A DNA stretch of 64,000 nucleotides from NCBI GenBank assembly GCA_964572855.1, contig CAZNGF010000002.1:30551-94550 (forward strand), written 5' to 3'. The first letter of the stretch is position 1. Each line of letters opens with the position of its first letter. The DNA is from an uncultured Thermotogae bacterium. GTDB taxonomy: Bacteria > Bipolaricaulota > Bipolaricaulia > RBG-16-55-9 > JAJCYT01. Of the stretch, positions 1 through 64,000 are shown in pieces. A model generated the notes under the pieces. That model made no database searches, had not been told where the DNA came from, and saw only the letters and a program-made list of their open reading frames with translations. The translations under genes were made by a program, and so were the position numbers.

Positions 1-969
1 TTCTCCTTCGTCCTGGCCCAGACGGGCGTAAACACGGGTTCGATCACAGGGGAGCTGCACGCCACCGTGATCGCCACGGCCGTGGTCACCATGGTGTTCA
101 CCCCGTTCAGCGCCCAATTGGCCGAGCCGCTCTATCGCCTGTGCAAGCGCTGGTTCCCGACGCCCGTGGTCCACACCGTCAACCGGCCGACCGAGCCGCT
201 GCGCGACCACGTCGTGATCGCCGGCATGGGTCGCGTGGGCGGCTACGTGGCGCGCGTGCTGAAGCAACTGAACGAGCCGTTCGTCGCCATCGAGCTTGAC
301 CAGCACCGCATCGACCAGCAGGCATCCCAAGAGTTCCCCGTGATCGTGGGCGACGCCAGCCAGCCCGTCATCCTTGAGGCCGCGGGGATCGAGGACGCGC
401 AGTTGCTGGTGGTCACGGTCCCCAATCCGCAAGCCGCGCAGGCCATCGTCGAGCACGTGCGGGGCGTGCGACCGGACCTCCACATCGTCACGCGGGCCAG
501 CGGGCTGGAGCAGATGAGGGGGTTTCACGAGCTCGGGGTCTACGAGGTCGTCCAGCCCGAGTTCGAGGCCGGTCTGGAGATCACGCGCCAGGCGCTCGTC
601 CACCTCGACGTCTCGCCCGGCGAAATCCAGCGCTTCACCGACGCTGTGCGCCACGAGCTCTACGCGCCGCTCTATCAGCTCCACGATGACTACCACACGC
701 TCAGCCTGCTGCGCCACGCGCACCGCCAGCTTGAGCTCGACTGGGTCGCGCTGGCCGAGGACAGCGCGCTGGTGGGCCACACGCTGGGGGAGTGCCACAT
801 CCGGGCCAAGACCGGCGTCTCGGTGGTGGCCGTGCTGCGCGGGGAAATGGCCCACGCCAACCCGGATTCGGACTTCGGCTTACAGGCCGGCGACCGGCTG
901 GGATTGCTCGGCAGCCCCGGGCAGATCAAGCGGTTTGTGCGCTGGGAACGGGCCGGGTGCGTCGACTAG
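1..969 (+). CDS. Partial gene, 3' part: the C-terminal region of a CPA2/Kef-type monovalent cation:proton antiporter with TrkA-N (NAD-binding) and TrkA-C domains.
   Basis: The reading frame is open from base 1 (FSFVLAQTGVNTG…), which is the last transmembrane segment of the membrane domain. It is followed by a GMGRVGGYVARVL Rossmann motif (TrkA-N) and a C-terminal TrkA-C-like region. The stop codon is at 967-969. Confidence 0.7.
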   Translation, partial: FSFVLAQTGVNTGSITGELHATVIATAVVTMVFTPFSAQLAEPLYRLCKRWFPTPVVHTVNRPTEPLRDHVVIAGMGRVGGYVARVLKQLNEPFVAIELDQHRIDQQASQEFPVIVGDASQPVILEAAGIEDAQLLVVTVPNPQAAQAIVEHVRGVRPDLHIVTRASGLEQMRGFHELGVYEVVQPEFEAGLEITRQALVHLDVSPGEIQRFTDAVRHELYAPLYQLHDDYHTLSLLRHAHRQLELDWVALAEDSALVGHTLGECHIRAKTGVSVVAVLRGEMAHANPDSDFGLQAGDRLGLLGSPGQIKRFVRWERAGCVD

Positions 970-972
970 GGG

Positions 973-1330
973 TGGTGGAGGTGGCGGGAATCGAACCCGC
1001 GTCCGAAAACGTATCCGCTCGGCATCTACAGGCTTAGCTCCGCGTTTTGGCCTGAGACCGCTCGCTCCCACGGAGCGGGATCAAGCGGTCCGGTCCTCCT
1101 GAAAGTCCCGGCGGCGCCGGAGGCAAGCGACGCCGGCAAGCACCTGTTGTCTATGTCCGTCGGTTCCCTAGGTGCAGCGGGTTCCGGGGACAGCCCTTCC
1201 TTAGTTCAGGGAAGGAGCGGCAAACGCTAGTTCGTTGCCAGTTATTGGTGTGATTGCCGGATTAAGGAGCGGACAATCGCGCTCCGCCTGCAGCCTCGGT
1301 TCAACGTTCCCGTCGAAGCCGTTCACCCCC
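973..1330 (-). ncRNA. ssrA: Transfer-messenger RNA (tmRNA, ssrA).
   Basis: On the minus strand the 5' end reads GGGGGTGAACGGCTTCGACGGGAACG…, the canonical tmRNA 5' end. The 3' end reads …GGACGCGGGTTCGATTCCCGCCACCTCCACCA, a tRNA-Ala-like T-arm and acceptor with encoded CCA. An internal tag reading frame, …GGC AAC GAA CTA GCG TTT GCC GCT … TAA, begins after the region that would correspond to the first pseudoknot. Length is ~358 nt. Confidence 0.8.
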
Positions 1331-1435
1331 ATGTCAATGACCGTTACGCTCCTATTTTAGCCGAACACGGCCCATTTCTCAACGGCAACGGGCGCACGTT
1401 GCCCTCGCCGTCCGCCACCCCTTACACTGCGGGCG

Positions 1436-2839
1436 ATGCGCATCCTCCGGACGCTCTACACGTGGCGCTGGCTCCTGCTGGGCTTCGGCCTCGGCGCGCT
1501 GCTGGTCGCGCTCCCGACGCCCGAGGGCCTGAGCGTGGCAGGGCAGCGCACGCTGGCCATGGCCGTGGTGGCCACGCTCTTTTTCATCACCGAGCCGGTC
1601 CCGCTGCCGGCGGTCGCGCTTCTAATCGCCGTGTTTCAGGTTCTGTTGGGCCTCGGCAGCGGCAACGAGGTGGCCCGCTCCTTCATGAGCGACTCGGTCT
1701 TCTTCATCATGGGCTCGCTCATGATCTCGGTCGCGCTCGTGAAGCAGAAGCTCGACCGGCGCATCGCCTACGGCATCATGCGCGCCACCGGGCCCGACGT
1801 GCTGCGCATCCTGTTCGGGTTCACGGCCGTCTCTGCCCTGCTGTCCTCGCTCATCGGCGAGCACACCGTCGCCGCCATGATGCTCCCGGTCGCCCTGGCC
1901 ATCCTGGGCCACGTGCGCCACGAGACCCCGGACGTGCGCGGGTTGGCCGCCGTGTTGCTGTTCGCGATCGCCTACGGCACGGCCATCGCCGGCATCGGAA
2001 CCCCGTCGGGCGGCGCGCGCAACGCCATCATGATCGACTACTGGCGCCAGCTCGCCGACGTCGAGGTGAGCTACCTGCAGTGGATGGCCTACGCCTACCC
2101 GCTGGTCGTCGTCCAGATCCCGCTGCTCATCGGCGTGCTCTGGTGGACTTTCAAGCCCGAGGTGCGCGACATCCGCCGGGCGCTCGTGCGCCTGCGCCGA
2201 GAGGTCCATTCCGAGGGCGGCCTCAATCGCCAGGATAAGGCCGTCATCGCGGTCTTCCTGCTCACCATGCTCGGCTGGGTCACGATGAGCGAGTCGCTCG
2301 GTTTGGGGATCGTCGCGCTCAGCGGGGCGACGCTCTACCTGCTGTTCGGGCTCGTGCGCTGGGAGGACCTCAACGGGGGTGTCAACTGGGGCGTCGTCTG
2401 GCTCTACGCGGCCGCCATCTCGCTCGGCGTCCAGATGAAGAACTCCGGCGCGGCGCAGTGGGTGGCGGAGAACTTCCTGGCGCTGCTGGCGACCGTCAAC
2501 ATGGACAGCGGATTCCCCCTGCTCATGGCCCTCAGCGTGCTGGCCGTGCTCGTGACGCACACCATGAGCGCCGGCGCGGCCGTGGCCGTGCTCGGTCCCG
2601 TCACGCTGCAGATCGCCTCGCTCTCGGGTGACAGCTTGCTGTTGGCGGGCTTTGCCACGGCCATCGGCTCGGCGTTTGCCTACATGGTGGTGGCCAGCCA
2701 TCCCTCGCCCGCCATCATCTACTCCAGCGGTTACCTGAAGACGCGCGACTTCCTGCGGGTCGGTGCGCGCATGGCCGTCGTCTCGTTGCTCGTGCTCTGG
2801 CTGGCCATGGCGGTATATTGGCCTTTGCTGGGAACCTGA
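1436..2839 (+). CDS. DASS/SLC13-family anion:Na+ symporter (CitT/ArsB-like permease superfamily).
   Basis: 467 aa, polytopic membrane protein. The repeated architecture and motifs are typical of divalent anion:sodium symporters, e.g. PSGGARNAIM and a 'SNT'-like segment MSAGAAVAVL. A large antisense ORF at 1622..2701 is rejected. Confidence 0.75.
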   Translation: MRILRTLYTWRWLLLGFGLGALLVALPTPEGLSVAGQRTLAMAVVATLFFITEPVPLPAVALLIAVFQVLLGLGSGNEVARSFMSDSVFFIMGSLMISVALVKQKLDRRIAYGIMRATGPDVLRILFGFTAVSALLSSLIGEHTVAAMMLPVALAILGHVRHETPDVRGLAAVLLFAIAYGTAIAGIGTPSGGARNAIMIDYWRQLADVEVSYLQWMAYAYPLVVVQIPLLIGVLWWTFKPEVRDIRRALVRLRREVHSEGGLNRQDKAVIAVFLLTMLGWVTMSESLGLGIVALSGATLYLLFGLVRWEDLNGGVNWGVVWLYAAAISLGVQMKNSGAAQWVAENFLALLATVNMDSGFPLLMALSVLAVLVTHTMSAGAAVAVLGPVTLQIASLSGDSLLLAGFATAIGSAFAYMVVASHPSPAIIYSSGYLKTRDFLRVGARMAVVSLLVLWLAMAVYWPLLGT

Positions 2840-2840
2840 G

Positions 2841-3797
2841 GTGGTTGAAACCGTGTTCCGAAAAACCGTGATCCCGATCGCCTACCTGCCGACCTCGGCC
2901 GCGACCTTGCGCTGGGGGGCACGGCTCACGCGTCGCCTCGGCAGCGACCTTACCGTGCTCTACACCGCGCAGGCCGCCCAGCAGGGCCCGCTGCACGCCA
3001 GCCTGGCGGCCGAGAAGATGTCCGAATGGGGGGTCGAACCGCCCAGCTTCGGTATCCTGCGCGAGGCCGAGGACGTGCTCAAGGCCGAGGGCGCGCTCAT
3101 GCTGGACGCCCGGGGACGGGTGGTGGAACGGCACGCCTTCAAGGCCGTCGACCGCGGCCTCTACGAGGTGCACGCGCGCGGCCCGCAAGGCGAAAACGTG
3201 CGCTTCCGGCTGCGGGAGGGTGCGGTCGTGAGCCAGATCCTGCAGGAAGTTGAGGACCCGTCCTACGACCTCATCTGCGTGGGCACCCGCGGCCGGCGCG
3301 GCTTCCGGCGCCACCTGCTGGGGAGCATCGCGCAGGACGTGGCCATGCACGCGCCGTGCTCGGTGCTGGTCGCCAAACACCTGGACCAAATCGAGCGGGT
3401 GCTCGTCGGCGTGACCGGCCGTGAGAGCTCGCGCGAGGCGTTGCGCCAGGCCGCCCAGCTGAGCCGCGCGCTCGAGCTCCCGCTCGAGCTCATCGCCATC
3501 TTCCCGAGCCCGGAACAGCGCGACGCCGCGGAGCAGAACCTCGCGGCGGGCATAGCGCTGGCCCGCGAGCTGGGCGTCGCTGCCACGCCGCGTCTCGAGC
3601 GCGGCGACCCCGCCCGGGTGCTGATCCACACCGCACTCGAGGGCACGCTGCTCGCGCTGGGGCGCACGCCGCTCTCGATGGTGCAAAAGTTCTTCCTCGG
3701 CGACACCTCGATCAAAGTTCTGGATCAAGGCCGGTGCTCGGTTCTCATTGCCGTCCCCCCCCGCCAGCCCGTGGAGGAAGACCGAACCGACGATTGA
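2841..3797 (+). CDS. Universal stress protein, tandem UspA domains.
   Basis: Two Usp-like halves are present. Each ends in the characteristic G(T/S)RGRRG…LGS(I/V)A…V…HAPC(S/P)VL(V/I) ATP-binding motif: LICVGTRGRRGFRRHLLGSIAQDVAMHAPCSVLVAKH, and a second, more degenerate C-terminal half LLALGRTPLSMVQKFFLGDTSIKVLDQGRCSVLIAV. The GTG start at 2841 is chosen because it lies just after the transporter stop at 2837-2839; the track ORF (from 2763) overlaps that gene. Confidence 0.65.
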   Translation: MVETVFRKTVIPIAYLPTSAATLRWGARLTRRLGSDLTVLYTAQAAQQGPLHASLAAEKMSEWGVEPPSFGILREAEDVLKAEGALMLDARGRVVERHAFKAVDRGLYEVHARGPQGENVRFRLREGAVVSQILQEVEDPSYDLICVGTRGRRGFRRHLLGSIAQDVAMHAPCSVLVAKHLDQIERVLVGVTGRESSREALRQAAQLSRALELPLELIAIFPSPEQRDAAEQNLAAGIALARELGVAATPRLERGDPARVLIHTALEGTLLALGRTPLSMVQKFFLGDTSIKVLDQGRCSVLIAVPPRQPVEEDRTDD

Positions 3798-3901
3798 GAC
3801 CCTTCGGCCCCGGCCGAGATCGGCACATGTCGGCTCGACCCGGGACAGACTTCGGCGCGCCCGCCAGCCCCCGTCCTCGTCCGCGGCGGACCGCTCCCGC
3901 T

Positions 3902-6820
3902 ATGCTGCGTCACCGTGACAAGGGGGGATCGGGAGTCGTGCGCACAAGCGTTTATCGTTTCGCGGGGGTGTCGCTTGCCGCCGTGCTAGTACTGACGGCG
4001 TGGGGGCAGCCTGCCGTTGGCGCCGACGCCCAAGTCTCGCTCGTCGCGCTCAACCGCACGGTGCGGGCCGACCCCGGCGCCTTCGTGACCCTGACCTTCC
4101 AGCTTCGGAACGAGGGCGATGCGGCCGTCGAGGTCCAACTGACCGCCGATATGCCGCCCGGATTGTCGCTCTTGGGTGGGCTCCCCGCGGTCATGCTCGC
4201 GGGCGCCTCGATCGAAAGCCTGTTCGTCACCGTCATCGTGAGCCGGGAAACCGAGGCGGGGCCGGCCATCGTTGCCTTGACTGCACGCATCGCGGGGGGA
4301 ATGGCGCGCGCCGAGGCGACCGTCGACGTCGAGCGCGTGGCCGGCCTTAGCTTGCGCCCTCCCCCGGATGGCTCGGCCGAGCCCGGCCAGTCCATCACGC
4401 TCGAATTCGGCGTAACCAACGACGGCAACGGCCCCGACCGGGTCGCCTTGGACGTGGACGCCCCGGCGGCGGTACAGGTCGCACCGACAAGCGCCTCGCT
4501 TACGCTGCTCGCGGGCGAAACCCGCCGGCTTGCGGTCACGCTGACCGTGCCGGCCGAAACCGACCTGCCGCGGGTTCGCGTCACGCTCGTGGCCAGCTCC
4601 ACCAGTTTCCCGACCGTGAGCGCTCGGGCAACGACCACGCTCGACGTGCTCCCTCCGCTGCCCGAGGCCGTGGGCGGGCGCCTCGTGCTCGAGGTGCCCA
4701 GCACCTTCGCGCTGGGGCCGACCGTCCTCCCCAACCGCGACGTCCCGCTGGTGCTCACGGCCAGTGTGGCGGGCGCGGCCGACTTCGACGACGGGGACCG
4801 CATCGACTATCGCCTCGCGCTCGACAACCTGGCCGTGCGCGACCTGCGTTTCGAACTGCGCCGCGGCGCGGTCGAGACCCGACTGGGTCGGCTCGCTGTG
4901 ACCTGGACCGAACTGATCGATCAAGCCGGAGACGGTGCTCAGCTCACGCTCGAGGGCCTGCCGTTGCAGGGGGCCGTGAGCCTGGCTGCGCTGCTCGACG
5001 GGCTCTGGCCCCGCGTGGGGACCCAACTCGGCGCGGATGTGGTCGGTATGCGACTCCAACTCAGCCAGCTCGCCCGCTTCGACCCCGAAGGGCGGGTCTG
5101 GCTCGGGTCGCTCTCGCTTACGCAATCCGTGGGCGAGGCGATTCGGTTAGGCAGCGAATGGGCACTCAGCCAAGCCGATACCGGGGAACGGGTTTGGGGC
5201 AACGTGATCCGTTTCGACTGGGAGGGGGACGACTTCCGCGTCGACGGCGAGTGGATCCGAACCGACGCGGCTTTCCTCGGCGACCGGCCCGGCCGGCGCG
5301 GGTTCCGGCTCGCCCAAGCGCTCGAGCACGACGATGTGGCCGTGCAGCTCGCCTACAGCCGCGTTCTCGATCAGGGGAACGTCTCAGGGACGGGCGCCCT
5401 GCTCGAAACCGCCTGGCGCTCGTCCCTGCGCTGGACGCCCTCGAGCCCGTGGCCTTCGTGGGTCGCACGCCTGGACTTCGACGGGGCGCACGCCCCCCCC
5501 AACCTGGGACAGTCAAGCCGCCTGCTGGCCAGCCTGGGGATGCGCCAGGAGATCGCTCCCCTCTCCCTCGGTGCCACTGCCAGCCGGCTGTCGTCGGTGG
5601 ACGCCACGGGCGCGCACGACGACTTGACGCTTCGCGCCGAGGCGGCGGTGGACCTGGCGCCGGCCCGTCTACTCCTGCGGGCCGGACAGACGCTTGCCGT
5701 CTCCCCGCTGCACGTCGCCCCGTCCCCCGCCGGCACCGAGCTGCTGGCCGCCCTGCAGCTCACCGGGGCGCTCGGGCGGGGGGCACTCTCCCTCCTGCTG
5801 TTGGGTGACGTGGTCACGGTCGACGCCGTGCTCGACTTACAAACGGGCCCCCTGCGCGCCGCAGCCGAGTTGGAACTCGAGCTCGACGCCGCCGGCCTGC
5901 TGAGCGCCGAGGCGCGCGCGGAACTCTCCGTGGCCTTCAACGCGCCGGTCGCCTTCATCCCGGTGGGCGGTCGGGTGACAGGGGTCGCCTTCGAGGACGC
6001 CAACCAGAACGGCCTCCGCGACTCCGACGAGGCTGGCATCGCCGACCTCGTGTTCCGCGTCGGCGACGCACGCGTCCGCACCGATGCGGAGGGACGCTAC
6101 CGCACGCCGCCGCTCTCCCCCGGGGCCTACGAGATCCGTCTAAACGCGCTCCCGCTCGAACTCGTCGCCGGACCCGTTCCCGGAACAGTCACCGTGAGCG
6201 CGGGGGAAACGAAACGGGCCGACCTGCCGCTCAACCGCGTGGGCGTCGTGCGCGGCGTCGTCTTTGACGACCGCGATCAAGACGGCATTCGGGACGCCGA
6301 CGAAGCCGGGCTGGAAAACGCGGTCGTGGACCTGCGTGGCGCGGGCCGCACCGCCCCCGGACGCACGGATGACCAAGGCCGCTTCAGCTTCAGCGGACTG
6401 GCCCCGGGGTCCTATCGCCTGACCCTCGATGTCTCCGCGCTCCCGCCCCGCAGCGAGCTCACCACCCCCGACACGATCGCGTTCACGCTTTCGCCGGGCC
6501 AAACCGTGGAAGCGGCCTTTGGCGCCTACCAAAGGCCGCGGGCCATCCGTTTCGTCCCGACCGCCACCTTCACCGTCTCTCCCGAGCTCCCGCAAGCGGG
6601 GGAACCCGTTACCTTTAACGGAAGCAACTCCTTCGATCCCGACGGGCGCGTCGTCGGCCACGCGTGGGATCTGGATGGAGACGGTCAAGCCGACGCGGAA
6701 GGCGCAACGGTCACGCGGACCTATGACCTGCCAGGCACCGTCCGCGTGACGCTCACCGTCCGCGACGACCAGGGGAACACGGACAGCTTAAGCCAAGACG
6801 TCGTGATCGCCGCGCCCTAG
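3902..6820 (+). CDS. Large secreted surface/adhesin-like protein carrying CARDB-like, Cna-B/SdrD-B-type (carboxypeptidase-regulatory-like) and C-terminal PKD domains.
   Basis: A signal peptide (…VYRFAGVSLAAVLVLTAWGQPAVGADA) is followed by repeated ~100-aa beta-sandwich modules with NDG/NEG motifs (CARDB-like). Two tandem repeats are of SdrD-B / Cna-B type: GRVTGVAFEDANQNGLRDSDEAGIADLVFRV…DAEGRYR and GVVRGVVFDDRDQDGIRDADEAGLENAVVDL…DDQGRFSF. The C-terminus (FNGSNSFDPDGRVVGHAWDLDGDGQ…VTLTVRDDQGNTD) is PKD-like. The start could be ATG 3902 or GTG 3938; the track start at 3734 runs through an R/P-rich, non-protein-like N-terminus. Confidence 0.7.
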   Translation: MLRHRDKGGSGVVRTSVYRFAGVSLAAVLVLTAWGQPAVGADAQVSLVALNRTVRADPGAFVTLTFQLRNEGDAAVEVQLTADMPPGLSLLGGLPAVMLAGASIESLFVTVIVSRETEAGPAIVALTARIAGGMARAEATVDVERVAGLSLRPPPDGSAEPGQSITLEFGVTNDGNGPDRVALDVDAPAAVQVAPTSASLTLLAGETRRLAVTLTVPAETDLPRVRVTLVASSTSFPTVSARATTTLDVLPPLPEAVGGRLVLEVPSTFALGPTVLPNRDVPLVLTASVAGAADFDDGDRIDYRLALDNLAVRDLRFELRRGAVETRLGRLAVTWTELIDQAGDGAQLTLEGLPLQGAVSLAALLDGLWPRVGTQLGADVVGMRLQLSQLARFDPEGRVWLGSLSLTQSVGEAIRLGSEWALSQADTGERVWGNVIRFDWEGDDFRVDGEWIRTDAAFLGDRPGRRGFRLAQALEHDDVAVQLAYSRVLDQGNVSGTGALLETAWRSSLRWTPSSPWPSWVARLDFDGAHAPPNLGQSSRLLASLGMRQEIAPLSLGATASRLSSVDATGAHDDLTLRAEAAVDLAPARLLLRAGQTLAVSPLHVAPSPAGTELLAALQLTGALGRGALSLLLLGDVVTVDAVLDLQTGPLRAAAELELELDAAGLLSAEARAELSVAFNAPVAFIPVGGRVTGVAFEDANQNGLRDSDEAGIADLVFRVGDARVRTDAEGRYRTPPLSPGAYEIRLNALPLELVAGPVPGTVTVSAGETKRADLPLNRVGVVRGVVFDDRDQDGIRDADEAGLENAVVDLRGAGRTAPGRTDDQGRFSFSGLAPGSYRLTLDVSALPPRSELTTPDTIAFTLSPGQTVEAAFGAYQRPRAIRFVPTATFTVSPELPQAGEPVTFNGSNSFDPDGRVVGHAWDLDGDGQADAEGATVTRTYDLPGTVRVTLTVRDDQGNTDSLSQDVVIAAP

Positions 6821-6848
6821 CTGCTTCCATCCCATCGCGCATATATGC

Positions 6849-6876
6849 GTCTAGAATGGTTGCCATTAGGTATACT
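6849..6876 (+). promoter_or_regulatory. Copy 1 of a promoter-like motif GTCTA-N15-GGTATACT, resembling a sigma-B-type -35/-10 pair.
   Basis: GTCTA at 6849-6853 and GGTATACT at 6869-6876. The same bipartite motif recurs at 8700-8728 and 9075-9102. It is followed by a strong SD (AAAGGAGGTG) and an ATG at 6905. Confidence 0.3.
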
Positions 6877-7121
6877 TGGAAAACGTTGAAAGGAGGTGTG
6901 ACCCATGCAGCGCCGCGTCGGACGCACGCAATCGCAGCGCGAGACAGCCCAAACGGCCCGTCTCCGTCGTGAGGTGTCCGTCGCGCGCAGCGGTGTCACG
7001 CCACCACAACCGCAAGAAACCTTGCACGTGGTCGCTAAGCGCCAGTTGGGGCTCATCGATCCGATGAGCGTGGTCTTATGTGGTTACGCGGGTCAAACCG
7101 ATCGTTTCTTCATGGAAGCAT

Positions 7122-7180
7122 CTACAAGGGCAAACCAAGCGAAAGCCTGGGGCGCAAAGCTACGGCCTTCTAGGTCCGCA
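7122..7180 (+). promoter_or_regulatory. Possible degenerate or partial upstream c-di-GMP-I (GEMM)-like aptamer, i.e. the 5' half of a tandem arrangement.
   Basis: The sequence aagGGCAAACCaagcGAAAGcctggGGCGCAAAGCtacgg closely matches the GEMM 5' half: GGCAAACC, then a P2 hairpin with a GAAA tetraloop, then GACGCAAAGCC. No convincing 3' half (ACAGCCGGG…ACCG) follows before the next aptamer begins. Confidence 0.3.
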
Positions 7181-7252
7181 CGAACAAGGCAAACCCGCCG
7201 CGAGGCGGCGACGCAAAGCCACGGGTCTCTTGCAGACAGCCGGGCTACCGTA
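7178..7252 (+). promoter_or_regulatory. c-di-GMP-I (GEMM) riboswitch-like aptamer in the 5' leader of the downstream secreted pilin-like gene.
   Basis: The sequence acaaGGCAAACCcgccGCGAggcgGCGACGCAAAGCCacgggtctcttgcagACAGCCGGGCTACCG carries the hallmark GEMM-I blocks. These are GGCAAACC, a P2 hairpin with a GNRA tetraloop, GACGCAAAGCC, and a P3 with a conserved 3' ACAGCCGGG(Y)UACCG. A near-identical arrangement is found at 9150-9222. Downstream, CCTAATG…CATTAGGAGG could form a hairpin that sequesters the RBS. Confidence 0.55.
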
Positions 7253-7307
7253 GCGTACCTAATGGTGGCAGAGCCGCTAGATGCGACATCATTAGGAGGT
7301 GCTTTTT

Positions 7308-7745
7308 ATGAAGAAAGTAAGCATGTTGTTTGCGACGTTTGCGGTGTTGGGCATGGTGACAATGGCCGTTTGGGCCGGCAACAGCGACAAGGCGCAGGTT
7401 GGCTTCTCGTTGGAGCAGTACTTTTCACTGGAAGTCAAAAACGGCGCCAACGTCGAGTTCGGCACGCTGGACGCCCTGGCCGGGCCGTTCGAGAAGAAAA
7501 ACGGTTCCGCGCTCAAGGTCGACAGCAACACGAGCTGGAGCATCAGCACCAGCAAAGCGGTGCTGACGAGCCCCAACGGCGCCAACGCCGACACCGTACT
7601 CAACGCCCTGGCCGTCTCGCTCGAAACCGAGAGCGGGATAGGCAAAGACGCGGACATCAAGGTGGATTACGCCTTGGACAACCTCGAGGACCTGCCCACG
7701 GGTGACTATGTCGTCGAGGTGACGTTTACGGGTAGCACCAAGTAA
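7308..7745 (+). CDS. Small secreted protein (145 aa), paralog of the 9233..9748 product. Putative donor-strand pilin-like subunit (SCPU/CsuA/B-like).
   Basis: RBS AGGAGGTG precedes ATG 7308, and the signal peptide is MKKVSMLFATFAVLGMVTMAVWA. The mature N-terminus has an alternating-hydrophobic strand (QVGFSLEQYFSLEV). The C-terminus, …KVDYALDNLEDLPTGDYVVEVTFTGSTK, resembles the G-x-Y-x-D-T-L-x-V-T-V-x-F ending of SCPU/Csu pilins. It is clearly homologous to the second paralog (SNTSWSIS…/SNAPWVVN…; VDYALD…GDYVVEV / VDYRVR…GDYALDL). Confidence 0.6.
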   Translation: MKKVSMLFATFAVLGMVTMAVWAGNSDKAQVGFSLEQYFSLEVKNGANVEFGTLDALAGPFEKKNGSALKVDSNTSWSISTSKAVLTSPNGANADTVLNALAVSLETESGIGKDADIKVDYALDNLEDLPTGDYVVEVTFTGSTK

Positions 7746-7789
7746 CCCACATAAGGCTGCCACATAGGACCACTGCTGCAAGCAAGCAC

Positions 7790-7819
7790 GCGGGGGCGGG
7801 TCAAGCGACCTGCCCCCGC
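7790..7819 (+). terminator. GC-rich hairpin, candidate intrinsic terminator after the pilin-like gene.
   Basis: GCGGGGGCGGGTC-aagc-GACCTGCCCCCGC forms a 13-bp stem with one G·U pair. It lies 45 nt after the stop at 7745. The 3' U-tract is weak (ctcattg). Confidence 0.4.
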
Positions 7820-7923
7820 CTCATTGTCCCCGACCGCCCAAGGTCATCGTCGTTACAGGGGGGCCTGCGTGGGTACGCTAGAATTGGGTACAATCTCCGT
7901 ATCCACCCCGCTCCCGGAGGCTT

Positions 7924-8697
7924 TTGGCGATGGATTCAGAACAACTTCTTGCGCAACTGGCTCGGCTGCACGCCCAAGCCGCGCCGCAGGATCAAATCCT
8001 CAAGCTCAAGGAGGAGCTCGTTGAGGCCAACGTCGGCCTCGTGACCTCGATAGCCAAGCGCTTCGTCCACTCCGGCGAACCCTTAGAGGATCTCGTTCAG
8101 GCCGGCTACATCGGCCTCCTCAACGCCGTCCACAACTTCGACCTCAACCGCGGCACCAAGTTCTCGACTTACGCCACTTACCTCATCCAGGGCGAAATCC
8201 GGCACCACATCCGCGACAAGAACACCACCATCCGCCTGCCGCAGTGGCTTCAAAAGCTGAGCCAACAGGTCAAGCGCGCCGAGGAGCGTTTCTATCAGGA
8301 ACACGGACGCCTGCCCACCATCGCCCAGCTTTCCGACGCCCTCAACATCGAGGAGGACGGCATTCGAGAAGCCCTCAAGGCCCGCGAAGCGCTTCATTAC
8401 GTCTCCATCGATGCCGAGCGTCGAGAAGAGGATCCCCGTCCCCTCGCCTTCGACCCGAGCAAGATCCGCAGCAAACACCCGGACGAGTTCCCGATCGAGT
8501 ACAGGATTAAGATCGCCTCCGCCATCGAGACGCTCACCGACCTGCAACAGCGCGTCATCAACGACCTCTTCTACGCCGGCAAATCCCAAGCCCAGGTGGG
8601 CCAGGAGGTCGGTTACTCCCAGCGCCACATCTCCCGCATCAAGCAAGAGGTCCTCGATGCCATCAGGGGAGAATTCGACGAGCAGGACCCCGAATAA
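7924..8697 (+). CDS. RNA polymerase sigma factor, sigma-70 family group 3 (SigB/SigF/SigG-like).
   Basis: 257 aa. Region 2 (DLVQAGYIGLLNAVHNFDLNRGTKFSTYATYLIQGEIRHHIRDK) and region 4 HTH (QRVINDLFYAGKSQAQVGQEVGYSQRHISRIKQEVLDAIRGEF) are recognisable, with no region 1.1. A GGAGG RBS lies 10 nt upstream of the ATG. A TACAAT -10-like hexamer is at 7889-7894. Confidence 0.85.
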   Translation: MAMDSEQLLAQLARLHAQAAPQDQILKLKEELVEANVGLVTSIAKRFVHSGEPLEDLVQAGYIGLLNAVHNFDLNRGTKFSTYATYLIQGEIRHHIRDKNTTIRLPQWLQKLSQQVKRAEERFYQEHGRLPTIAQLSDALNIEEDGIREALKAREALHYVSIDAERREEDPRPLAFDPSKIRSKHPDEFPIEYRIKIASAIETLTDLQQRVINDLFYAGKSQAQVGQEVGYSQRHISRIKQEVLDAIRGEFDEQDPE

Positions 8698-8699
8698 GG

Positions 8700-8728
8700 T
8701 CTACGCGCCCGCGCTTCTAGGTATACTC
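8700..8728 (+). promoter_or_regulatory. Copy 2 of the GTCTA-N16-GGTATACT promoter-like motif.
   Basis: GTCTA at 8700-8704 and GGTATACT at 8721-8728. It lies 36 nt upstream of ATG 8764. Confidence 0.35.
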
Positions 8729-8763
8729 CCAAGCAACGATGGGACGCGGACGGAAGGACGCCC

Positions 8764-9057
8764 ATGAGTGATACCGCCAACGCGGACGATCGGGGGGAGT
8801 TCCTCGTGACACTGCTCAGCGACGTCAACAGCGCCATTAGCGAACTGGTCGACCTCAGCGTCGCCTGGTCGAACGGCGACTTCCCGCGCGCCCACGCCAA
8901 GTGCGACTTGGTTTTCGCGCGACTCGAGCGCGCCGCCGCGGCCGCCCAGGGAGAAGCAACCCGTTCGGCGCGTGCCCAACGTTACCTCCACCAGCTGGAC
9001 GACGTTCGCGACCAACTGACCCCGCTGCGCCCCATCCTCGCCAACCGCATCGGTTAA
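8764..9057 (+). CDS. Hypothetical protein (97 aa), acidic N-terminus, no recognisable domain.
   Basis: ORF directly downstream of the sigma factor gene and behind motif copy 2. The composition is protein-like (MSDTANADDRGEFLVTLLSDVNSAISELVDLS…). No signal peptide. Confidence 0.45.
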   Translation: MSDTANADDRGEFLVTLLSDVNSAISELVDLSVAWSNGDFPRAHAKCDLVFARLERAAAAAQGEATRSARAQRYLHQLDDVRDQLTPLRPILANRIG

Positions 9058-9074
9058 GCCTTCATCCCGTGAAT

Positions 9075-9102
9075 GTCTAACTCGGCCGCTTCCAGGTATA
9101 AT
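9075..9102 (+). promoter_or_regulatory. Copy 3 of the GTCTA-N15-GGTATAAT promoter-like motif, directly upstream of the second riboswitch leader.
   Basis: GTCTA at 9075-9079 and GGTATAAT at 9095-9102. The predicted TSS lies ~9108-9110 at the conserved leader element TTACCGCGGTCAAA, which is also present at 7084-7098. Confidence 0.4.
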
Positions 9103-9149
9103 CATTACCGCGGTCAAATGCCGCCGTGAAGAAGCCACAGCTTCACATC

Positions 9150-9222
9150 GCGAAAAAGGTAAACCCGCCGCGAGACGGGGACACAAAGCCACGGGTCTCT
9201 AGAAGACAGCCGGGCCGCCGAA
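9150..9222 (+). promoter_or_regulatory. c-di-GMP-I (GEMM) riboswitch-like aptamer, second copy.
   Basis: The sequence aaaaaGGTAAACCcgccGCGAgacgggGACACAAAGCCacgggtctctagaagACAGCCGGGCCGCCG has the same block order as the 7178-7252 copy. Differences sit at loop or compensatory positions (loop cttgc vs ctagaag). The aptamer ends 11 nt before ATG 9233 and directly abuts the RBS (GAAGGGGTGAAGC-ATG), which is consistent with translational control. Confidence 0.55.
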
Positions 9223-9232
9223 GGGGTGAAGC

Positions 9233-9748
9233 ATGAGACACGCAAACCTTAGCTTGCTCGCGCTTGGCGCGCTGCTCGTTTTCGTCGGCGGCTTTTGGGC
9301 CGATGGTGCAACCCAGACCGAGGTCGTTTTTCACCTCGCGCCGTTTCAAACCCTCTCGCTGGCGGACGGACCCTTCGGTGCGCGCACCGCTTACAGCGTG
9401 CACATCCCACAGCCCAGCGCGCGCGAACTCGCCCGCGGTCACGTCGACGTTCCGGGGGCGGTCACCCTCAACGTCCACAGCAACGCCCCGTGGGTCGTCA
9501 ACGTCCGCGCCCTCAGTCCGGACATGGGCCACAGCGACGACGGCGCCGTCACCAAGCCACTCGCCGACTTTCAACTCCGCGCCGCAAATCGCCCCTACAT
9601 CACACTCGATACCCAAGACCAACGACTCATCCAGGGAGACCACGGACGCTTCTCCTTCGAGGTGGACTACCGCGTCCGCTTCGACCCACGCACCCATCGC
9701 GACGGCGACTATGCGCTCGACCTCCTCTACACCATCACCAGTCGCTGA
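9233..9748 (+). CDS. Small secreted protein (171 aa), paralog of 7308..7745. Putative SCPU/Csu-like donor-strand pilin subunit.
   Basis: Signal peptide MRHANLSLLALGALLVFVGGFWA. Homologous blocks to paralog 1 are present, including the C-terminal …FEVDYRVRFDPRTHRDGDYALDLLYTITSR. The gene is preceded by riboswitch copy 2. Confidence 0.6.
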   Translation: MRHANLSLLALGALLVFVGGFWADGATQTEVVFHLAPFQTLSLADGPFGARTAYSVHIPQPSARELARGHVDVPGAVTLNVHSNAPWVVNVRALSPDMGHSDDGAVTKPLADFQLRAANRPYITLDTQDQRLIQGDHGRFSFEVDYRVRFDPRTHRDGDYALDLLYTITSR

Positions 9749-9802
9749 CCTATGTGGACGTGCGTCCTTGCCGCTGCGCTCAGTTCCCGCCAAACTGACC
9801 TC

Positions 9803-10840
9803 ATGAAGCCGCCCATCTACCTACTCATCGCCGCAGTGGTCCTGATTGTTGTCGCCCCGCCGGCCCAGGCGCTTCGCCTCTCCCGAATCGAGTTCGACCT
9901 CTCCCTCCCGCCCGGCGCGCGGGAAACCTTTTCCTTCCACGTTTTCAACGACGAGGCGGAGGAAACCACCGTTTCGCTCTCGCTGGCCGACTGGGATCGA
10001 ACGCTCGACGGCGAGAATCGTTTCTTCGAGCCCGGCACCAACGCGCGCTCGGCCAGCGATTGGATCACCTTCGCCCCCAACCAGTTCACCCTCGCGCCCG
10101 ACGAAACCGCCGAGGTCCGCTTCACCCTCAACGTCCCCCCCGACGTCCGCGGCACCCACTGGGCAGCCCTCTTGGTCGAAGGCTCGCCGCGCGAGGTCGA
10201 CACCCAGGGCGGGACCACCATCCTCGTTCGCCGCCGTTTCGCCGTCAAGATCCTGCAAACCCCTCCCGACACCGGGGCGCAGGACATACGGCTCCTCGGG
10301 CTCGACGTCGCGGGCCTTAACCCCCTTACCGTTCACCTTCGCGTCCGCAACGCCGGCACGCGCAACCTCGCCGCCGTCAAGGGCCGCCTCGAGCTGCGCG
10401 ACCAAACCGGCACGCTCGAATCCGTCCCCATCGAGGACTTTCCCATGCTTCCCGGCGCCGAGCGGCGCGTCACCGTCGCCAGCAAACGCTTCCGCAACGA
10501 GCCCTTCCCCGCCGGCCGCTTCCTCGTCCTCGCCATCCTAGATTTCGGCGGGGACGACCTGCTCGGCGGCCAGCTCAACCTCAACGTCCCAGCTATCCAG
10601 CTCGCCCCCCTGGAGCCTCAATTGTCACTGCCTCAGGACCTCGACCGGGACGGTCTGTTCGAGGATGTCAACGGAGACGGCCAACTGACCGACGACGACC
10701 CCGTCCTCCTCGGCTTCCACTTGGACAATCCGGCCGTCCTCGACAACCATCGCCTCTTCGATTACGACAACGACGGCGACGTGGACTTCGACGACGTGCT
10801 CGCCCTCCGCGCCCGCGTCGAAACCCAATCCGACGCCTAA
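9803..10840 (+). CDS. Secreted protein with an N-terminal fimbrial-chaperone-like (PapD-like Ig-fold?) region and a C-terminal dockerin-type Ca-binding repeat pair.
   Basis: The preferred start is ATG 9803, which gives the signal peptide MKPPIYLLIAAVVLIVVAPPAQA. An alternative ATG at 9752 lies 3 nt after the pilin stop. The N-terminal segment RIEFDLSLPPGARETFSFHVFNDEAEETTVSLSLADW resembles the chaperone N-domain pattern. The C-terminus DVNGDGQLTDDDPVLL…DYDNDGDVDFDDVLAL is a dockerin / EF-hand-like duplicated D-x-N/D-x-D-G motif. Confidence 0.5.
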   Translation: MKPPIYLLIAAVVLIVVAPPAQALRLSRIEFDLSLPPGARETFSFHVFNDEAEETTVSLSLADWDRTLDGENRFFEPGTNARSASDWITFAPNQFTLAPDETAEVRFTLNVPPDVRGTHWAALLVEGSPREVDTQGGTTILVRRRFAVKILQTPPDTGAQDIRLLGLDVAGLNPLTVHLRVRNAGTRNLAAVKGRLELRDQTGTLESVPIEDFPMLPGAERRVTVASKRFRNEPFPAGRFLVLAILDFGGDDLLGGQLNLNVPAIQLAPLEPQLSLPQDLDRDGLFEDVNGDGQLTDDDPVLLGFHLDNPAVLDNHRLFDYDNDGDVDFDDVLALRARVETQSDA

Positions 10841-10949
10841 GCCCTCCAGCTGTCCGCTAGACGAATGCCCGCCGCCTGACGGACTTGCGTCCCTGTGCTC
10901 CCGACTCCCCCGCGTTACATTGCACACAACATTGGGAAGGAGGACAATC

Positions 10950-11495
10950 ATGCGAAAGGTGTATTCCTGTTTAGCCCTGCTATTGCTTGCCGTTTCCCTC
11001 GTCTCAGCAGTCCCCACAGACGCCTATGCCCGCGACGGTGCGGCCGGCGGCGTCTTCTTCGATCCGGCCGGTGGTCTCTCCGACGGCGGCGTGCTCCCCA
11101 TGACCCGTCTAGTACTCGGCAGCGGCTTCACCGTTGCTCATCTCGACATCCTCTTCGGCATCTCCACCGCGTCCATCCCCAACCCGGGCGTTCGCTTCCT
11201 CCCGTATTGGGTCTTGAACTTCCCGCTCAAGTTCAGCTCCCTGGCCGTTCTCACACCATACTTTGGGGTCTCCCCGGTCCTCTTCACCACCAGCGCACTC
11301 GCCGTGCCGCCTGCCGCCGACTGGATCTTCAAGTTCGGCACCACCTTTACCTTCGGCGGTTTTGGCTTTTTCGCAGAAACCGGCTTCTTCGTCCCCTTGG
11401 CCTCGTTCCCGGCCTTCGCCGTAGGCTTCAGTGTCGATTTCGAATCCATGGATTCCCTCTTTTGCGACACGTGCATCGACGAATCCGTCTACTGA
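10950..11495 (+). CDS. Hypothetical secreted protein (181 aa), Gly/Phe-rich beta-rich C-terminal half.
   Basis: RBS GGAAGGAGG precedes the ATG. Signal peptide MRKVYSCLALLLLAVSLVSAVPTDAYA. No recognisable domain. It is the last gene of the accessory cluster. Confidence 0.5.
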   Translation: MRKVYSCLALLLLAVSLVSAVPTDAYARDGAAGGVFFDPAGGLSDGGVLPMTRLVLGSGFTVAHLDILFGISTASIPNPGVRFLPYWVLNFPLKFSSLAVLTPYFGVSPVLFTTSALAVPPAADWIFKFGTTFTFGGFGFFAETGFFVPLASFPAFAVGFSVDFESMDSLFCDTCIDESVY

Positions 11496-11620
11496 GTTCC
11501 GCCCGTACCGCAGAGCTTGCCGGCGCCGCCCGCAGCCGCAACCTCCCCTTGGGCAAGCTCCCCCAACGCGCCCGCTCGCCCCGTTTGCCGTCGCCATCGG
11601 GTCCGCCTACAATCCACGCC

Positions 11621-12646
11621 ATGGCCAATCGCAAATCCCACACCCCCGACCTCTCAACCGAACAGCGACGCTCGCTCCACCGTTGGATGCGCCTCGGCCG
11701 CCTCCTAGACGAACGCCTCCTCAAGCTCCAGCGCCAGGGCCGGATCGCCTTCTACGGCACTGCAACCGGCGAAGAAGCCGCCGTCGCCGGCAGCGCCTTC
11801 GCCCTCTCCCCAGATGACTGGATCTTCCCCGCACTTCGCCAAGGCCTCGCCGCCCTCATGCGCGGCATGCCTCTCGACGCGTACATCGCCCAGTGCATCG
11901 GAAACGCAAAGGACGTGGCGAAAGGACGCCAGATGCCCGTCCACTACGCCTATCGGGCCGCCAATTTCGTCTCCTGGAGTAGCTGCATCGCCACCCAGCT
12001 TCCCCATGCCGTCGGCATGGCTTATGCCGCCCGTCTCAAAAGACACGAACGCGTCGCACTCGCTTACCTCGGTGACGGTGCCACCTCCGAGGGCGACTTT
12101 CACGTCGCCATGAATTTCGCCGGCGTCTATCGCCTTCCCGTCGTCTTCTTCTGCCAGAACAACCAATGGGCCATCTCCGTCCCAATCGAACGCCAAACCG
12201 CCTCCGCCAACATAGCAGCCAAGGCGGCCGCCTACGGCTTTCACGGCACCCGAATCGACGGGAACGACGTGCTGGAAGTCTATCGAGCCACCCGAAAAGC
12301 CGTACTCAAGGCACGGGCCGGCCAAGGCCCCACCCTCATCGAGGCCGTCACCTACCGCGTCGGCAGCCATTCCTCCTCTGACGATCCCACCCGCTACCGC
12401 GACCCCGCCGAACACGAAGCCAGGAGCGCCAAGGACCCGATTTCAGCATATCGCGAAAAACTCATCGCCGACGCCATCTGGGATCCCGATCGCGAGCTAC
12501 AGCTCACCCAGGCCCTGGACCAACAAATCACCCGCGCCATCCGAGCGGCCGAAAACGCACCCTCCCTGCCACCACACACCCTCTTCACCGACGTCTTCGC
12601 CCAACCTCCCGCCTCGCTGACCAAACAGCAAAGCCAACGCACCTAA
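11621..12646 (+). CDS. Thiamine-diphosphate-dependent 2-oxoacid dehydrogenase E1 component, alpha subunit (PdhA / BkdA-like).
   Basis: TPP-binding motif region (…YLGDGATSEGDFHVAMNFAGVYRLPVVFFCQNNQWAISVP…), 341 aa. A TACAAT hexamer sits ~10 nt upstream of the ATG. The track ORF 10895..12646 carries a spurious R-rich N-terminal extension. No E1-beta, E2 or E3 gene follows. Confidence 0.8.
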   Translation: MANRKSHTPDLSTEQRRSLHRWMRLGRLLDERLLKLQRQGRIAFYGTATGEEAAVAGSAFALSPDDWIFPALRQGLAALMRGMPLDAYIAQCIGNAKDVAKGRQMPVHYAYRAANFVSWSSCIATQLPHAVGMAYAARLKRHERVALAYLGDGATSEGDFHVAMNFAGVYRLPVVFFCQNNQWAISVPIERQTASANIAAKAAAYGFHGTRIDGNDVLEVYRATRKAVLKARAGQGPTLIEAVTYRVGSHSSSDDPTRYRDPAEHEARSAKDPISAYREKLIADAIWDPDRELQLTQALDQQITRAIRAAENAPSLPPHTLFTDVFAQPPASLTKQQSQRT

Positions 12647-12708
12647 ACCCCTTGCTTTTCCCCTATCCCGCTCGTTAACCTAGGCCAAACAACTACCTGG
12701 AGGCACAC

Positions 12709-13203
12709 ATGCGCCCCACATTCATTGCAATCCTAGCCTCGGTCACCCTCAGCCTCGCCGCACCCCACGCTCAAGCCCAGTCGGTGTCTATCCTTCAACC
12801 CCTCCAAGACGCAACCGTCTGGGGCAGTCAGGTCACGGTACGTTGGACCTCCGACGACGCCGAGAACGCCGCCGAAACCACACAAACCCACTATCACCTC
12901 TTCCTGACAAAGGGCATCCAAACCGAACTGAACCTTCAACCCGACGAACCCATCGGCTCCGAAGCCATCCACACCACAGAAGAATCGCACACCTACACGG
13001 ACCTCTCCGCAGGCACATACACCTTTCACGTGGCCCTAGCCGACGAAAACCACGTTCCCCTCGAACCAAACGCCATCGCGACCGTCCAATTCAAAGTCCG
13101 CACCCCGGACGAACGTCCCACCGCAGACCTCCCCAACTGGCTCATCGTAACCGGCGTGGGCGTACTCCTCTTGGGAGCGGTCCTACTCACGCGTACCTTT
13201 TAA
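12709..13203 (+). CDS. Hypothetical exported protein with an Ig-like/beta-sandwich feel and a C-terminal membrane anchor.
   Basis: Signal peptide MRPTFIAILASVTLSLAAPHAQA and a C-terminal hydrophobic segment LIVTGVGVLLLGAVLL. No family recognised. Confidence 0.5.
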   Translation: MRPTFIAILASVTLSLAAPHAQAQSVSILQPLQDATVWGSQVTVRWTSDDAENAAETTQTHYHLFLTKGIQTELNLQPDEPIGSEAIHTTEESHTYTDLSAGTYTFHVALADENHVPLEPNAIATVQFKVRTPDERPTADLPNWLIVTGVGVLLLGAVLLTRTF

Positions 13204-13371
13204 GGCAAATTCGCATACAGGGGGGCGGGGAAGGGAGGCATGAACCCAAAACAAAAACATGCCTCCCTTCCCCGCCTCCCGAATACCCATCGCACACTGC
13301 CGACCAAGCTTCGTTTGACACGGGACGACACCGACCATACCCTATGCTCACTCCACCCAAGGAATGAAACC

Positions 13372-14316
13372 GTGGATAAACCAATCCTTATCTCCGGCAA
13401 CGCAAATCCCGAACTCGCTTCCGAAATCGCAACGCACCTCGAACTTCCCCTCTGCAACGCAAGCATCCGCCGTTTCGAGGATGGAGAAATCAGCCTCTAC
13501 ATCAGCGAAACAGTCAGGGGGCATAACGTCTACGTCCTTCAACCCACCTGCCCCCCCGTCAACGACAACCTCATGGAACTCCTGCTCATCATCGATGCCC
13601 TCCGCCGCGCATCCGCTCGCCAAGTCACGGCCGTCATTCCCTACTTCGGATATGCAAGGCAAGACAGAAAACACATCGGAAGGGTTCCAATCAGCGCCAA
13701 ACTCGTCGCAAACTTGATCACAACGGCCGGCGCCCACCGCGTCCTCACCCTTGACCTTCACGCAGGCCAAATCCAGGGATTCTTCAACATCCCGGTTGAC
13801 AACTTGCGACCCGACTACATCCTCGCCAATCATTTCCGCGACCTTCAAAGCGACCCGAACACCGTCATCGCCACCCCCGACATCGGCGGCGTCAAACGAG
13901 CCCGACAGCTAGCCGAACGCCTCAACCTCTCCCTCATCATCGTCGAGAAAAGACGCCTCTGGCAACAAGAACAAACCGAGGTCATGAACGTCATCGGCGA
14001 CGTCGGCGGCAAAAAGGTCCTCCTCGTGGACGACATCCTCGCCTCGGGTGGCACCATCGTCAACGCCACCAAGGCCCTCCTCGCCAGCGGAGCACGCGAG
14101 ATCTGGGCCGCCTGCACCCACGCCGTCTTCTCTTCAGGCGCCCTTCAAAAGCTCAACGACTCCCCTCTCAAACGCCTCGTCGTCACCAATTCCATTCCCG
14201 CCCGGCACGACGAAACACCCCTCGTCCAGCGCATCTCCATCGGCAAGCTGTTCGCCGAAACCATCAAACGGATCGACCATGGCGAGTCCGTCAGCAAGCT
14301 CTTCCCGCACGACTAA
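13372..14316 (+). CDS. prs: Ribose-phosphate pyrophosphokinase (PRPP synthetase).
   Basis: Canonical Prs motifs are present: RRFEDGEISLYISETVRGHNVYVLQ, the PRPP-binding loop VLLVDDILASGGTI, and DLHAGQIQGFF. GTG start at 13372 (VDKPILISGNANPELA…). Confidence 0.85.
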   Translation: MDKPILISGNANPELASEIATHLELPLCNASIRRFEDGEISLYISETVRGHNVYVLQPTCPPVNDNLMELLLIIDALRRASARQVTAVIPYFGYARQDRKHIGRVPISAKLVANLITTAGAHRVLTLDLHAGQIQGFFNIPVDNLRPDYILANHFRDLQSDPNTVIATPDIGGVKRARQLAERLNLSLIIVEKRRLWQQEQTEVMNVIGDVGGKKVLLVDDILASGGTIVNATKALLASGAREIWAACTHAVFSSGALQKLNDSPLKRLVVTNSIPARHDETPLVQRISIGKLFAETIKRIDHGESVSKLFPHD

Positions 14317-14463
14317 CCCCCTCGGCTTGACGTTCACTGATCCTTTCCGGTATACAAGATCAAAAAGGGCAAGCCAACTGCCATTCAACACCGCCCAAAA
14401 CCCACCGAGGAGGTGAGCGCTTCGCACTTCCAATCGTCTGCCCAACACATCAAGGAGGTTGCC

Positions 14464-15531
14464 ATGACACAAAGAAATTCGTTCGTCGCGGCATTGTCAC
14501 TACTGGCCGTTCTCGCCTTCGCCGCACCGACAACCGCCGAAACCCTGAGCGTCTGCCCATCCGGTTGCAGCTTCAATTCGCTCCAATCGGCCGTCGCCAA
14601 CGCCTCAAAGGGCGACGTCATTGCCCTCGGCGCCGGCACCTTCATCGGCCCCGTCCGCATAGACAAATCACTCACCATCAAGGGACAAGGCGCTTCCTCC
14701 ACCATCGTCGGCGGCGGCCTCATCGTCGGCGGCGTCAACCTCGACGTCCGCATCGAATCCGTGACACTCACCCGTGGGCTAAACGGGCTCGCCGTCCTTG
14801 GTATCTCCAATGTCGTCGTCCAGGACGTCACCATCGCCGAGAACATCGCCGACGGCGTCCTCGTCACCGACCGCTCGCTCGCCACCCTCTACAATGTCGA
14901 CGTCGTCCGCAACGGTTCGGTCCTCGCTGGCAATCCCGTCGGGGCCGGCCTCTCCGCCAACGGCGCCGGCCGCATCGTCACCTCCGACGTCACCATCGCC
15001 GAAAACGTCAGCGCGGGGGTGGCCGCCTTCGGCCAGTCCAACGTCCAGCTCGGTACCCTGACCCAGGTGCTACGCAACGGCACCGCCCAAGGCATCGTCC
15101 CCGGTTTCGGCGGCGAGGGCATCGTCTTCGGCGGAACCTCCACCGGTACCGTGGACGCCGTCCTCGTCCAGGCCAACGGCGCCGCGGGCATCGCCGTGCG
15201 GGAGTCCGCCAACGTCACCATCCGCAACACCCAGGTACTGCAGAACGCGGGCGTTGGCATCCAAATTGGCGGTCCTGTCTCCAGCAATCCCGACGTCGAA
15301 CTCACCGCAACCGCCAAGGTCGAAAACACCAAGGTTGCCCAAAACGGTTCCCACGGCATCCTCCTCGGCGACCTCGCCAAGGTGCTCGAATCCGCTATCG
15401 CTACCCTCCTTGGCAACGGCATCACCGACAACGGCGCCTGCGGGATCGCCCTGGAAAGCCACGCGGCCGACGCCACCATGGAAAACAATTTCCTCTCGGG
15501 CAATCCCGGGGGATCGGTCTGCCAACTCTAA
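14464..15531 (+). CDS. Secreted right-handed parallel beta-helix repeat protein (NosD / pectin-lyase-fold-like).
   Basis: RBS AAGGAGG, signal peptide MTQRNSFVAALSLLAVLAFAAPTTA. This is followed by SLQSAVANASKGDVIALGAGTFIGPVRIDKSLTIKGQG and many ~22-aa repeats with conserved N/G/V positions, typical of PbH1 repeats. Confidence 0.65.
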   Translation: MTQRNSFVAALSLLAVLAFAAPTTAETLSVCPSGCSFNSLQSAVANASKGDVIALGAGTFIGPVRIDKSLTIKGQGASSTIVGGGLIVGGVNLDVRIESVTLTRGLNGLAVLGISNVVVQDVTIAENIADGVLVTDRSLATLYNVDVVRNGSVLAGNPVGAGLSANGAGRIVTSDVTIAENVSAGVAAFGQSNVQLGTLTQVLRNGTAQGIVPGFGGEGIVFGGTSTGTVDAVLVQANGAAGIAVRESANVTIRNTQVLQNAGVGIQIGGPVSSNPDVELTATAKVENTKVAQNGSHGILLGDLAKVLESAIATLLGNGITDNGACGIALESHAADATMENNFLSGNPGGSVCQL

Positions 15532-15545
15532 TCAAGGAGGTTCCC

Positions 15546-16859
15546 ATGACTCATACCAAACACGCGCTTAATCGTCGTCAGTTCATCAAAACGCTGGGCG
15601 CCGGGGCCGCAGCCCTCTCCCTCTCCGGCCAACTCGGACCTTGGGTCCACGGGCAGCAGCCGTTCGTCATCGGCATGGCCAATCCCCTCTCCACCTTCTT
15701 CGGCCAAGCCGCCGAAAAAGCGCTCCGCCTGCGAATTCAGCAGATCAACGCCGACGGCGGCCTCATGGGCCGCCCCCTCTCTCTGGCGGTCTCCGACAGC
15801 GCCGGCCGACCCGACCAGGCGCTGCGCGCCGTCCAGGATCTCGTCCTCTCGCAGGGCGCCAACGTCCTCACCGGCTTCTTCTTCAGTGAAGAGCTCCTGG
15901 GTGCCCTGCCCTCGCTCCCGGCCTTCAAGAAAATCCTGCTCGGCACCGGCGCCTCCACGCCCATCGCCACCATACAGGTCCAGCAGGATTACGACAGCTT
16001 CAAGTACTTCTTCCGCGTCGGCCCGACCAACTCCTTCTTCATCCTCCAGTCCCTCGCGCAATTCGCGCGCGGCTACGTTGAAGGCGTCCTTAAATGGTCG
16101 AGCATCGTCGTCCTCGCCGAGGATGCCGCCTGGACACAGGCTGTCACCGACAGCCTCCCGACCCTGCTCCAGGCCTTTGGCTCATCACTCCAAATCGCCG
16201 ACACCATTCGCTACGCCGAGGACACCACCGACTTCAGCTCCATCTTCCAGCGCGCCGAGGACACGGGCGCCGACGGCATCGTCACCGTCATGGCCCACAC
16301 CGGCCTGCGTCCCACCACGCAGTGGGCTCAGGGCGAGGTGCCCATGCCCATGGTCGGCATCAACGTACAGGCCCAGGACGGTCGCTTCGACGACCTCAGC
16401 GGGGGCAACGCCGAATCCGTCGTTACCTTCACCTCCGGCGCCAAAGCGCCCATCACCCCCAAGACCGTCCCCTTCGTCGACGCTTTCTCGTCCTTTACGG
16501 ACTTCCTGCCCGACGTGACCATCCCGTCCTACAACGCCTTCGCTTCCACCGACGCCATCGACGTGCTCCTCGACAGCGTCGAGCGCGCCGGCGTGCTGCC
16601 CGACACCGACGCCAATACGGACAAGGTCATCGAGGCCATGGAAGGGACCGACATCGTCGGGACCCAGGGCAACGTCTCGTTCTACCAGGTGGGCGAAACC
16701 GGGGTCTCGCCCGTCCGCCCGGACCTCGCCTTCCCCCACGACATCCGCTTCGAGTCCGCACAGGGGGTTTGGGTCCAGTGGCAAAGCGGCGCGCTCGAGG
16801 TCCTGTTCCCTCTGGAACTGGCCTCGTCCGAATTCGTGCTTCCGCCCTGGTTGCGCTAG
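15546..16859 (+). CDS. ABC transporter substrate-binding protein, type-I periplasmic binding fold (LivJ/LivK / branched-chain amino acid family), with a Tat-type signal.
   Basis: RBS AAGGAGG. The Tat-like signal is NRRQFIKTLGAGAAALSLSG, and a Leu/Ile/Val-binding-protein-like fold follows. The permease genes livH and livM come next. The track ORF 14565..16859 is a frame run-through. Confidence 0.7.
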   Translation: MTHTKHALNRRQFIKTLGAGAAALSLSGQLGPWVHGQQPFVIGMANPLSTFFGQAAEKALRLRIQQINADGGLMGRPLSLAVSDSAGRPDQALRAVQDLVLSQGANVLTGFFFSEELLGALPSLPAFKKILLGTGASTPIATIQVQQDYDSFKYFFRVGPTNSFFILQSLAQFARGYVEGVLKWSSIVVLAEDAAWTQAVTDSLPTLLQAFGSSLQIADTIRYAEDTTDFSSIFQRAEDTGADGIVTVMAHTGLRPTTQWAQGEVPMPMVGINVQAQDGRFDDLSGGNAESVVTFTSGAKAPITPKTVPFVDAFSSFTDFLPDVTIPSYNAFASTDAIDVLLDSVERAGVLPDTDANTDKVIEAMEGTDIVGTQGNVSFYQVGETGVSPVRPDLAFPHDIRFESAQGVWVQWQSGALEVLFPLELASSEFVLPPWLR

Positions 16860-16946
16860 ACAAAGGCGTGACCACCACAACCGACACCGATCATACGTGC
16901 CGGGAAGGCCTGCTCCCGTGGGCCTTCCCGGTCTTCTAGGAGAACC

Positions 16947-17807
16947 ATGGGTGCAGCGCTCGACATCCTCGTCCTCGGCTTCCTGATCAGCTCCCTCTAC
17001 GCACTGGCCGCCGTCGGTTTCACCATGATCTTCGGCGTCGCCGGCGTCCTCAATCTTGCCCACGGCGCCTTCGTCATGGTCGGCGCCTACTTGGCCATCT
17101 GGGCCAGCTCCTTCATGAACTGGAACATCTATGCCGCTACCCTCATCGCCGTCGCCGGCATGGCCGTCATCGCACCTATCGTCTACATCGTCTTTGTCCG
17201 TCCCATCATCCATCGGCCCGTCACGGTCTTTCTGGCCACCCTCCTGCTCGCCTTCATCATCGAGCAGGGTATGATCCTTTTGTTCTCCGTCAGCCCACGC
17301 ACGCTCACCCCGCTGGTCTCCGGTGGCTTCTCCCTGCTCGGTATCAACATCACTTGGAATCGCTTGATCGCCAGCGTCGTCGCGCTCGTCTCCATCGCCG
17401 CCCTCTGGCTTTTCGTCACCCGCACGCGCACGGGCAAGGCCATCTCCGCCCTCTCCATGGAACGGGTCGGCGCCGCGCTCGTCGGGATCAACGAGTACCG
17501 CATCCAGTTGATCGTCTGGGGGCTATCCGGCGCGCTTTCCGCCGTCGCCGGCGTCTTCCTCACCTCCTTCCTCGGCATGAGCCCCTTCGGCGGCAGGGTC
17601 CCACTGGTCGTCTCTTTCTCCATCGTCGTCCTCGGCGGCCTCGGAAGCATCCCGGGCTCGCTTTGGGCCGCCTACATCATCGGCTACGCCGAAACGATCA
17701 CCACCCAGTTCCTCCCCGAAGCGCGTGGCCTGCCCTCGCTAATCATCCTGCTCGCCATCCTCGCGCTGCGCCCTCAAGGCCTCTTTGGAAGGGGGGCCGA
17801 GGCATGA
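16947..17807 (+). CDS. livH: Branched-chain amino acid ABC transporter permease (LivH family).
   Basis: 286 aa, ~8 TM segments, typical LivH N-terminus MGAALDILVLGFLISSLYALAAVGFTMIFGVAGVLNLAHGA. Confidence 0.8.
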   Translation: MGAALDILVLGFLISSLYALAAVGFTMIFGVAGVLNLAHGAFVMVGAYLAIWASSFMNWNIYAATLIAVAGMAVIAPIVYIVFVRPIIHRPVTVFLATLLLAFIIEQGMILLFSVSPRTLTPLVSGGFSLLGINITWNRLIASVVALVSIAALWLFVTRTRTGKAISALSMERVGAALVGINEYRIQLIVWGLSGALSAVAGVFLTSFLGMSPFGGRVPLVVSFSIVVLGGLGSIPGSLWAAYIIGYAETITTQFLPEARGLPSLIILLAILALRPQGLFGRGAEA

Positions 17808-18811
17808 GTAAACGCGCTCTGGTCAAACGCTTTCCCGACGAGTACTACTGGCTCGCCCTGCTCGCCCTCGTCCTCGTCTCGCTGCCCGCCCTCGGCTCGC
17901 TCAATGCGCTCACCATCCTCACCATGGCCAACATCTGGGCGGTCTTTGCGATCAGTTGGGACATCCTCTCCGGCTACACCGGCCAGATCAGCTTCGGACA
18001 CGCCTTCTTCATCGGCCTTGGGGGCTACGCCAGCGCCCTCATCTCCGTCACGCTCGCCTGGCCGCTCCCGCTGGCCATCCTCGCCGGTGGTTGCGTCGCC
18101 GCGCTCGGCGGCCTCTTGCTCGCGCTGCTCACCACGCGCCTGCACGGCCCCTATCTGTCTCTGGTCACCCTCGTCGCCGCGCTCGGCACCGAGAAGATCA
18201 TCCGCCTGCTCAAGATCCAGAGCACCGGCGCTGAGGGCGCCATCATCGGCTTCGAACCGCTCATCGGCTTCGAGCACGGCCTCGAGCACTTCATCCGCGC
18301 GCCGTACTTCTACTCGACCGCCCTGCTCCTGACCATCGCGCTGCTAGCCGTCGTCCTCGCCCGCTCTCGGATCGGCAAGGTCTTCGTCGCGCTGCGCGAA
18401 AGCGAACAGGCCACCGAAGCCGCCGGACTCAACACCACCAAGTACAAGCTACTCGCCTTCGTCGTCAGCGGCTTCATCGCCGGCGTCGGCGGCGCTTTCT
18501 ACGCCCACTACCAGGGCAGCGTCTCCCCGGCCTCCCACTTCGCCCTCGAGATCTCGATCTTCTGCATCGTCGCCTCGGTCATCGGCGGCATGGGCACCGT
18601 CGTCGGTCCCATCGCCGGCGCCTTCATCTACAAAGTCCCCGAGGAAACCCTGCGCTTCCTGGGCAACTGGCGCTACTTCGCCCTGGCCGCCATCGCCCTG
18701 GCCGTGCTCTATTTCCTCCCCAAGGGCTTCCTCACCGAGGTCCGCCTCCTTCTCTTCCGCGTTCTCCGTCGCCTGCGCCGTAGAAACAAGCCGCCCTCGG
18801 CGGTATCATAA
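17804..18811 (+). CDS. livM: Branched-chain amino acid ABC transporter permease (LivM family).
   Basis: ATG 17804 overlaps the livH stop (ATGA). The LivM-like membrane protein has the GYTGQISFGHAFFIGLGGYASAL motif. The track ORF has a spurious 150-aa extension. Confidence 0.8.
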   Translation: MSKRALVKRFPDEYYWLALLALVLVSLPALGSLNALTILTMANIWAVFAISWDILSGYTGQISFGHAFFIGLGGYASALISVTLAWPLPLAILAGGCVAALGGLLLALLTTRLHGPYLSLVTLVAALGTEKIIRLLKIQSTGAEGAIIGFEPLIGFEHGLEHFIRAPYFYSTALLLTIALLAVVLARSRIGKVFVALRESEQATEAAGLNTTKYKLLAFVVSGFIAGVGGAFYAHYQGSVSPASHFALEISIFCIVASVIGGMGTVVGPIAGAFIYKVPEETLRFLGNWRYFALAAIALAVLYFLPKGFLTEVRLLLFRVLRRLRRRNKPPSAVS

Positions 18812-18815
18812 ACCC

Positions 18816-19799
18816 ATGCCGGCGAACCTGACCCCGCAGTACCACAAGGCCGAACAGCGCTACAAAGCTGCCAAGACCCCCGACGAAAAGCTCGCGGCGC
18901 TCCAAGAGATGCTTGCCCAGCTCCCCAAGCACAAGGGCACCGAGAAGATCCAGGCCCAACTCAAACGCAAGCTCTCCAAGCTCAGGGAACAAGCCCAAAA
19001 CGCGCCCAAGAAAAAAAGCAGCGGGGCCGCCTACGACGCCATCGACCGCGAAGGCGCCGGCCAAATCGCCCTGGTCGGCCTACCCAACAGCGGCAAATCC
19101 ACCCTCATCAACCACCTCACCAACGCCACCTCCGAGGTCGCCGACTTCCCCTTCTCGACCTTCAAGCCCGTCATCGGTATGGCACCTTACGAGGACGTCC
19201 AAATCCAGCTCGTCGACCTCCCGCCCGTCTCGCAAGCATACACCGAGGGGTGGGTCTACAGCTTGGTGCGCAATGCCGACCGGATCTGCATCCTGCTCGA
19301 CCTCGCGGCGGGCGACCCCGAGCAGGGCTGGCGCGACCTCCTCGCCCTCCTCGAAACCGCCAAACTCCAGGTCGTTGGCCAAGCGACCCCGTCGGGTTTC
19401 GGCCCCAGCACCGGGGTCCACAAGGCCCTCCTCCTCGGCACCAAAGCCGACGCGGCCGCCCCCGCCCGCCGCCAACGGTTCGAGGACGCCTTCGCCGCCG
19501 ACTTCGCTTGCCTCACCGTCGGCGCCCACGATCCGCTTGACCCGCTCCGCCGTGCACTCTTCGACCTGCTCGATGTCATCCGCGTCTACAGCAAGGAGCC
19601 CGGCAAGCCCGCCGACACCAATACCCCCTTCACGCTCGCGCGCGGCAGCACCGCCATCGACCTCGCCCGCGCCATCCACCGCGACCTCGAACAGGGCTTC
19701 CAGTTCGCCCGCCTCTGGGGCTCCGGCCAGTTCGACGGCCAGCGCATCCAGCGCGACCACGTGCTGCAAGACCGCGACGTGGTCGAGATCCACGCCTAG
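18816..19799 (+). CDS. GTP-binding protein of the Obg/DRG class (COG1163-like) with a C-terminal TGS domain.
   Basis: N-terminal coiled-coil region, G1 motif GLPNSGKSTL, and a C-terminal TGS-like region (TPFTLARGSTAIDLARAIHRDLEQGFQFARLWG). The start lies 4 nt after the livM stop. No livG/livF ATPase genes follow. Confidence 0.7.
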   Translation: MPANLTPQYHKAEQRYKAAKTPDEKLAALQEMLAQLPKHKGTEKIQAQLKRKLSKLREQAQNAPKKKSSGAAYDAIDREGAGQIALVGLPNSGKSTLINHLTNATSEVADFPFSTFKPVIGMAPYEDVQIQLVDLPPVSQAYTEGWVYSLVRNADRICILLDLAAGDPEQGWRDLLALLETAKLQVVGQATPSGFGPSTGVHKALLLGTKADAAAPARRQRFEDAFAADFACLTVGAHDPLDPLRRALFDLLDVIRVYSKEPGKPADTNTPFTLARGSTAIDLARAIHRDLEQGFQFARLWGSGQFDGQRIQRDHVLQDRDVVEIHA

Positions 19800-20050
19800 C
19801 GCTAAAACGTCATTCCCGTTTCACAAGCAGATCCCTGCGCGAGTTAAACGTAGAGGCGAGCAGCCCGCGCACGAAAGGCGCGTAGCGGGATGACAAGCGA
19901 GAGCGAACAAGGGCTGGGGTAAAGGGCGGGACGCGTCAGGCCTCGTCGTAGGGCAGGCTGCTCGAAGCGCACCGTCGGGATGGAGGCGCGCCCTTCCATG
20001 TAGGGCTTTGCCACGCGGTCCATCACGCGCCCTGGGGAAAGGAAAAGTAC

Positions 20051-20077
20051 GAGGGGAAGCCTCTAGGGCTTCCCCTC
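20051..20077. terminator. Bidirectional hairpin terminator between convergent genes.
   Basis: GAGGGGAAGCC-tctag-GGCTTCCCCTC is a perfect 11-bp stem. It lies between the GTPase gene end (19799, +) and the rbsB end (20105, -). Confidence 0.5.
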
Positions 20078-20104
20078 GCGCGCGGTCATCCTGACTTGAT
20101 AAGT

Positions 20105-21073
20105 TTAGAGGTCGGCGGCCGTGATGACCTGGACCTCAACGGGCATGAACTGACCGTTCTCCAGTTGGCTGAAGATGAGCGAATTCAGCGCCACCAAGCG
20201 ACCGGCACTCACACCCAACTGACCCATCAGCGCGGGCTGCTGGGCGATGGTCGCGTCCATGTTGCCCATGCCGATTTGCTCCAGCGCTTGCCCGATGGCG
20301 TCGAAGCCCACCACCAGGATGCGCTCTCCGTTGGGACGGGTAGCCCCGGCCTGTTGGATCGCCTGCAACGCCCCCAGCGCCATGGAGTCGTTGGCAGCCA
20401 CCACGGCGTCGATCTGATTGGGGTTGGCCTGCAGGATGTTCTGCATCACGCTTAAGCCCTCGGCTTGGTCGAAGCCGGCAGGCTGGTTGGCAATGATCTC
20501 GATGCCCGGCGCGATTTGCGCCAGCTCGTCCTCGAAGCCCTGCTTGCGGTCGCGGGCGGCCGAGGTGCCGGGGATGCCCTCCAGCTCGACCACGCTGCCG
20601 GATCCGCCTAACTGTTCGTTGATGAAGCGGGCCTGCAACCGGCCACCGAACACGTTATCGGAGGCGATCTGGGCGACCACCTGTGCGCCTGAACTGGTGT
20701 CGATGCCGCGGTCGATGGCAAACACCGGGATGCCGGCGTCGTTGGCTTGGCGCACCGCGGGTACGATGCCCGCGCTGTCAACGGGATTGATCAGCAACAC
20801 GTCCACGCCTTGCTGGATCAGGTCCTGCACGTCGGATACCTGTTTGCTCAGGTCGTTCTGCGCGTCGGTCACCACCAGGTTGGCGCCCACGAGATCGGCT
20901 TCCTGCTGGGCGCCTTCCTGCACGCTCACGAAGAAGGGGTTGTTCAGGGTCGAAAGCGACAAACCGAAGGTGAGGTCCTCGCCCTGCGCCTGACCGCTGA
21001 TGCTCCCGAGGGGGAGCGCCAACAGGGCCAGCGCCAGGGCCAATAGCGAAAACGTTTTGATGGGGTGAGACAT
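20105..21073 (-). CDS. rbsB: Ribose ABC transporter substrate-binding protein.
   Basis: Signal peptide MSHPIKTFSLLALALALLALPLGSISG. The periplasmic-binding-protein family 1 sequence is highly RbsB-like (LSLSTLNNPFFVSVQEGAQQEAD…). Confidence 0.85.
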   Translation of the reverse strand: MSHPIKTFSLLALALALLALPLGSISGQAQGEDLTFGLSLSTLNNPFFVSVQEGAQQEADLVGANLVVTDAQNDLSKQVSDVQDLIQQGVDVLLINPVDSAGIVPAVRQANDAGIPVFAIDRGIDTSSGAQVVAQIASDNVFGGRLQARFINEQLGGSGSVVELEGIPGTSAARDRKQGFEDELAQIAPGIEIIANQPAGFDQAEGLSVMQNILQANPNQIDAVVAANDSMALGALQAIQQAGATRPNGERILVVGFDAIGQALEQIGMGNMDATIAQQPALMGQLGVSAGRLVALNSLIFSQLENGQFMPVEVQVITAADL

Positions 21074-21127
21074 TTTGGCCTCCTTGGTCGGATGGTTGGG
21101 TTGAGAATGGACCCTCTATCCCATCTA

Positions 21128-22090
21128 TCACTCCTTTCCGCGCAGGGTTCGCTCGACCAGCAGCGCGACCAGGATGACCACGCCTTTCGTGATCTGCTGC
21201 CAATACGCTTGCACGTTCATGAGGTTGAGACCGTTGGAGATGATCTGCAGGATGATGGCGCCGACCAGCGTCTTGGCCACGCTGCCGCGGCCGCCGTAGA
21301 GGCTTGCCCCGCCCAGCACCACGGTGGCGATGACGTCCAGCTCCCAGCCCGTGGCGGCGGTGGGCTGGGCGGAGTCCAGACGCGCGGTCAGCATGATGCC
21401 CCCCAGCCCCGCCAGTGCGCCGGCCAGCGCAAAGACCGCGATCTTGATTCCCTTGACGTTGACGCCGGTCAGCTCGACCGCGCGCTTGTTCGACCCGATG
21501 GCGTAGATGTAGCGCCCCCATTGCGTGTCGCGCAGGAACAGCCAGGCCAACACGTAGAGCACCAGCATGATCAAGATCGGCGTGGGCACGGGGCCGATGG
21601 AGGACCAACTCAGCTGGGAAAACGTCTCCCCCAGCCCGAAAATGGGCCGGCCCCCGGTAAACAGCAGCACGAGCCCGCGCCCGATCGAGAGCATCCCCAG
21701 CGTCACGATGAACGACGGGATGCCTCCCAGCACCGTAAACAGCCCGTTGATCAGGCCCGCCAGCGCGCCCACGCCCAGGCCCGCGCCCACCGCCAGCGCC
21801 AGCCAGGCCAGCTCCGGGACGTTCGGCGGCATGCTGGTGATGACCCCCGCGGTGATCGCGCCGGCCAGCGCGGCCACCGAGCCCACCGACAGGTCGATCT
21901 CGGCCATCAGGATCACCTTGGTGACGCCGATCGCGATGATGGCGATCATGGCCACCTGGGTGCCGATGTTGAGCAGGTTCGACGCGCTCAAGAAATGCGG
22001 GCTCAGCTGCGACATGGCCAGCACGAGCAGGGCCAGCACCGCGTAGATGCCGTAGTCCAGCGCCAGCCGGCGCCATCGCTCACGCGTCAT
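21128..22090 (-). CDS. rbsC: Ribose ABC transporter permease.
   Basis: RbsC-like polytopic protein (…AGGASLYGGRGSVAKTLVGAIILQIISNGLNLMNVQAYWQQITKGVVILVA…). The start is MTRERWRRL at 22090; the track's upstream extension is R/G-rich junk. Confidence 0.8.
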   Translation of the reverse strand: MTRERWRRLALDYGIYAVLALLVLAMSQLSPHFLSASNLLNIGTQVAMIAIIAIGVTKVILMAEIDLSVGSVAALAGAITAGVITSMPPNVPELAWLALAVGAGLGVGALAGLINGLFTVLGGIPSFIVTLGMLSIGRGLVLLFTGGRPIFGLGETFSQLSWSSIGPVPTPILIMLVLYVLAWLFLRDTQWGRYIYAIGSNKRAVELTGVNVKGIKIAVFALAGALAGLGGIMLTARLDSAQPTAATGWELDVIATVVLGGASLYGGRGSVAKTLVGAIILQIISNGLNLMNVQAYWQQITKGVVILVALLVERTLRGKE

Positions 22091-22848
22091 AATCCCCCCC
22101 CGCCGTGGCCCACGATGTACTTGACCACCTCGTCTAAAGAAGTGGCCGCGGCGGCCAGGTCGGCCACCTTCTCGCCCTTGCGCAGCACGACGACCCGGTC
22201 GGCAATGGAGAGTACCTCCTGCAGCGTGTGACTGATGTAGACCACCGCGATGTCTCGCTGCTTGAGCGCCTGGGTCAGTGCGAGCACGTTCTCGACCTCG
22301 CGCACGGCCAAGGCAGCCGTAGGCTCGTCCAGGATGACGAGCTTGGGATCGGTATAGAGCGCGCGGCTGATGGCCACGCTCTGGCGCTGCCCACCCGAGA
22401 GCCAACCCACCTCGGCCTGCAGCGAGGGCAGGGTCAGGCCCACCTCGCGCAGCAGCGTCTCGGCCTCTTGGGCCATGCGGCGCTTGTTTAGCACCTTGAT
22501 GGGGCCGACGCCGAGGCGCAGCAGCTCGCGCCCGAGGAAGATGTTGCCCGGCACGTCGAGCGTGTCGACCAGGGCCAGGTCCTGATAGACCGTCTCGATC
22601 CCGAGCTCCTTGGCCGCCCGCGGCGTGTTGAGCGCCACTTCGCGCCCCTCAAAGCGGATCGTGCCCCCGTCGGGCTGGTAGGCCCCGGCCATCACCTTGA
22701 TGAGCGTGGACTTGCCCGCGCCGTTGTCGCCCACCAGGCCCACGATCTCGCCCCGCTCCAAGTGCACGTTCACTTGGTTGAGCGCCACCACGCCGCCGAA
22801 GCGCTTGGTGATGCCCGCCAGCTCGATCAGCGGCGCCCCCTGGCCCAC
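22087..22848 (-). CDS. Sugar (ribose-type) ABC transporter ATP-binding protein, single-NBD half-size form.
   Basis: Walker A GDNGAGKST, signature LSGGQRQ and Walker B ILDEP. Only one nucleotide-binding domain is present (~253 aa), versus the usual two-NBD RbsA. The start is GTG 22848 (or TTG 22854), directly after the rbsD stop. Confidence 0.75.
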   Translation of the reverse strand: MGQGAPLIELAGITKRFGGVVALNQVNVHLERGEIVGLVGDNGAGKSTLIKVMAGAYQPDGGTIRFEGREVALNTPRAAKELGIETVYQDLALVDTLDVPGNIFLGRELLRLGVGPIKVLNKRRMAQEAETLLREVGLTLPSLQAEVGWLSGGQRQSVAISRALYTDPKLVILDEPTAALAVREVENVLALTQALKQRDIAVVYISHTLQEVLSIADRVVVLRKGEKVADLAAAATSLDEVVKYIVGHGGGGL

Positions 22849-22850
22849 GC

Positions 22851-23246
22851 TCAAAATCCCACCCCGCACTCCAGGATCGCGTTGGCAAACGGCGTAGCCT
22901 CGCCCGTGCGCACGACGCCTTTGGCTTGGGCCAAGCGAGCCTTGAGCTCCTCGTGCGGCACCCGCTCCAGCGGCACGCCCTCGAACTGTTCCTGGACAAA
23001 CGCCGCCAGTTCGCCGTTTTGCTCGGCCATCTCCTCGGCGACCGTCACCTTTTGGACCACCAGCTCGCATGCGAGCGCTTCCAGCACCGGCGCAAAGCCG
23101 GGCACCCCTGCTACCAGCGCCAGGTCCACACGCGCGACCCCGGCCGGGATGGGCAGGCCGCAGTCGGCCACGACCAGCGTGTCGGTGTGTCCCAACTGGG
23201 CGATCAGGGCATTCAATTGGGGATGCAAGATCCCTTCTCGTTTCAT
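22851..23246 (-). CDS. rbsD: D-ribose pyranase.
   Basis: 131 aa, MKREGILHPQLNALIAQLGHTDTLVVADCGLPIP… is the canonical RbsD. Confidence 0.85.
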   Translation of the reverse strand: MKREGILHPQLNALIAQLGHTDTLVVADCGLPIPAGVARVDLALVAGVPGFAPVLEALACELVVQKVTVAEEMAEQNGELAAFVQEQFEGVPLERVPHEELKARLAQAKGVVRTGEATPFANAILECGVGF

Positions 23247-24191
23247 TCACTCTCCCTTCGTTGCGGTGCCCGCCGCCTTGCGAACAAACGCCTCGACGGC
23301 CTGGCGCGCAGGCATCGAGGGCTGGGCGCCGGCGCGCGTCACGCTCAAGGCGGCCACGGCGTGGGCGAACCCGACGGCCCCGTCCAGCGGCTGCCCTTCC
23401 AGCAAGGCGACCGCCAGCCCGCCGTTGAAGGCGTCGCCGGCCGCGGTCGTGTCCACGGCGTCGACGCGGTAGCCGGGCACGTGCCGAAACCCGCCATCGT
23501 CCAACAGGTAGGCACCGCGCGCGCCCGCCTTGCACACGACGGCCCCGGCCCCGCTGGACGCGCGCAGCGCGCGGCACGCCCGCTCCAGCGCGGCATCCGT
23601 GTCGGCGGCCTCCCCTGTCAGGAGTTCCAGTTCATGTTCGTTGGGCGTGAGCAGGGACAGCCGTTCCGTAGGCAGCGCGCTCAGGTCGGCGGCGGGCGCG
23701 GGATCGAGCATGACACGGGGACGCGAGGCCGGGAGGCGTTCCAGCAAGTGCGTCATGGCCGCCAGCGGGACCTCCAACTGGAGCAGCAACCAGTCCGCGC
23801 GTTCTACGGCCGGCAGAACCCGGTCGACGTAGTCCGCGTCGACCCGGCCGTTGGCGCCGGCGTGGACCCCGATCATGTTCTCGCCGGCGTCGTCCACCCA
23901 GATCGAGGCCGTCCCGGTGGGCGCGTCGTCGCAGTAGCGCAGGTCGTCGGCCCGGACGTTGGCCCCCTGCAATGAATCGAGCAAGCGCGGCGCCAGGTCG
24001 TCCCGGCCGAGCGCGCCGTACATGGCCACCGGCGCGCCGAGCCGGCCACAAGCCACGGCCTGGTTGGCCCCCTTGCCGCCCGCGTGGATCTGGAACGCCC
24101 GCGCTTGCAGGGTCTGCCCCGGCCGCGGGAAGGTCGCGACCCGCGTGACCAGGTCGGCGTTGAGGCTGCCCAGCACCGCCAGGCCGCTCAT
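23247..24191 (-). CDS. rbsK: Ribokinase.
   Basis: PfkB-family protein with GGKGANQAVA and the C-terminal DTTAAGDAFNGGLA anion-hole motif. The start overlaps the regulator gene's stop by 4 nt. Confidence 0.85.
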   Translation of the reverse strand: MSGLAVLGSLNADLVTRVATFPRPGQTLQARAFQIHAGGKGANQAVACGRLGAPVAMYGALGRDDLAPRLLDSLQGANVRADDLRYCDDAPTGTASIWVDDAGENMIGVHAGANGRVDADYVDRVLPAVERADWLLLQLEVPLAAMTHLLERLPASRPRVMLDPAPAADLSALPTERLSLLTPNEHELELLTGEAADTDAALERACRALRASSGAGAVVCKAGARGAYLLDDGGFRHVPGYRVDAVDTTAAGDAFNGGLAVALLEGQPLDGAVGFAHAVAALSVTRAGAQPSMPARQAVEAFVRKAAGTATKGE

Positions 24192-25228
24192 GGTTGCCTC
24201 CGGGTCGATTCGCCCTCGACCAGCTGCGAGGGAACGGTCACCTTGGCGGGCGCCGCCTCGCCGTCGGACAGCGAACGCACGAGCAGGGTCATTGCCTCCC
24301 AGCCGATGTCGTAGGCGGGGATTTCCACCGTGGTCAGGCGCGGCTTGGTCCAGTCCGACATCGGGATGTGGTCGAAGCCCGCCAGGCCGACGTCCGCGGG
24401 CAGGCTGACCCCGCTGTCCTCCAGGGCCCGCTTGGCTCCCAGCGCCATCAGGTCGTTGGCCGCCACCACCGCGCCGGGCAACCTCGCGGTTCCCAAGAGT
24501 TCCACCGCCTCGTAACCGCTCTCAAACGTGTAGTCGCACTGTTCCAGCGTGACGACCTCAAGCGGCACGCCTGCGCCCTCGATGACGTCACGAAAACCGG
24601 CCAGCCGCTCGCGCGCCGTGCTGACCTGTTCCGGACCGGCCAGAAACACAAACGAGCGATAGCCCAGTCCCAGCAGGTGCTCGGCCAGCAGCCGGCCGTC
24701 CTGTTCGCTGTCGCTCAGCACGGTGGACACCGCCGGGTGCTCCAGGCGCCGGTCCGCGGCCACCAGCGGGATGCTGCGCTGGAGCAGTTTGGCTAGCGGG
24801 TCGCTGGCGCCGTGCGTGGAGACCGTGGTGAGCACGACCCCTTCCACGCGTTCGTAGCGCAGCAGGTCGAGGTAGTCGTCCTCGGTCTCCAGGTCGTTGT
24901 TGGTGTCGCAAATGAGCGCGCTGTAGCCCTGCGAGCGGGCGGCGTTTTCGCAGCCGCGCACCAGGAGGCAGAAGAAGGGGTTGGAGATGTCGGGGACGAC
25001 GATGCCCACCACGCCCGTCTTCTGGTTCTTGAGCGTGCGCGCGGACTTGTGGGGAAGATAACCCGTCTTTTCGATGGCGTCCAACACCCGCTGGCGCACG
25101 GGTTCGCCCACCGGAGCGCTACCGTTGATGACGCGGGACACGGTGGAAATCGACACGCCGGACTTGCGGGCCACGTCGTGGATGGTCGCGTTGGGCAGCA
25201 GTTCGGGTTTTTGTTCGGTTCGGTTCAT
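24188..25228 (-). CDS. rbsR: LacI-family transcriptional regulator (ribose operon repressor-like).
   Basis: N-terminal HTH ATIHDVARKSGVSISTVSRVIN plus a periplasmic-binding-fold effector domain. The preferred start is MNRTEQK at 25228. An alternative ATG at 25252 lies inside the operator palindrome. Confidence 0.8.
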   Translation of the reverse strand: MNRTEQKPELLPNATIHDVARKSGVSISTVSRVINGSAPVGEPVRQRVLDAIEKTGYLPHKSARTLKNQKTGVVGIVVPDISNPFFCLLVRGCENAARSQGYSALICDTNNDLETEDDYLDLLRYERVEGVVLTTVSTHGASDPLAKLLQRSIPLVAADRRLEHPAVSTVLSDSEQDGRLLAEHLLGLGYRSFVFLAGPEQVSTARERLAGFRDVIEGAGVPLEVVTLEQCDYTFESGYEAVELLGTARLPGAVVAANDLMALGAKRALEDSGVSLPADVGLAGFDHIPMSDWTKPRLTTVEIPAYDIGWEAMTLLVRSLSDGEAAPAKVTVPSQLVEGESTRRQP

Positions 25229-25237
25229 GCGCCACCA

Positions 25238-25251
25238 TGAAAACGTTTTCA
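25238..25251. promoter_or_regulatory. LacI-family operator: perfect 14-bp palindrome TGAAAACGTTTTCA.
   Basis: It matches the LacI/CcpA-family consensus TGnAAnCGnTTnCA. It is located 10 nt upstream of the rbsR start codon on the minus strand, at the head of the rbsRKDACB operon. Confidence 0.65.
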
Positions 25252-25487
25252 TTCAGACTAGCACATCTCTTTAAGCGTGTCAATAGGGGCCACAGTGCCC
25301 AGGATCAATTCACACGCTACGGCGCTCGTGTGTGAAGGGCGTCTCTCACTGAACCATCCAGCAGCGGGGTCTGGGGCATCGGGTTCAAGACCGCCAACCG
25401 CGAGGCCAAGTAGGGGGCACCCCAGTCCGTTGGCAGCAGTAACACGCGCTGGCAATCCCTCCGTGCGCCGCCTACTCTGAAGGCCTC

Positions 25488-26276
25488 ATGCTCGCCACCA
25501 ACCTCGTCCTCGGCGTCGCCGGCGCGCTCATCGGCACCATCGCCAGCATGATCGGCGTGGGCGGCGGCATCCTCATGGTCCCGCTGCTCTCCTTCTTCTT
25601 CGTCGCCACCACGCAGGAAGCCGTCGGCACCTCCCTGGCCGCCGTCGTCGTTACCAGCCTGTTCAGCTCGCTCAATTACGGGAGAAAACGGGTCATCGAA
25701 TACCGGCTCGCCTTCGGGCTCATGCCCACCGTCATCGCCGGCGCCTGGCTCGGCGCCTGGCTCACCCAGTTCGTCACCTCCGGCGGTCTCGCGCTCGCCT
25801 TCGGCGTTCTCCTCCTCTACCCCGCCGGCATGATGGTCACCGGCCGCGAGCCCAAGGAGATCGTCAAACTCTTCCGGCTCACCCTGCCCGATCCGGACCG
25901 AGGCTACAGCCCCGTCCGCGTCGTGCTCATCGGCACCGTCGCCGGCGTGGCCTCCGGCTTCTTCGGCGTCGGCAGCGGCATTCTCATGGTCCCGGCCATG
26001 ACCCTCTTCCTCGGCGTCGACATGCTGGCCGCCGTGGCCACCAGCCTCTTGGTCATGGGCCCCTCCGCGCTCATCGCCTCGGCCCAGCACTGGGCGCTGG
26101 GGCACCTCCACGTCGAGCTCATGCTCCCCCTCGCCCTCGGCATCGTCGCCGGCGCCCAGCTCGGCCCCCGCCTGGCCATGCGCATCCCCCGCGCCCGCCT
26201 GCGCCAGGCTTTCGGCGCCGCCCTGCTCTATGCCGCCCTCAACATGATCTGGAAGGGGCTCTCCAATCTGGTCTGA
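25488..26276 (+). CDS. TauE/SafE (TSUP, DUF81) family membrane exporter.
   Basis: Two homologous 4-TM halves with the GxGGG motifs GVGGGILMVPLL and GVGSGILMVPAM. Confidence 0.75.
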   Translation: MLATNLVLGVAGALIGTIASMIGVGGGILMVPLLSFFFVATTQEAVGTSLAAVVVTSLFSSLNYGRKRVIEYRLAFGLMPTVIAGAWLGAWLTQFVTSGGLALAFGVLLLYPAGMMVTGREPKEIVKLFRLTLPDPDRGYSPVRVVLIGTVAGVASGFFGVGSGILMVPAMTLFLGVDMLAAVATSLLVMGPSALIASAQHWALGHLHVELMLPLALGIVAGAQLGPRLAMRIPRARLRQAFGAALLYAALNMIWKGLSNLV

Positions 26277-26402
26277 TCTCGGCCATCGACCTCGCTCATG
26301 GGTCAGAAACCCCATAACTTTCGCTTAACCGCATGGAAAGAAGAACGCCTGCCACAAAGGGAAACAAGCGCCGACATGCGCGGAAAATCGCTGACGGAAA
26401 CC

Positions 26403-26431
26403 TTGACTAATAGGCGAAAACATGCTTAAAT
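26403..26431 (+). promoter_or_regulatory. Candidate sigma-70-type promoter: TTGACT-N17-TTAAAT.
   Basis: It lies in a locally AT-richer intergenic region, ~95 nt upstream of the beta-propeller gene. Confidence 0.3.
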
Positions 26432-26527
26432 AAGTCGTTGAGCTAGGTCACTGTAATGGGGGAGGTGATCAAGCGCGTTCACTCAATACACAACCGCAAC
26501 AACCAAAAATCATGAGGAGGTTTAGCC

Positions 26528-27700
26528 ATGAGTCGAAGCGTTCGTTTCGTTGTGGCGTTTCTTCTAATTGTGGGAATCGCTATCGGATGGGGCAATCTGG
26601 CCGCAACTCAAAGCACGCTCACCCAAGTTTCCACCATCTCCGGATCGGAATTCACCTGGATCTTCGCCACGGTCAAGGTTGAGGACATCGCCATGTGCCA
26701 AAACGGCACCGACGCCTGGGCCATCGGTATCGGCCCCGGAGCCTTCGATGACGCCGTCTTGTTCAAGATCACCGGCGTCAACACCGCCAACCCGAGCGTC
26801 GATCAGGACTCCTTCATCGGCTTCCCCGATCCCTCGCTCGACGGTACCTTCCCCGCCGGCATGGGCCCCCGCGGCTACCCCGGCCTCGAAGTTGACACGG
26901 CCTGTCAAAACGCCTACTTCGGCAACTTCTTCGGCGACAGCGTCGTTCGGGTGAGCCTCACCACCGGCGAACTCGTCTGGCCCGAGGACTTCGACGCCGA
27001 TCCCAGCACGGGGCTGTTCACCGAGGAGCAGCGCGTCCTCTCCGCCCCAGTCGACGTCAAGCTCAACGCGCCCGCCGACGACAAACTCCTGGTCAGCTCC
27101 GCCGACGGCGCCGCCGTCATGCTGGACGCCGCCACCGGCACCGAGCTGGCCAACATCAACACCGGCGGTGTGGGCCCCGGCAGCATCGTCACCTTCGCCA
27201 ACGACTGGGGCGCCGTGCTCCAGAACGACCAGACCATCGCCTGCATCGACTTTGTGGACAACTCGGTCAGCACCGTCACCGGCCTCGGCAACAACCCCTT
27301 TATGGGCGTTGCCACCGGCGACCGGGCCCAGTTCTACGTCTCCAACCAAGGCTCGAACTCGGTCAGCGTGCTCTCCGGCAGCGGCTGCGACAAGGCGGTC
27401 GTAAAGGAGATCGAGGTCGGCGCCTCCCCGCGCCACATCGCACTCTCGCCGGACGAGGCGTTCCTCTACGTCTCCAACTCCACGGACAACACCGTCAGCG
27501 TCATCGACACGGCCGCTTTCTCGGTCATCGAGACGCTCCAGGTCGTCACCGACGAGCCGGCGCCCGTGGGCATGTTGACGGTCTCCAACAACAACCGTTA
27601 CCTCTACGTCTTCTGGGAGGGCGGCACCAAGGGCACGCCGGGGACGTTCCAGATCCAGGGGTTCGACACGAGCAAGCTCTATGGAGGCAGTCTGGACTGA
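26528..27700 (+). CDS. Secreted YVTN-family beta-propeller repeat protein.
   Basis: RBS GAGGAGG, N-terminal signal/anchor MSRSVRFVVAFLLIVGIAIGW. Repeated ~40-aa blades include …FYVSNQGSNSVSVLSGS…, LYVSNSTDNTVSVIDTA… and LYVFWEGG…. Confidence 0.7.
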   Translation: MSRSVRFVVAFLLIVGIAIGWGNLAATQSTLTQVSTISGSEFTWIFATVKVEDIAMCQNGTDAWAIGIGPGAFDDAVLFKITGVNTANPSVDQDSFIGFPDPSLDGTFPAGMGPRGYPGLEVDTACQNAYFGNFFGDSVVRVSLTTGELVWPEDFDADPSTGLFTEEQRVLSAPVDVKLNAPADDKLLVSSADGAAVMLDAATGTELANINTGGVGPGSIVTFANDWGAVLQNDQTIACIDFVDNSVSTVTGLGNNPFMGVATGDRAQFYVSNQGSNSVSVLSGSGCDKAVVKEIEVGASPRHIALSPDEAFLYVSNSTDNTVSVIDTAAFSVIETLQVVTDEPAPVGMLTVSNNNRYLYVFWEGGTKGTPGTFQIQGFDTSKLYGGSLD

Positions 27701-27827
27701 TCGCACACGATGTCAGAAGGCCGCCATGGGCGGTGACTGTGAAAACCACATCCCTTGGGTCAGGAGCTTCCGAGGCCCCGTGATCCCAAGAACGAGATGA
27801 CAAAACCATTTCAGGGAGGTTTAAGCC

Positions 27828-29738
27828 ATGCGCAAAGCTTTCTTTCGCTTCGGAGCACTTGGGCTCCTAACCCTGGTGTTGCTGTTGGGCGCCTTCAGCA
27901 CGGTGGCGCAGCAGTCCGACGTGCTCACCATCGCCGTTCACGAGGACATGAAGGGCGCCACCAACTTCATCGCCAGCAACAACGGCCAGAACAACACCGT
28001 TTGGAATCGATACGTGCTCGGCGGCTCTCACATGAGCCTCTACGGCCTCACGCCCGTCTCCAACCAGCCCTTCCCCCTGCTCGCCGCCGACTTCGCCTCG
28101 CCGTTCGAGCAGGAAGGCGACTTCTTCACCTCCACGGTCGAGCTGCTCCAGGGCGTGCAGTGGACCGACGGTACCGAGGTCACCGCCGACGACGTGGCCT
28201 TTTCCTACAACAACATGGTCCGCCCCGTCGAGGCCACCGGTCGACCACTCGCCCAGGAGTTGGGCGGTTCCTTCTCGCAGCAGATCGACGCCGCCTTCCT
28301 CGAACGGGTCGACGTTGTGGACGACCACACCGTCAAGTTCGTCTTGAAAGAGGTGCCGGGCTTCTCCATCTGGGAGTTCAACATGCTCCAGGCTTGGGTC
28401 TTTCAGAAGGCCTTCTGGGAGGACCGCTTCGAGCAGGCCTTCGCCTCCGAGGATCCCGTGCTCACCCTTTCTAGCTTCGAGGTGCTAGCCGAGGAGCCCA
28501 TCAACGGCCCCTTTGCCTTCGTCGACCGTGAGCCGGGCGCCTTCGCCGAGGTCGGCGCCAACCCGAATTACTTCTTCAAGGGACGCATCCAGCGCGAATA
28601 CAGCACGGGCGGCTACGAAGAGGTGCTGCCCGACGGCACGACGCGTTCCGTCGGCGACATCAGTGGCGAGCTCATCCTCGAGGTCGAGGAAGGTCCGTTC
28701 GTCGATTCGGTCGTCTACAGCCTGTTCGGCAGCCAGGGCGAGGCCGCCCAGGCCGTCATCGACGGGGTGGCCGACTTCCAGCTCAACAACCTGGGCTTCG
28801 GTTTGGCCAGCATCCGTGACTTCCAGAGCGCCGAGAACGTCGGCCTGGCCGAGAACCCCGACTCCGGCTTCTTCTACATGTCCTTCAACCTGCGCAAGGC
28901 GCCGTTCAACTACCTGGCCTTCCGCAAGGCCGTGCGCTGCGTGCTGGACATCCAGGCCGTCGCCGAGCAGCAGCTCTCGGGCCAAGTCATCCCGGCCTAC
29001 AGCACCGTGGCCCAGTCCCTGGGCTCCTGGCACGAAGACTTGCTCGCTGACGAGGCCAACCGCGAAGCGGCCTGCATCGGCCTCAGCGAGCAGGACAAGA
29101 TCGCGCGCGCGCGCCAAATGCTGACCGACGCCGGCTTCGAGTTCGATGGCAACCGCTTGGCCCGCGACCCGGAGGGCAACGCCATCCGGCAGCTTGAGCT
29201 CCTCCACCCCAACGCGGCCTACGACAACAACCGCAACATCTACGGCCTGCACATCAACGACCGGCTCAACAAGCTCGGCATTCCGGTACGGGACGTGCCG
29301 GCCGGCTTCAACAACATCGTCACCCTCGTGTTCGCCCAGCAGGACTTCGACATGTGGCAGCTGGGCTGGACCGGCGGTGTGGAGCCAACCTTCAACGTCG
29401 TCGACCTGTTCACCCTGGAAAACACGCAGCCAAACGGAAACGCGGCCCAGGGCGGCGTCTGCAGTCCCCGCGAGAACGCGGACAACGGCTGCCAGGACCG
29501 CTACGAGGAGCTGGCCAACCAGTTCAAGGCGGCCACCTCCGTCGAGGAGGCCATTCCGCTGGCCATCGAGATGCAGCAGGCCATCTTCGACAACGTGGCC
29601 TACATCCCCACGCACAACACGATCCAGTTCGACGCCTATCGTGCCGATCAACTCGATTTCCAGGGTTTGGCAGAAGCCTCGCTGCTCAACGGCTTGCAAT
29701 TCAACGACGGCTATCGCGAGTTCGTCCGCCTCAAGTAG
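27828..29738 (+). CDS. ABC transporter substrate-binding protein, family 5 (oligopeptide/dipeptide, OppA/DppA-like).
   Basis: 636 aa, signal peptide MRKAFFRFGALGLLTLVLLLGAFSTVAQQ. The SBP_bac_5-type fold is long and divergent. It is followed by the oppBCDF-type genes. Confidence 0.7.
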   Translation: MRKAFFRFGALGLLTLVLLLGAFSTVAQQSDVLTIAVHEDMKGATNFIASNNGQNNTVWNRYVLGGSHMSLYGLTPVSNQPFPLLAADFASPFEQEGDFFTSTVELLQGVQWTDGTEVTADDVAFSYNNMVRPVEATGRPLAQELGGSFSQQIDAAFLERVDVVDDHTVKFVLKEVPGFSIWEFNMLQAWVFQKAFWEDRFEQAFASEDPVLTLSSFEVLAEEPINGPFAFVDREPGAFAEVGANPNYFFKGRIQREYSTGGYEEVLPDGTTRSVGDISGELILEVEEGPFVDSVVYSLFGSQGEAAQAVIDGVADFQLNNLGFGLASIRDFQSAENVGLAENPDSGFFYMSFNLRKAPFNYLAFRKAVRCVLDIQAVAEQQLSGQVIPAYSTVAQSLGSWHEDLLADEANREAACIGLSEQDKIARARQMLTDAGFEFDGNRLARDPEGNAIRQLELLHPNAAYDNNRNIYGLHINDRLNKLGIPVRDVPAGFNNIVTLVFAQQDFDMWQLGWTGGVEPTFNVVDLFTLENTQPNGNAAQGGVCSPRENADNGCQDRYEELANQFKAATSVEEAIPLAIEMQQAIFDNVAYIPTHNTIQFDAYRADQLDFQGLAEASLLNGLQFNDGYREFVRLK

Positions 29739-29874
29739 AGGGCGTATCATGACGCGGAGATCGCGTTGACAAGGGGAGGAGGGGGTCTCATCTCCCTCCT
29801 CCCCGCTTTGAAAAGGGTTCGCGCCCGCATACAATGGCTCCTCGACCGCAAAGTGAACGGGCCGGTGATCCGCT

Positions 29875-31032
29875 TTGAGAAAGTACTTGGCCAAACGCGT
29901 GCTGCAGATGGTGTTGACGCTGTTCGTCTTCATGACCATCGTCTTCCTCATCCTGCAAGCCCAACCCGGCGACATCTCTAACATCTACCTGGCCAGCCCC
30001 AACATCCCGCCCGAGGCCAAACAGGCCCTGCAGGAGCGCCTCGGGTTAGATCAGCCGCTGCACATCCAGTACTTGAACTACCTCAGAAACGTGCTCACGG
30101 GCAACCTCGGCGTCTCCTTCAGCGATTACCCACGGCCCGTCTGGGACATCATCGTCGAACGCCTGCCACGCACGTTCGTCCTGTTCATGGTCGCCACGCT
30201 CACCTACTACTTTTTCGGGTTCAAGCTCGGCAAACTCATCGCCTGGCGCCGCGGCGGCGTGATCGACTATGGGGCCACCATCAGCGGCGTGATCCTGTTC
30301 ACGGCCTACACGCCCTGGTTCGCCCTGCTCTTGCTCTGGATTTTCTCCAGCAAGCTCGGCTGGTTCCCGCGCGGCAAGTTCCTGGATCCGTTGCTCTGGC
30401 GCCACTTCGACATCAGCGCCAACTCGGTATTCGGCCTCATTATCACGATCGGTCTCGCCATCTTCGCGCTGCTCACCGCCATCTACATCGCCCAGCGCAA
30501 GCTCCGGCTTCGCCCGCTCACCAAGATCGGCCTCAACCTGCTCAGCGTGGCCATCATCCTGGCCGTGCTCGTCCCGCTCGCGCTTCAGACCGACATCGGC
30601 ACCCTCGCGCTCGACATCCTCTGGCACTTGGTCTTGCCCGTGACCACCATCCTCCTCATTGGCTTCGGCGGCGCCATGCTCATCATGCGCGACAGCATGC
30701 TCGACGTCATCAAGGAGGACTACGTCCTGGCCGCGCGCGCCAAGGGCTTGCCCAGCAAGGTGGTCCGCGACCGGCACGCCGCGCGCAACGCCCTGCTGCC
30801 CGTGCTCACCAGCTTCGTGCTCGCCCTCGCCTTCACCGTGGACGGCGGGATTATCACCGAGACCGTGTTCTCATGGCCTGGCATGGGCCTCACCCTCATC
30901 AACGCCGTCGGAAACCAGGACATCCCCCTAGCGGTGGGTGTTTTCGTGTTCACGGGGATCTTCGCACTCATCGCGCACTTGATCGCCGACGTGCTCTACG
31001 CTTACTTGGATCCCCGCATCCGCTACGATTAG
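29875..31032 (+). CDS. Peptide ABC transporter permease (OppB/DppB family).
   Basis: N-terminus MRKYLAKRVLQMVLTLFVFMTIVFLI and the BPD-transporter EAA-like region (DYVLAARAKGL…). 385 aa. Confidence 0.8.
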   Translation: MRKYLAKRVLQMVLTLFVFMTIVFLILQAQPGDISNIYLASPNIPPEAKQALQERLGLDQPLHIQYLNYLRNVLTGNLGVSFSDYPRPVWDIIVERLPRTFVLFMVATLTYYFFGFKLGKLIAWRRGGVIDYGATISGVILFTAYTPWFALLLLWIFSSKLGWFPRGKFLDPLLWRHFDISANSVFGLIITIGLAIFALLTAIYIAQRKLRLRPLTKIGLNLLSVAIILAVLVPLALQTDIGTLALDILWHLVLPVTTILLIGFGGAMLIMRDSMLDVIKEDYVLAARAKGLPSKVVRDRHAARNALLPVLTSFVLALAFTVDGGIITETVFSWPGMGLTLINAVGNQDIPLAVGVFVFTGIFALIAHLIADVLYAYLDPRIRYD

Positions 31033-31045
31033 GAGGAAATAGGCC

Positions 31046-31999
31046 GTGACAACGCAAGCAAAATCCGGCTTCAAACCCCAACCGCTCTGGCGGGTTCGGC
31101 TGCGGCTCCTGCGCCGCAGCTTCGCCAAGAACTGGGAGCTATTCCGGGAAACCCGCATCGGCCTCATCGGCCTCATCATCATCGTCCTCTACGGCGGGCT
31201 TGCCCTGGCGCACCCCATCTTAATGAACTTCGTCTGGGATACGAACATCTACGACCCCGTGGTGGGCTACGACCCCGCGCTCACCCACCCGTCGACGCCC
31301 TCCGCCGCCCATTGGCTCGGCACGGATCCCTGGGGGCGCGACGTGTTCTCACAGCTCGCCCACAGCGCGGCCGCCGAGTTCTTCCTCGGCGTGCTCGCCG
31401 CCGTCATCACCGTGGTCATCGGCACGGCCGTGGCTTCCGCGGCCGCCTACTACGGCGGCTTCGTCGACACATTCTTCATGCGGCTCGCCGACGTCGCCTT
31501 GTTGTTCCCGCTCATCGCCTTCCTCGTCGTGTTGGGCAGCCTCATCGACCTCAACATCTTCATGCTGGCGCTCGTGCTCGGGCTCATCAGCGGCTTCGGC
31601 GGCATCGCCATCGTGCTCAAGTCGCAGGCACTGGCCATCAAGGTCAAGCCCTTCGTCGAGGCGGCCAGGATCTCCGGGGGGAGTAGCTTCCACATCATTC
31701 TGTCCCACATTATCCCCAACATCCTTCCCCTGACCTTTCTCTACATGATGTTCACCGTCACCACGGCCATCTTCTCCGAGGCCGTGCTGAGTTTTCTGGG
31801 CGTGCTCCAGATCCAGATGAGCTGGGGCATCATGGTCCACATGGCGGAAATCGGCGGGTACCTGCGCGGGGACTGGGTCATCAAGGCCTGGTGGCTCTTC
31901 TTCCCGGCTTCGGTTTCGATCACGGCGCTCTGCGCCGCGTTTTACTTCGTCGGCCGCGGTTTGGACGAGATCGTCAACCCGCGGCTGCGCAAGGTCTGA
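31046..31999 (+). CDS. Peptide ABC transporter permease (OppC/DppC family).
   Basis: 317 aa, 6 TM. OppC-like conserved region …EAARISGGSSFHIILSHIIPN…. Confidence 0.8.
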   Translation: MTTQAKSGFKPQPLWRVRLRLLRRSFAKNWELFRETRIGLIGLIIIVLYGGLALAHPILMNFVWDTNIYDPVVGYDPALTHPSTPSAAHWLGTDPWGRDVFSQLAHSAAAEFFLGVLAAVITVVIGTAVASAAAYYGGFVDTFFMRLADVALLFPLIAFLVVLGSLIDLNIFMLALVLGLISGFGGIAIVLKSQALAIKVKPFVEAARISGGSSFHIILSHIIPNILPLTFLYMMFTVTTAIFSEAVLSFLGVLQIQMSWGIMVHMAEIGGYLRGDWVIKAWWLFFPASVSITALCAAFYFVGRGLDEIVNPRLRKV

Positions 32000-32009
32000 T
32001 GGAGGGCTT

Positions 32010-32981
32010 TTGGCACTGCTGGACGTTGTCGACCTGACCATCCACTACCGCACCAAGAAGGGCGAGGTGAGCGCCGTCCAAACCGCCTCTTTCTCGCTCG
32101 AACAGGGCGAGTCACTCGGCCTCGTCGGCGAATCGGGCTGCGGCAAGACCACGCTCGCGCTCGCGCTCATGCGCCTGCTGCCCGAGAACGGCTACATCCG
32201 CGCCGGCCAGATCTTGTTCCAGGGGCAGGACCTGGCGCGCCTGCCCGAGGAGAAGGTCCGCCAGATCCGCTGGAGCGGCATCTCCATGGTGTTCCAGGCC
32301 GCCATGAACGCGCTCAACCCCGTCTACCGCGTCGGCGACCAGATCATCGAGGCCATCCAGGCCCACGAGAAGATGCCACACGTCGAGGCGCGCCAGCGCG
32401 TCGCCGAGCTCTTCGAGCTCGTCGGCATCAACCCCAACCGCATGGACGCCTATCCGCACGAGTACTCCGGCGGCATGCGGCAGCGCGCCGTCATCGCCAT
32501 GGCCCTCGCCTGCTACCCTTCGCTCATCGTCGCCGACGAGCCCACCACCGCGCTCGACGTGATCGTTCAAGACCGCATACTGCGGCGCATGGAAGAGCTG
32601 CGGCAACGGCTCAACATGGCCATGATCTACATCTCGCACGACATCGCCGTCATCGCCGAGGTCGCCGACAAGATCGGCGTCATGTACGCCGGCAAGATGG
32701 TCGAGTTCGGCACCGCCGAGGCCATCTTCAAGCGCCCGCAGCACCCCTACACCGTGGCCTTGATGTCTTCCTTCCCCAGCATCCAGGGGGACAAACACGA
32801 CCTTGTCACCATCCCCGGCGAGCCGCCCAATTTGCTCAACCCGCCGCCCGGCTGCCGCTTCCACCCGCGCTGCCCCTACGTCACCGGGCAGTGCAAGCAG
32901 CAGGAACCCCTGCTCGAGCGCCACAGTGATGAGCAGTTGGCGGCCTGCTGGCATCCCGTCAAGGGCAAGGTTGAGGTTTGA
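32010..32981 (+). CDS. Peptide ABC transporter ATP-binding protein (OppD/DppD family).
   Basis: Walker [10 protein letters not shown], signature [12 protein letters not shown], Walker [12 protein letters not shown], and a C-terminal oligopeptide-transporter extension with a CxxC-like [11 protein letters not shown]. Confidence 0.85.
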
Positions 32982-34312
32982 TCTCCATGGCAAACCAAAC
33001 CGGCAACGCCCCCGTTATCCGCGTCCACAACGTCAGCAAGCACTTCAAGCTCCAGCAGGGCGTGTTCATCCGCAGCAAGCCCGTGTTCGTCCACGCCGTC
33101 GACGGCGTCACCTTCGATATCCTAAACGGGGAGAGTTTCGGCCTCGTCGGCGAGTCCGGCTGCGGCAAGACCACCATGGGCTCACTCATCGTGCGCTTGC
33201 TCGAGCCCTCGAACGGCACGATCCACATGCACGACCCCGACGTGCAGGGGTTCGTCCTGCGCCGAGACGACGCGCCCCTCGGCGCCCTGGCCCTCAAGCG
33301 GGCCGAGGCCACCAAGCGCGGGATCACCGTGGTCGACGCCGTGCCCGCGCCGCACATCGACCCCGCGCGCTTCAAGCAAGAGGCCCGCCAGCTCGTCTCC
33401 CAGTCGCTGGACGACGGGCACAACCCCCTCGAAAGCGTACCCCTCCGGCTCCAGCGCAACGGGCACGCCTTCACGCTCGAGCGCGCTGCGACGCTCGAGC
33501 TTCCCGAAGGCGCTTCCGCACAGCCCGATTGGCAGCGCTGGCTCGAGCGCGCCCACGCCCTCGAGTACACCAACATCGCCCACGTCGAGGGCGCACGACT
33601 CAAGCGCTTTCGCCGCCGGGTCCAGATGATCTTTCAGGACCCCTACGGCTCGCTCAACCCGCGCCGCACGATCTACGACATCGTCGCCGAACCGCTCGTC
33701 GTTCAGAAAATCGGGACCGTAGTCGAACGCGAACACCAGGTCATGGAGATGCTCGACCTCGTCGGCCTCTCGCCGCCCGAGAGCTTCATGTTCCGCTACC
33801 CGCACGAGCTCAGCGGCGGCCAGCGCCAGCGGGTAGCCATCGCGCGGGCCATCATCGTCCGCCCGCAGTTCGTCGTGGCCGACGAGCCCACCTCGATGCT
33901 CGATGTCTCGATCCGCACCGGCATCATGAAGCTCATGGGGATGCTCAAACAGGAATTCGGCATGAGTTATCTCTACATCACGCACGATCTGGCCGTCGCG
34001 CGCTACATGTGCGAACGAATCGCGGTTATGTACCTGGGCAAGATCGTCGAGATGGGGCCCACCGAGGAGGTGCTGCACAACCCGCTCCACCCCTACACCA
34101 AGGCCCTCATCGCCGCCGTCCCGATCCCCGACCCGACCTTCGAGCGTGAGCCCATCGAGCTCAAGGGCAGCATCTCCAAGGCCATCGACCCGCCGCCCCA
34201 GTGCCGCTTCTACGAGCGCTGTCCGATCGCGACCGAACGCTGCCGCACCCAGGACCATCCACCGCTGGTCGACCACGGCGACGGGCACTTCGCGGCCTGC
34301 TACGAGGCATAG
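32978..34312 (+). CDS. Peptide ABC transporter ATP-binding protein (OppF/DppF family) with a ~110-aa insertion in the NBD.
   Basis: Walker [10 protein letters not shown], signature [12 protein letters not shown], Walker [12 protein letters not shown] and C-terminal [11 protein letters not shown]. It is 444 aa, against ~330 typical, because of an insertion between Walker A and the Q-loop. Confidence 0.8.
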
Positions 34313-34313
34313 C

Positions 34314-34811
34314 ATGCGCCCGCGTTGGGTCTGGGTCGGCGCGTGCGCCGTGGCCGTCGCCCTGCTGCTCCTGCTCGCCCGCACCGAGGCCCGCTACCTG
34401 CGCTTCATCGACAGCTTGGACGAGGTCGAAACCGAACTCACCCTGGCGGAGACCGCCCCCGACCCGGCCGACCCGCAACGCATCCTGCTCCGCTTCGAGC
34501 TCCGCGTCGCCAACCGCTCCGAGCTGCCCGTCGCGCTGGAGGCCTACTCCGTCAACGTCATCATCGGGGAGGAGCACGTCTCGCTGCAGGCCAGCGAGAC
34601 GGTTACCGACATCCCCCAGCGCGAAGCGCGCACCTTCGAGCTCGTCGTCCCGCTCTCGCCGGCCCGGCGCCAAACCTACGCCGACGCGGCCGAGCAAGGC
34701 TTGGCCCTTCGGCTCGACGGGCGCGCGCGCGTCCGCTTCGACCTCGAGAACGTGGCGTTGAAAGCGTTTTACCCCATTGAGAAGTCATTCCCGCTCGGAG
34801 GAGCACAGTGA
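34314..34811 (+). CDS. Membrane-anchored LEA_2-like (LEA14 / water-stress-hypersensitive-response domain) protein.
   Basis: N-terminal TM anchor MRPRWVWVGACAVAVALLLLLA, then a ~130-aa beta-sandwich-like region (…ILLRFELRVANRSELPVALEAYSVNVIIGEE…RARVRFDL…). This resembles bacterial LEA type-2 proteins, though the assignment is tentative. Confidence 0.4.
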   Translation: MRPRWVWVGACAVAVALLLLLARTEARYLRFIDSLDEVETELTLAETAPDPADPQRILLRFELRVANRSELPVALEAYSVNVIIGEEHVSLQASETVTDIPQREARTFELVVPLSPARRQTYADAAEQGLALRLDGRARVRFDLENVALKAFYPIEKSFPLGGAQ

Positions 34812-35227
34812 AGCTGCATTGGGAGCCCACCCCCGCCCAAGCCAGGTTGCAACGCGTGCGTTCCACGGCCTACGCCGGCGTCCTCGCCGGGGTTATCATG
34901 GGGGCGGGCAACGCGCTCGCGCTGCTGGGGGATTTTTCCGCGCTCCCCAGGGTGTTCGGCCAAGCCGCCGCGTTTTTGGCCGGCCTGTTCACGGGCCGCA
35001 CCACGCCGCACTTGAGCCTGAGCCTCGCCGCCATGCTCCTGGCCACGCTCGTGAGCGCCGCCGTCAGCACGCTCTCGCTCGTCTTTCCCGAGTTCTACGT
35101 CGACCACCTCGGCCTCGAACTGGCGCTCGACCTCTCGCTCGGGCGGGCGATCCTCACCTCGCTCGGCGGGATGCCCTTTCTCGCCGGCGGCATCCTCCTC
35201 GTCAAGTTTCTCACGCGCTTCGACTGA
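34808..35227 (+). CDS. Hypothetical small membrane protein (3-4 TM).
   Basis: GTG 34808 overlaps the preceding stop. Hydrophobic segments AGVLAGVIMGAGNALALLG, AAAFLAGLF and AILTSLGGMPFLAGGILLV. Confidence 0.4.
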   Translation: MKLHWEPTPAQARLQRVRSTAYAGVLAGVIMGAGNALALLGDFSALPRVFGQAAAFLAGLFTGRTTPHLSLSLAAMLLATLVSAAVSTLSLVFPEFYVDHLGLELALDLSLGRAILTSLGGMPFLAGGILLVKFLTRFD

Positions 35228-35228
35228 G

Positions 35229-36317
35229 CTAGCGCTTGACCGACCCCCGGTAAAACGGCCGCTTCACCACGCGCGCCCGCTTGGCTTGCCCGCGCACGTC
35301 CACTGCTATCGCCGTCTCCGGCGCCAGCTTGCGGTCCACCAGGGCCAGCGCCAGGAACGCGTCCACGCTCGGCCCCTTCATCCCGCTGGTCACCGTCCCG
35401 ACGCGCTCCCCCTCCAGCGTGACCACGTAGCCCTGGCGCGGCACGCCGCGGTCCGCCATCTCCAAACCGATCAGCCGGCGGGGCGGATCGGTCTTCTGGC
35501 CCAACAGGACGTCCTTGCCCAGGTAGTCGTCGGGCTTGTCCTTCACGGTCCAGCCCAGCCCAGCCTCGATCGGCGAGATGTCGGTCGCCAGCTCGTGTCC
35601 GTAGAGCGGCAGGCACGCCTCGAAGCGCAGCGAGTCGCGCGCGCCCAGGCCCACGGGCGCGACGCCGCGCTCCATGAGCGCGTCCCACAACCGCAGCCCG
35701 GCGGAAACGTCCGTGCCGTAGATCTCGAAGCCGTCCTCGCCCGTGTACCCCGTGCGCGAGACCAACAGGTCGGCCCCTGCGATCTCGACGGTCGCGCTGC
35801 GGAAGTAGCCCAGTGGGGCCAAGTCCGCCGCAGAGAGCGCCTGCAGCGCCGACTCGGCCTCGGGCCCCTGCACCGCCAGCTCCCAGTAGCGTTCGCTCGC
35901 GTTTTCGACCACGGCCTCGAACGCCGTTGCGTGCTCCTCGATCCAAGCCACGTCCTTGGCGATGTTGGCCGCGTTGATCACCAGCAGGTACCCCTCGTCC
36001 AGCCGGTAGACCAACAGGTCGTCCACCGTCCCGCCGTCCGGCTGGCACATCGGCGTGTAGAGTATCTGACCGGATTCAAGCGTCGAGGCGTCGTTCGTGA
36101 TCAGGTGCTGCACGAACGCCAGCGCCTCCGGTCCCCGCACCCAGACCTCGCCCATGTGCGACACGTCGAACACCCCGGCCGCCTCGCGCACGCTCCGGTG
36201 CTCCTCCAGGATCCCGGCGTATTGGATCGGCATCTCGTAGCCCGCGAACGGGACCAGCTTGGCCCCCGCGGCGCCGTGCCGGTCGTAGAACGGCGTTCGC
36301 TTCAATTCCGTGCTCAT
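35229..36317 (-). CDS. gcvT: Glycine cleavage system T protein (aminomethyltransferase).
   Basis: MSTELKRTPFYDRHGAAGAKLVPFAGYEMPIQYAGILEEHRSVREAAGVFDVSHMG… is canonical GcvT, 362 aa. The track ORF 35229..37298 is a stop-free run-through into gpsA. Confidence 0.85.
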   Translation of the reverse strand: MSTELKRTPFYDRHGAAGAKLVPFAGYEMPIQYAGILEEHRSVREAAGVFDVSHMGEVWVRGPEALAFVQHLITNDASTLESGQILYTPMCQPDGGTVDDLLVYRLDEGYLLVINAANIAKDVAWIEEHATAFEAVVENASERYWELAVQGPEAESALQALSAADLAPLGYFRSATVEIAGADLLVSRTGYTGEDGFEIYGTDVSAGLRLWDALMERGVAPVGLGARDSLRFEACLPLYGHELATDISPIEAGLGWTVKDKPDDYLGKDVLLGQKTDPPRRLIGLEMADRGVPRQGYVVTLEGERVGTVTSGMKGPSVDAFLALALVDRKLAPETAIAVDVRGQAKRARVVKRPFYRGSVKR

Positions 36318-36334
36318 GTCAATCGTCCCTTCCG

Positions 36335-37330
36335 CTAAAGTCGTTCCACCTTGGCCTCGCGCGTCATCAGCTCGCTCAGTTGCGCCAGCGGGGCCGCGCC
36401 GTCGTAAAGCACGGCGTGGACGGCCTCGGTGATCGGCAGTTCGATCCCGCGTGCGCGTCCGGCGGCGCGCACCGTGCGCGTGGCGTACACGCCCTCGGCC
36501 ACCATGTTCATCTCTTCCATCACGTGCTCCAGCGTGCTCCCGCGCCCGACCTGCTCCCCCACCGCGCGGTTGCGGCTGTGTCGCGAGGTGCACGTCGCCA
36601 CCAGGTCGCCCAGGCCGCTCAGCCCGAACAACGTCTCCCGCCGCGCGCCCAGCTCGACGGCCAGCCGGCTCATCTCCGCCAGCCCGCGCGCGATCAGCGC
36701 GCCCTTGGCGTTGTCGCCGAAGCCCAGCCCGTCCGAGATGCCCGCGGCCAAAGCGATCACGTTCTTGACCGACCCGCCGTATTCCACCCCCAGCACGTCG
36801 TCGCTCAGGTACGGGCGGAAGCGCTCGCTCATGAACAGGGCTTGCAGCCGTTCCCCCACCGGCAGGTCGTGGCCCGCGATCACCACCGAGGTCGGGGAGT
36901 CCCGCCCCACCTCCTCGGCGTGGCTCGGCCCCGAGAGCGTGAACACCCGGCTCGTTGGCAACTCCTCGCCCAGCACCTGGGACATCGTCTTGAGCGAGTC
37001 CGCCTCCAGCCCCTTGGCCAGGTTCACCACGACCGTGTTCGGCGTGCAGTGGGTCCGCAAGCGTACCGCGAGTTCCCGCACCGCAAACGACGGCACCGAC
37101 ACCACCCACACCGCCCGCCCTTCCGCTGCGTCGGCCAGGTCCACCGACGCCGTCAGGGCCTCCGGCAGCGGGACGCCGGGGAGGTACTCGGCGTTCTCGC
37201 GCTTGGATTCCAGCGCGCGCACGCATTCGGCCCGCCGCGCCCACAAGCGGGTCGGATGGCCCTGCCGGGCCAGCAGGCGGGCGACCGCCGTTCCCCAACT
37301 TCCCGCACCGAACACGGCTACCCCATCCAT
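36335..37330 (-). CDS. gpsA: NAD(P)H-dependent glycerol-3-phosphate dehydrogenase.
   Basis: Rossmann motif AVFGAGSWGTAVA and the GpsA-specific region (…LAKGLE…, GVEYGGSVKNVIALAAGISDGLGFGDN…). Confidence 0.85.
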   Translation of the reverse strand: MDGVAVFGAGSWGTAVARLLARQGHPTRLWARRAECVRALESKRENAEYLPGVPLPEALTASVDLADAAEGRAVWVVSVPSFAVRELAVRLRTHCTPNTVVVNLAKGLEADSLKTMSQVLGEELPTSRVFTLSGPSHAEEVGRDSPTSVVIAGHDLPVGERLQALFMSERFRPYLSDDVLGVEYGGSVKNVIALAAGISDGLGFGDNAKGALIARGLAEMSRLAVELGARRETLFGLSGLGDLVATCTSRHSRNRAVGEQVGRGSTLEHVMEEMNMVAEGVYATRTVRAAGRARGIELPITEAVHAVLYDGAAPLAQLSELMTREAKVERL

Positions 37331-37467
37331 GCCGCCAGCTTATCGCCTCCGGCCCGGCTCGGGCAAACCCGAATCGCCCCCTCGAATTGCGCTACAATGG
37401 GACGGGAAAGGAGGGATGCCAGCGGTCGCGGGCCGGTCCAACAATCCCATTCACAAAGGAGACATTC

Positions 37468-38355
37468 ATGAAAAAGTTCCTGTCGTTGGCGGGCAGTTTG
37501 GCGGTGTTGCTCCTCGTGCTGTTCACACTCGGAAACGCCCAGTCGTCGACCCAGCCTCCCGACGGGGTCGACGTCGAGCTCATCATCTCGAACGAGGCGT
37601 GCCAGGGCGGCGTCCAGCTCACCCAGATCCTGTTCCTGCGGGACGGACAGACCATCTCGATCAACCTGCGCCTCCCGGCCACCCAGATCCCGGTCGGCTC
37701 GCGCCAGCGCCTCGCCTTCGAGCTCAACGACCAGCCCACCGCCGTCAACCTCAAGGGCACGATCGGCGGCGAGGCCCCGCTCGACGTCACCGCCCAGGTC
37801 GGCACCACCCAGTACCAGTGCGGCATCGTCCAGCTCATCGTCGAGGGCAGCACGGCCGCCCCCTCAGGGGTCGCCCCGCAGCCCGGCACGGGCGCCCAGC
37901 TCCCGCCCCAGCTCGCCGGCATCGGCCCCGGCGTCGGCCCGCAGCAGGCCCTGAATCAATTGCAGGCCAACGGGTTCGACATGCAGGTCCAGGGAACCCA
38001 GGCCAACCCCAAGGTCGGCAACGCCGACGACATCCTGATCAGCTCGGCGCTCGGCGCCGGCTTCCTCAGCGGGTTCGGGGCCTGGGTGAGTTCGGGATCC
38101 TTCCAGTTGCGCAGCGCGGTCGTCTGGGACGTGCCCTCGACCAGCATGGTCTTGCTCGTCATCAGCAACGTCGGCGGGTTCTGCGCCTCGGTCCCCCCGG
38201 GCGGCGGCGGCATCGCGCTCTTCTGCGACCGTCCCGGGGCGCTCGCCCCCACCACGACCCTGGGCAACGGGCCCGTGCCCGGCAACGTCTTCCTCGTGCT
38301 CGTGCTCAAGATCGGCGGGCCGACGCAGCCGTTCGTGCTCTCGCTGGCGGGCTAG
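37468..38355 (+). CDS. Hypothetical secreted Gly/Pro/Gln-rich protein.
   Basis: RBS AAAGGAGA, signal peptide MKKFLSLAGSLAVLLLVLFTLGNAQS. A TACAAT hexamer lies ~80 nt upstream. No domain recognised. Confidence 0.5.
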   Translation: MKKFLSLAGSLAVLLLVLFTLGNAQSSTQPPDGVDVELIISNEACQGGVQLTQILFLRDGQTISINLRLPATQIPVGSRQRLAFELNDQPTAVNLKGTIGGEAPLDVTAQVGTTQYQCGIVQLIVEGSTAAPSGVAPQPGTGAQLPPQLAGIGPGVGPQQALNQLQANGFDMQVQGTQANPKVGNADDILISSALGAGFLSGFGAWVSSGSFQLRSAVVWDVPSTSMVLLVISNVGGFCASVPPGGGGIALFCDRPGALAPTTTLGNGPVPGNVFLVLVLKIGGPTQPFVLSLAG

Positions 38356-38407
38356 CAGCGTTCGGGAAGTGAAAAAGGGAGGGGGCGCCGGCGCCCCCTC
38401 CCGTCGT

Positions 38408-39622
38408 TTACGGACCCGTCTCGTTCATCCAAACCTGGATCTCGCCATTGAAGAAGTTCACCACCGCGATGTCCGGGTAGCCGTCCCCGTCGAAGTCGTC
38501 GCTCAGCAGCCCCGCCGGGCCGAAACGCGTCTCGAACGGCTCGGGCGCGCGCAACTCGCCCCCGCCCGCGTTCAACAGCACGTGGACCTTGCCGGGCTCG
38601 ACCTGCCCGCGCGTCCGGCTCGTGATCACGTCCAGGTCGCCGTCCCGGTCCAGGTCGGCCAGCGCGATGCCCGAGACGTTGTTCACCACGTACTTGATCG
38701 GCTCCCCGAACGCCCCGGCGTCGGTGTGCGGCACGATCCCCAGCGCGTTGTTGAACTCGCTGTACACGGGGTCCATCCGGCCGTTCCCGGTCACGTCCCC
38801 CAGCGCGACGCGCCCGAAGCGGTTGTGCAACGACCGCGCGATCGACTGCGACGGCCCGAACCCGTCCCCGTCCGACACGAACAGCACCAGCTCGCCCCCC
38901 GCGTCGTCCGGGTGGTCCGCCGGCCGCGCGACGGCGCCCGCGCGCGTCGGGTTGCCGGCCATCCCCTCGATCTCGCCCAGCACGTACAGGTCGTCCAACC
39001 CGTCGCCGTTCACGTCGTCGACCGCGAACCGGCCCGCGTGTACTTCGAAATCGACCAGGACGGGCGCCGTAAATCCCCCCGTCAACGCGCCGAAGGCCAG
39101 CGCGCCCGTGGTGGCGTCCCGGTAGCTCACCACGACGTCCAGCCGCCCGTTGCCGTCGAAGTCGCCGTACCCGACGCTGCTCGGCGTGCCGGGCTCCGTC
39201 GGCAAAGCCAGCGTCTCGACCCGCGCCAGTCCCGCGGCCGCGTCGCCGGCGTAGAGCGCCACCTGGTGCGAGGTGTCCAGCAGCACCACCAGGTCGGTCA
39301 GGCCGTCCCCGTTGAACGAGGCCGACAGGATGCCCGCCGGCCGTGGCAGGACTTCGAACGCCTCCCCCGCCTCGAACGCCCCCGTGCCGTCGCCCAAGAA
39401 CACCTGCAGGTGGTGGTCGATAAAGTAGTTCACCACGAGATCCACGTGGCCGTCCCCGTTGAAGTCCCCGCTGGCCAGGCTGCTCGGGCTCTCCCCGGTC
39501 TCAACGCTCACCGGGGCGCCCAATGAGACCGTAAACGGGATCTGGGAAAACGGGGTAAAAGAACAGGACGCGGCCGCGGCCGAAACGACCAGCACGGCCA
39601 GCGTCGCAAGGTACCGTCGCAT
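38408..39622 (-). CDS. FG-GAP / VCBS-repeat (integrin-alpha-like beta-propeller) lipoprotein.
   Basis: The lipobox-like signal is MRRYLATLAVLVVSAAAASC. Seven or more FG-GAP-type repeats carry Ca-binding DxDxDG motifs (GDFNGDGHVDLVV, ASFNGDGLTDLVV, GDFDGNGRLDVVV, DDVNGDGLDDLYV, ADLDRDGDLDVIT, DDFDGDGYPDIAV). Confidence 0.75.
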   Translation of the reverse strand: MRRYLATLAVLVVSAAAASCSFTPFSQIPFTVSLGAPVSVETGESPSSLASGDFNGDGHVDLVVNYFIDHHLQVFLGDGTGAFEAGEAFEVLPRPAGILSASFNGDGLTDLVVLLDTSHQVALYAGDAAAGLARVETLALPTEPGTPSSVGYGDFDGNGRLDVVVSYRDATTGALAFGALTGGFTAPVLVDFEVHAGRFAVDDVNGDGLDDLYVLGEIEGMAGNPTRAGAVARPADHPDDAGGELVLFVSDGDGFGPSQSIARSLHNRFGRVALGDVTGNGRMDPVYSEFNNALGIVPHTDAGAFGEPIKYVVNNVSGIALADLDRDGDLDVITSRTRGQVEPGKVHVLLNAGGGELRAPEPFETRFGPAGLLSDDFDGDGYPDIAVVNFFNGEIQVWMNETGP

Positions 39623-39740
39623 ACGCGCTCCTCCCTTGTCCGGATGGGCTGATTTCGGGCCATTGTATCGCCCGTTCCCCTCGAATCAACGGCCGGCACC
39701 CCTTTGGACACCGCTCCCCGCCTCCGTTACCCTTGCCCCC

Positions 39741-41651
39741 ATGGTTCCCGACCGCGTGCGCCGCGCCCTGGCTTCGCTGCCCCGCGCCCCCGGCGTCTAC
39801 CTCATGCGCGACGCTTCGGGCGAGGTCATCTACGTCGGCAAGGCGCTGCGGCTCAACGAGCGCGTGCGCTCCTACTTCCAGCCCTACCACCAGAAGGCCG
39901 ACCACAAGGTCTTCATGATTGCCCAGACCGTGCGCGACCTGGAAACGATCGTGACCCGCTCCGAAATGGAGGCGCTCGTGCTGGAGGAACAGCTCATCAA
40001 GAGCCACCGCCCGCGCTTCAACGTCCGCCTCAAGGACGACAAGCGCTTCCCCTACCTCAAGGTCACGCTCGGCGAGCCCTTCCCCCGCCTGCTCGTGAGC
40101 CGTCGCGTCGAGCGCGACGGCGCCAAGTACTTCGGTCCCTACACCAACGCACAGCTCGTGCGCGAGAACCTCAACACGCTGCGCCGCTTCTACCCCGCCC
40201 GCACCTGCGCCGACGACATCCGCGACCGTCCCACCCGCGCCCGGCCCTGCCTGGACCACTTCATCCGGCAGTGCCCCGCCCCCTGCGTCCAGAAGATCGA
40301 ACGGGACGCATATCGGAAGCGCGTCGAAGCCCTGTGCCGCTTCCTGGAAGGGCGGGACCGGACCCTCTTTCACGAGATCGAAGTCGACATGGCTCAGGCT
40401 TCCGAGGCACTGCGCTTCGAGCGGGCCGCCCACCTGCGCGACGCGCTGGGCGCCTTGAAGGCGCTCGCCGGTCAGCATCGCGCGGTCTCGACCGGCACCT
40501 TAACCTCGCGCGACGCCGTCGGGCTGGCCTCCAGCGAGGGGACCTGCGCGGTCCAGGTGTTCTTCGTGCGCGACGGCGCGATCAAGGGACGGGAACACTT
40601 CTTCCTCGACGTGCCCCAGGGGTCGAGCCCCGGCGAGGTCCTGGGCGCGTTTTTGACCCAGTTTTACGCCGAGGCCACCGTCATCCCGCGCGAGGTGCTG
40701 CTGCCGGAATCGATGCCCGAGTTGGAATGGATTCAGACCTGGCTCAGCGACAAGCTCGGCGGCGCGGTCAAGCTGCTCGTCCCCCAGCGCGGACCCAAAC
40801 GAAAGCTCGTCCAAATGGCCACCCGCAACGCCGAACTGGCCCTGTTCGAGTCCGTCAACCGCGAAGCGCGCGCCGGGCGCCGGCGCCGGGCGTTGGAGGA
40901 ACTGCGGGAAGCCCTCGACCTCCCGCGCCTCCCCGAACGGATCGAGTGCTACGACATCTCCAACCTCCACGGTGGCGACGCGGTGGGCGCGATGGTCGTG
41001 TTCGAGGACGGGTCTCCCCACAAGGCCGACTACCGCCGCTTCCGCATCAAAACCGTCCGCGGCGCGGACGACTTCGCCATGATGGCCGAGACCCTGCGCC
41101 GGCGCTTCCAACACGGGCTGCGGGAACGGGCCGAGCTCGGCGACCTTGATCGGAACGCTTCCCGCGGGGACGGAACCATCCCCGCCGTAAAATTCGCGAA
41201 ATTCCCTGATCTGATCCTGATTGACGGCGGAAAGGGTCAACTCGGCGCGGCCCGCCACGTGCTGCAGGAATTGAACCTGACGGACATCCCGCTGGCCGCG
41301 CTCGCCAAGAAACGAGAGGAGATATTCCAGCCGAAGCGTAAGGACCCTGTGCTCCTGCCGCGCGAAAGTGAGGCGCTCTACCTCGTGCAGCACCTACGTG
41401 ACGAGGCCCACCGCTTCGGGGTGCGCTACCATCGCTCGCTGCGCCAGCGCCACACGGTCCACTCCGCGCTGGACGAGGTGCCCGGCGTGGGCCCCAAGAG
41501 GCGGACGCAACTGCTGCGGCACTTCGGCTCCGTGAGCCGGATCCGCGCCGCTTCGCTCGAGGAAATCGAGGCCGTTCCGGGCATCAGCGCCCGCGTGGCC
41601 CGGCAGGTCCACGCGGCGCTCCGCGTCGAGGACCTTTCGAAGAACGCCTGA
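39741..41651 (+). CDS. uvrC: Excinuclease ABC subunit C.
   Basis: N-terminal GIY-YIG (PGVYLMRDASGEVIYVGKALRLNERV), UvrBC-interaction region, RNase H-like endonuclease domain and a C-terminal (HhH)2. ATG at 39741. Confidence 0.85.
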   Translation: MVPDRVRRALASLPRAPGVYLMRDASGEVIYVGKALRLNERVRSYFQPYHQKADHKVFMIAQTVRDLETIVTRSEMEALVLEEQLIKSHRPRFNVRLKDDKRFPYLKVTLGEPFPRLLVSRRVERDGAKYFGPYTNAQLVRENLNTLRRFYPARTCADDIRDRPTRARPCLDHFIRQCPAPCVQKIERDAYRKRVEALCRFLEGRDRTLFHEIEVDMAQASEALRFERAAHLRDALGALKALAGQHRAVSTGTLTSRDAVGLASSEGTCAVQVFFVRDGAIKGREHFFLDVPQGSSPGEVLGAFLTQFYAEATVIPREVLLPESMPELEWIQTWLSDKLGGAVKLLVPQRGPKRKLVQMATRNAELALFESVNREARAGRRRRALEELREALDLPRLPERIECYDISNLHGGDAVGAMVVFEDGSPHKADYRRFRIKTVRGADDFAMMAETLRRRFQHGLRERAELGDLDRNASRGDGTIPAVKFAKFPDLILIDGGKGQLGAARHVLQELNLTDIPLAALAKKREEIFQPKRKDPVLLPRESEALYLVQHLRDEAHRFGVRYHRSLRQRHTVHSALDEVPGVGPKRRTQLLRHFGSVSRIRAASLEEIEAVPGISARVARQVHAALRVEDLSKNA

Positions 41652-41701
41652 CGGGCTCCCGCCGCAGAACGCAGGCTTGTTCGCTGCGCGCCGCGCCCGG
41701 A

Positions 41702-42115
41702 CTAGCGCCGCACGCGCGCGTTGTCGCCGCGCACCAGGATTTTCAACCCCACCTTGGTGATACCACGCCCGGTGTCGTCCGGGGTCTGGCCCGACAGGCC
41801 CAGACGCCGCGCCGCGCCAAACGACAGGTCGATGATGCGCCCCTCGACGAAGGGCCCCCGGTCGTTGATGCGCACCACGATCGAGCGCCCCGTCTCCAGA
41901 TCGGTCACGCGCACGACCGTCCCAAACGGCAACGTCTTATGCGCCGCGCTGTAGGCGTACATGTCATACACCTCGCCGTTGGCCGTGTGGTTGCCGTGGA
42001 AGCCCGGCCCGTACCAACTCGCGATTCCGACCTGGTCGTACCCCGGACTCAAGGTCAGCAACGCCACGGCCAGCGCCGCCAGCGCGGCCCCGACGCCTGC
42101 GATCCACCAATGCAT
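41702..42115 (-). CDS. rlpA: Septal ring lytic transglycosylase RlpA-family protein (DPBB domain).
   Basis: [67 protein letters not shown] is the double-psi beta-barrel of RlpA. It is preceded by a TM/signal segment; the start is MHWW at 42115. Confidence 0.8.
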
Positions 42116-42274
42116 CGTCCCTCCCGTGCGCTGCCTTGACGCTACCCGCGCGGGCCGGCGGCGCGCAACGACGCGCGTCCGCCCCGCGCGGGCCACCCGC
42201 CCGTACGCGTTGCATTCGCCCAGCCAAACGTCCCTTGACAAGCCCTCCGGGCGAGGCTACAATGGGGGCATCTC

Positions 42275-42301
42275 TTAGCAGTCACACACTTTAAGTGCTA
42301 A
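42275..42301 (+). promoter_or_regulatory. CIRCE-like inverted repeat (HrcA operator) upstream of groES.
   Basis: TTAGCAGTC-N9-AAGTGCTAA, against the consensus TTAGCACTC-N9-GAGTGCTAA (one mismatch per arm). A TACAAT -10-like hexamer lies at 42257-42262, just upstream. Confidence 0.6.
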
Positions 42302-42322
42302 AACCGAACCAAGGAGGCCTGT

Positions 42323-42613
42323 ATGGCGAAGAAGATCCCGTTAAAGCCGTTGGGGACGCGCGTCCTGCTGCGCGAACTCGAGGAGAAGAACGAGCAGGGG
42401 GGCATCATCCTGCCGGAAGACGCCGAGGGCAGCAAGTTCCGCCGCGGCAAGGTGCTCGCGCTGGGCAACGCGGTCGGCACCGAGGACGAGGAGATCAAGC
42501 TCAAGGTCGGCGACACGGTCCTGATCGACAGTTTCCTGGGCAAGGAAGTCGAGTACGAAGGCGCTGAATACCTGATCGTCAAGAGCACCGACGTCCTGGC
42601 CGTGCTCGAATAA
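42323..42613 (+). CDS. groES: Co-chaperonin GroES.
   Basis: MAKKIPLKPLGTRVLLRELEEKNEQGGIILPE… 96 aa. Confidence 0.9.
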   Translation: MAKKIPLKPLGTRVLLRELEEKNEQGGIILPEDAEGSKFRRGKVLALGNAVGTEDEEIKLKVGDTVLIDSFLGKEVEYEGAEYLIVKSTDVLAVLE

Positions 42614-42653
42614 CCCAGAAAGGAGTGGAGGAGCAAGCAAGCTCCGAATTACT

Positions 42654-44285
<1,632 letters not shown>

Positions 44286-44312
44286 AGTCTGAGCAGAACG
44301 CAAGTTGAAACA

Positions 44313-44354
44313 GCGGCGCCTCGCCCTTTGCGGCGGGGCGCCGCCTTTCCTTCC
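44313..44354 (+). terminator. groEL intrinsic terminator hairpin.
   Basis: GCGGCGCCTCGCCC-tttgc-GGCGGGGCGCCGCC followed by TTTCCTTCC. Confidence 0.5.
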
Positions 44355-44415
44355 TCCCCGGTTTGCAAACCCGCCGCGCCCCACGTACCATGCCCGCAAC
44401 ACGACTCAAGGGGTG

Positions 44416-44499
44416 ATGGCCATGTCCAATCCGAAGCGCACCGATCCCGCCGTCCGGAGCGTCATCGCCCACCACCACGTCGGCCGCTGGGTTCATTGA
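44416..44499 (+). CDS. hisL: Candidate his operon leader peptide (27 codons) with three consecutive His codons.
   Basis: RBS AAGGGGTG. The ORF is MAMSNPKRTDPAVRSVIAHHHVGRWVH-stop and ends 65 nt before hisG. A candidate promoter, TTTGCA-N18-TACCAT, lies within or next to a perfect 12-bp palindrome GGTTTGCAAACC at 44360-44371. Confidence 0.4.
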   Translation: MAMSNPKRTDPAVRSVIAHHHVGRWVH

Positions 44500-44564
44500 G
44501 CCGTACGGTCCGTCCACGAAACCCACCACGCATGGCTCGAAGCTGAAGCAGTCAGGAGGCGCCC

Positions 44565-45425
44565 GTGTCTGACCCGTTGAAGATCGCGGTGCCCAGCAAG
44601 GGCCGCCTAAGCGAACGCGCGCTCGAGCTTTTGTCCAAGGCGGGCTTCCACGTCCCGCGGCACGCACGCCGGCTCATGTCGGACGTCAACGGCGGCTGGC
44701 GCCTGCTGTTCGTGCGCACCCAGGACATCCCCGAGTACGTGGCCACCGGCACGGTCGACGCCGGGATCACCGGCAGCGACCTGGTGGCCGAGCACGGCGT
44801 GGGCGTCCAAGAGCTGCTCCCGCTTGGCTTCGGCCGCTGCCGCTTGGTGGTGGCGGCGCCCCGCTTGGGGGCAATCGAGTCGCTCGAGGACCTGGACGGA
44901 AAACGCGTGGCCACGACCTTCCCGCGCGCCTCGGGCCGCTTCTTCGCGTCGCGCGGCCTGCGGGTCGAGATCGTCCCGCTCTCGGGCGCCACCGAGGTCG
45001 CGCCCAACGTCGGCGTGGCCGAGGCCATCGCCGACCTGGTCGAGACCGGCTCGACCTTGCGCCAGAACGGGTTGGCCGAACTCGAAACCGTGTTCCGCTC
45101 CGAAGCCGTCTTGATCGCCAACCCCGCCAGCTACGAGGCAAACGGCAACGCGCTCGACGAATTTCGCGCTGCGCTCAAGAGCGTGCTGGACGCCCAGGCG
45201 AAGCGTTACCTGATGGCCAACGTCCCCGAGGCGCAACTCGAGCGCGTCAAGGGGCTGCTGCCCGGCGTGACCGCGCCCACCGTCATGCACCTGCTCGACG
45301 GCGACGGCTGGGTCGCGCTACACGCCGTTGTCCACGAGGACGAGATCAACGCGCTCATCCCGCAACTCAAGGAGCTCGGCGTCCAGGGCCTGCTCATCCT
45401 GCCGATCGAAAGGATGGTCCCATGA
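44565..45425 (+). CDS. hisG: ATP phosphoribosyltransferase, long form with C-terminal regulatory domain.
   Basis: 286 aa, GTG start. HisG motifs (…DAGITGSDLV…) and a C-terminal ACT-like HisG_C domain. Confidence 0.85.
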   Translation: MSDPLKIAVPSKGRLSERALELLSKAGFHVPRHARRLMSDVNGGWRLLFVRTQDIPEYVATGTVDAGITGSDLVAEHGVGVQELLPLGFGRCRLVVAAPRLGAIESLEDLDGKRVATTFPRASGRFFASRGLRVEIVPLSGATEVAPNVGVAEAIADLVETGSTLRQNGLAELETVFRSEAVLIANPASYEANGNALDEFRAALKSVLDAQAKRYLMANVPEAQLERVKGLLPGVTAPTVMHLLDGDGWVALHAVVHEDEINALIPQLKELGVQGLLILPIERMVP

Positions 45426-46690
45426 TCGCGGTGCAAGCGCTCGAGCGCCTGGACGCGGCGGCGCGCACGCGCCTGCTCGACCGCCCGAGCCCGCTCGACG
45501 ACGCGGCCCGCAGCGCGGCCATCCGCATCCTCGCGCGCGTGCGCGCCGAGGGCGACGCCGCGCTGTTCGCGCTCACCCGAGACCTGGACGGCGTCGCGCT
45601 CGAAACCCTGAGCGTGCCGCGCCGCGACTGCTTCCGCGCGCTGGACGGCCTCCCGGACGAGCTCAAGCGCGCGCTCGGAACCGCCAAGCGCAACCTGGAG
45701 CGCTTCCACGAACCCCAGCGGCTCGACGGCTACGAGCTGGCGCCCGAGCCGGGCGTGACGCTGGGCCAGCGCGCCGTCGCTTATGAGCGCGTCGGGATCT
45801 ACGTGCCCAAGAACCTGCCCTCCTCGCTGCTGATGGCCGCCGTGCCCGCCCGGCTGGCGGGCGTCTGCGAGCTGGTGGCCTGCACGCCGCCCGACGCACA
45901 CGGTCGCGTCCCCGAAACGGTCCGCGCCGCGGCCGCGCTGGTCGACCTCGACGTGCTGCACCCGGTCGGCGGCGCGCAGGCGATCGCCGCGCTGGCCTAC
46001 GGCAGCGAAAGCGTGCGCCCGGTCGAAAAGATCGTCGGGCCCGGCAACGCCTACGTCACGGCCGCCAAGGCGCTCGTGCGCGATTTTCTCGGGATCGAGG
46101 CGCTGGCCGGCCCCAGCGAGGTCGCGCTCGTGGTCGAGCCGGTTGAGGGCCTCGATTCGGACAGGCTTGCCGACTGGGCGTTGGCCGAGCTGCGCGCTCA
46201 ACTCGAGCATGGGCCCGGCACCTCCGCGCTCCTGCTCACGTCCCTGTCCGACTTGGCCTCACATGTCGCCGACGCGCTCTCGGACGAGCTGAAAGCGAGC
46301 CAGCACGTCGCGCTGCTCACCTACGGCTCGCTCAACGAGGCGATTCGCTTCGTCAACGACTACGCACCCGAGCATCTGTGCCTCTGGGGCCCCGGCCCTG
46401 AAGGCGCGTTCTCACGGATCAAGGCGGCCGGCTCCGTGTTCCTGGGACCGTGGACGCCGGTGGCGTTGGGGGACTACGCCTCGGGCACGAACCACATCCT
46501 GCCCACGGCGCGCGGCGCGCGTCTGGGGGGCGGCCTGACCGTGCGCGACTTCCAGCGCACGATCTCCTATCAGCGCGCGACACCCGAGGGGCTGCGCGCG
46601 CTGGCGCCGGCCGTGACCGCGCTGGCCCGGTCCGAGGGCATGGCCGCACACGCCGCCGCGGTTACAACGCGACTGGAGGAAAGCGCATGA
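45422..46690 (+). CDS. hisD: Histidinol dehydrogenase.
   Basis: 422 aa, canonical HisD (…EKIVGPGNAYVTAAK…, …GDYASGTNHILPT…). Confidence 0.9.
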   Translation: MIAVQALERLDAAARTRLLDRPSPLDDAARSAAIRILARVRAEGDAALFALTRDLDGVALETLSVPRRDCFRALDGLPDELKRALGTAKRNLERFHEPQRLDGYELAPEPGVTLGQRAVAYERVGIYVPKNLPSSLLMAAVPARLAGVCELVACTPPDAHGRVPETVRAAAALVDLDVLHPVGGAQAIAALAYGSESVRPVEKIVGPGNAYVTAAKALVRDFLGIEALAGPSEVALVVEPVEGLDSDRLADWALAELRAQLEHGPGTSALLLTSLSDLASHVADALSDELKASQHVALLTYGSLNEAIRFVNDYAPEHLCLWGPGPEGAFSRIKAAGSVFLGPWTPVALGDYASGTNHILPTARGARLGGGLTVRDFQRTISYQRATPEGLRALAPAVTALARSEGMAAHAAAVTTRLEESA

Positions 46691-47709
46691 GGCGCTCGCT
46701 GGAACGGCTGGTCCCCTACCGCCCCACCCCGCACGCGGGCACGATTTTGCACAACAACGTCAACCGCTGGGGGCGCAACCCCGTCTGGGATAAGCTCCCC
46801 GAGTTGCTCGACCTCGTCCCCAACGACTACCCCGACGACGGCGCAACCGAGCTGCGCGACGCCCTGGCGGATCTGTACGGGCTCGCGCCCGAGCAGTTCC
46901 TGGTGGCCAACGGCTCCAACGAGGCCTTCGACCTCGCGTTCAAGGCCCTGCTCGACCCCGGCGCGCGGGTGGCCTTCCCGAGCCCGAGCTTCTCGATGTA
47001 CGCCAAGTACGCGCACATCAACGCGGTCGAGCCGGTCGAGATCGCACTGGACGACGCCTTCGACCTGGACGCGTCGGCCATGACGGACGCGGACGCCGAC
47101 CTGCACGTCCTTTGCTCGCCCAACAACCCCACCGGCAACCCCCTGAGCCGCGACCGCGTCGCGGCCGTGCTCGAGGGGAACCGGCCCGTGATCGTGGACG
47201 AGGCGTACGGGGAGTTTACGGAGCCCAACTGGCTCGACGAGGTCGCCAGACGCCCCAACCTGCTGGTGAGCCGCACGTTCTCGAAGGCCTACGGGCTCGC
47301 CGGCCTGCGGCTGGGCTACCTGGTCGGGAACGCCGATCTGATTCAACGCGTCGAGCGCGCCCGCCTGCCCTACAACCTCAACAGCGTGGCCCAGCGCGTG
47401 GCCGCTGCCGCGCTGGGCGAACAAGGCTTCGTGCGCGACTACGTCGCGTATGTAACGGCCGAGCGGCCCCGCTGGTCGGAAGCGCTCCGGGGCCTGGGCT
47501 TCCGGGTCTGGCCCTCGAAGACGAACTTCGTTTTGGCCCAGGTTCCGGACGAACGGGACCGCGACGCGCTCGTGGCCGCGCTCGGCGACCGCGACGTCTG
47601 GATCCGCTCGGCCGGCTCGCACCCGCGCCTGTCACGCTGCGTGCGGATCACGATCGGCTCGCACGACGACCGCGACGCGCTCTTCGGCGCGCTGGAGGAG
47701 GTGCTGTGA
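46687..47709 (+). CDS. hisC: Histidinol-phosphate aminotransferase.
   Basis: Class-II aminotransferase with the PLP lysine region (…RTFSKAYGLAGLRLGY…). ATG 46687 overlaps the hisD stop. Confidence 0.85.
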   Translation: MRRSLERLVPYRPTPHAGTILHNNVNRWGRNPVWDKLPELLDLVPNDYPDDGATELRDALADLYGLAPEQFLVANGSNEAFDLAFKALLDPGARVAFPSPSFSMYAKYAHINAVEPVEIALDDAFDLDASAMTDADADLHVLCSPNNPTGNPLSRDRVAAVLEGNRPVIVDEAYGEFTEPNWLDEVARRPNLLVSRTFSKAYGLAGLRLGYLVGNADLIQRVERARLPYNLNSVAQRVAAAALGEQGFVRDYVAYVTAERPRWSEALRGLGFRVWPSKTNFVLAQVPDERDRDALVAALGDRDVWIRSAGSHPRLSRCVRITIGSHDDRDALFGALEEVL

Positions 47710-48305
47710 GGGTCACGATCGCCGACCTCGACGTGGGCAACCTGCACAGCTTGAACAAGGCGCTCAAGCACCTGGGGGCCGAGACGACGATTACGGCCGA
47801 GCCGGACCGCTGGCTCGACGCCGAGGTGCTCGTCCTGCCCGGCGACGGCGCCTTCCGAAGCGTGGCGGCGCAGGTCGCGCCCCGGCACGAGGCGCTGGCC
47901 CAACGCGTGCGGGCGCGCCCGACGCTGGGCGTGTGCATCGGGATGCAACTCTTGTTCGAGTCGAGCGCCGAGGCGCCGGAGACCGCCGGCCTCAGCGTGC
48001 TCCCCGGCCAGGTCGAGCGCCTGCCCGCCGCGCGACTGCCGCACATGGGCTGGAACACCGTCGAACACCGGGGCGACGACCTGTTCGTAGCGGTGCCCTC
48101 GGGGGCCCACTTCTACTTCGTCCACAGCTACGCGCCGCTGGACTCGGAGGCGGCCGTGGGCTGGTGCGACTACGAGGGCACGTTTGCCGCCGCCGTGCGC
48201 GCCGGTCCGGCCAGCTACGCCGTCCAGTTCCACCCAGAAAAGAGCAGCCGTTGGGGCCTGGAGCTGCTGGATAACTTTTTAGCCATCGCGGAGGAGGCGC
48301 TTTGA
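47706..48305 (+). CDS. hisH: Imidazole glycerol phosphate synthase, glutamine amidotransferase subunit.
   Basis: Class-I GATase catalytic residues (GVCIGMQLL; HSY; FHPEKS). GTG 47706. Confidence 0.85.
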   Translation: MRVTIADLDVGNLHSLNKALKHLGAETTITAEPDRWLDAEVLVLPGDGAFRSVAAQVAPRHEALAQRVRARPTLGVCIGMQLLFESSAEAPETAGLSVLPGQVERLPAARLPHMGWNTVEHRGDDLFVAVPSGAHFYFVHSYAPLDSEAAVGWCDYEGTFAAAVRAGPASYAVQFHPEKSSRWGLELLDNFLAIAEEAL

Positions 48306-49030
48306 AGGGAGAAGGGGGGAAGATCTGGGCGGCCGTGGACGTGATGGGCGGCGAGTGCGTCCAGCTCAAAGGGGGCGATCCCGACACCGCGCGCTTCAAC
48401 CGGGACGCGCGCGCGGCCGCGCGCCACTGGGCCGCGCAAGGGGCCGACGGCCTGCACCTGATCGACCTGGATGCCGCACTCGAGCGCGGCCACAACCGCG
48501 CGCTGCTGGAGGCGATCGCCCGCGAGACCGACGCGCCCGTCCAGATCGGCGGCGGCGTACGCGACGACGACGCGCTCCGCTTCTGGCTCGACACAAGCGC
48601 GGACCGCGTCATCGTCGGGACGCGCGGCGTGGCCGACCCCGACTGGCTCGCGGACGCCGCCCAGCGGCACCCGGACCGGATCGTGCTCGCCGTCGACGCC
48701 CGCGGCGACGAGGTCGTGATCTCGGGCTGGACGCGTGGGGCGGGGGTCAAGCTGCTGGACTTGGCCGCGCGCGTGGCCGGCCTGCCGCTGGCCGGGCTGC
48801 TCTACACCAACGTCGGCGTCGAGGGCTCGCTGCACGGCATAGACCCCGAGCCCGTGCGCGCGCTCTGCGGGGCCGCGGACCTGCCCGTGCTGGTCTCCGG
48901 CGGGCTCAAGGACGCGCGCGACGTGGCAGCCGCTTTCGAGCTGGGCGCGGCGGGGGTCGTGCTGGGCACGGCGCTCTACGCGGGCGCGATTTCACTCTCG
49001 GAACTCGGGACCGAAAGGAGCACGACGTGA
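48302..49030 (+). CDS. hisA: ProFAR isomerase.
   Basis: (Beta/alpha)8 HisA motifs (…HLIDLDAA…, …VQIGGGVRD…, …VLGTALY…). Confidence 0.85.
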
Positions 49031-49578
49031 CCGACACGGGTTGGACCGAGCTCAAACGCCACACGCGCGAGACGGAGGTCGCCCTGCGGCTCAAACTGGG
49101 TGGGAGCGGTCAGACCGACCTCCAACTCGCCCCCTACTTCCTGCGCCACATGCTCGAGACGTTCGCCCTCTACGCGGGCTGCGATCTGGAACTGAAAGCC
49201 ACCGGCGAGGACGAGCACCACCTGATCGAGGACGTCGGGATCACGCTCGGCCGGGCCGTGCGCCAAGCGTTGCCCGACATGAAGATCGAACGCTTCGCGC
49301 ACGCGATCGTCCCCATGGACGACGCGCTCGTCCTGGCCGCGCTCGACCTGGTGGACCGCCCCTACGCATCCGTCGACCTACCCGACCCGCTGTACGCCCA
49401 CATGCTGCGCTCGATGACGCTCGAAGGGAAGTTCACGCTCCACCTCCGGCCGCTGGCCGGGGAGGACGTCCATCACGTGGTCGAGGCCGGCTTCAAGGCG
49501 CTCGGGCGCGCACTGCGCGCGGCGGTCCAGCCCGTAGGGGGCGTGTCGAGCGCCAAGGGCGAGGTGAGCTGGGCATGA
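49027..49578 (+). CDS. hisB: Imidazoleglycerol-phosphate dehydratase (monofunctional).
   Basis: IGPD motifs (…HHLIEDVGI…, …DDALV…, …[15 protein letters not shown]…). GTG 49027. No histidinol-phosphatase domain. Confidence 0.85.
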
Positions 49579-50330
49579 CGCTGGCCAAGCGGATCGTCCC
49601 CTGCCTCGACGTCGACGGCGGGCGCGTGGTCAAGGGCGTGCGCTTCAAGGCACTGCGCGACGTGGGCGAGCCGGCCGAGCTGGCCGCCTTCTACGAGCGC
49701 CAAGGGGCCGACGAACTCGTCTTCTTGGACATCACCGCCTCGGTCGAGGGCCGCCAGACGTTTCTGGACGCCGTGCGCCGCACGGCCGAGACGCTGTTCG
49801 TCCCGCTCACCGTGGGCGGGGGCGTCGCATCGGTCCAGAGCATGTACGAGACGCTGCGTGCGGGTGCCGACAAGGTCTCGTTCAACACGGCCGCCGTGCG
49901 CGACCCCGAGCTCATCACCCGCTGCGCCGAACGCTTCGGCAGCCAGTGCGTCGTGGTGGCCATCGACGCCAAACGGGAGAGCGAAGGCTGGACGGTCTAC
50001 ACGCACGGCGGGCGGGCTGAAACGGGCCTGGACGCGCTCCACTGGGCACAGCGGGTCGTCGGGCTCGGCGCCGGCGAGATCCTGCTCACGAGCATGGATG
50101 CCGACGGCACCAAGGACGGCTACGACCTGGCGCTCACGCGCGCCGTCGTGGACGCGGTGTCCGTACCGGTCATCGCCTCGGGCGGCTGCGGCTCGAGCGA
50201 GCACATCGCGCGCGTCCTGGACGAGGGCGGCGCGCAAGCCGCGCTGGCGGCCTCGATCTTCCACGACGGCGAGTGCACCGTGGGCCAGGTCAAGGACGTG
50301 CTCAGGGCGCGCGGGGTGCCGGTGCGATGA
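49575..50330 (+). CDS. hisF: Imidazole glycerol phosphate synthase, cyclase subunit.
   Basis: [25 protein letters not shown]… is canonical HisF. Confidence 0.9.
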
Positions 50331-50905
50331 TCGATCTGGAAAAGGTGCGCTGGGACGCGCGCGGCCTCGTGCCCGTGGTCGCCCAGCATAGCGACGGGCG
50401 CGTGCTCATGCTGGCCTACGCCAACCGCGAGGCGCTGGAGAAAACGATCGAGACGGGTTTTATGCACTACTGGAGCCGCTCGCGCGCGGCGCTCTGGCAA
50501 AAGGGCGGGACCTCCGGACACCTCCAGCGTGTCCGCTCGCTCCACCTGGACTGCGACGGCGACGCCATACTCGCTCGAGTCCAACAAACCGGCCCCGCTT
50601 GCCATACGGGGCAAGCCACCTGCTTTGGCAACGAGCCCGCCACGATCTTGAACGAGCTCGAGCGCGTTTTTCGAGACCGGCAAGCCAACCCAAAGCCCGA
50701 CTCCTACGTCAACAAGCTCTTGGGCGAGCCGCGCCGCCTGCGCCAGAAGGTGGGCGAGGAGGGCGTCGAGGTCGCGCTGGCTCAAGGGGAAGCCGAGCTC
50801 TCGACCGAAGCGGCCGACCTCGTTTTCCACCTGCTGCTTGCGCTCTATCAAGCCGGACTCGACTGGTCCGACGTGCTGGCCGAGCTGGAACGGAGGCGGG
50901 CGTGA
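50327..50905 (+). CDS. hisIE: Bifunctional phosphoribosyl-AMP cyclohydrolase / phosphoribosyl-ATP pyrophosphatase.
   Basis: HisI part (…[17 protein letters not shown]…CDGD…) fused to HisE part (…[19 protein letters not shown]…). Confidence 0.85.
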
Positions 50906-52383
50906 TCCGGCGCGCGCTGCTGAGCGTCTCGGACAAGGCCGGGCTGGTCACTCTCGCGCGCGGACTGAGCCAATTGGGCGTCGAGCTGATCGCCACCGGC
51001 GGCACGGCCGCCGCGCTGCGCGAAGCGGGGTTGGCTGTGCGCGAGGTCGCAGAGCTCACCGGCTTTCCCGAGCTGCTGGGCGGCCGGGTCAAGACGCTCC
51101 ACCCCGCGCTGCACGCGGGACTGCTGGCGCGACGCGACCTGCCCGACCAAATGGCCGAGCTCGAAGCGCGCGGGATCGACCCCATCGACCTGGTTGCAGT
51201 CAACCTCTACCCGTTCGAGCGAGGCGTGGGACCCGACACGCCGCTGGAAGAGGCGCTGGAGCTGATCGACATCGGCGGCGAGACCCTGCTGCGCGCCGCC
51301 GCCAAAAACTTTCCTGCGGTGCTCCCGGTCGTCGATCCCGCGGACTACGGCTCCGTGCTCGACGCGCTGGAGTCAAACGGCGACCTCAGCCCCGAACGTC
51401 GTCGGGCGCTGGCCCGCAAGGCGTTCGCGCACGCGGCTCGCTACAACGCGGCCATCGCAAGCCACTTCGCCGACGACCCGCTGGCGGAGGACCTGACGCT
51501 GGGCCTGCCGCGCGCCCAGCTCCTGCGCTACGGCGAGAACCCGGACCAGCGGGCCGCACTCTACGGGGTGCCTGCCGAGCAACTGGCCGGCAAGGGGCTG
51601 TCGTGGACCAACGTGCTCGACCTCGACGCGGCGTGGGACTTGGCCCGGCGTTTCGATCGCCCCGCCTGCGTCATCGTCAAGCACGCCACGCCCTGCGGCG
51701 CGGCCGTGGCGCGCAGCGCGCGCCTGGCCTTCTCTGCCGCGCTCGCCGGCGACCAGCAGTCCGCCTTCGGCGGCGTGGTCGGCCTCAACCGCCCCGTCGG
51801 CGTCGGACTCGCTCGGCGGCTTGCCAAGCGCTTTCTGGAGGCCGTGGTCGCGCCCGAGTTCAGCCCGGAGGCGCTGGAAACGCTCAAGCGCAAGCCCAAC
51901 CTGCGCCTGCTGATCGGACCTGAGCGCGCGCCGGCGCTGGAGGCGCGCTCGACCGCGTTCGGCTGGATGGCGCAAACCGACCCGCCGTCGACCCCGCTGC
52001 GGCTGAGCGGGACCACCGAGCGCGACCTCACCGAGTCGCAGCGGCGCGACGCGCGCTTCGGCTGGGCGGTCGTGCGCGCGGTCAAGTCCAACGCCGTCGT
52101 CCTCGTGCGCGAGGGCGCCACGGTGGGCATCGGCGCGGGCCAGATGAGCCGCGTCGACGCGGTCCGCATGGCGCTCTGGAAGGCCGGGGAGCGGGCTCAG
52201 GGCGCCGTGCTGGTCTCCGACGGCTTTTTCCCCTTCCCCGACTCGATCGAGTTGGCCGCCGAGGCCGGCGTCGAGGCCGTGATCCAGCCCGGCGGCTCGA
52301 TCCGCGACGACGAGGTCGTGGGCGCGGCGGACCGGGCGGGCCTGGCCATGGCGTGTACGGGCCGGCGCGCGTTCCGGCACTGA
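50902..52383 (+). CDS. purH: Bifunctional AICAR transformylase / IMP cyclohydrolase.
   Basis: MGS-like N-domain ([13 protein letters not shown]…STGGTA) and AICARFT domain. GTG 50902 overlaps the hisIE stop. Confidence 0.85.
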
Positions 52384-52477
52384 TCCGGGTCCTTGCCATT
52401 GCCTTGCCGCGGCCCTACCTTGGCCGCAAAACGCCCTTGCAGCGCACGGAACGCACGGGGCACAACACGGAGGCATC

Positions 52478-53983
52478 ATGGACGCAAAACTGAACGAGCT
52501 CAAGGACTTGTGGCGCACGTACAGCGACCTCACCGGTGCGGCCGCGCTGCTGCACTGGGACCAGGCCACCCAGATGCCGCCGGGGGGCGCCCCGGCGCGC
52601 GCGCGCCAGCTGGCCACGCTCCAACGACTGGCCCACGAAACGCTTACAGACGAGCGCCTGGGGCGCGTGCTGGATGACCTGGGAGTCTACGCAAACGACT
52701 TGCCCGAGGATTCGGACGACGCCCGCCTGATCCGCGTGGCGCGCCGGGACTACGAGAAAGCCACGCGCCTGCCGGCCGCGCTCGTGGCCGAGATGAGCGA
52801 GCACGCAGCCAACGCCTTCGCGGCCTGGGCCAAAGCCCGGCCTCAAAACGACTTCGACGCGGTGGCCCCGCTGCTGGAACAGACGCTCGAGCTGAGCCGC
52901 CGCTACGCCGAGCACTTCGAGCACGAACACATCATGGATCCGCTCATCGACGAGTCCGACCCCGGCATGACCGTGGCCCAGATCCAGCCGCTGTTCGCTC
53001 AACTGCGCCGGGCGCTCGTCCCGCTGGTCGAGGCCATCGCGGAGCAAGCCCCGGCCGACGACGCGTGCCTGCACAGACGTTACCCGGAGGCCCAGCAGCG
53101 GGCGTTCGGGGAGTCGATCATCAAACGCTTCGGCTACGACTTCGAGCGCGGCCGGCAGGACAAGACGCACCACCCGTTCATGATCAAGTTCTCCCTGGGC
53201 GACGTGCGCATCACGACGCGCTTCAATGAGGACAATCTGGCCGAAGGGCTCTTCAGCACGATGCACGAGGCCGGCCACGCCATGTACGAACAGGGCATCG
53301 ACCGCGCCTTTGAAGCCACCCCGCTGGCACGCGGCACCTCCTCCGGCGTGCACGAGAGCCAATCGCGCCTGTGGGAGAACCTGGTGGGCCGCAGCCTCGG
53401 CTTCTGGAAACACTTCTATCCCGAGCTGCAGGCGCAGTTCCCCGACCAGCTCGGGGACACCGCGCTGGAGACGTTCTACCGCGCCGTCAACAAGGTCGGC
53501 CGCTCGCTCATCCGTACCGACGCCGACGAGCTCACCTACAACCTCCACGTCCTGGTGCGCTTCGAGCTGGAACTGCGGCTGCTGGAGGGCAAGCTGAGGG
53601 TGCGCGACCTGCCCGAGGCCTGGAACGAGGCCTACCGGGACACCGTCGGGGTCGCCCCGCCCGACCACAAGGACGGCGTCCTGCAGGACGTCCACTGGTT
53701 CGCGGGGACCGTCGGCGGGGCGTTCCAGGGCTACACGCTCGGCAACGTGATGAGCGCCCAGATCTACGAGGCCGCGCTGCAAGCGCACCCCGACATCCCA
53801 AGCGAGATCGAGCGCGGCCAGTTCGGGACGCTGCACGGCTGGCTGCGGGACAACGTCTACGCGCACGGGCGCAAGTACGCGGCGGACGAGCTCATCCAGC
53901 GCGTCACGGGCGCGCCGCTCTCGGTCGAGCCGTACCTGCGCTATCTGAAGGAAAAGTTCGGCGGCCTCTACGAACTCGGGTGA
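52478..53983 (+). CDS. Carboxypeptidase Taq-like metallo-carboxypeptidase (peptidase family M32).
   Basis: 501 aa, HEXXH zinc motif in HEAGHAMYEQG, and the M32-typical IRTDADELTY / HWF…G regions. Confidence 0.8.
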   Translation: MDAKLNELKDLWRTYSDLTGAAALLHWDQATQMPPGGAPARARQLATLQRLAHETLTDERLGRVLDDLGVYANDLPEDSDDARLIRVARRDYEKATRLPAALVAEMSEHAANAFAAWAKARPQNDFDAVAPLLEQTLELSRRYAEHFEHEHIMDPLIDESDPGMTVAQIQPLFAQLRRALVPLVEAIAEQAPADDACLHRRYPEAQQRAFGESIIKRFGYDFERGRQDKTHHPFMIKFSLGDVRITTRFNEDNLAEGLFSTMHEAGHAMYEQGIDRAFEATPLARGTSSGVHESQSRLWENLVGRSLGFWKHFYPELQAQFPDQLGDTALETFYRAVNKVGRSLIRTDADELTYNLHVLVRFELELRLLEGKLRVRDLPEAWNEAYRDTVGVAPPDHKDGVLQDVHWFAGTVGGAFQGYTLGNVMSAQIYEAALQAHPDIPSEIERGQFGTLHGWLRDNVYAHGRKYAADELIQRVTGAPLSVEPYLRYLKEKFGGLYELG

Positions 53984-53999
53984 TCGGGACCGGCACCGA

Positions 54000-54857
54000 C
54001 TAGCGCAGCTCCGGGGCGCGTGCGACCGGACGCCCCGGCTCAGCGCACCACTGGCTCCACGAGCCCACGTAGAGCCGCGCCCCCGACAGGCCCGCGTGCG
54101 CCAGGGCGAGCAGGTGGTGGCACGCGCTCACGCCCGAGCCGCAGTAGACCGTGGCGTCCTCGGGGGGCGCGCTTCCCAGCAGGTTTTGGAATTCCTCGCG
54201 CAGCGACGCGGCCGGCTTGAACGTGCCGTCTCCTCGCAGGTTGTCGCCGTAGTAGCGGTTGCGCGCGCCGGGGATGTGGCCGGCGACCGGGTCGATGGGT
54301 TCCTCCTCGCCGCGGTAGCGCTCGGGGGAGCGGGCGTCGATCAGCAAATGCTCGGGATCCTCCAACATCGCTTCGACGTCAACCAGCGTGGCGATTCCCT
54401 CGGTGCGCGGCGTCCCCTGGAACGTCGCGGGCGCGTTCCGCTCGACGCCGACTTGCAGCGGTCTGCCCTCGCGCGCCCACTTCGGGAACCCACCGTCCAG
54501 CACGGCGGCGGCCTCGTGGCCCAGGCAACGCAGAGCCCACCACAGGCGCGCGGCGATCGCGCCGCCCAGGTCGTCGTAGGCCACGACCTGCGTCGCGTTC
54601 GAGATGCCCCACGCGCCCAGCGTCCGTTTGAACGCCTCCCAGTCCGGCAGCGGATGCCGGCCGCTGGTTTTCGTGGCCGGGCCGGCCAGGTCGTGGTCGA
54701 GGTGGGCGTAGACCGCGCCGGGGACGTGGCCCTCCCGATAGCGCGCAAAGCCCGCATCGGGATCGGCCAAGTCGAAGCGGCAGTCGACCCCGACCCAGGC
54801 GGGGTCGTTCAGATGTGCGTTCAGGTCGTCCGTGGAGATCAGCGTGCGGTGGGTCAC
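54000..54857 (-). CDS. Thiosulfate / 3-mercaptopyruvate sulfurtransferase (tandem rhodanese domains).
   Basis: Two rhodanese domains. The catalytic Cys loop CGSGVSA is in the C-terminal domain. It overlaps the upstream CaCA gene stop by 4 nt. Confidence 0.8.
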   Translation of the reverse strand: MTHRTLISTDDLNAHLNDPAWVGVDCRFDLADPDAGFARYREGHVPGAVYAHLDHDLAGPATKTSGRHPLPDWEAFKRTLGAWGISNATQVVAYDDLGGAIAARLWWALRCLGHEAAAVLDGGFPKWAREGRPLQVGVERNAPATFQGTPRTEGIATLVDVEAMLEDPEHLLIDARSPERYRGEEEPIDPVAGHIPGARNRYYGDNLRGDGTFKPAASLREEFQNLLGSAPPEDATVYCGSGVSACHHLLALAHAGLSGARLYVGSWSQWCAEPGRPVARAPELR

Positions 54858-55837
54858 GGCAGCTCCGGCACGGCCGCCTGCGGGCCGAACAGCCAGATGA
54901 GCGCGACGAAGTAGGCCACGTACAGCCCCAGCATCGCGATCCCTTCGCGCCGGGTCATCTGCCAGCCCGTGCGCAGGAAGACGAGCATGGTCAAGACCAC
55001 GACGATCATGGCCGGGAACGAGAAGTTGATGATGGCGGGCTCGACCGTGATCGGGTTGACCAGCGCGGACATGCCGGCGATCCAGAGGATGTTCAAGATG
55101 TCCGCGCCGATGATGTTGCCCGCGGCCACCTCGGTCTCGCCGCGCCGGGCCGCCGAGATCACGGTGGCGATCTCGGGCAGCGACGTGCCCACGGCCACCA
55201 TCGTGAGGCCGATGATGATCTGCGGCACGCCGAAGGCCGCGGCGATGGCCGTGGCCGACTCCACGATCAGGTGACTGGCGACCAGCACGCCCAGCAGCCC
55301 GCCGCCGAAGAACAACCCGACGCGGTGCCAGCGGTGCGGCACCGCGTCGGGTGCGACCTCCTCGACGGGGAGGATCGAGCGCCCGCGCTTGGCGGCCCGA
55401 ACGGCGGTCAGAATGTAGACCGCCAGGCCCAGCACGAGCATGGCGCCTTCCATCCGGCTCAGCGTGCCGTCGGCGGCCAGCCCGTAGGCGATCACGTCCA
55501 CGGCGATCAAGAAGAGGGCCGCCGCGCGGAACGTTCCGCGGTGCACGACGATGGGCGCGATCAGCGCCGCCAGCGCCAGCGCGAGCGCGTCGTCGGCGAT
55601 CACGGAACCGATCGCGTTTCCCAGCGCGATCTCGGGCTCGCCGCGCCAGGCCGCCTGCACCGAGACCAACAGCTCGGGCAGCGTGGTCGAAAAGCCCACG
55701 ATCACGATGCCAACGAGCATTTTCGGCAGCTCAAGCTTGAGCGAAAGCCCGACCGAGCCGGCCACGAACCAGTCCCCGGCCTTGAACAGGATGACCAGCG
55801 CCACGATAAACACGAGCGCCGCGACCGTGACGTCCAC
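54854..55837 (-). CDS. Ca2+/Na+ antiporter, CaCA family (YrbG-like).
   Basis: Two alpha-repeat halves with GNAIGS…/GNIIGA… signature motifs (GNAIGSVIADDALAL; AAGNIIGADILNILW). Confidence 0.8.
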   Translation of the reverse strand: MDVTVAALVFIVALVILFKAGDWFVAGSVGLSLKLELPKMLVGIVIVGFSTTLPELLVSVQAAWRGEPEIALGNAIGSVIADDALALALAALIAPIVVHRGTFRAAALFLIAVDVIAYGLAADGTLSRMEGAMLVLGLAVYILTAVRAAKRGRSILPVEEVAPDAVPHRWHRVGLFFGGGLLGVLVASHLIVESATAIAAAFGVPQIIIGLTMVAVGTSLPEIATVISAARRGETEVAAGNIIGADILNILWIAGMSALVNPITVEPAIINFSFPAMIVVVLTMLVFLRTGWQMTRREGIAMLGLYVAYFVALIWLFGPQAAVPELP

Positions 55838-55891
55838 GCGATCCCCTCCGCTTGTGGCTGAAAACGGGAAAAGCCGTCTTCGGCCAAAGTA

Positions 55892-56455
55892 TCAGCCCCG
55901 CCGGGTCTTGGCAAAGATCAGCGTGTCGCGTACCTCGCCCCGCGACGAGACGTCGTCGCAGCGCAAGGTGGCCTCCAATTCGTACTGCAGCGCCTCGGGC
56001 ACGCGGCGGCTGCGGGCGTTGCGCGGGTCGCAGCGGATCTCGACGCGCCGGGCGCCCAGCGCCTGGAACGCGAAACGCGTGATGGCCTCGACGGCCTCGC
56101 GGATGTAGCCCCGGCGCGCGTAGGGCGTGCGCACCCAGTAGCCGATCTCGAACTTGGGCACGTTCCAGTCGATGCGGTGCAGCCCGCTGCAGCCGACCAG
56201 CGTCTCAGTCCCTTTCAGGTACAGGTGCAAGCGCAGGTCCTTGCGCGCCAGGAAGTCGACCCAGGCTTGGCGCACGTTCTCCTCGGCTTCCTCCGCCGAC
56301 TGCTCGGACTGCGCCCAGGGCATCCAGGGCTTGAGCTCGTTCAAGCTCTCGGCGATCGCGGCGCGTAGCTCGACTCCGTCTCCGGGGCGCGGCGCGCGGA
56401 TCAGCAGCCGCTCGGACTCGAAGGCGTCGGGAAAGTCTTTCAGGATTGGATGCAT
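55892..56455 (-). CDS. GNAT-family N-acetyltransferase (RimJ/RimL-like).
   Basis: LIRAPRPGDGVELRAAIAES… and a GNAT fold with the RRGYIREAVEAITRFAF acetyl-CoA-binding motif. Start MHPILK at 56455. Confidence 0.7.
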   Translation of the reverse strand: MHPILKDFPDAFESERLLIRAPRPGDGVELRAAIAESLNELKPWMPWAQSEQSAEEAEENVRQAWVDFLARKDLRLHLYLKGTETLVGCSGLHRIDWNVPKFEIGYWVRTPYARRGYIREAVEAITRFAFQALGARRVEIRCDPRNARSRRVPEALQYELEATLRCDDVSSRGEVRDTLIFAKTRRG

Positions 56456-56596
56456 GCCGCCCGTTATACGGCAGCGAGGGCGGAGCTGGCAACGGGGGGA
56501 ACCCTGCCCCATGATGGAGGTCAGCGCTGCCGTTGACCGAAATCATCTCGCGCCCCCGCAGCGCCCCGTACACTTGGCCCCGCAAGGGAGGAAACC

Positions 56597-57733
56597 ATGA
56601 TCGTTGGCGTTCCCAAGGAAATACCGTGGCTCAAGGGCGCCCAGGAGCGGCGTGTCGGGCTTTCGCCCGCCGGCGCGTCGGAACTGGCTCATGGGGGCGC
56701 CACCGTCCTGATTCAGCACGGCGCGGGCGAGGGCGCCGGCTTTTCGGACGAGACCTATGAGGAAGGCGGCGCGCACATCGTGGCCAGCGCCGAGGAGGTC
56801 TACCTCCGCTCCGAGATCCTCTGTAAGGTCGAGCGGCCCGACGAGTCGGAGTGGCGTTACCTGCAACCGGGGCACGTCCTGCTGGGCTACCTGCATCTGG
56901 CCGCCGCGCCCAAGTCGTTTTTGGAAACCCTGATCGAACAGCGCGTGACGGCGATCGGCTACGAGGTCATCCAGGACGACGCCGGCCGGCTCCCCGTGCT
57001 TGAACTGACCAGCCAGATCGCCGGCCGGCTCACACCGCAACTGGCCGGCCGGCTGCTGGAGCGCGGCCGCGGCACCCTGTTGAGCGGCATCCCCGGCGTG
57101 CCGCCCGCCGACGTCGTCATCCTGGGCGGGGGCACGCTGGGCTACCACGCGGCCCGCGCGCTGCTGGGCGCCGAGGCCAGCGTCTACATCCTGGAGCGCG
57201 ACCTGCAACGGGCCAGCGCGATCGACCGCCTGCTGGGGGGGCGCGCCGTGGTCGCGATGTCCAACCGCCAGAACCTCGAAAAGTTCGTCAAGTTCGCCGA
57301 CGTCCTGGTGGGCGCCGTGCTGCAGCCGGGCGAGCGCGCGCCGCTGCTGGTGACGCGCCCCATGGTGCGCTCGATGGAGGAGGGCGCGGTGTTCCTGGAC
57401 TTCTCGATCGACCAGGGGGGCTGCTCCGAGACCTCGCGGCTTACCCCGACCGAGGACGAGATCTACACCGAATCGGGCGTCATCCACTGCTGTATGCCGA
57501 CGATCTCGAGCGTGGTGGCCCGCACGGCCACGCACGCGCTCTCCAACGCGGCCATCCCCTACGTCAGGCGGCTCGCGAAAAGCCCGCTGCACGCCGTCAT
57601 AGGCGAGAAGCCCGAGCTGGCGCGCGGGGTCTACACGCACGGCGGCCTGGCCACGCACCCCTCCCTGGCGGGCGAGAGCGCCGTCCCGTCCGCGTCGCTG
57701 GAGGACGCCTTGAAAGCGAGGCCCACCCCATGA
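56597..57733 (+). CDS. ald: Alanine dehydrogenase (AlaDH/PNT family).
   Basis: MIVGVPKEIPWLKGAQERRVGLSPAGASEL…, the NAD-binding GGGTLGYHAARALLGAEASV, and the C-terminal AlaDH region. Confidence 0.75.
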   Translation: MIVGVPKEIPWLKGAQERRVGLSPAGASELAHGGATVLIQHGAGEGAGFSDETYEEGGAHIVASAEEVYLRSEILCKVERPDESEWRYLQPGHVLLGYLHLAAAPKSFLETLIEQRVTAIGYEVIQDDAGRLPVLELTSQIAGRLTPQLAGRLLERGRGTLLSGIPGVPPADVVILGGGTLGYHAARALLGAEASVYILERDLQRASAIDRLLGGRAVVAMSNRQNLEKFVKFADVLVGAVLQPGERAPLLVTRPMVRSMEEGAVFLDFSIDQGGCSETSRLTPTEDEIYTESGVIHCCMPTISSVVARTATHALSNAAIPYVRRLAKSPLHAVIGEKPELARGVYTHGGLATHPSLAGESAVPSASLEDALKARPTP

Positions 57734-59061
57734 GCGCCAACGGATGGATCAAGGCGTACCGCGACAAGTCCGTCACGGCCGAGGAGGCCGTGGGCGTGAT
57801 CCAAAGCGGCCAGCGACTCTACGTGAGCGCCAACGCGGCCACGCCCTTCCACCTGCTGGAGGCGCTGGCGCGGCGCGGCCCCGAACTCGAGGACGTCGAG
57901 GTGCTGCACGTCCTGCTGCTGGGCCAGGGCCACGAGGACCCGCTCTCCCGGCCCGAGCTCGAGGGGCACTTCCGGCACAACTCGCTGTTCGTCGGGCCGG
58001 CCGACCGCGAAGCCGTCAACACCGGGCGGGCGGACTACGTGCCCATCTTCCTCTCCGAGATCCCCGACGTGCTGCGCACGACGCTGCAGCCCGACGTGGC
58101 GGTCATCCACACCTCGCCCCCCGACGAGCACGGCTTCATGAGCCTGGGCGTGGAGTGTCTGAACACCAAGGCGGCGGTCGAGTCCGCCACCACCGTGATC
58201 GCCCAGGTGAACGAGCGCATGCCGCGCACGCTGGGCGACTCGTTCGTGCACGTCTCCTCGGTGCACCACGTCGTCGAGGTCAACGAGCCCCTGCCCACGC
58301 TCGACACCGGCGAGCCCGATCAGGTCTCGCGCCAGATCGCCAGCCACATCGCGCCGCTGATCGAGGACGGGGCCACGCTCCAGTTGGGGATCGGCGCGAT
58401 TCCGGACGCCGTGCTGCGCCTGCTCAAGGACCGTACCGACCTGGGCGTGCATACCGAGATGGTCTCCGACGGCGTCATGCAGCTCATGGAACTGGGCGTG
58501 ATCACGGGCCGGCGCAAGAGCCTGCACCGCGGCAAGGTGATCTGCACCTTCATCCTGGGCACCGAGGACCTCTACGACTTCGTCCAGGACAACCCGGCCT
58601 TCGAGGTGCACCCGTGCGACTACACCAACGACCCCTTCATCGTGTCACAGAACGAGAAGATGGTCGGCATCAACTCGGCCATCGAGGTCGACCTCTCGGG
58701 GCAGGTGTGTTCGGACTCCATCGGGCCCAATATCTACAGCGGCTTCGGCGGCCAGCTCGACTTCATCCGCGGCGCGGCCCGCTCCAAGGGCGGCGTCCCG
58801 GTGATCGCGCTGCCGTCCACGGCCAAGGGCGGCAAACTCTCGCGCATCGTGCCGTATCTGAAGGAGGGCGCGGGCGTGGTCACGACGCGCGGGGACGTCC
58901 ACTGGGTCGTCACCGAGTACGGCGCGGTCAACCTGCACGGCAAGAACCTGCGCGAGCGGCTCGACGCGCTCGTCTCGATCGCGCACCCCGACTTCCGCGA
59001 GGAGCTGGCCCAATCCGACTACGCGCAGCGGTTCAAGCGGGGCGTGCGAACCAAGGGCTAA
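57730..59061 (+). CDS. Acetyl-CoA hydrolase/transferase family protein (4-hydroxybutyrate / succinyl-CoA:acetate CoA-transferase-like).
   Basis: 443 aa, conserved ...EVDLSGQVCSDSIGPNIYSGFGGQLDFIRGA… C-terminal CoA-transferase motif. Confidence 0.75.
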   Translation: MSANGWIKAYRDKSVTAEEAVGVIQSGQRLYVSANAATPFHLLEALARRGPELEDVEVLHVLLLGQGHEDPLSRPELEGHFRHNSLFVGPADREAVNTGRADYVPIFLSEIPDVLRTTLQPDVAVIHTSPPDEHGFMSLGVECLNTKAAVESATTVIAQVNERMPRTLGDSFVHVSSVHHVVEVNEPLPTLDTGEPDQVSRQIASHIAPLIEDGATLQLGIGAIPDAVLRLLKDRTDLGVHTEMVSDGVMQLMELGVITGRRKSLHRGKVICTFILGTEDLYDFVQDNPAFEVHPCDYTNDPFIVSQNEKMVGINSAIEVDLSGQVCSDSIGPNIYSGFGGQLDFIRGAARSKGGVPVIALPSTAKGGKLSRIVPYLKEGAGVVTTRGDVHWVVTEYGAVNLHGKNLRERLDALVSIAHPDFREELAQSDYAQRFKRGVRTKG

Positions 59062-59106
59062 ACGCCTTGAGCCTTCGCGCAAGCACCGCTATAATGGCCC
59101 GCATCC

Positions 59107-59182
59107 GTCCCCATCGTCTAGCGGCCTAGGACACCGCTCTTTCAAGGCGGCGGCGGGGGTTCGAATCCCCCTGGGGACGCCA
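59107..59182 (+). tRNA. tRNA-Glu (anticodon UUC).
   Basis: GTCCCCATCGTCTAGCGGCCTAGGACACCGCTCTTTCAAGGCGGCGGCGGGGGTTCGAATCCCCCTGGGGACGCCA. The acceptor stem pairs GTCCCCA with TGGGGAC, the anticodon loop is CTTTCAA, and CCA is encoded. A TATAAT hexamer lies ~15 nt upstream. Confidence 0.9.
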
Positions 59183-59314
59183 GTTGGACACTGCCAGGTC
59201 AGCAAACCCCGCTTTGAAGGTTGGAACCAGCGTTTCGTGCCCGACTCCGAAGATCAACACGAGAAAAAAAGCGCACGATACCTCCTTCTTTCGCTTATCA
59301 TACAACAGAGGGAA

Positions 59315-59353
59315 GGATGTAGTAAAGAGACAGCTTAGGCAGGCTGAAGCTGG
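59315..59353 (+). repeat. Direct repeat copy 1 (39 bp) flanking the two-gene cassette downstream of tRNA-Glu.
   Basis: GGATGTAGTAAAGAGACAGCTTAGGCAGGCTGAAGCTGG matches 60476..60514 at 35/39 positions. The last 21 bp are identical. Confidence 0.7.
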
Positions 59354-59439
59354 AGGTTCTCCACTTTGGCTTCGGCGAAATGGCGGGGGGCATGCGGCTG
59401 GTGGGGGCAGGCGCCAGCCCTTCGAGCTACAATGAGGGC

Positions 59440-60186
59440 ATGGTTTCCAATGTGCTCGCCCTGAAACGGCTTCAATCCGGTTTCAATGCGCTCCCCTTCC
59501 ATTCACCCCACAAGGGAGAAGAGGATCAATTCCGAGCGGCCTGGGGCCAGATTCTCAACGCCTCCGGCCTCGACACCGAGCTTGAGCGCGCCTTCGACGA
59601 GCTTGCGGGCTTACTATCGCCGCTGTGTGGAGCACGAACAGAGGAGGCGGTAAGCGAAGCCGTCGAGACGTTGCTGCCACACTACGGCTTGTGGAAGGTG
59701 AAACTCTCGGCCGTCCTGGTGAACTCGTTGGAGGAAGGCAAGGCGCACGAGTTCCTGCACGCCTATGGTGAGGGAATGAATGAGGCTCAGCACCTTTTCG
59801 ACCGCGCAGACACGAGCACAAGCGAAGAGACCGCAGAACTTCTCCACTCCGCGTTCGAAGGCATCGCCCTCTACAGCGAGAACATGCTGGGTGCCCTGTT
59901 AGAGGACGGCAGGGACGCTCTCAACGAGGCGCATGTCGAGGCCACCTTCAATCGGTACCTCAAAGCCGACCTCCTGGTCCTGACCGCGGCCATGATGATC
60001 AACGGTGAGCTGCAAGGCTGGGATCATCAGACGCTGGCGGGGGTCGCTTCGCAAGCGGACGTCCACGTGGAAGCCATCGAGGACTACCTCATCGGCCATG
60101 ATCCAGCGCTCAGGGAACGCTTGCAAGACGACACCGACGACAGCATCTCGCTGGACGAGATGATGCGGCAGCTCGACTCGGCATGA
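59440..60186 (+). CDS. Hypothetical protein (249 aa from ATG 59440), acidic, no recognisable domain. Translationally coupled to the downstream RelE/ParE toxin gene.
   Basis: The ORF sits in a lower-GC stretch. A TACAAT hexamer at 59425-59430 ends 9 nt before the ATG, suggesting a possibly leaderless mRNA. The stop overlaps the toxin start (ATGA). Confidence 0.5.
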   Translation: MVSNVLALKRLQSGFNALPFHSPHKGEEDQFRAAWGQILNASGLDTELERAFDELAGLLSPLCGARTEEAVSEAVETLLPHYGLWKVKLSAVLVNSLEEGKAHEFLHAYGEGMNEAQHLFDRADTSTSEETAELLHSAFEGIALYSENMLGALLEDGRDALNEAHVEATFNRYLKADLLVLTAAMMINGELQGWDHQTLAGVASQADVHVEAIEDYLIGHDPALRERLQDDTDDSISLDEMMRQLDSA

Positions 60187-60446
60187 TCGAAGTCAGGCTC
60201 AGCCCAAGAGCCGTCAAAGACCTCAAGAAACTAGACCCTCAAGACCGCCAGAGAATCGCAGCGAAGCTCCAAGAGCTTCGGGAACACCCCAAGCCAGCCG
60301 CCCTCCTGAACGCCCTCCAAGGATACTCCACACTCTACAAAATACGCATCGGCCACTGGCGCGCCATCGGGCCGTTCGACGGCGAACGCTTCCTCGTGAG
60401 GTGGATCGGGAAGCGCGACGACGTCTACAAGCAGCTCCGACGCTGA
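60183..60446 (+). CDS. Type II toxin-antitoxin system toxin, RelE/ParE superfamily.
   Basis: 87 aa, MIEVRLSPRAVKDLKKLDPQDRQRIAAKLQELREHPK…YKIRIGHWRAIGPFDGERFLVRWIGKRDDVY is the typical RelE/ParE fold signature. Confidence 0.7.
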   Translation: MIEVRLSPRAVKDLKKLDPQDRQRIAAKLQELREHPKPAALLNALQGYSTLYKIRIGHWRAIGPFDGERFLVRWIGKRDDVYKQLRR

Positions 60447-60475
60447 TCCATCACGGGCCAGAGGTGCCAGCCAAT

Positions 60476-60514
60476 GGATGTGGTAAAGAAGCGGCTTAGG
60501 CAGGCTGAAGCTGG
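60476..60514 (+). repeat. Direct repeat copy 2 (39 bp).
   Basis: GGATGTGGTAAAGAAGCGGCTTAGGCAGGCTGAAGCTGG, located 30 nt after the toxin stop. Confidence 0.7.
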
Positions 60515-60605
60515 CTCGAAACCGGGCGTTGCCTTGTTGGTCCAGTTGTTCAACGAAGCTCTTCTGCTTCTTGACCACGTTTCAACGCCGCCGCGACACC
60601 ATAGC

Positions 60606-62039
60606 TTACTCCCCATCGGTGCGCCGCGGGAGCCAGACCGCAAACGCCGCGCCCCCGTCCGTCCCGTCCGCCAGCGCGATACGCCCTTCGTGCTTTTCCA
60701 CGATCTCCTTGGCGATGGCCAGCCCGAGACCGAGGCCAAAGTGCGTCCCCTGGCGCTTGGAGGTGAAGTTGGGCTCGAACACCCTCGCCTTGAGCGCGTC
60801 CGGCACGCCCGGCCCCGTGTCCTCGAAGCGGACCCAGACCCAATGGTCGTCGGCGCCGGTCGCGATCCGGAGCGTCCCGGTCTTGCCCATCGCGTCGCAG
60901 GCGTTCACGATCAGGTTGGTCCAAACCTGGTTCAGCTCGCCCGGGACCGCGCGGATCGGCGGCACGGGATCGAGTTCGAGCGCGAGGTTGAGGAATTTGA
61001 GCCGGTTGCTGAGCACCTTGAGCGTGTCGTTGAGCCCCGCGCGCACGTCGACCCACTCGGCCGTCTCGCCGGCCGGCCGGCTGTAGCTTTTCATGCTCTG
61101 GACCAAATCCGCGATCCGCAGGCCCGCCAGCTCGACCTTGCGCAGCAGCCGGCCGGACTCGTAGGCGGCCAGCCGCCGCTCCCAACCCTCGCCTTGTGCG
61201 CTTTCGATCAGCTCGAGCGCCTCCTCGGCCATGCCGGCCAGCTTGCGCAGGGTGGCGCGCCCGAGCTCGGGGAAGCGGCCCGACAGCGCGTCCATGCGCG
61301 CCCGGACGCGCTCGCTGTCGGCCAGCCCGCTGCCGTAGCCCAGCCCGAACAGCGCGCGCTCGGCCTCGGCATGGGAGAAGATCGTCTCCAGCGCCCCCTT
61401 TAGGTGGTCGCCGGCGCGCGTGAGCGAGGAGACCGGGTTGTTGACCTCGTGGGCGAAACCCGCGGCTAGCTGGCCCAGCGTGGCCATCTTCTCCTGGTGA
61501 ATGAGGCGCTGCTGGGTGCGCTCCAGGTCCCGATACGCCTCGGCCAGCTCGTTGCGCTCGCGCGCCAGCGCGTCGTTGAGCGCGTCAAGCCGCAGCTGCA
61601 GCGCGACGGTGTGCCGGTAGCGGTCCACCAGGTTGGCCAGCAGCAACTGCTGGATGTGGCCCTGCAGCCGCGGGTGCGCGCGCATGAGCGTCTCGAACTC
61701 GGCCATGTCGATCACGACGGCCTCGCCCGCCTCAAGGGCTCGCGCCGTCGTGAGCGAGGCCTGGCCGGTCGTCAGCGCGATGATGCCCATGAACGCCCCC
61801 GGCAAGAGCGAGTCCACCCGCGAGAGCCGGCCGTCGTCCCGCGCCTTGCAGAGCTCGACGCGCCCCTCGGTGAGCAGGTAGAGCTGCGAGAGCCGCTCGC
61901 CCTCGCGGAAGAGCACGTCGCCGGCCGCAAAGCACACCGTTTGCGTCTCGAGCTCGCTGAAGCGCTTGGAAATCCGCTTCAGCAAGTCGAGCAGCGCCCG
62001 GTGGTCCTCGAGCCAGCGCTGGCCGTAAGGAAAGTCCAC
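60606..62039 (-). CDS. Sensor histidine kinase with an N-terminal cyclic-nucleotide-binding (cNMP/CAP-effector) domain.
   Basis: cNMP-binding fold (…FAAGDVLFREGERLSQLYLLTEGRVEL…FMGIIAL…). A coiled-coil and DHp with H-box follow (FAHEVNNP), then HATPase_c (N-box NLIVNACDAM; G-boxes DTGPGV, GLGLGLAIAK). Confidence 0.8.
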   Translation of the reverse strand: MDFPYGQRWLEDHRALLDLLKRISKRFSELETQTVCFAAGDVLFREGERLSQLYLLTEGRVELCKARDDGRLSRVDSLLPGAFMGIIALTTGQASLTTARALEAGEAVVIDMAEFETLMRAHPRLQGHIQQLLLANLVDRYRHTVALQLRLDALNDALARERNELAEAYRDLERTQQRLIHQEKMATLGQLAAGFAHEVNNPVSSLTRAGDHLKGALETIFSHAEAERALFGLGYGSGLADSERVRARMDALSGRFPELGRATLRKLAGMAEEALELIESAQGEGWERRLAAYESGRLLRKVELAGLRIADLVQSMKSYSRPAGETAEWVDVRAGLNDTLKVLSNRLKFLNLALELDPVPPIRAVPGELNQVWTNLIVNACDAMGKTGTLRIATGADDHWVWVRFEDTGPGVPDALKARVFEPNFTSKRQGTHFGLGLGLAIAKEIVEKHEGRIALADGTDGGAAFAVWLPRRTDGE

Positions 62040-62041
62040 GG

Positions 62042-62536
62042 CTAGGCGTCGCTCAGCGAGCCGCCGCGGTGCAGACGGTCGGCCAGCCGCGCCGCGTCCA
62101 GCACGTCCATGTAGGGGAGCACGTCCCCCTCGCGGGCCAGCACGTACTCGGTGAGCTCGTCGCGCACGACCCGCTCCAGCGCTTCCCTGCGCCAGGGCTT
62201 GGCGATGTAGTGGTTCAGGTCGGCCTCGTTGACGGCCCGGACGGTCTCGTCCAGCCCGGCGTGGCCCGTGATCAGGACCTTGCGGCTGTGCCGGGTTTCG
62301 TCGCGGCCCTGCAGCTCGACCAGCAGGTCGACGCCGTCCTGGCCCGGCAGCAGGTGGTCGCAGAGCACGAGCCCGACGGCGTCGCCCTCGGCTGCGATGC
62401 GCTCTATGAGACGGCGGGCCGCTTCGGCCGAGGCGGCGGTCTCAATCGGGAAGCGGTCCTCGAACGCCGCCAGATCGGTCACGATCGCGTCGCACACGTC
62501 GGATTCGTCCTCAACCACCAGGATATAGATCGACAA
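62042..62536 (-). CDS. Stand-alone response-regulator receiver (REC) domain protein.
   Basis: ILVVEDESDV…D (phospho-acceptor Asp in LVLCDHLLPG)…KPW; 164 aa, no output domain. Confidence 0.75.
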   Translation of the reverse strand: MSIYILVVEDESDVCDAIVTDLAAFEDRFPIETAASAEAARRLIERIAAEGDAVGLVLCDHLLPGQDGVDLLVELQGRDETRHSRKVLITGHAGLDETVRAVNEADLNHYIAKPWRREALERVVRDELTEYVLAREGDVLPYMDVLDAARLADRLHRGGSLSDA

Positions 62537-62545
62537 AGCGCCTCC

Positions 62546-63943
62546 TTACCCGGCCGAAACCAGCGCCGGCCAGTAGAACAGCGCGGCCAGCGCCACCAGC
62601 AACAGGCCGACGGCCCCGACCACGAGGCCCGCGCGCGCCATGTCGCGCGTGGCGCACAGGCCGGTGCTGATCGCGATCGCGTTGGGCGGGGTCGAGATCG
62701 GCAGCACCATCGCCAGGCTGGCGGCCACCCCGATCACGAGGCTGCCCACCACCCAGTCGAGCGCCAGGCCGTCCCCGGCCAGCCCCAGGCTCACGCCCAG
62801 CGGGACGAGCAGCGTCGCGGTCACGGTGTTCGACAGGAAGTTGGACATGGCCATGGCCAGGGCCCCGAAGCCGAGCAAGAGCCAGGCGCTTCCCAGTGCG
62901 CCCCAGTCGACGCCCGCCACGACCCAAGCCGCCAGCCCCGTGTGTTCCATCGCCAGCCCCAGCGAGAGCCCGCCGGCCACCAGCCACAGGACCTCCCACG
63001 GCAGGCGGCGCACCTCCTCGCGGGTCACGACCCCGGTGGCCGTCAGCAACGCGACCGGGACGAGCGCCACCATGCCGCTCTTGAGCCCGTGCAGCCCCTC
63101 GGTGACCCAGGCCAGCACGGTGAGCGCGAACACGCCGTAGAAGACCAGCGCGGGCCGGCTGCGGTCGAACGCGCCCTCGAGCTTGAGCCGCAGGGCCGCG
63201 GCCCGCGGCCGGTAGAGCGCCAGCAACACGCCCCAGGCGCACAGCAGGCCGACCGCCGCCAGCGGCAGGGCCAGGATCATCCAATCCGTGAAGGCGATTT
63301 CGACGCCCTGGCGCGCCAGCGACTGGAGCACGACGGCGTTGGGGGGCGTGCCGATCGGGGTGGCGATCCCGCCGATGTTGGCCGCAAACGGCACGCCCAG
63401 GGCCAAGCCCACGCGGAACGGGTCCCCCGGCTCGAGTTGCGCCACCACCGGCAGCACGACCGTGACCATCATGGCCGTGGTGGCCGTGTTGCTCATGAAG
63501 GCCGAAAGCGCCGCGGTCACGGCCATCAGGCCCAACAGGATGTAACGCGGACGCGTCCCGAACGGCCGCAGCAACAGCCGCGTCAGGTTGCGGTCGAAGC
63601 CGTGCTTGACCGCCGCGGCAGCCAGCACGAACCCGCCCAGAAACAGCACGACGATGGGGCTGGCCAGCGTGGCCAAGTAGTCCGCGTACGGCAGCGGCGC
63701 GTAGCCGCGCGCCCGGTGCGCCTCACCCAGCGGCCCCTCGCCGCTCAAGAGCGCGACCTCCAGCAGGATGATCAGCAACGAGGTGGCGTAGATCGGCACG
63801 GGCTCGAACAGCCAAAAGGCCGCCGCCAGCAGGAACACGCTCAGCGCCAGTTGGCCGGCAAAGCCCAGCCCCGCCGGCGGCAAAACGAAGGGGAGCACGA
63901 AACCGAGTGCACCCAGCGCCAGCCCCAACCGGGCAGCGCTCAT
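62546..63943 (-). CDS. DASS/SLC13-family anion:Na+ symporter (second copy in the window).
   Basis: 465 aa, polytopic, with the same repeat-unit motifs as the 1436..2839 product (…SNTATTAMM…, …TPPNAI…). Confidence 0.75.
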   Translation of the reverse strand: MSAARLGLALGALGFVLPFVLPPAGLGFAGQLALSVFLLAAAFWLFEPVPIYATSLLIILLEVALLSGEGPLGEAHRARGYAPLPYADYLATLASPIVVLFLGGFVLAAAAVKHGFDRNLTRLLLRPFGTRPRYILLGLMAVTAALSAFMSNTATTAMMVTVVLPVVAQLEPGDPFRVGLALGVPFAANIGGIATPIGTPPNAVVLQSLARQGVEIAFTDWMILALPLAAVGLLCAWGVLLALYRPRAAALRLKLEGAFDRSRPALVFYGVFALTVLAWVTEGLHGLKSGMVALVPVALLTATGVVTREEVRRLPWEVLWLVAGGLSLGLAMEHTGLAAWVVAGVDWGALGSAWLLLGFGALAMAMSNFLSNTVTATLLVPLGVSLGLAGDGLALDWVVGSLVIGVAASLAMVLPISTPPNAIAISTGLCATRDMARAGLVVGAVGLLLVALAALFYWPALVSAG

Positions 63944-64000
63944 CCCCGTGTGCGCGTCCCCTCAAGCATGGTGGCTCCAGTGTAGCCCGGGGCGGCGCCG

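Follow-up and report, generated by a model that had tools for sequence, protein, structure and literature searches.

Chaperone-usher pili are regarded as largely centred on the Proteobacteria, and are defined by a single usher family. In these ushers (FimD, PapC; PF00577), the outer-membrane barrel has 24 strands, a plug domain is inserted between strands 6 and 7, the domains NTD, CTD1 and CTD2 flank the barrel, and the partner is a chaperone of the PapD family. A second type of surface system, the WxL clusters of Firmicutes, combines one or more small secreted proteins, a two-Ig-domain protein of about 340 aa and a large multidomain protein, with a C-terminal WxL domain (PF13731) in both the small and the large proteins; WxLIP itself consists of DUF916, DUF3324 and a transmembrane helix. 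It has been described as a component of a surface complex of small WxL, WxLIP and large WxL proteins, and AF2 predicts that it inserts a beta-strand into WxL (PMC10599100). Such a predicted strand insertion is a chaperone-like contact. A third system was found in pond fibrils, where the secreted proteins TLP-1a and TLP-1b (PDB 9IKJ/9IKK) were seen by cryo-EM to polymerize by N-terminal donor-strand exchange (PMC11494351). Finally, adhesins of the Sdr/MSCRAMM and PKD types contain SdrD_B or PKD beta-sandwich modules with Ca-binding-type motifs, and the Sdr/MSCRAMM proteins also have a ligand-binding A region, SD repeats and an LPXTG motif.

Here we analyzed a 64,000-nucleotide stretch of DNA (hereafter the window) from an uncultured bacterium. 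Our main conclusion is that its largest gene probably encodes an usher-shaped outer-membrane pore, as judged from a structural model, and that this pore is part of a gene set, conserved but as yet without a name, that appears often to be placed under c-di-GMP-type riboswitches in little-known bacterial phyla. We propose, with a probability that we put at about one in two, that the protein acts as an usher-like platform for assembly and secretion in an undescribed surface-fibre system of the chaperone-usher type, present in diderm Terrabacteria related to Bipolaricaulota and Fraserbacteria.

The large gene and the domains of its product

The features of the locus are listed in Table 1. A first reading made from the sequence only had described a secreted protein of about 970 aa at positions 3902-6820; the reading frame, strand and stop codon at 6820 stand, but the length and the start had to be revised. 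The stop-to-stop frame opens at 3734, and an ATG at 3902 is a possible start, but a Shine-Dalgarno sequence, AAGGGGGG (3921-3928), lies 9 nt ahead of the GTG at 3938, and the public database copy (100% identity and coverage) starts at this same codon. That the gene is real follows from a GC3 of 0.80 in the stop-to-stop frame, from the existence of end-to-end homologues, from Pfam domains above their cut-offs and from a confident fold. It is indeed the largest gene of the window, as first claimed, the next being UvrC with 740 aa; ten other large genes of the window have only housekeeping functions according to Pfam, and none is a marker of outer-membrane biogenesis.

Table 1. Features of the locus, with positions in the window
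Feature	Position	Strand	Evidence
Large gene (P0001), 960 aa	3938..6820	+	ORF and translation, Shine-Dalgarno sequence and GTG start, identical database protein, family alignment A1, AF2 model
Sec signal peptide, aa 1-30, MRTSVYRFAGVSLAAVLVLTAWGQPAVGA|D, predicted cleavage after AVGA	3938..4027	+	Read from the sequence
Two N-terminal Ig-like (CARDB/NEW3-type) beta-sandwich domains, N1 (aa 33-131) and N2 (aa 137-237)	4034..4648	+	Pfam, strand pattern of the model
Conserved proline-rich linker between N2 and barrel, aa 238-249, consensus LPPxPxxV	4649..4684	+	Alignment A1
Predicted 26-strand transmembrane-type beta-barrel, aa 250-667	4685..5938	+	AF2 model, structure comparison
Two SdrD_B / CarboxypepD_reg-type beta-sandwich domains, aa 678-770 and 775-865	5969..6532	+	Pfam, PDB matches to SdrD
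C-terminal PKD domain, aa 875-958	6560..6811	+	Pfam PKD_4, 61 bits (aa 874-955)
Truncated half-aptamer (7120-7168), then complete c-di-GMP-I-GGC aptamer (7179-7253), ahead of small subunit 1	7120..7253	+	Rfam RF03167
Small secreted subunit 1, 145 aa	7308..7745	+	Signal peptide, family motifs, alignment A4
Second c-di-GMP-I-GGC aptamer, ahead of small subunit 2	9149..9223	+	Rfam RF03167, 76 bits
Small secreted subunit 2, 171 aa	9233..9748	+	42% identical to the subunit of locus L012; alignment A4
Mid protein, 345 aa, two WxLIP-like Ig domains and a C-terminal dockerin-like Ca-binding module	9803..10840	+	Family A3

The encoded protein thus comprises a signal peptide (of which AF2 models aa 9-22, at low pLDDT, as helical), two Ig-like domains, the predicted barrel, two SdrD_B domains and a PKD domain. 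Pfam bears out the domain content proposed initially, namely CARDB-like modules, two SdrD-B-type repeats and a C-terminal PKD. At aa 143-221 it matches NPCBM_assoc, FixG_C and Ig_VWA7, with NPCBM_assoc/NEW3 scoring 36 bits against a cut-off of 24 (aa 147-220), and CARDB proper was matched in 4 of 19 relatives. The other, similar Ig domain, N1, is visible in the AF2 model only, and the NCBIfam family choice_anch_T matches aa 20-174 below its own cut-off. C-terminal to the barrel, SdrD_B is matched in two stretches (67.9 bits, best at aa 774-832), and the PDB matches of the PKD domain are the PKD domains of ColH and an endoglucanase. Conservation within the family is highest in the flanking Ig-like domains (32-50% identity, versus 21% for the barrel), and above all in the PKD domain, with a mean pairwise identity of 50%; the same mean is found for the linker, in which P239 is invariant and P242 nearly so. 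Such conservation is unlike what one would expect for surface adhesin domains, and agrees with that expected for contacts within a machinery.

Several familiar identities could be discarded. The sequence of the large protein contains no LPXTG, LAXTG, NPXTG, PEP or WxL-type motif; it has no hydrophobic C-terminal helix, ending in DVVIAAP directly after the PKD domain; its signal peptide, having no Cys, has no lipobox; and no SLH domain was matched in Pfam or NCBIfam at E<=1. A sortase-anchored adhesin of the MSCRAMM/Cna-B type is ruled out by the lack of LPXTG and of a hydrophobic tail, and an SLH, S-layer or OmpM-type protein by the lack of SLH. Compared with Sdr/MSCRAMM proteins, the A region and SD repeats are also missing, and the shared modules, which here too have Ca-binding-type motifs, flank a predicted membrane barrel. 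The absence of sortase motifs and SLH domains, noted from the start, is correct, but the accompanying statement that there is no recognizable anchor is in substance wrong, given the predicted barrel. Neither Pfam nor NCBIfam detected a catalytic domain at E<=1: only beta-sandwich families were above cut-offs, and matches to Dioxygenase_C and acylphosphatase were far below theirs. An ordinary secreted hydrolase, an identity that would have contradicted the sequence-only reading, is thereby ruled out.

A predicted barrel resembling pilus ushers

Where beta-sandwich modules alone had been described at first, aa ~250-667, or 44% of the protein, had been overlooked: according to AF2 and structure comparison, this region is a large beta-barrel. 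In a model built with a 19-sequence alignment (mean pLDDT 88.5), it forms 26 long antiparallel strands joined by turns of 2-10 residues, short on both sides. All inter-strand connections of the model being of this length, the plug domain that ushers have between strands 6 and 7 is absent. Hydrophobicity alternates with a period of 2 throughout the family (autocorrelation of -0.48 at lag 1 and +0.37 at lag 2), and the last strand ends at an invariant residue, F667, in a manner resembling an internal beta-signal. The predicted barrel is too large for an inverse autotransporter (intimin/invasin, with a 12-strand barrel and an Ig-like passenger), which is ruled out.

The closest solved relatives of the model are pilus ushers: using the whole protein, Foldseek aligned 730-800 columns to full-length FimD (E 1e-16), with different domain families. 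With the barrel alone, ushers (5e-7) were barely separated from BtuB (1.6e-7), so that much of the full-length signal must come from the ubiquitous beta-sandwich domains. Similarity to the Usher/PapC families could not be detected in sequence. The large protein did not match Usher, PapC_N or PapC_C in Pfam at E<=1, they are absent from the 25 families that the 19 members hit most frequently, and a profile of the barrel matched nothing among PDB sequences, even at E<=10. What the protein shares with ushers is a large barrel of the outer-membrane type, predicted here to have two strands more, and flanked by two N-terminal and three C-terminal domains of the CARDB, SdrD_B and PKD types in place of NTD, CTD1 and CTD2.

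Given the central 26-strand barrel and ushers as its closest solved relatives, the protein most likely sits within the outer membrane. We consider it very improbable that it is instead a secreted adhesin of several domains, soluble and lacking any membrane anchor, in which the predicted barrel would be a modelling artefact: the lack of a classical anchor motif agrees with such a protein, as does the low pLDDT (35) of an AF2 model computed from the single sequence, but that model was uninformative for the whole protein, and the usher-like barrel speaks against solubility. A general outer-membrane channel, that is, a porin or uptake pore decorated with Ig-like domains and whose gene neighbors have no mechanistic meaning, also seems unlikely, if less so. 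The protein has neither a TonB-type plug nor an SLH domain, and ushers ranked above all transport barrels when the whole protein was compared, though not with the barrel alone. In its architecture, the model suggests a pore for assembly and secretion, and not a passive adhesin.

A conserved trio of genes

The large protein has at least 20 homologues of 950-985 aa, which can be aligned with it over the full length at identities of 24-40%. They were found by an exhaustive HMMER search with aa 1-692; word-index searches gave only P0001 itself and PKD-only or SdrD_B-only matches when started from the full protein, and nothing when started from the barrel-only alignment A5, low-complexity Leu/Ala words having swamped the 8000 candidates. 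The family is at present annotated merely as 'PKD domain-containing protein'. Its hosts belong to Bipolaricaulota and Fraserbacteria, in contrast to the Proteobacteria of ushers, and a distant relative occurs in the Halanaerobiales, which are a diderm group of Firmicutes. Bipolaricaulota and Fraserbacteria have been reported to be diderm (10.1101/2021.05.31.446380), and the first Bipolaricaulota isolate has a toga-like outer membrane with pili at the toga ends (10.1101/2025.11.21.689855).

The linkage to the small-subunit genes, on which the sequence-only reading depended, is conserved: in 16 of 19 distinct related loci, small secreted proteins, a two-Ig-domain protein of 270-350 aa and the protein of ~960 aa are encoded side by side as a trio, the mid gene lying directly upstream of the large gene and being preceded by one to four small secreted genes. 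In 9 of those related loci, the same strand carries upstream aptamers of c-di-GMP-I or its GGC variant. That the trio holds together in at least two phyla, despite sequence identities of 20-40%, again argues against an independent channel. In the window, as in loci L001 and L021, there is no mid gene adjacent to the large gene. The large gene of the window lies 5' of its partners, separated from them; it has an upstream region of 140 nt to itself, and this contains no aptamer. It is nevertheless directly upstream of the riboswitch-controlled genes, as stated initially, 358 nt before the first complete aptamer (RF03167, 70 bits against a cut-off of 59; the half copy scores 33 bits, E 2e-5). Gene order thus upholds the view that the large gene has a functional link with the small-subunit genes under riboswitch control.

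The mid protein is a candidate periplasmic chaperone or adaptor. A profile of its family matches EfmWxLIP1 (PDB 9i25/9i1y) over both domains with an E-value of 1.5e-7, and dockerins with 1e-5. WxLIP is thus its closest characterized relative, and has been described as part of a surface complex (PMC10599100) rather than as an established chaperone. Among 14 members, Pfam finds Dockerin_1 in 11, WxLIP_PGBD in 8 and, weakly, PapD_N in 2; for the mid protein of the window, the WxLIP_PGBD match is below the curated cut-off. The mid proteins have a signal peptide and end with the dockerin-like module or with domain 2, and none of the 14 has a hydrophobic or transmembrane helix. This trio recalls the WxL clusters in its composition, the mid protein being homologous to WxLIP over both domains, with the dockerin-like module in place of the transmembrane helix; it differs from them in that no WxL domain was detected in the small or large proteins, the large protein has a predicted outer-membrane barrel and the hosts are diderm. 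Compared with usher systems, a WxLIP-like protein with a dockerin-like tail stands in place of the PapD-family chaperone.

The small subunits (145-197 aa) have signal peptides; conserved in them are an alternating strand at the N terminus and, at the C terminus, a strand of the form GxYxxxLxYTLTxP (A4); in subunit 1, the motifs are the N-terminal strand, SNxxW and a C-terminal GDYxxxVTFT. Searches of Pfam and NCBIfam with 21 of them gave nothing significant, and in particular no WxL (E<=1), pilin or fimbrial, TasA/M73 or SCPU family; their resemblance to WxL motifs is a loose one (SNxPWxL, then C-terminal YTLTxP). The A4 profile matches TLP-1a/b weakly (E 0.007, ~70 residues) in an alignment that covers the TLP-1 N-terminal donor strand, the strands that follow and the S-x-x-x-W motif; two single small subunits compared to the PDB did not recover TLP-1. 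Both groups are secreted and bear signal peptides, TLP-1 protomers being longer (236-237 aa), with their nearest relatives in Flavobacteriales. A protein of 309 aa in Bipolaricaulota loci has the subunit body (39% identity, E 3e-20), devoid of the N-terminal strand, behind an N-terminal domain of ~150 aa.

These partners can also be accommodated by a surface scaffold or adhesin anchored by the barrel, to which the small and WxLIP-like proteins would bind at the surface in a non-filamentous complex, as a diderm counterpart of WxL systems. The barrel would perhaps export its own SdrD_B and PKD domains, as inverse autotransporters do, and dockerin-like modules would attach accessory proteins. Consistent with such a scaffold, WxLIP belongs to a surface complex, SdrD_B and PKD are modules typically found in extracellular adhesins, the barrel has no plug, and the same dockerin-like module is present on two other accessory proteins (508 aa in locus L004 and 472 aa in L008), which suggests docking. 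We hold this to be a serious, if less probable, alternative to fibre assembly, for which the conserved flanking domains and the resemblance of the model to ushers argue. The initial proposal of an adhesin or scaffold for the small subunits fares accordingly: the tie to the subunit genes stands and a loose scaffold role may hold, but a soluble adhesin is contradicted by the usher-like barrel.

A possible assembly pathway and its meaning

The fibre-assembly system that we favor might operate as follows. A cyclic-dinucleotide signal would act on the c-di-GMP-I-type aptamers that precede the small-subunit genes. The subunits, which carry signal peptides, would be exported by Sec and fold into Ig-like bodies with an N-terminal donor strand. 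In the periplasm, the WxLIP-like mid protein would hold them by strand complementation; we infer this chaperone-like role from the predicted WxLIP-WxL contact and from the weak PapD_N similarity. The mid protein, possibly via its dockerin-like module, might then dock on the large protein at the beta-sandwich domains next to the barrel, and donor-strand exchange would polymerize the subunits as they are passed to the cell surface by way of the 26-strand barrel. In some relatives, the two-domain subunit without an N-terminal strand could be the adhesin at the fibre tip.

A limited literature search returned no prior description of WxL with an usher, or of Bipolaricaulota with a riboswitch or pili. 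More tentatively, and with the odds against it, deep-branching diderm Terrabacteria (Bipolaricaulota, Fraserbacteria, Halanaerobiales) might harbor a third lineage of usher-type fibre assembly, unrelated in sequence to the others, with a partner that is the ancestor or a homologue of Gram-positive WxLIP. The WxL complexes of Firmicutes would then be what remained after loss of the outer membrane, similar machinery could build pili of the TLP-1 type, and c-di-GMP-I/GGC riboswitches would switch the system in many genomes.

If our reading is true, an usher-shaped outer-membrane protein unrelated in sequence to the usher family exists in candidate phyla near Thermotogae. A testable function would be provided for a family of 'PKD domain-containing proteins', for the small secreted proteins behind c-di-GMP-I-GGC riboswitches and for WxLIP folds that occur beyond the Gram-positive bacteria. 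The same genes are candidates for making the pili reported at the toga ends of the Bipolaricaulota isolate (10.1101/2025.11.21.689855), and would bear on how surface systems were remodelled in the transition from diderm to monoderm envelopes.

The large gene and its recognisable domains

The long plus-strand open reading frame (ORF) of the large gene stops at 6820. The sequence-only reading had started it at ATG 3902, which is possible, but GTG 3938 is better supported: it is favoured because AAGGGGGG precedes it at the right distance, and an identical public protein of 960 aa (P0001) has the same start. We consider the gene to be real, since the stop-to-stop frame that holds it has a GC3 of 0.80, Pfam domains score above curated cut-offs, and full-length homologues exist. 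It is indeed the largest gene in the window and lies upstream of the riboswitches, as had been proposed, with 358 nt between its end and the first complete c-di-GMP-I-GGC aptamer. Just past its end, a near-perfect Shine-Dalgarno sequence (AAAGGAGGTG) stands 7 nt 5' of ATG 6905, in a frame of 266 codons that runs through the riboswitch and across the gene for small subunit 1. The GC3 test did not pick this frame out, and it is probably no gene in spite of the strong Shine-Dalgarno.

The large protein has a Sec signal peptide and no cysteines. The modules previously read from the sequence were recovered, namely CARDB-like domains (NPCBM_assoc/NEW3 at aa 147-220, and a similar second domain at aa 33-131 in the structural model), two SdrD_B repeats and a C-terminal PKD domain. 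LPXTG, LAXTG, NPXTG and PEP sorting motifs are absent from the sequence, in agreement with the earlier claim; no SLH or catalytic domain was found with Pfam and NCBIfam, nor was a hydrophobic C-terminal tail found in the protein.

The central region and its structural model

Residues ~250-680 match no Pfam family even at E<=10, and consist of short runs in which hydrophobic and polar residues alternate. An exhaustive HMMER search with aa 1-692 yielded 429 proteins at E<=1e-3. Among these, at least 20 have a length of 950-985 aa and align end to end with 24-40% identity. The entire architecture is kept across the family alignment (19 sequences), and we therefore regard the family as discrete rather than as an ad hoc mosaic. 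The sole name given to any member, in all sources, is 'PKD domain-containing protein', and no prior description of the family or operon was found in the searchable literature. A longer size class (ORFs of 1154-1649 codons) occurs at some Bipolaricaulota, Fraserbacteria and Halanaerobiales loci (see table).

AF2 was uninformative on the single sequence (pLDDT 35); fed with the family alignment, it gave a mean pLDDT of 88.5, with aa 250-667 modelled as 26 long antiparallel strands and turns of 2-10 residues between them. Strand hydrophobicity has a period of two family-wide (autocorrelation -0.48, +0.37, -0.41 and +0.34 at lags 1-4), and F667, which closes the last barrel strand, is invariant. 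Such features typify a transmembrane beta-barrel that carries an internal beta-signal. The beta-sandwich make-up assumed at first holds for the recognised modules and fails for aa 250-667, where the modelled barrel had been overlooked. The model thus shows an outer-membrane-type barrel of 26 strands between conserved beta-sandwich domains; beside it, the idea of a soluble adhesin is highly improbable.

In a Foldseek search of 350,542 chains, the best eight matches are full-length FimD structures (730-800 aligned columns, E 1.4e-16 to 3e-13), followed by PapC at 4e-11. Barrel-only ushers score 5e-7 to 3e-6 and BtuB 1.6e-7. In a separate fold comparison, FhuA (16.8), maltoporin (16.3), Deinococcus SlpA (16.1) and many further outer-membrane barrels rank below the ushers. 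The barrel alone would be a large outer-membrane barrel with ushers as best fit; it is the complete domain order (beta-sandwiches, barrel, beta-sandwiches) that singles ushers out, and a mere porin is unlikely. Usher barrels, however, have 24 strands and an inserted plug domain, whereas the model has 26 strands and no insertion. Usher, PapC_N and PapC_C were found neither in the window protein nor in the 25 families commonest among the 19 members, and the barrel profile had no match at E<=10 among PDB chain sequences. As it has no plug domain and does not belong to the sequence family, we do not file the protein under PF00577, and describe it as apparently usher-like in architecture.

Partner genes and riboswitches

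Gene context was sampled on the contigs of nine relatives and at another 13 loci that emerged when species-representative genomes were scanned. The large gene is genetically coupled to genes for a WxLIP-like protein (mid protein) and for small secreted subunits, often behind c-di-GMP-type aptamers. At 16 of 19 distinct loci, a mid gene of 266-353 aa is the immediate same-strand 5' neighbour of the large gene, the exceptions being L001, L021 and the window; at L004, a PKD plus dockerin gene separates the two. Wherever enough DNA is available, 1-4 small secreted genes (139-197 aa) stand 5' of the mid gene. Rfam places c-di-GMP-I-GGC or c-di-GMP-I aptamers 5' of the small genes, on the same strand, at L002, L004, L005, L008, L009, L010, L012, L014 and L015, often one per small gene or as a tandem pair, and finds none at L003/L006, L019 and L020. 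Riboswitch control is thus common without being constant, and the three proteins make up the core of the system. The tandem at L002 is complete; in the window, the first complete aptamer directly follows a c-di-GMP-I-GGC half-aptamer truncated to its first hairpin (33 bits, E 2e-5).

The window order is large gene, aptamer, small subunit 1, sigma factor, 97-aa ORF, aptamer, small subunit 2, mid gene, so that the large gene stands apart from its partners with no aptamer of its own. It sits in a high-GC block common with L001 (Na/sulfate symporter and Usp upstream), and the small-subunit and mid genes lie within a lower-GC stretch. GC is 0.60-0.65 over 6800-20000 versus 0.67-0.72 on both sides, and from ~8 to 20 kb the GC skew takes strongly negative values. 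Between the two riboswitch-subunit units lie the gene of a SigB/SigF/SigG-family sigma factor (TIGR02980, 195 bits, below cut-off) and the 97-aa ORF, which has no family; no sigma factor was found at the equivalent position in any related locus examined. Right-handed beta-helix/NosD-type proteins are encoded a few kb 3' of the large gene in the window as well as at L021, a locus with a solitary large gene, a proximity that may be coincidence. The window also holds a 583-aa mechanical ORF for a pyruvate/2-oxoacid dehydrogenase E1 component (E1_dh at aa 263-560), with a long, spurious Arg/Pro-rich N-terminal extension and its true start probably near MANRKSHTPD, ~250 codons in, and a secreted 164-aa protein with below-cut-off similarity to DUF4399, Kre9 and Y_Y_Y-like Ig domains, a hydrophobic C-terminal tail and a faint match to the LAVTG sortase-signal model (E 0.03).

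Coordinates of features in the window and in related loci
Locus	Position	Strand	Feature
Window	973-1330	-	tmRNA gene (164 bits)
Window	3938-6820	+	large gene
Window	6890-7705		Shine-Dalgarno and frame of ATG 6905
Window	7120-7168		half-aptamer
Window	7179-7253		first complete c-di-GMP-I-GGC aptamer
Window	7308-7745		small subunit 1
Window	7924-8697		sigma factor gene
Window	8764-9057		97-aa ORF
Window	9149-9223		second c-di-GMP-I-GGC aptamer (Rfam)
Window	9233-9748		small subunit 2
Window	9803-10840		mid gene
Window	10895-12646		E1 component ORF
Window	12709-13203		164-aa secreted protein
Window	14413-15531		beta-helix/NosD-type protein
Window	59107-59179	+	tRNA gene
L002	3731-3810, 3825-3910		tandem aptamers
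L004	5994-7520		508-aa dockerin-like neighbour
L008	9325-10743		472-aa dockerin-like neighbour
L021	9331-12357		beta-helix/NosD-type protein
L008	4325-9274		longer-class large protein
L011	1103-4630		longer-class large protein
L012	9794-13408		longer-class large protein
L013	482-4192		longer-class large protein
L016	1672-5232		longer-class large protein
L018	1191-4655		longer-class large protein
L009	7950-8879		two-domain subunit
L010	3241-4170		two-domain subunit
L014	~8008-8880		two-domain subunit
L015	~7986-8846		two-domain subunit
L017	~173-1045		two-domain subunit

The mid protein (14 aligned sequences) carries a signal peptide and two Ig-like domains and lacks a transmembrane helix; 11 of the 14 members also have a C-terminal dockerin-type Ca-binding module of ~60 aa. 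Its profile matches both domains of the solved Enterococcus faecium WxLIP1 (9i25/9i1y; E 1.5e-7) and dockerins (~1e-5); PapD_N matches weakly in two of the 14, and FaeE at E 0.5. For the WxLIPs (DUF916 plus DUF3324) of Gram-positive WxL clusters, AF2 is reported to predict insertion of a strand of DUF916 into the WxL domain (PMC10599100), a predicted contact that is chaperone-like. Unlike those clusters, the window-type system has neither WxL domains nor a transmembrane helix on its WxLIP-like protein and is therefore not a WxL cluster; the WxLIP fold common to both links them. The same dockerin-like module is carried by secreted neighbours of the large gene at L004 (508 aa, also with PKD domains) and L008 (472 aa), with 50-59% identity to the mid-protein region.

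The dockerin-like modules, together with the adhesin-type SdrD_B and PKD domains, favour the main alternative, in which the barrel would anchor a scaffold or adhesin whose C-terminal domains are displayed and to which the partners bind at the surface, as a diderm version of the WxL complex. We regard it as possible, though doubtful. Mean pairwise identity is 32-50% in the flanking domains versus 21% in the barrel, a pattern that suits contacts within a conserved machinery more than the exposed surface of an adhesin.

Common to the small subunits (21 aligned sequences) are a signal peptide, an alternating strand at the N terminus (xVxFxVxPxxxLSL), SNxPWxLxV, KPxSDL and a C-terminal strand, GxYxxxLxYTLTxP, which we take to resemble strand F at the C terminus of chaperone-usher pilins; no Pfam or NCBIfam family matches these proteins. 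Their profile has a weak match to TLP-1a/b (9IKJ/9IKK; E 0.007), confined to the donor strand and the first strands. The TLP-1 fibrils, which are environmental pili whose producer is unknown, polymerise through N-terminal donor-strand exchange (PMC11494351). Two single small subunits used as queries did not reproduce this match, which is therefore a lead and not a finding. At five Bipolaricaulota loci, and with no copy in the window, a two-domain secreted protein of ~300-310 aa (ORFs of 309-346 codons) has its gene placed after the small genes and ahead of the mid gene. In the L009 copy, the stretch of aa 177-309 shares 39% identity (E 3e-20) with the body of the small subunit next to it, starting past the latter's N-terminal strand, and the first ~150 aa form an extra domain; this layout is like that of a pilus tip adhesin (FimH, PapG).

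A possible chaperone-usher-like pathway and its hosts

We assign an usher-type mechanism of the large protein a probability of about 0.5. The three proteins would then constitute a chaperone-usher-like pathway, in which the barrel protein would take subunits from the WxLIP-like protein and extrude a donor-strand-exchanged fibre. The named genomes of the family are MAGs from Ca. Bipolaricaulota/Acetothermia and Ca. Fraserbacteria; a single distant match falls in Halanaerobiales. Bipolaricaulota and Fraserbacteria are reported to be sister phyla of Thermotogae, diderm and equipped with Omp-alpha/beta tethers (10.1101/2021.05.31.446380), and a toga-like outer membrane and some pili are described for the first Bipolaricaulota isolate (10.1101/2025.11.21.689855). 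Given diderm hosts and a toga-like outer membrane, an outer-membrane barrel makes biological sense in these organisms.

Follow-up and report, generated by a model that had tools for sequence, protein, structure and literature searches.

The 64-kb stretch of Bipolaricaulota DNA analysed here (the window) carries three copies of a bipartite motif, GTCTA-N15/16-GGTATAMT, at a locus that encodes a group-3 sigma factor, a small helical protein and several secreted proteins led by c-di-GMP riboswitches. These copies are real, rare and correctly placed, and they most likely represent a promoter class distinct from the housekeeping one. From their sequence and context, they are probably non-housekeeping promoters of the sigma-F/sigma-G/sigma-B type that are read by the sigma factor encoded at 7930-8697. 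The conserved adjacency of promoter and gene makes this sigma factor most probably the cognate one. The features of the locus are collected in Table 1.

Table 1. Coordinates and supporting data for the features of the sigma factor locus, numbered from the first base of the window.
Feature	Position	Strand	Remarks
Motif, site 1	6849-6876	+	GTCTA-N15-GGTATACT, exact match
Truncated c-di-GMP-I-GGC-like half aptamer	7120..7168	+	33.3 bits, below gathering score 59; directly before riboswitch 1
c-di-GMP-I-GGC riboswitch aptamer 1	7179..7253	+	70 bits vs gathering score 59
Gene for 145-aa secreted protein	7308..7745	+	GC3 0.84
-10 element of the sigma gene, GGTACAAT	7887..7894	+	GG-extended
Group-3 sigma factor gene, 255 aa, SigB/F/G-like	7930..8697	+	NCBIfam, Pfam and PDB matches
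Motif, site 2	8699-8727	+	GTCTA-N16-GGTATACT, exact match
Gene for 97-aa helical-bundle protein	8764..9057	+	Conserved downstream partner of sigma gene
Motif, site 3	9075-9102	+	GTCTA-N15-GGTATAAT, exact match
c-di-GMP-I-GGC riboswitch aptamer 2	9149..9223	+	76.2 bits vs gathering score 59
Gene for 171-aa secreted, beta-rich protein of no known family	9233..9748	+	GC3 0.78
Gene for 345/362-aa secreted protein, dockerin-like C-terminus	9803..10840	+	Gene call of L081 starts at the equivalent of 9803

Occurrence and placement of the motif

A pattern search of both strands of the window with GTCTA-N{15,16}-GGTATAMT returned exactly three matches, confirming the three plus-strand copies described in an earlier note on this DNA. 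In 100 dinucleotide-preserving shuffles the motif did not occur (mean 0.00, maximum 0). All three matches are intergenic and located upstream of genes on the same strand. The position previously given for site 2, 8700-8728, was one base too high, while the distance of 36 nt from this site to the ATG of a small ORF at 8764 is correct when counted from 8727. No one-mismatch relatives of the motif were found in the window, and sites with up to two mismatches occurred at shuffle level (7, against a shuffle mean of 8.6). With all three matches at this locus, the proposed locus-specificity holds within the 64 kb.

The individual elements were also counted in the window. The sequence GGTATANT occurs four times, three of them in the motif sites, and TATACT occurs twice, in sites 1 and 2. 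GGTAYANT is found five times, and the fourth intergenic occurrence is the -10 element of the sigma gene itself. Outside the two boxes, no likeness was observed among the three sites. Site 1 begins 29 nt past the stop codon of a 1028-aa gene, site 2 is located 2 nt past the sigma stop codon, and site 3 lies 46 nt upstream of riboswitch 2.

Contrast with housekeeping promoters

Housekeeping genes of the window carry promoters of a different composition, the canonical TTGACA-N17-TAnnAT form, including TTGAGC-N17-TATAAT for tRNA-Glu and TTGAGA-N17-TAAAAT for tmRNA. Six further promoters elsewhere in the window are of the TTGACA-N17-TACAAT type, so the description of TACAAT as its common housekeeping hexamer was correct. 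A scan of positions 6700-11000 for sigma-70-type promoters gave no match. At the -35 position of the three sites, the hexamers (CGTCTA and similar) have at most one of six bases in common with TTGACA; the view that this part differs from the sigma-70 element is borne out. The housekeeping genes do carry TTGAGN or TTGACA. The TG of an extended -10 (at -15/-14) is absent from all three sites, where A-G-G precedes the hexamer.

The same distinction was observed in relatives. The tRNA-Leu promoters of 24 related genomes follow TTGAC(A/C)-N17-TAMSAT, never vary at T-12 or A-11 and lack the GG, whereas the site that follows the sigma gene across the phylum (n=47) has an invariant GG and a free -12 position (C 23, A 17, T 7). 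With -12 free and GG invariant, the post-sigma motif is unlike sigma-70 -10 elements.

Conservation in related lineages

At 47 of 80 Bipolaricaulota loci, the end of the sigma gene carries the related motif AACTAR-N15-GGnATAAT, retained in three placements: over the stop codon, 25-38 nt past it, or within the last codons. The post-sigma motif is present in every closer relative recovered from other assemblies (L083, L085-L095, L097 and L098). Site 2 was aligned across 10 lineages that keep it, with sigma factors 68-100% identical and G+C contents of 47 to 65%. In this alignment, the invariant positions were G, C, T and A in the first box and A, G, G, A, T, A and T in the second, against an overall column identity of 49% and unrelated spacers. 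By this comparison of sequences, both boxes have been kept among the lineages while the spacers diverged.

A PWM built solely from the 47 other Bipolaricaulota genomes (AACTAR-N15-GGnATAAT) ranked the window's three copies above all other matches in the 128 kb scanned, with 17.2 bits for site 1 and 18.4 bits for site 3. In L097 and L098, its single best match was the post-sigma site. Over 823 kb of related loci, matches beyond the post-sigma position were found only at shuffle level.

Site 3 together with its riboswitch is present in five related lineages. The counterpart reads GTCTA-N15-GGTACAAT in L085 and GTCTC-N16-GGCATACT in L087/L088, in each case with a diverged spacer and with the riboswitch following it. 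In L013, L097 and L098, a promoter of the same class and a riboswitch are located directly 3' of the sigma gene. Among relatives, the region of site 1 is covered by an identical contig (L081) alone. The linkage of riboswitch genes to the motif is lineage-specific, because other promoters are used in some relatives: the orthologous riboswitch gene of the Fraserbacteria-like L001 and L083 has a TGnTATACT extended -10 in place of the motif, and the second riboswitch gene of L097 has TTGACT-N17-TATAAT.

The sigma factor and its small partner

The best NCBIfam model for the sigma factor is TIGR02980 (SigBFG), with 194.8 bits, below its curated cut-off of 234.35; this model outscores those of RpoD, RpoS and FliA. 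The protein has Pfam regions 2, 3 and 4 and no region 1.1. Among solved structures in the PDB, sigma-F (1L0O chain C) is the closest relative, with E 8.7e-30, and the family assignment to group 3 is borne out by this match and by the NCBIfam model. The gene itself, previously given as 7924..8697, is real, but its start is most likely the ATG at 7930 and not the TTG at 7924, because of the ribosome-binding-site spacing and the database protein P0001. Orthologs occur throughout Bipolaricaulota, and at least one related genome assembly has two paralogs (L013, L021). No other sigma-70-family genes were found in the 64-kb window.

No GTCTA box is present upstream of the sigma gene's own -10. The corresponding position in relatives reads GGTATAAT, GGTATACT or GGTCCAAT. 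Of 35 pre-sigma regions compared across the phylum, 32 have TATACT as the -10, and a conserved -35 is lacking. Since the -10 carries a GG extension, the promoter, read earlier as housekeeping-like, is not cleanly housekeeping.

In lineages L003-L020, the small ORF follows immediately on the sigma stop codon and leaves no room for an intervening promoter, which argues that sigma factor and partner are one functional unit. The 97-aa protein, without detectable similarity to FlgM, may be an anti-sigma factor or a co-factor. Among Pfam-annotated neighbours within ~10 kb, in the window and in 10 related contigs, no genes for SpoIIAB/RsbW-type kinases or STAS-domain (SpoIIAA/RsbV-type) proteins were found.

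Riboswitches and secreted-protein genes

The two c-di-GMP riboswitches recognised earlier are real, each scoring above the gathering threshold of the Rfam RF03167 covariance model. Riboswitches of the same c-di-GMP-I-GGC type were also identified in L085, L088, L013, L083, L001, L097 and L098. The tandem of a truncated and a full aptamer seen at riboswitch 1 is similarly present at the end of L098. A leader of ~300 nt separates site 1 from riboswitch 1. In the predicted fold of 7240-7316, CCUAAUGGUG pairs with CAUCAUUAGG and overlaps the ribosome-binding site of the 145-aa gene, so that a hairpin 3' of riboswitch 1 would cover this site. In riboswitch 2, the 3' strand of P1 lies directly against the ribosome-binding site and ATG at 9233.

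The 145-aa protein has no match in Pfam, NCBIfam or PDB, and its 66% identical ortholog in L087 is likewise riboswitch-led. Orthologs of the 171-aa protein were identified in L083/L001 (40% identity) and in L098 (42% identity, riboswitch-led); a single-sequence AlphaFold2 model of this protein reached a pLDDT of only 55. The genes for the 171-aa and 345/362-aa proteins probably share a transcript, and a 52% identical ortholog of the longer protein is found after the small ORF in L083/L001. Weak Pfam matches to Fn3_5 and WxLIP_PGBD were obtained for this protein, and a weak match to Dockerin_1 for the ortholog.

Comparison with known sigma factors

In Bacillus subtilis, sigma-F promoters have a -35 of GTATA and a -10 of GGNAANAMTR, and sigma-G promoters have a -35 of GNATA and a -10 of CAWAMTA (PMC3416734). 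The GTCTA box fits GTATA/GNATA at four of five positions, with C here as the central base where sigma-F and sigma-G have A, and the phylum form AACTAR fits less well. The -10 resembles that of sigma-F in its GG opening and its A-N-A-M-T end, although there is one base fewer here between GG and ANAMT. It also resembles that of sigma-G, as (C/T)ATAMT fits CAWAMT and the phylum form GG-CATAAT contains this core. Unlike the Bacillus system, the host here is a non-sporulating uncultured member of the Bipolaricaulota, and the sigma gene is followed by that of the 97-aa helical protein instead of adjoining SpoIIAA/SpoIIAB genes.

The earlier note had compared the -10 with sigma-B-type elements (GGGTAT). 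SigB promoters, described as GTTTAA-N12-14-GGG(A/T)A(A/T) in B. subtilis and also for SigB homologs in Streptomyces (PMC8346170), share with the motif a -35 starting with G-T and a G-rich start of the -10, and SigB belongs to the same sigma subfamily. However, the SigB spacer is 12-14 bp, compared with 15-16 bp here, and GGGTAT is without the TATAAT-like tail of the motif. The G-rich start is common to both, as noted before, but the sigma-F/sigma-G consensus is closer, and on these sequences the sigma-B likeness is the weaker of the family resemblances.

SigF of Synechocystis sp. PCC 6803, which has GGTAA at -12, is autoregulated and controls pilA1 (PMC2532724). It is likewise a group-3 sigma factor with a stringent promoter unlike that of sigma-70, and its autoregulation would be a further common trait. 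The proteins it controls, pilin and a periplasmic protein, are surface-located or secreted, comparable to the secreted-protein genes of this locus. Its upstream box, TAGGC, is found at -32 in AG-rich sequence, whereas GTCTA is found here. Furthermore, Synechocystis SigF has no riboswitch layer, and the sigma gene's own promoter here is without the upstream box.

FliA (sigma-28) and FlgM combine a group-3 sigma factor with a small helical partner of ~97 aa, and the partner gene is on the sigma factor's own promoter class. The present locus would have the same arrangement, with the small helical partner behind a promoter of its sigma factor's class. The families differ, as the FliA/WhiG model scores 92 bits on this sigma factor compared with 195 bits for SigBFG, and the motif is unlike the FliA promoter TAAA-N15-GCCGATAA.

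Alternative explanations

It is conceivable, though in our judgement unlikely, that the primary sigma factor reads the sites through their strong -10, in the absence of a functional -35, and that GTCTA or AACTAR is bound by an activator or repressor, which might be the 97-aa protein's partner or another regulator. The -10 cores TATACT and TATAAT are near consensus for sigma-70-type factors, and -10-alone promoters do exist in these genomes, because the pre-sigma TATACT is conserved without a -35. The orthologous riboswitch gene of L001 and L083 also runs from an extended -10. This explanation is opposed by the free -12 and the invariant GG at -14/-13, the reverse of what the tRNA-Leu promoters of the same genomes show. 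Additionally, the box stands at a fixed 15-16 bp from GG, which is the exact -35 position, and with 5 nt and no dyad or repeat partner it is atypical of regulator sites.

Another sigma factor encoded elsewhere, of group 3 or not, might also be the one that reads the sites, with the adjacent sigma gene as a neighbour or target; we regard this as improbable. The two paralogs in at least one related assembly (L013, L021) and the cross-recognition documented among SigB/F homologs (PMC8346170) are compatible with a second reader, and the inspection covered 64 kb of the genome. On the other hand, in 47 of 80 loci and in every closer relative recovered, the promoter is linked to the 3' end of the sigma gene, often over the stop codon, and the window is without a second sigma-70-family gene. 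A promoter adjoining the gene of the sigma factor that reads it is common in autoregulated alternative sigma factors, such as Synechocystis SigF. It is very improbable that the sites have no shared function and arose by chance in AT-rich intergenic sequence or were left behind by a local duplication. Intergenic DNA is relatively AT-rich in this 67% G+C genome and TATA-like strings concentrate there, but shuffles produced no copies, the sites have no similarity beyond the two boxes, and these boxes are invariant in 10 lineages with unrelated spacers and were recovered by a PWM from other genomes.

Proposed mechanism and significance

If the three sites are promoters for the adjacent sigma factor, its region 4 would contact the (G)TCTA box, and its regions 2 and 3 would contact the GG-extended -10 (GGyATAmT) 15-16 bp downstream. 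Transcription would start ~5-8 nt past each -10, which for site 1 is near 6880-6884. Transcript 1 would comprise the ~300-nt leader, riboswitch 1 and the 145-aa secreted protein. Transcript 2 would encode the 97-aa helical partner and act as the autoregulatory arm of the sigma factor. Transcript 3 would contain riboswitch 2 and encode the 171-aa and 345/362-aa secreted proteins, perhaps with the next gene. The riboswitches would gate translation via structures that overlap the ribosome-binding sites. Because a sigma-dependent promoter would be followed by a riboswitch translation gate on the same transcript, the surface-protein genes would need both an active sigma factor and the right c-di-GMP level, that is, two controls in series. 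The feed-forward layout suggested earlier is not supported at this locus, since nothing indicates that the sigma factor controls c-di-GMP; promoter and riboswitch stand in series in an AND-like manner.

A broader reading, which we put forward tentatively as a realistic possibility, is that these elements belong to an undescribed, phylum-wide module of the Bipolaricaulota. This module would consist of a group-3 sigma factor related to sigma-F, a small helical partner outside all known families, which may be a new anti-sigma factor or co-factor that replaces SpoIIAB/RsbW, and an own promoter class, CTAR-N15/16-GGnATAAT, over the sigma stop codon. In the present lineage, it would stand in series with c-di-GMP-I-GGC riboswitches for secreted surface proteins. 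A full-text paper search for Bipolaricaulota (Acetothermia/OP1) and sigma factor returned nothing relevant.

Alternative sigma factors with their own promoter motif beside their gene are well established, and the result extends this understanding without overturning it. If the promoter assignment is true, it would provide a concrete alternative-sigma promoter consensus for an uncultured phylum and make the regulon of the sigma factor predictable in metagenome-assembled genomes. It would also add a candidate to the partner proteins of sigma-F-like factors, one of a new kind, and offer a clear natural case in which sigma factor and second-messenger riboswitch control are stacked on the same surface-protein genes. 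If the module reading is true as well, Bipolaricaulota would gain their first promoter code and their first defined regulon.

Motif copies and the sigma factor

A search of both strands of the 64-kb window with GTCTA-N{15,16}-GGTATAMT returned exactly three matches (sites 1-3, Table), all intergenic and each oriented toward a plus-strand gene. In 100 dinucleotide-preserving shuffles the motif was absent (mean 0, maximum 0), which confirms the three-copy bipartite motif proposed in the earlier note; the coordinates given there hold for sites 1 and 3, while site 2 had been placed one base too far 3'. With one mismatch permitted, no further site appeared in the window, and with up to two mismatches the count was at shuffle level (7 observed versus a mean of 8.6). 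Three of the four occurrences of the -10-like octamer GGTATANT in the window belong to sites 1-3, and the looser pattern GGTAYANT brings in only GGTACAAT at 7887-7894, immediately 5' of the sigma gene. TATACT was found only twice in 128 kb (both strands), at sites 1 and 2.

Coordinates of the motif sites, RNA elements and flanking genes in the window, and post-sigma motifs in related loci
Feature	Position or locus	Strand	Description
tmRNA gene	973-1330	-	tag peptide GNELAFAAPSLN; canonical promoter TTGAGA-N17-TAAAAT
1028-aa protein gene	3734-6820		SdrD-B, PKD and CarboxypepD_reg domains
Site 1	6849-6876	+	29 nt past the stop codon of the 1028-aa protein gene
Half aptamer, c-di-GMP-I-GGC-like	7120-7168		first hairpin only; 33 bits, under the gathering score; directly 5' of riboswitch 1
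c-di-GMP-I-GGC riboswitch aptamer 1	7179-7253		Rfam, 70 bits versus gathering score 59
Site 2	8699-8727	+	begins 2 nt past the sigma stop codon; ends 36 nt before the ATG at 8764
Site 3	9075-9102	+	18 nt past the ORF at 8764; 46 nt before the riboswitch
c-di-GMP-I-GGC riboswitch aptamer 2	9149-9223		Rfam, 76 bits versus gathering score 59
345/362-aa protein gene	9803-10840		dockerin-like C-terminus
181-aa protein gene	10950-11495		signal peptide
Post-sigma motif	L085, L086, L087/88		GTCTA-N16-GGCATACT
Post-sigma motif	L090/91		GTCTA-N16-GGCATATT
Post-sigma motif	L083, L001		GTCTA-N16-GGTATATT
Post-sigma motif	L089		GTCTA-N15-GGCATAGT
Post-sigma motif	L092		GGCTA-N16-GGCATAAT
Post-sigma motif	L094		GTCTA-N16-GGCATAGT

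The sigma gene (7930-8697) encodes 255 aa with Pfam regions 2, 3 and 4, and the window holds no second gene of the sigma-70 family. Among NCBIfam models, SigB/SigF/SigG (TIGR02980) scores best, at 194.8 bits, ahead of every RpoD, RpoS and FliA model and below the curated cut-off of 234.35. Among solved structures, the best relative of the protein is sigma-F from the complex with SpoIIAB (1L0O chain C, E 8.7e-30). The database version of the protein begins at the ATG at 7930, and an exact look-up of the 257-aa TTG-start version gave no match. Homologs are labelled Bipolaricaulota, Acetothermia or Fraserbacteria in their source records, which makes the organism an uncultured representative of that phylum; its G+C content is about 67%.

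The promoter family was assessed against published consensus sequences. In Bacillus subtilis these are GTATA / GGNAANAMTR for sigma-F and GNATA / CAWAMTA for sigma-G (PMC3416734). GTCTA is identical to the sigma-F/sigma-G -35 element at four of five positions, and GG(C/T)ATAMT, like the sigma-F -10, opens with GG and closes with ANAMT, one base fewer lying in between; it also includes the sigma-G core CAWAMT. SigB promoters, GTTTAA-N12-14-GGG(A/T)A(A/T) (PMC8346170), are a poorer fit, in their spacing as well as in the -10. The earlier sigma-B-like assignment was therefore right in kind, with sigma-F and sigma-G as the nearest relatives by this comparison rather than sigma-B. Synechocystis SigF offers a functional parallel: it recognises GGTAA at -12, regulates itself and directs expression of pilA1 and of a periplasmic protein (PMC2532724).

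Conservation of the candidate promoter in related loci

The comparison covered 80 loci of species-representative genomes, each with a sigma gene ortholog, together with 17 contigs for the closest relatives. The two boxes lie directly 3' of the sigma gene in every lineage whose sigma factor is 68-100% identical (Table). A MAFFT alignment of ten such post-sigma regions revealed invariant G, C, T and A in the first box and A, G, G, A, T, A and T in the second, with a mean column identity of 49% and unrelated spacers. The genomes behind these regions span 47 to 65% G+C, so the conservation of the boxes is not due to base composition.

Across the phylum, 47 of the 80 loci carry the related motif (A)ACT(A/G)(A/G)-N15-GG(C/A/T)ATAAT(C) where the sigma gene ends, and in most of them the sigma stop codon (TAG, TAA or TGA) provides the final three bases of the upstream box. 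Coding constraint does not explain this box, since it is retained 25-38 nt past the stop in L045, L052, L057, L069, L072, L073 and L076 and within the last sigma codons in L025, L043, L063, L070 and L078. In L025-L080 (for example L031, 6754-6785) the stop codon mostly forms the 3' part of the -35 box (AAC-TAG), and this box stands exactly 15 nt from the GG of the next promoter. The position corresponding to sigma-70 -12 is free at the 47 sites (C 23, A 17, T 7), preceded by two invariant G's.

A position weight matrix (PWM) built solely from these 47 sites of other loci scored sites 1, 2 and 3 at 17.2, 14.4 and 18.4 bits, with the next match in the window at 13.3. The top-scoring match of L097, and likewise that of L098, is the post-sigma site. 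Over 823 kb of loci, matches away from the post-sigma position occurred at about shuffle frequency, and no wider regulon was apparent in the flanks. L083 contains a 20-bit match, GGCTAGA-N12-TGAGGCATAATG, at 1240-1270 (+), about 270 nt 5' of a DUF3179 gene. Because a DUF3179 gene also lies immediately 5' of the sigma gene in L089, this gene may be a further target of the promoter class.

The promoter of the sigma gene itself, the element at 7887-7894, lacks a GTCTA box. Among 35 related loci, 32 carry a TATACT -10 about 60-120 nt 5' of the sigma start, usually preceded by G or C and without a conserved -35 box in the 35 loci (e.g., L025, 5918-5931). On sequence grounds, the window's element is a member of this phylum-wide pre-sigma class with a TATACT-type -10. 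Inspection of alignment A1 by eye for residues of sigma region 4.2 that covary with the -35 variant (GT-CTA versus AA-CTA) yielded no usable signal.

Alternative explanations

Chance and duplication were rejected on the empty shuffles, the lack of similarity beyond the two boxes and the conservation of those boxes. A dyad operator was likewise rejected: the palindrome GTATAC is confined to the window's own sites, and no inverted repeat is common to them. In L001 the -10 of the post-sigma promoter is flanked by a perfect inverted repeat of 10 nt (TTCCTGCCTA / TAGGCAGGAA, at 6872-6903); this repeat is not conserved in the close relative L083.

A housekeeping promoter was weighed against promoters of that class, with the tmRNA promoter as one reference. 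The tRNA-Glu promoter in the window is TTGAGC-N17-TATAAT, and the syntenic tRNA-Leu promoter in 24 related genomes follows TTGAC(A/C)-N17-TA(C/A)(C/G/A)AT. TACAAT had been named as a common housekeeping -10 in the window, correctly, since six of its eight occurrences have a TTGnnn box upstream (e.g., TTGACA-N17-TACAAT at 42258). A sigma-70 consensus scan found no site within 6700-11000, and the hexamers at sigma-70 spacing in sites 1-3, such as CGTCTA, have at most one base in common with TTGACA. A housekeeping promoter was rejected on the -35 content and the comparison with the tRNA, tmRNA and TACAAT promoters, and the predicted alternative-sigma motif is distinct from it.

Riboswitch genes, partner ORF and surface proteins

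Site 3 recurs before a riboswitch in L085 (sigma 88% identical) as GTCTA-N15-GGTACAAT and in L087/L088 (77%) as GTCTC-N16-GGCATACT. In L013, L097 and L098 (58-61%), the sigma gene is immediately followed by a promoter of this class that leads into a c-di-GMP-I-GGC riboswitch (GCTAA-N15-GGGTACAAT, GCTGA-N15-GGTATAAT and GCTAA-N15-GGTATAAT, respectively), followed in L098 by an ortholog of the 171-aa protein (42% identical). The orthologous riboswitch gene of the Fraserbacteria-like L001 and L083 is located 5' of the sigma gene and has a TGnTATACT extended -10, and in L097 the promoter of the second riboswitch gene is TTGACT-N17-TATAAT. The predicted pairing of riboswitch gene and motif is thus not universal. 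The riboswitches of L001 (5163-5317) and L083 (9166-9319) contain about 80 nt of inserted sequence in the second arm.

The site 1 region is otherwise covered only by an identical contig. The half aptamer before riboswitch 1 may be conserved and not a product of decay, since a similar truncated-plus-full tandem is present at the end of L098 (11548-11628). Right after site 1, a strong AGGAGG ribosome-binding site and ATG (6891-6907) open a 266-codon ORF (6905-7705), a layout of promoter, ribosome-binding site and start resembling the pre-sigma-gene regions of relatives. The ORF extends across riboswitch 1 and, in a different frame, into the 145-aa gene; a GC3 of 0.64, versus 0.78-0.85 in real genes, argues against its being coding.

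A small ORF is located 3' of the sigma gene in all members of the clade of closest relatives, and a distinct, remotely related one in 76 of the 80 phylum loci. A single-sequence search with the 97-aa protein returned only itself, and an HMM of the clade ORFs did not find those of the phylum; the link was seen by profile-profile comparison only (hhalign probability 78-82%, E about 1e-5). No promoter separates the two genes in lineages L003-L020, where the small ORF directly adjoins the sigma stop codon; sigma gene and small ORF therefore form a unit. AlphaFold2, run on an eight-sequence alignment, predicts a confident bundle of three to four helices (pLDDT 91). The protein is not a SpoIIAB/RsbW kinase, and the annotation of the contigs examined shows neither such a kinase nor a STAS-domain protein within about 10 kb. 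From gene context, we hypothesize that it acts as an anti-sigma factor or co-factor.

The flanking genes suggest a cell-surface or adhesion cluster. PDB and Pfam searches with the 145-, 171- and 362-aa proteins gave no significant match, and an AlphaFold2 model built for the 171-aa protein from its sequence alone reached a pLDDT of 55. A metagenome scan with the 171-aa family yielded no contig beyond those already compared and did not extend the regulon. In L089, L090, L092 and L094, a gene for a membrane-anchored protein of about 180 aa (35-53% mutual identity, no family assigned) lies just 5' of the sigma gene, in the place of the riboswitch-led secreted protein gene.

Proposed regulation

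From adjacency and family resemblance, we infer that the locus sigma factor is the cognate factor of the motif. Its holoenzyme would initiate a few bases past each -10, with predicted starts at about 6880-6884, 8731-8735 and 9107-9111. Transcript 1 would comprise a leader of about 300 nt with riboswitch 1 and the 145-aa secreted protein, transcript 2 the 97-aa partner, and transcript 3 riboswitch 2 with the 171-aa and 345/362-aa secreted proteins. Both riboswitch expression platforms overlap ribosome-binding sites, so the riboswitches probably act on translation; minimum-free-energy folds gave no decision between ON and OFF control. Sigma factor and riboswitch would then act in series, as two layers of control over one set of mRNAs. 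The feed-forward layout suggested in the earlier note was not borne out, as nothing ties the sigma factor to c-di-GMP levels; its overall interpretation was largely right and over-specified.

Judged from sequence comparison, we rate the motif and its genes as a group-3 alternative-sigma promoter and regulon, an arrangement of a known kind. What the analysis adds is the definition of the motif, of a conserved sigma-partner module and of a sigma-plus-riboswitch arrangement in an unstudied phylum.

Follow-up and report, generated by a model that had tools for sequence, protein, structure and literature searches.

The c-di-GMP-I (GEMM-I) riboswitches of Rfam family RF01051, for example, Vc2 of Vibrio cholerae, form a three-helix junction around a GGCAAAC...GNRA...GACGCAAAG core that contains the ligand-contact residues G20, A47, and C92, with the P2 tetraloop docking into P3. 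Such riboswitches are common in the 5' leaders of surface-structure genes, so that finding them before genes of this kind, as here, is in itself ordinary. They also occur in series: 347 doublets and 12 triplets are known, a triplet of Bacillus thuringiensis being one example, all described as side-by-side units, each with its own expression platform (Sherlock et al. 2022, PMC9481103). Concentric aptamers of the same class with one platform are absent from that 2022 survey of tandem riboswitches, in which the word “nested” does not occur, and none were found in the searchable literature. In the tandem glycine riboswitch, two aptamers serve one platform and are coupled by interdomain tertiary contacts, the aptamers being adjacent and docked side by side. 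Singlet glycine riboswitches are known to have ghost aptamers.

The locus considered here is on the plus strand of the window, the 64,000-nucleotide stretch of DNA that was analyzed, and runs from a first leader and its gene (gene 1) through a sigma factor gene and a 97-amino-acid (aa) ORF to a second leader and gene 2. A preliminary description had proposed a c-di-GMP-I-type leader directly 5' of each of the two small secreted genes, and an Rfam covariance search bore this out, with one full-model match above the gathering threshold on the plus strand of each leader. The top family at both was RF03167 (clan CL00126; gathering score, 59 bits): in cmscan with gathering thresholds, the inner, full aptamer of leader 1 (7179-7253, model positions 1 to 80) scored 70.0 bits (E 1.6e-14) and the aptamer of leader 2 (9149-9223, full model) scored 76.2 bits (E 2.7e-16). 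According to the cmscan alignments and the sequence, G7188, A7215, and C7248 of aptamer 1 and G9158, A9185, and C9218 of aptamer 2 correspond to G20, A47, and C92, presumably in Vc2 numbering. These matches place c-di-GMP-I-clan aptamers with the canonical ligand-contact residues in the 5' leaders of both homologous secreted Ig-fold genes.

The P2 hairpin of aptamer 1 is capped by a GCGA tetraloop. The differences between the two copies had been said to fall in loops or to be compensatory, and this is what the alignment contains: one pair is clearly compensatory (C7190-G7213 in copy 1 and U9160-A9184 in copy 2, a change from G-C/C-G to G-C/U-A), and the rest lie in the P3 loop and the junctions. 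Homologous leaders were found upstream of the orthologous genes in related loci (L002-L008), with all helices of the common P1/P2/P3 fold kept. The orthologous aptamers in L002-L007 score 58 to 81 bits, the 57.9-bit match being the 5'-cut aptamer of L006, and the orthologues of aptamer 2 score 62.4 bits in L008 and 69.7 bits in L005, where the aptamer is clipped by the contig end.

A third, partial element just upstream of the first aptamer, previously taken for a tandem or decayed copy, is a real, sub-threshold Rfam match at 7120-7168 (33.3 bits against a gathering score of 59; E 2.5e-06 in a 291-nucleotide search), in which the whole second hairpin is skipped. The reading as decay or a simple tandem did not hold up, given the covariation of the element, its retained G20 and A47 equivalents, and a conserved 3' half past the full aptamer. 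Judged from sequence comparison, leader 1 is most likely one aptamer nested in another, with a single translational expression platform. Nucleotides 7118-7167 would form the 5' half of an outer GEMM-I aptamer (P1 5' strand, G20, P2 with a GAAA loop, A47, and P3 5' strand) and 7264-7284 its 3' half (P3 3' strand, a C at the C92 position, and P1 3' strand); the inner aptamer (7179-7253) would sit at the tip of the outer P3, connected by a short helix and an internal loop resembling a tetraloop receptor. Unlike the RF01051 riboswitches, with which the full and spliced outer aptamers have in common the three-helix junction, the core with its G20, A47, and C92 equivalents, and a P2 tetraloop docking into P3, leader 1 thus appears to have a complete aptamer set into the P3 of a second one. 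It would resemble serial tandems in having two same-ligand sensors in one leader, with a steeper dose-response expected, but the aptamers would be concentric, with a single platform, and whereas glycine aptamers dock side by side, coupling here would use a shared coaxial stem (outer P3, receptor, and inner P1). Nesting, if true, would be another structural way to sense a ligand cooperatively, with an outer aptamer that is invisible to standard covariance-model annotation, where it scores as a sub-threshold “half.”

The 5' half (7125-7167, plus strand), supported by the sub-threshold match and by conservation in relatives, contains a CAAGG junction in which G7129 is the G20 equivalent. GC (7130-31) pairs with GC (7154-55), the P2 hairpin (7135-7150) has a GAAA loop, A7156 is the A47 equivalent, and AGCU-A-CGGCC (7158-7167) is the 5' strand of P3. 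The receptor/link strand (7168-7178) consists of a tetraloop-receptor-like UUCUA and of GGUCCG (7173-78), which extends the inner P1 and, in the MFE structure of a transcript ending at 7287, pairs with CGUACC (7254-7259). The 3' half (7254-7284, of which 7264-7284 is the matching segment proper) is conserved downstream of the full aptamer. It comprises CGUACC, a receptor-like UAAU, GG (7264-65), a UGG bulge, and CAG-AGCC, the P3 3' strand, followed by G7276, the invariant C92 equivalent C7277, and UAGAUGC, the putative P1 3' strand and SD mimic.

The outer 5' half is present in the window together with L002, L003, L004, and L007, in L062, L137, and L148, and in each of L175, L186, L197, and L243, with covariation in at least six lineages; about six independent lineages are all that the outer-aptamer comparison draws on. 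This half is better conserved than the product of the downstream gene, being near-invariant where the proteins are only 60% identical, and five pairs of the outer P2 are altered on both sides. In the spliced alignment, the G20, A47, and C92 equivalents never vary, whereas their neighbors do. Across the spliced outer aptamers, 83 to 87% of the cells are paired (86% for P3), compared with 29 to 42% when the partners are slid; for the outer P1 the value is 58 to 70%, the register shifting between lineages and hence allowing no fixed-column count. With the inner aptamer removed, the rest adopts the GEMM-I three-way junction by itself, and a covariance model of the spliced outer aptamers matched canonical aptamers from end to end at each of the 52 unrelated genome loci searched, aligning the distal segment to the canonical P3 3' strand plus GC. 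Every lineage retains this distal segment (GG-UGG-CNG-AGCU-GC and then a strand complementary to the 5' flank), and covariation links it to the 5' flank. For the outer P1, the 5'-leader:start helix, and the link:tail helix, the cognate pairing was the best of 720 permutations each (6 lineages). RNAalifold, given the MAFFT alignment, found neither the outer P1 nor the outer P3 and instead proposed a local hairpin (columns 84-100, ∼7263-7279); the outer P3 of the window lineage is imperfect (A7158.C7275 and G7164.A7270).

An unlikely alternative to nesting is a serial tandem, in which the upstream element would be a self-contained minimal c-di-GMP-I aptamer with a short local P3 (7163-7178) placed before the full aptamer, and 7264-7284 would be part of the platform. 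This arrangement has precedent in the 347 known doublets (Sherlock et al. 2022, PMC9481103) and fits L062 and L137, where the 62-nucleotide upstream element aligns to the full RF01051 model at 37 bits (gathering score, 35) and has a local mini-P3 stem (AGCU-G-CG / CG-GGCU) followed by GC. The local hairpin CGGCC/GG(U)CCG is, moreover, compensated in L007 (CGACC/GG(U)UCG). However, the window lineage, L175, L186, L197, and L243 have neither a local partner for AGCU nor an R-C92 or P1 3' strand close by; the P3 of the upstream element is skipped entirely by Rfam; the distal segment covaries with the 5' flank across lineages; and outside the long-range helix the invariant GAAA loop has no receptor-like partner. 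A tandem of independent units is not supported in the window, where the upstream element has no local P3 base, C92, P1 3' strand, or platform of its own. Between the outer 5' half and the full aptamer of leader 1 there is neither a terminator nor an SD. It is also quite improbable that the upstream half is ligand-blind, whether as a decaying duplicate or as a ghost aptamer acting as a structural or anti-SD scaffold for one functional aptamer. Its score of only 33 bits and the mismatches in the putative outer P3 of the window lineage are what such a remnant would look like, but its near-invariance next to diverged proteins and the compensatory changes in P2 argue against decay, and a pure scaffold would not need invariant G20, A47, and C92 equivalents amid varying neighbors. 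Unlike a ghost aptamer, the upstream half retains the binding residues.

A further alternative, concerning the ligand, follows the Rfam label: RF03167 is the c-di-GMP-I-GGC class, and the aptamers could be true variants of it that bind something other than c-di-GMP. We regard this as highly improbable, although RF03167 is the top family for every aptamer of the lineage, at 58 to 81 bits against the gathering score of 59, and its short P3 and GYRA tetraloop are found here too. In the class name, “GGC” is taken by us to denote the residues at positions 20/47/92, and the variant's G at the A47 position is absent from both aptamers. The consensus of this region is GCAAAg in RF01051 and GCGAAg in RF03167; the window reads GCAAAG at 7213-7218 and ACAAAG at 9183-9188, with the A likewise present in all orthologous aptamers. 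Two more matches within the clan reach their own gathering scores and are hidden by clan competition, and aptamers that share this P2 sequence and have A47 are distributed widely across phyla, including Chloroflexota and Actinomycetota. Going by the binding-site residues, both RNAs are canonical c-di-GMP aptamers despite the top score of RF03167, which they probably obtain because the seed of that family resembles high-GC, short-P3 aptamers. Rfam labels would thus assign the GGC variant to RNAs without its defining nucleotide, a caution for users of such labels.

In the nested reading of leader 1, one translational platform would be common to both aptamers and, unlike in RF01051 riboswitches, would close the whole domain with a far-upstream anti-SD strand. 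This 5' anti-start/anti-SD strand (7105-7124) is part of the MFE structure of the full leader. Within it, UUUCUUCAU (7105-7113) pairs with AUGAAGAAA (7308-7316), and GCAUCUA (7118-7124) has two alternative partners, UAGAUGC (7278-7284), giving the outer P1, and the SD flank AGGUGCUU (7297-7304). The SD AGGAGGU (7294-7300) and the AUG at 7308 with the first codons (7294-7316 in all) lie in the long-range helix of the ligand-free MFE structure, and the full-leader MFE sequesters the SD and AUG in five lineages. The alternative hairpin H (CCUAAUGGUG / CAUCAUUAGG, 7258-7296), which holds UAGAUGC in its loop and is incompatible with the nested fold, appears in the full-leader MFE of the window and of four other lineages, with compensatory changes in L062 (CCUAUUGGUGG / CCACCAAUAGG; permutation P = 0.0028). 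When transcripts ending after 7287 are folded, the outer P1 and the inner aptamer have already formed. Permutation tests detect covariation in both of the mutually exclusive sets of structures.

Without ligand, 7105-7124 would pair with the SD/start region (7297-7316), and hairpin H together with helix 7159-65/7248-54 would break both aptamers, turning translation OFF. With c-di-GMP at both sites, 7118-24 would be locked onto the SD mimic at 7278-84 as the outer P1, and the freed SD would turn translation ON, probably with a steep response because the two sites are coupled. Leaving ligand and tertiary energy out of account, the nested fold is less stable than the MFE structure by ∼20 kcal/mol, and the ON polarity is uncertain because this fold still allows 7105-13 to pair with the start codon. 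No intrinsic terminator was predicted on the plus strand of either leader.

Leader 2 would act with a single aptamer and the opposite sign. Its MFE structure includes an upstream hairpin (9126-9148), which contains an SD-flank mimic, GUGAAG (9126-9131), and the anti-SD GCUUCAC (9140-9146) and at whose base CGUGA is paired with UCGCG, the P1 5' strand; GGUGAAGC / GCUUCAC is found in L008 as well. In the folded aptamer, an extension of P1 covers the SD (GAAGGGGUG), the spacer GUGAAGC (9226-9232), and the AUG at 9233 (together 9220-9235), and a constrained fold pairs 9140-46 with 9226-32. Ligand-stabilized P1 would therefore stack on GCUUCAC/GUGAAGC and mask the SD and spacer, turning translation OFF, and without ligand the anti-SD would be kept in the upstream decoy hairpin. 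The second riboswitch of L186 has an extended P1 (GCGUCCCG / CGAAGGACG) directly over the SD; an uncompensated change in the leader 2 anti-SD of L249 counts against the scheme.

Between the two units, as previously described, lies a group-3 (SigB/SigF/SigG-like) sigma factor gene (7930-8697, plus strand) with Pfam Sigma70 regions 2, 3, and 4. Its best family, TIGR02980, is matched at 194.9 bits, under the curated cut-off of 234.35, and in L005 this position is likewise occupied. A promoter-like motif occurs on the plus strand upstream of the type-1 leader (6849-6877, GTCTAG-N13-AGGTAT(ACT)), of the 97-aa ORF (8699-8727), and of the type-2 leader (9075-9103, GTCTAA-N13-AGGTAT-AAT); the window has 3 occurrences of the pattern GTCTM-N12-15-AGGNAYA, where 0.19 would be expected. 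The motif is conserved upstream of the orthologous leaders and is present in L062, L186, and L249, with a counterpart of the third copy in L008 and L249. We infer that it is a SigB-like promoter, and the sigma factor probably transcribes both units via GTCTAA-N13-14-AGGTAT. The 97-aa ORF (8764-9057, plus strand) matched no Pfam or NCBIfam family; small ORFs of 101 to 106 aa occupy its position in L005 and L249. We consider the joint account, with a nested ON switch in leader 1, a single-aptamer OFF switch in leader 2, and the sigma factor transcribing both, to be somewhat favored.

The products of gene 1 (145 aa; 7308-7745) and gene 2 (171 aa; 9233-9748), both on the plus strand, had been called mutually homologous; the similarity is weak in pairwise comparison (21% identity; E 0.02) and clear between profiles (hhalign probability 97.4%; E 1.4e-11; 134 columns). 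Orthologues of gene 1 are 60 to 91% identical, and the family, made up of proteins of ∼145 to 175 aa, has 515 cluster representatives at E≤1e-3 and no Pfam or NCBIfam model in profile searches. The AF2 model of the gene 1 product has a pLDDT of 78, with residues 1 to 40 at low confidence. In a Foldseek search of the PDB, TLP-1a was the best match (E 3e-3, TM 0.59; not statistically strong), followed by the PapG pilin domain, Caf1, TasA, CsuA/B, and CfaB, and the family profile matched TLP-2 at E 0.017, also not statistically strong. Structural modeling thus suggests one uncharacterized, fibre-subunit-like family of secreted Ig-fold proteins whose nearest structural matches are donor-strand-exchange fibres (TLP-1, pilins, and TasA). 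Earlier doubt that the locus could be placed in any described system is justified for this family, the nearest structure being the uncharacterized TLP-1 fibril. The fibres compared were TLP-1a/b (PDB 9IKJ/9IKK, PMC11494351), chaperone-usher pilins, TasA, and archaeal bundling pili and threads; the apparent likeness lies in a secreted Ig-like sandwich of ∼15 kDa, here with an N-terminal strand that follows the signal peptide and is modeled at low confidence. The neighborhood of the locus yielded no identifiable usher, PapD-type chaperone, TapA, or SipW.

It is a tentative idea, more doubtful than probable, that leader 1 is a two-site, coaxial, cooperative ON switch and that gene 2 is turned OFF by its single aptamer, such that c-di-GMP would swap two subunits of an undescribed donor-strand-type fibre under a dedicated SigB/F-like sigma factor. 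The riboswitches in any case flag a sizeable unannotated secreted Ig-fold family, with the orphan TLP-1 fibrils among its nearest structural relatives, and offer a testable lead to its regulation and perhaps its biological role. Weak fn3_5 and WxLIP_PGBD matches are found in the gene 2 region (9233-11495). Downstream of gene 2 on the plus strand are genes for a 344-aa Ig-like protein whose C-terminus is dockerin-like (9806-10840) and for a 181-aa secreted protein (10950-11495); in L006, the gene that follows a type-1 gene encodes a protein with 55% identity to the 344-aa one.

Aptamers were identified by searching Rfam 15 with cmscan, using the gathering thresholds. Two matches to the c-di-GMP-I clan, both on the + strand and spanning the whole model, lie directly 5' of the two small genes: aptamer 1 (7179-7253, 70.0 bits) precedes the gene starting at 7308 (gene 1), and aptamer 2 (9149-9223, 76.2 bits) precedes the gene starting at 9233 (gene 2). 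These matches, at or above the gathering threshold in both leaders, confirm the preliminary description, in which a c-di-GMP-I-type leader had been assigned to each of two small secreted-protein genes. Gathering scores were also reached by two more clan matches, and an additional permissive search returned a third element at 7120-7168 (33.3 bits), in a match that skips the second hairpin of the model entirely. The top family for the aptamers was RF03167, the “c-di-GMP-I-GGC” variant (“GGC” is taken to denote positions 20, 47, and 92, in line with the RF03167 model consensus). In the cmscan alignments, the RF03167 consensus reads GACGCGAAgCc, compared to GACGCAAAgCc in the canonical RF01051. 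At this stretch, the window aptamers read GACGCAAAGCC and GACACAAAGCC, with an A at the position of the defining G of RF03167, as in every orthologous aptamer. Given this absence of the defining feature, the window aptamers are unlikely to be true members of the GGC variant. The defining position corresponds to A47 of the Vc2 structure, a residue that stacks between both ligand guanines. Because the equivalents of A47 and, likewise, of the other ligand contacts G20 and C92 (Vc2 numbering) are present, both window aptamers are predicted to be canonical c-di-GMP aptamers. The top rank of RF03167 probably reflects no more than the likeness of its seed to high-GC aptamers whose P3 is short. This P2 sequence is combined with A47 in over 120 other genomic stretches, which come from Chloroflexota, Actinomycetota, Rubrobacter, and Deinococcus, among others.

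The gene families themselves are rare, with 5 and 2 matches for the two genes in a word-indexed search. A riboswitch is nevertheless present on each recovered contig that extends far enough upstream. Four of these related loci (L002, L003, L004, and L007) carry a full aptamer plus the upstream half represented by the third element, whereas L008 and L249 carry a riboswitch of the leader 2 type; in L005, the order gene 1, sigma factor gene, small open reading frame (ORF), aptamer repeats that of the window. A degenerate pattern scan for a 5' half with a second aptamer start close behind added L062, from a “Ca. Acetothermia” MAG; in metagenomes, most matches to the pattern were due to chance, and among the matches listed, the only genuine contigs were L130, L137, L148, L175, L186, L197, and L243. 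Six of the scan-added loci have a member of this protein family as their regulated gene. The whole layout is repeated in L186, from a distant lineage, where a putatively nested leader and a family gene are followed by a single second riboswitch before a paralogue (L186:873-948 and L186:1666-1740, both on the - strand), the second with the same promoter motif as the locus described here. Two aptamers deviate at ligand-contact positions: the inner aptamer of L007 (L007:2913-2987) has a U at the C92 position (GCUGUCGCAG), and the outer aptamer of L130 (L130:780-844) has an A at the G20 position. Both are possible specificity variants, the latter because A20 is typical of cGAMP-binding relatives.

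The upstream half in leader 1 is nearly invariant across loci whose proteins share only 60% identity. Its P2 reads CCAAGC/GCUUGG in L002, L003, and L004, CCAAGC/GCCUGG with one mismatch in the window, and CCACGC/GCGUGG, CCGUCC/GGGCGG, CUGGAG/UUCCAG, or CCGAGC/GUUCGG elsewhere; the changes are compensatory, affecting both sides of five pairs, and the loop is GAAA in all. In every lineage, the full aptamer is followed on its 3' side by the string ...(A/U)UGG-UGG-C(A/C)G-AGC(U/C)-GC and then by 5 to 7 nt complementary to the stretch just 5' of the upstream half. Combined, the two halves would form a complete GEMM-I aptamer. Near-invariance, compensatory P2 changes, and the presence of a corresponding 3' half beyond the full aptamer all argue against the earlier suggestion that the third element is a decayed or simple tandem copy. 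Leader 1 appears, with somewhat better than even probability, to be a nested double aptamer in which the upstream element is the 5' half of an outer aptamer. The outer P1 would pair 7118-24 with 7278-84, P2 would occupy 7135-50, and P3 would join AGCU-A-CGGCC (7158-67) with GG..CAG-AGCC (7264-75), with G7129, A7156, and G7276-C7277 as the equivalents of G20, A47, and R-C92. The inner aptamer would sit at the tip of the outer P3, with its own P1 extended by GGUCCG/CGUACC (7173-78/7254-59). An internal loop, UUCUA/UAAU between CC/GG flanks, is similar to the tetraloop receptor found in Vc2-type aptamers.

The main rival to the nested arrangement is a serial tandem whose first aptamer is minimal. 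It is favored by L062 and L137, where a local mini-P3 exists as well, enough for the upstream element to attain the RF01051 threshold by itself. For nesting speak the spliced outer sequences, in which the outer halves are joined and the inner aptamer is removed. Those of L007, L062, and L175, with a tetraloop in place of the inner aptamer, fold unaided into the same three-way junction. In an alignment of nine spliced sequences, 83 to 87% of the proposed pairs are formed, compared to 29 to 42% when the partners are slid by 1 to 3 columns, and the equivalents of G20, A47, and C92 are invariant. A covariance model derived from these spliced outer sequences finds canonical aptamers in 52/52 genome loci searched (model positions 1 to 99, E values of 1e-6 to 1e-13) and aligns the distal segment onto the P3 3' strand and GC of canonical aptamers. 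The lineage-variable register of the outer P1 defeats fixed-column counting, and cognate and noncognate combinations were therefore compared by permutation: among six lineages, the cognate 5' flank and distal strand give the most stable of 720 permutations, as does the cognate linker-tail pairing. Against nesting, the outer P3 contains two mismatches in the window lineage, the outer P1 register varies by lineage, and RNAalifold, run on an unsupervised MAFFT alignment of the spliced outer sequences, yielded P2, the GC/GC pairs, and one unsupported local hairpin but neither the outer P1 nor the outer P3. It is these three points, together with the mini-P3 of L062 and L137, that keep our preference for the nested arrangement modest. 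At positions 7177-7286 of the window, the spliced-outer model scores 46.3 bits by combining the inner 5' half with the distal 3' half; for a covariance model, one 5' half can thus stand in for the other, a further reason for automated annotation to misread leader 1.

When the whole of leader 1 is folded without constraint, the MFE structure contains a helix of ∼19 bp between 7105-7123 and the SD/start region (7297-7316), a hairpin H (7258-67/7287-96), and a helix (7159-65/7248-54) that takes up the 3' strand of the inner P1. The SD and AUG are buried in this structure, and the leaders of L007, L062, L175, and L186 give the same picture. The MFE helices and the nested fold are mutually exclusive and both sets covary, a pattern that reads as the signature of a switch. 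The SD flank AGGUGC and its mimic, UAGAUGC (7278-84), compete for GCAUCU. Because the outer P1, the extension of the inner P1, and the inner aptamer are already folded in a transcript ending at 7287, ligand bound while the RNA is being made would keep the anti-SD strand paired with the mimic, so that the SD stays free. We infer that leader 1 may be an ON switch requiring both sites. Its polarity is the weakest part of this scheme: even in the nested fold, pairing between the start codon and 7105-13 is still possible, and this fold is ∼20 kcal/mol less stable, ligand and tertiary energies not counted. A transcription-terminator mechanism was rejected, as there is no + strand terminator-like site in leader 1 or leader 2. 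Further upstream, a strong SD, AGGAGGUG, with an AUG at 6905 (6891-6907 for the two together) starts a frame that stays open to 7705, across leader 1 and both aptamers. L002, L003, L004, and L007 have an equivalent SD, AUG, and open frame without conservation of the amino acid sequence; the leader of L062 is much shorter and has no such ORF. A hairpin at 7048-7085 shows compensatory changes (GCUCAUCG..CGAUGAGC in the window versus GCCCAUC..GAUGGGC in L002) and precedes an invariant block, GCGUGGUCUUAUGUGG, also found in L007 at another distance from the aptamers; the block may serve as an attenuator, as a second promoter, or as a protein site.

In leader 2, GCUUCAC (9140-46) has two alternative partners. 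Pairing with the upstream GUGAAG (9126-31) forms a hairpin whose base also engages the 5' strand of P1, and the other partner, GUGAAGC (9226-32), sits between the SD and AUG of gene 2. With aptamer 2 enforced, the MFE structure stacks the GCUUCAC/GUGAAGC pairing on P1. The duplicated 7-mer is also present in L008, the L249 equivalent carries one uncompensated change, and in L186 the SD of the second riboswitch is itself covered by an extended P1. From these few sequences, we tentatively infer that leader 2 is an OFF switch. We also considered whether leader 2 retains the remnant of an outer aptamer but rejected this possibility, the alignment similarity having no counterpart in L008 or L249.

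The class to which the aptamers of the locus belong is very well known, and control of adhesins and pili by c-di-GMP is likewise familiar. A 2022 survey of tandem architectures (PMC9481103), in which the word “nested” does not occur, places c-di-GMP-I tandems under multiple expression platforms, whereas the concentric aptamers of leader 1 would share one. A targeted literature search returned nothing on nested same-class aptamers. If confirmed experimentally, a concentric pair of same-class aptamers acting on a single platform would be the departure from known systems.

The gene between the two riboswitch units encodes sigma-70 regions 2, 3, and 4 and is closest to the SigB/SigF/SigG subfamily, in agreement with the initial assignment of a sigma factor at this place. 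A promoter-like motif, GTCTA(A/G/C)-N13-14-AGGTAT, precedes both leaders and a 97-amino-acid (aa) ORF (6849-6877, 8699-8727, and 9075-9103; 3 found in the window versus 0.19 expected) and recurs upstream of the riboswitches in L002 to L004, L005, L007, L008, L062, L186, and L249. The motif resembles SigB/F-type promoters, which fits the encoded sigma factor, and the latter may act on it. The 97-aa predicted ORF (8764-9057), between the sigma factor gene and leader 2, has no family match; ORFs of 101 to 106 aa occupy the corresponding place in L005 and L249, and the product may be a partner of the sigma factor or regulate it.

The two regulated proteins share 21% pairwise identity; the profiles of their orthologue sets nevertheless align at 97.4% probability (E value of 1.4e-11), which upholds their proposed homology and identifies them as divergent paralogues. 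They are 145 to 175 aa long, carry a hydrophobic signal-like segment at the N terminus, have SN..W and GDY.v.VtfT as conserved motifs, and match no Pfam or NCBIfam family; their own family comprises 515 cluster representatives at an E value of ≤1e-3. Given that TLP-1 fibrils polymerize by donor-strand exchange (PMC11494351), “pilin-like” is a reasonable if provisional label. Gene 2 is followed by the gene for a 344-aa protein that has an Ig-like domain and ends in a dockerin-like C terminus; because a 55% identical homologue follows a type 1 gene in L006, it appears to be a conserved partner; its single-sequence AF2 model (pLDDT of 42) was set aside. The long ORFs of the window contain no GGDEF or EAL-type motif. 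Directly upstream of the locus, a 1,028-aa secreted protein (3734-6820) combines NEW3/CARDB-like, SdrD-B, carboxypeptidase-regulatory-like, and PKD domains, and its orthologue is also found upstream in L002, not in L007. Finally, the window carries a tmRNA gene (973-1330, - strand, 163.7 bits) and a tRNA gene (59107-59179, + strand).
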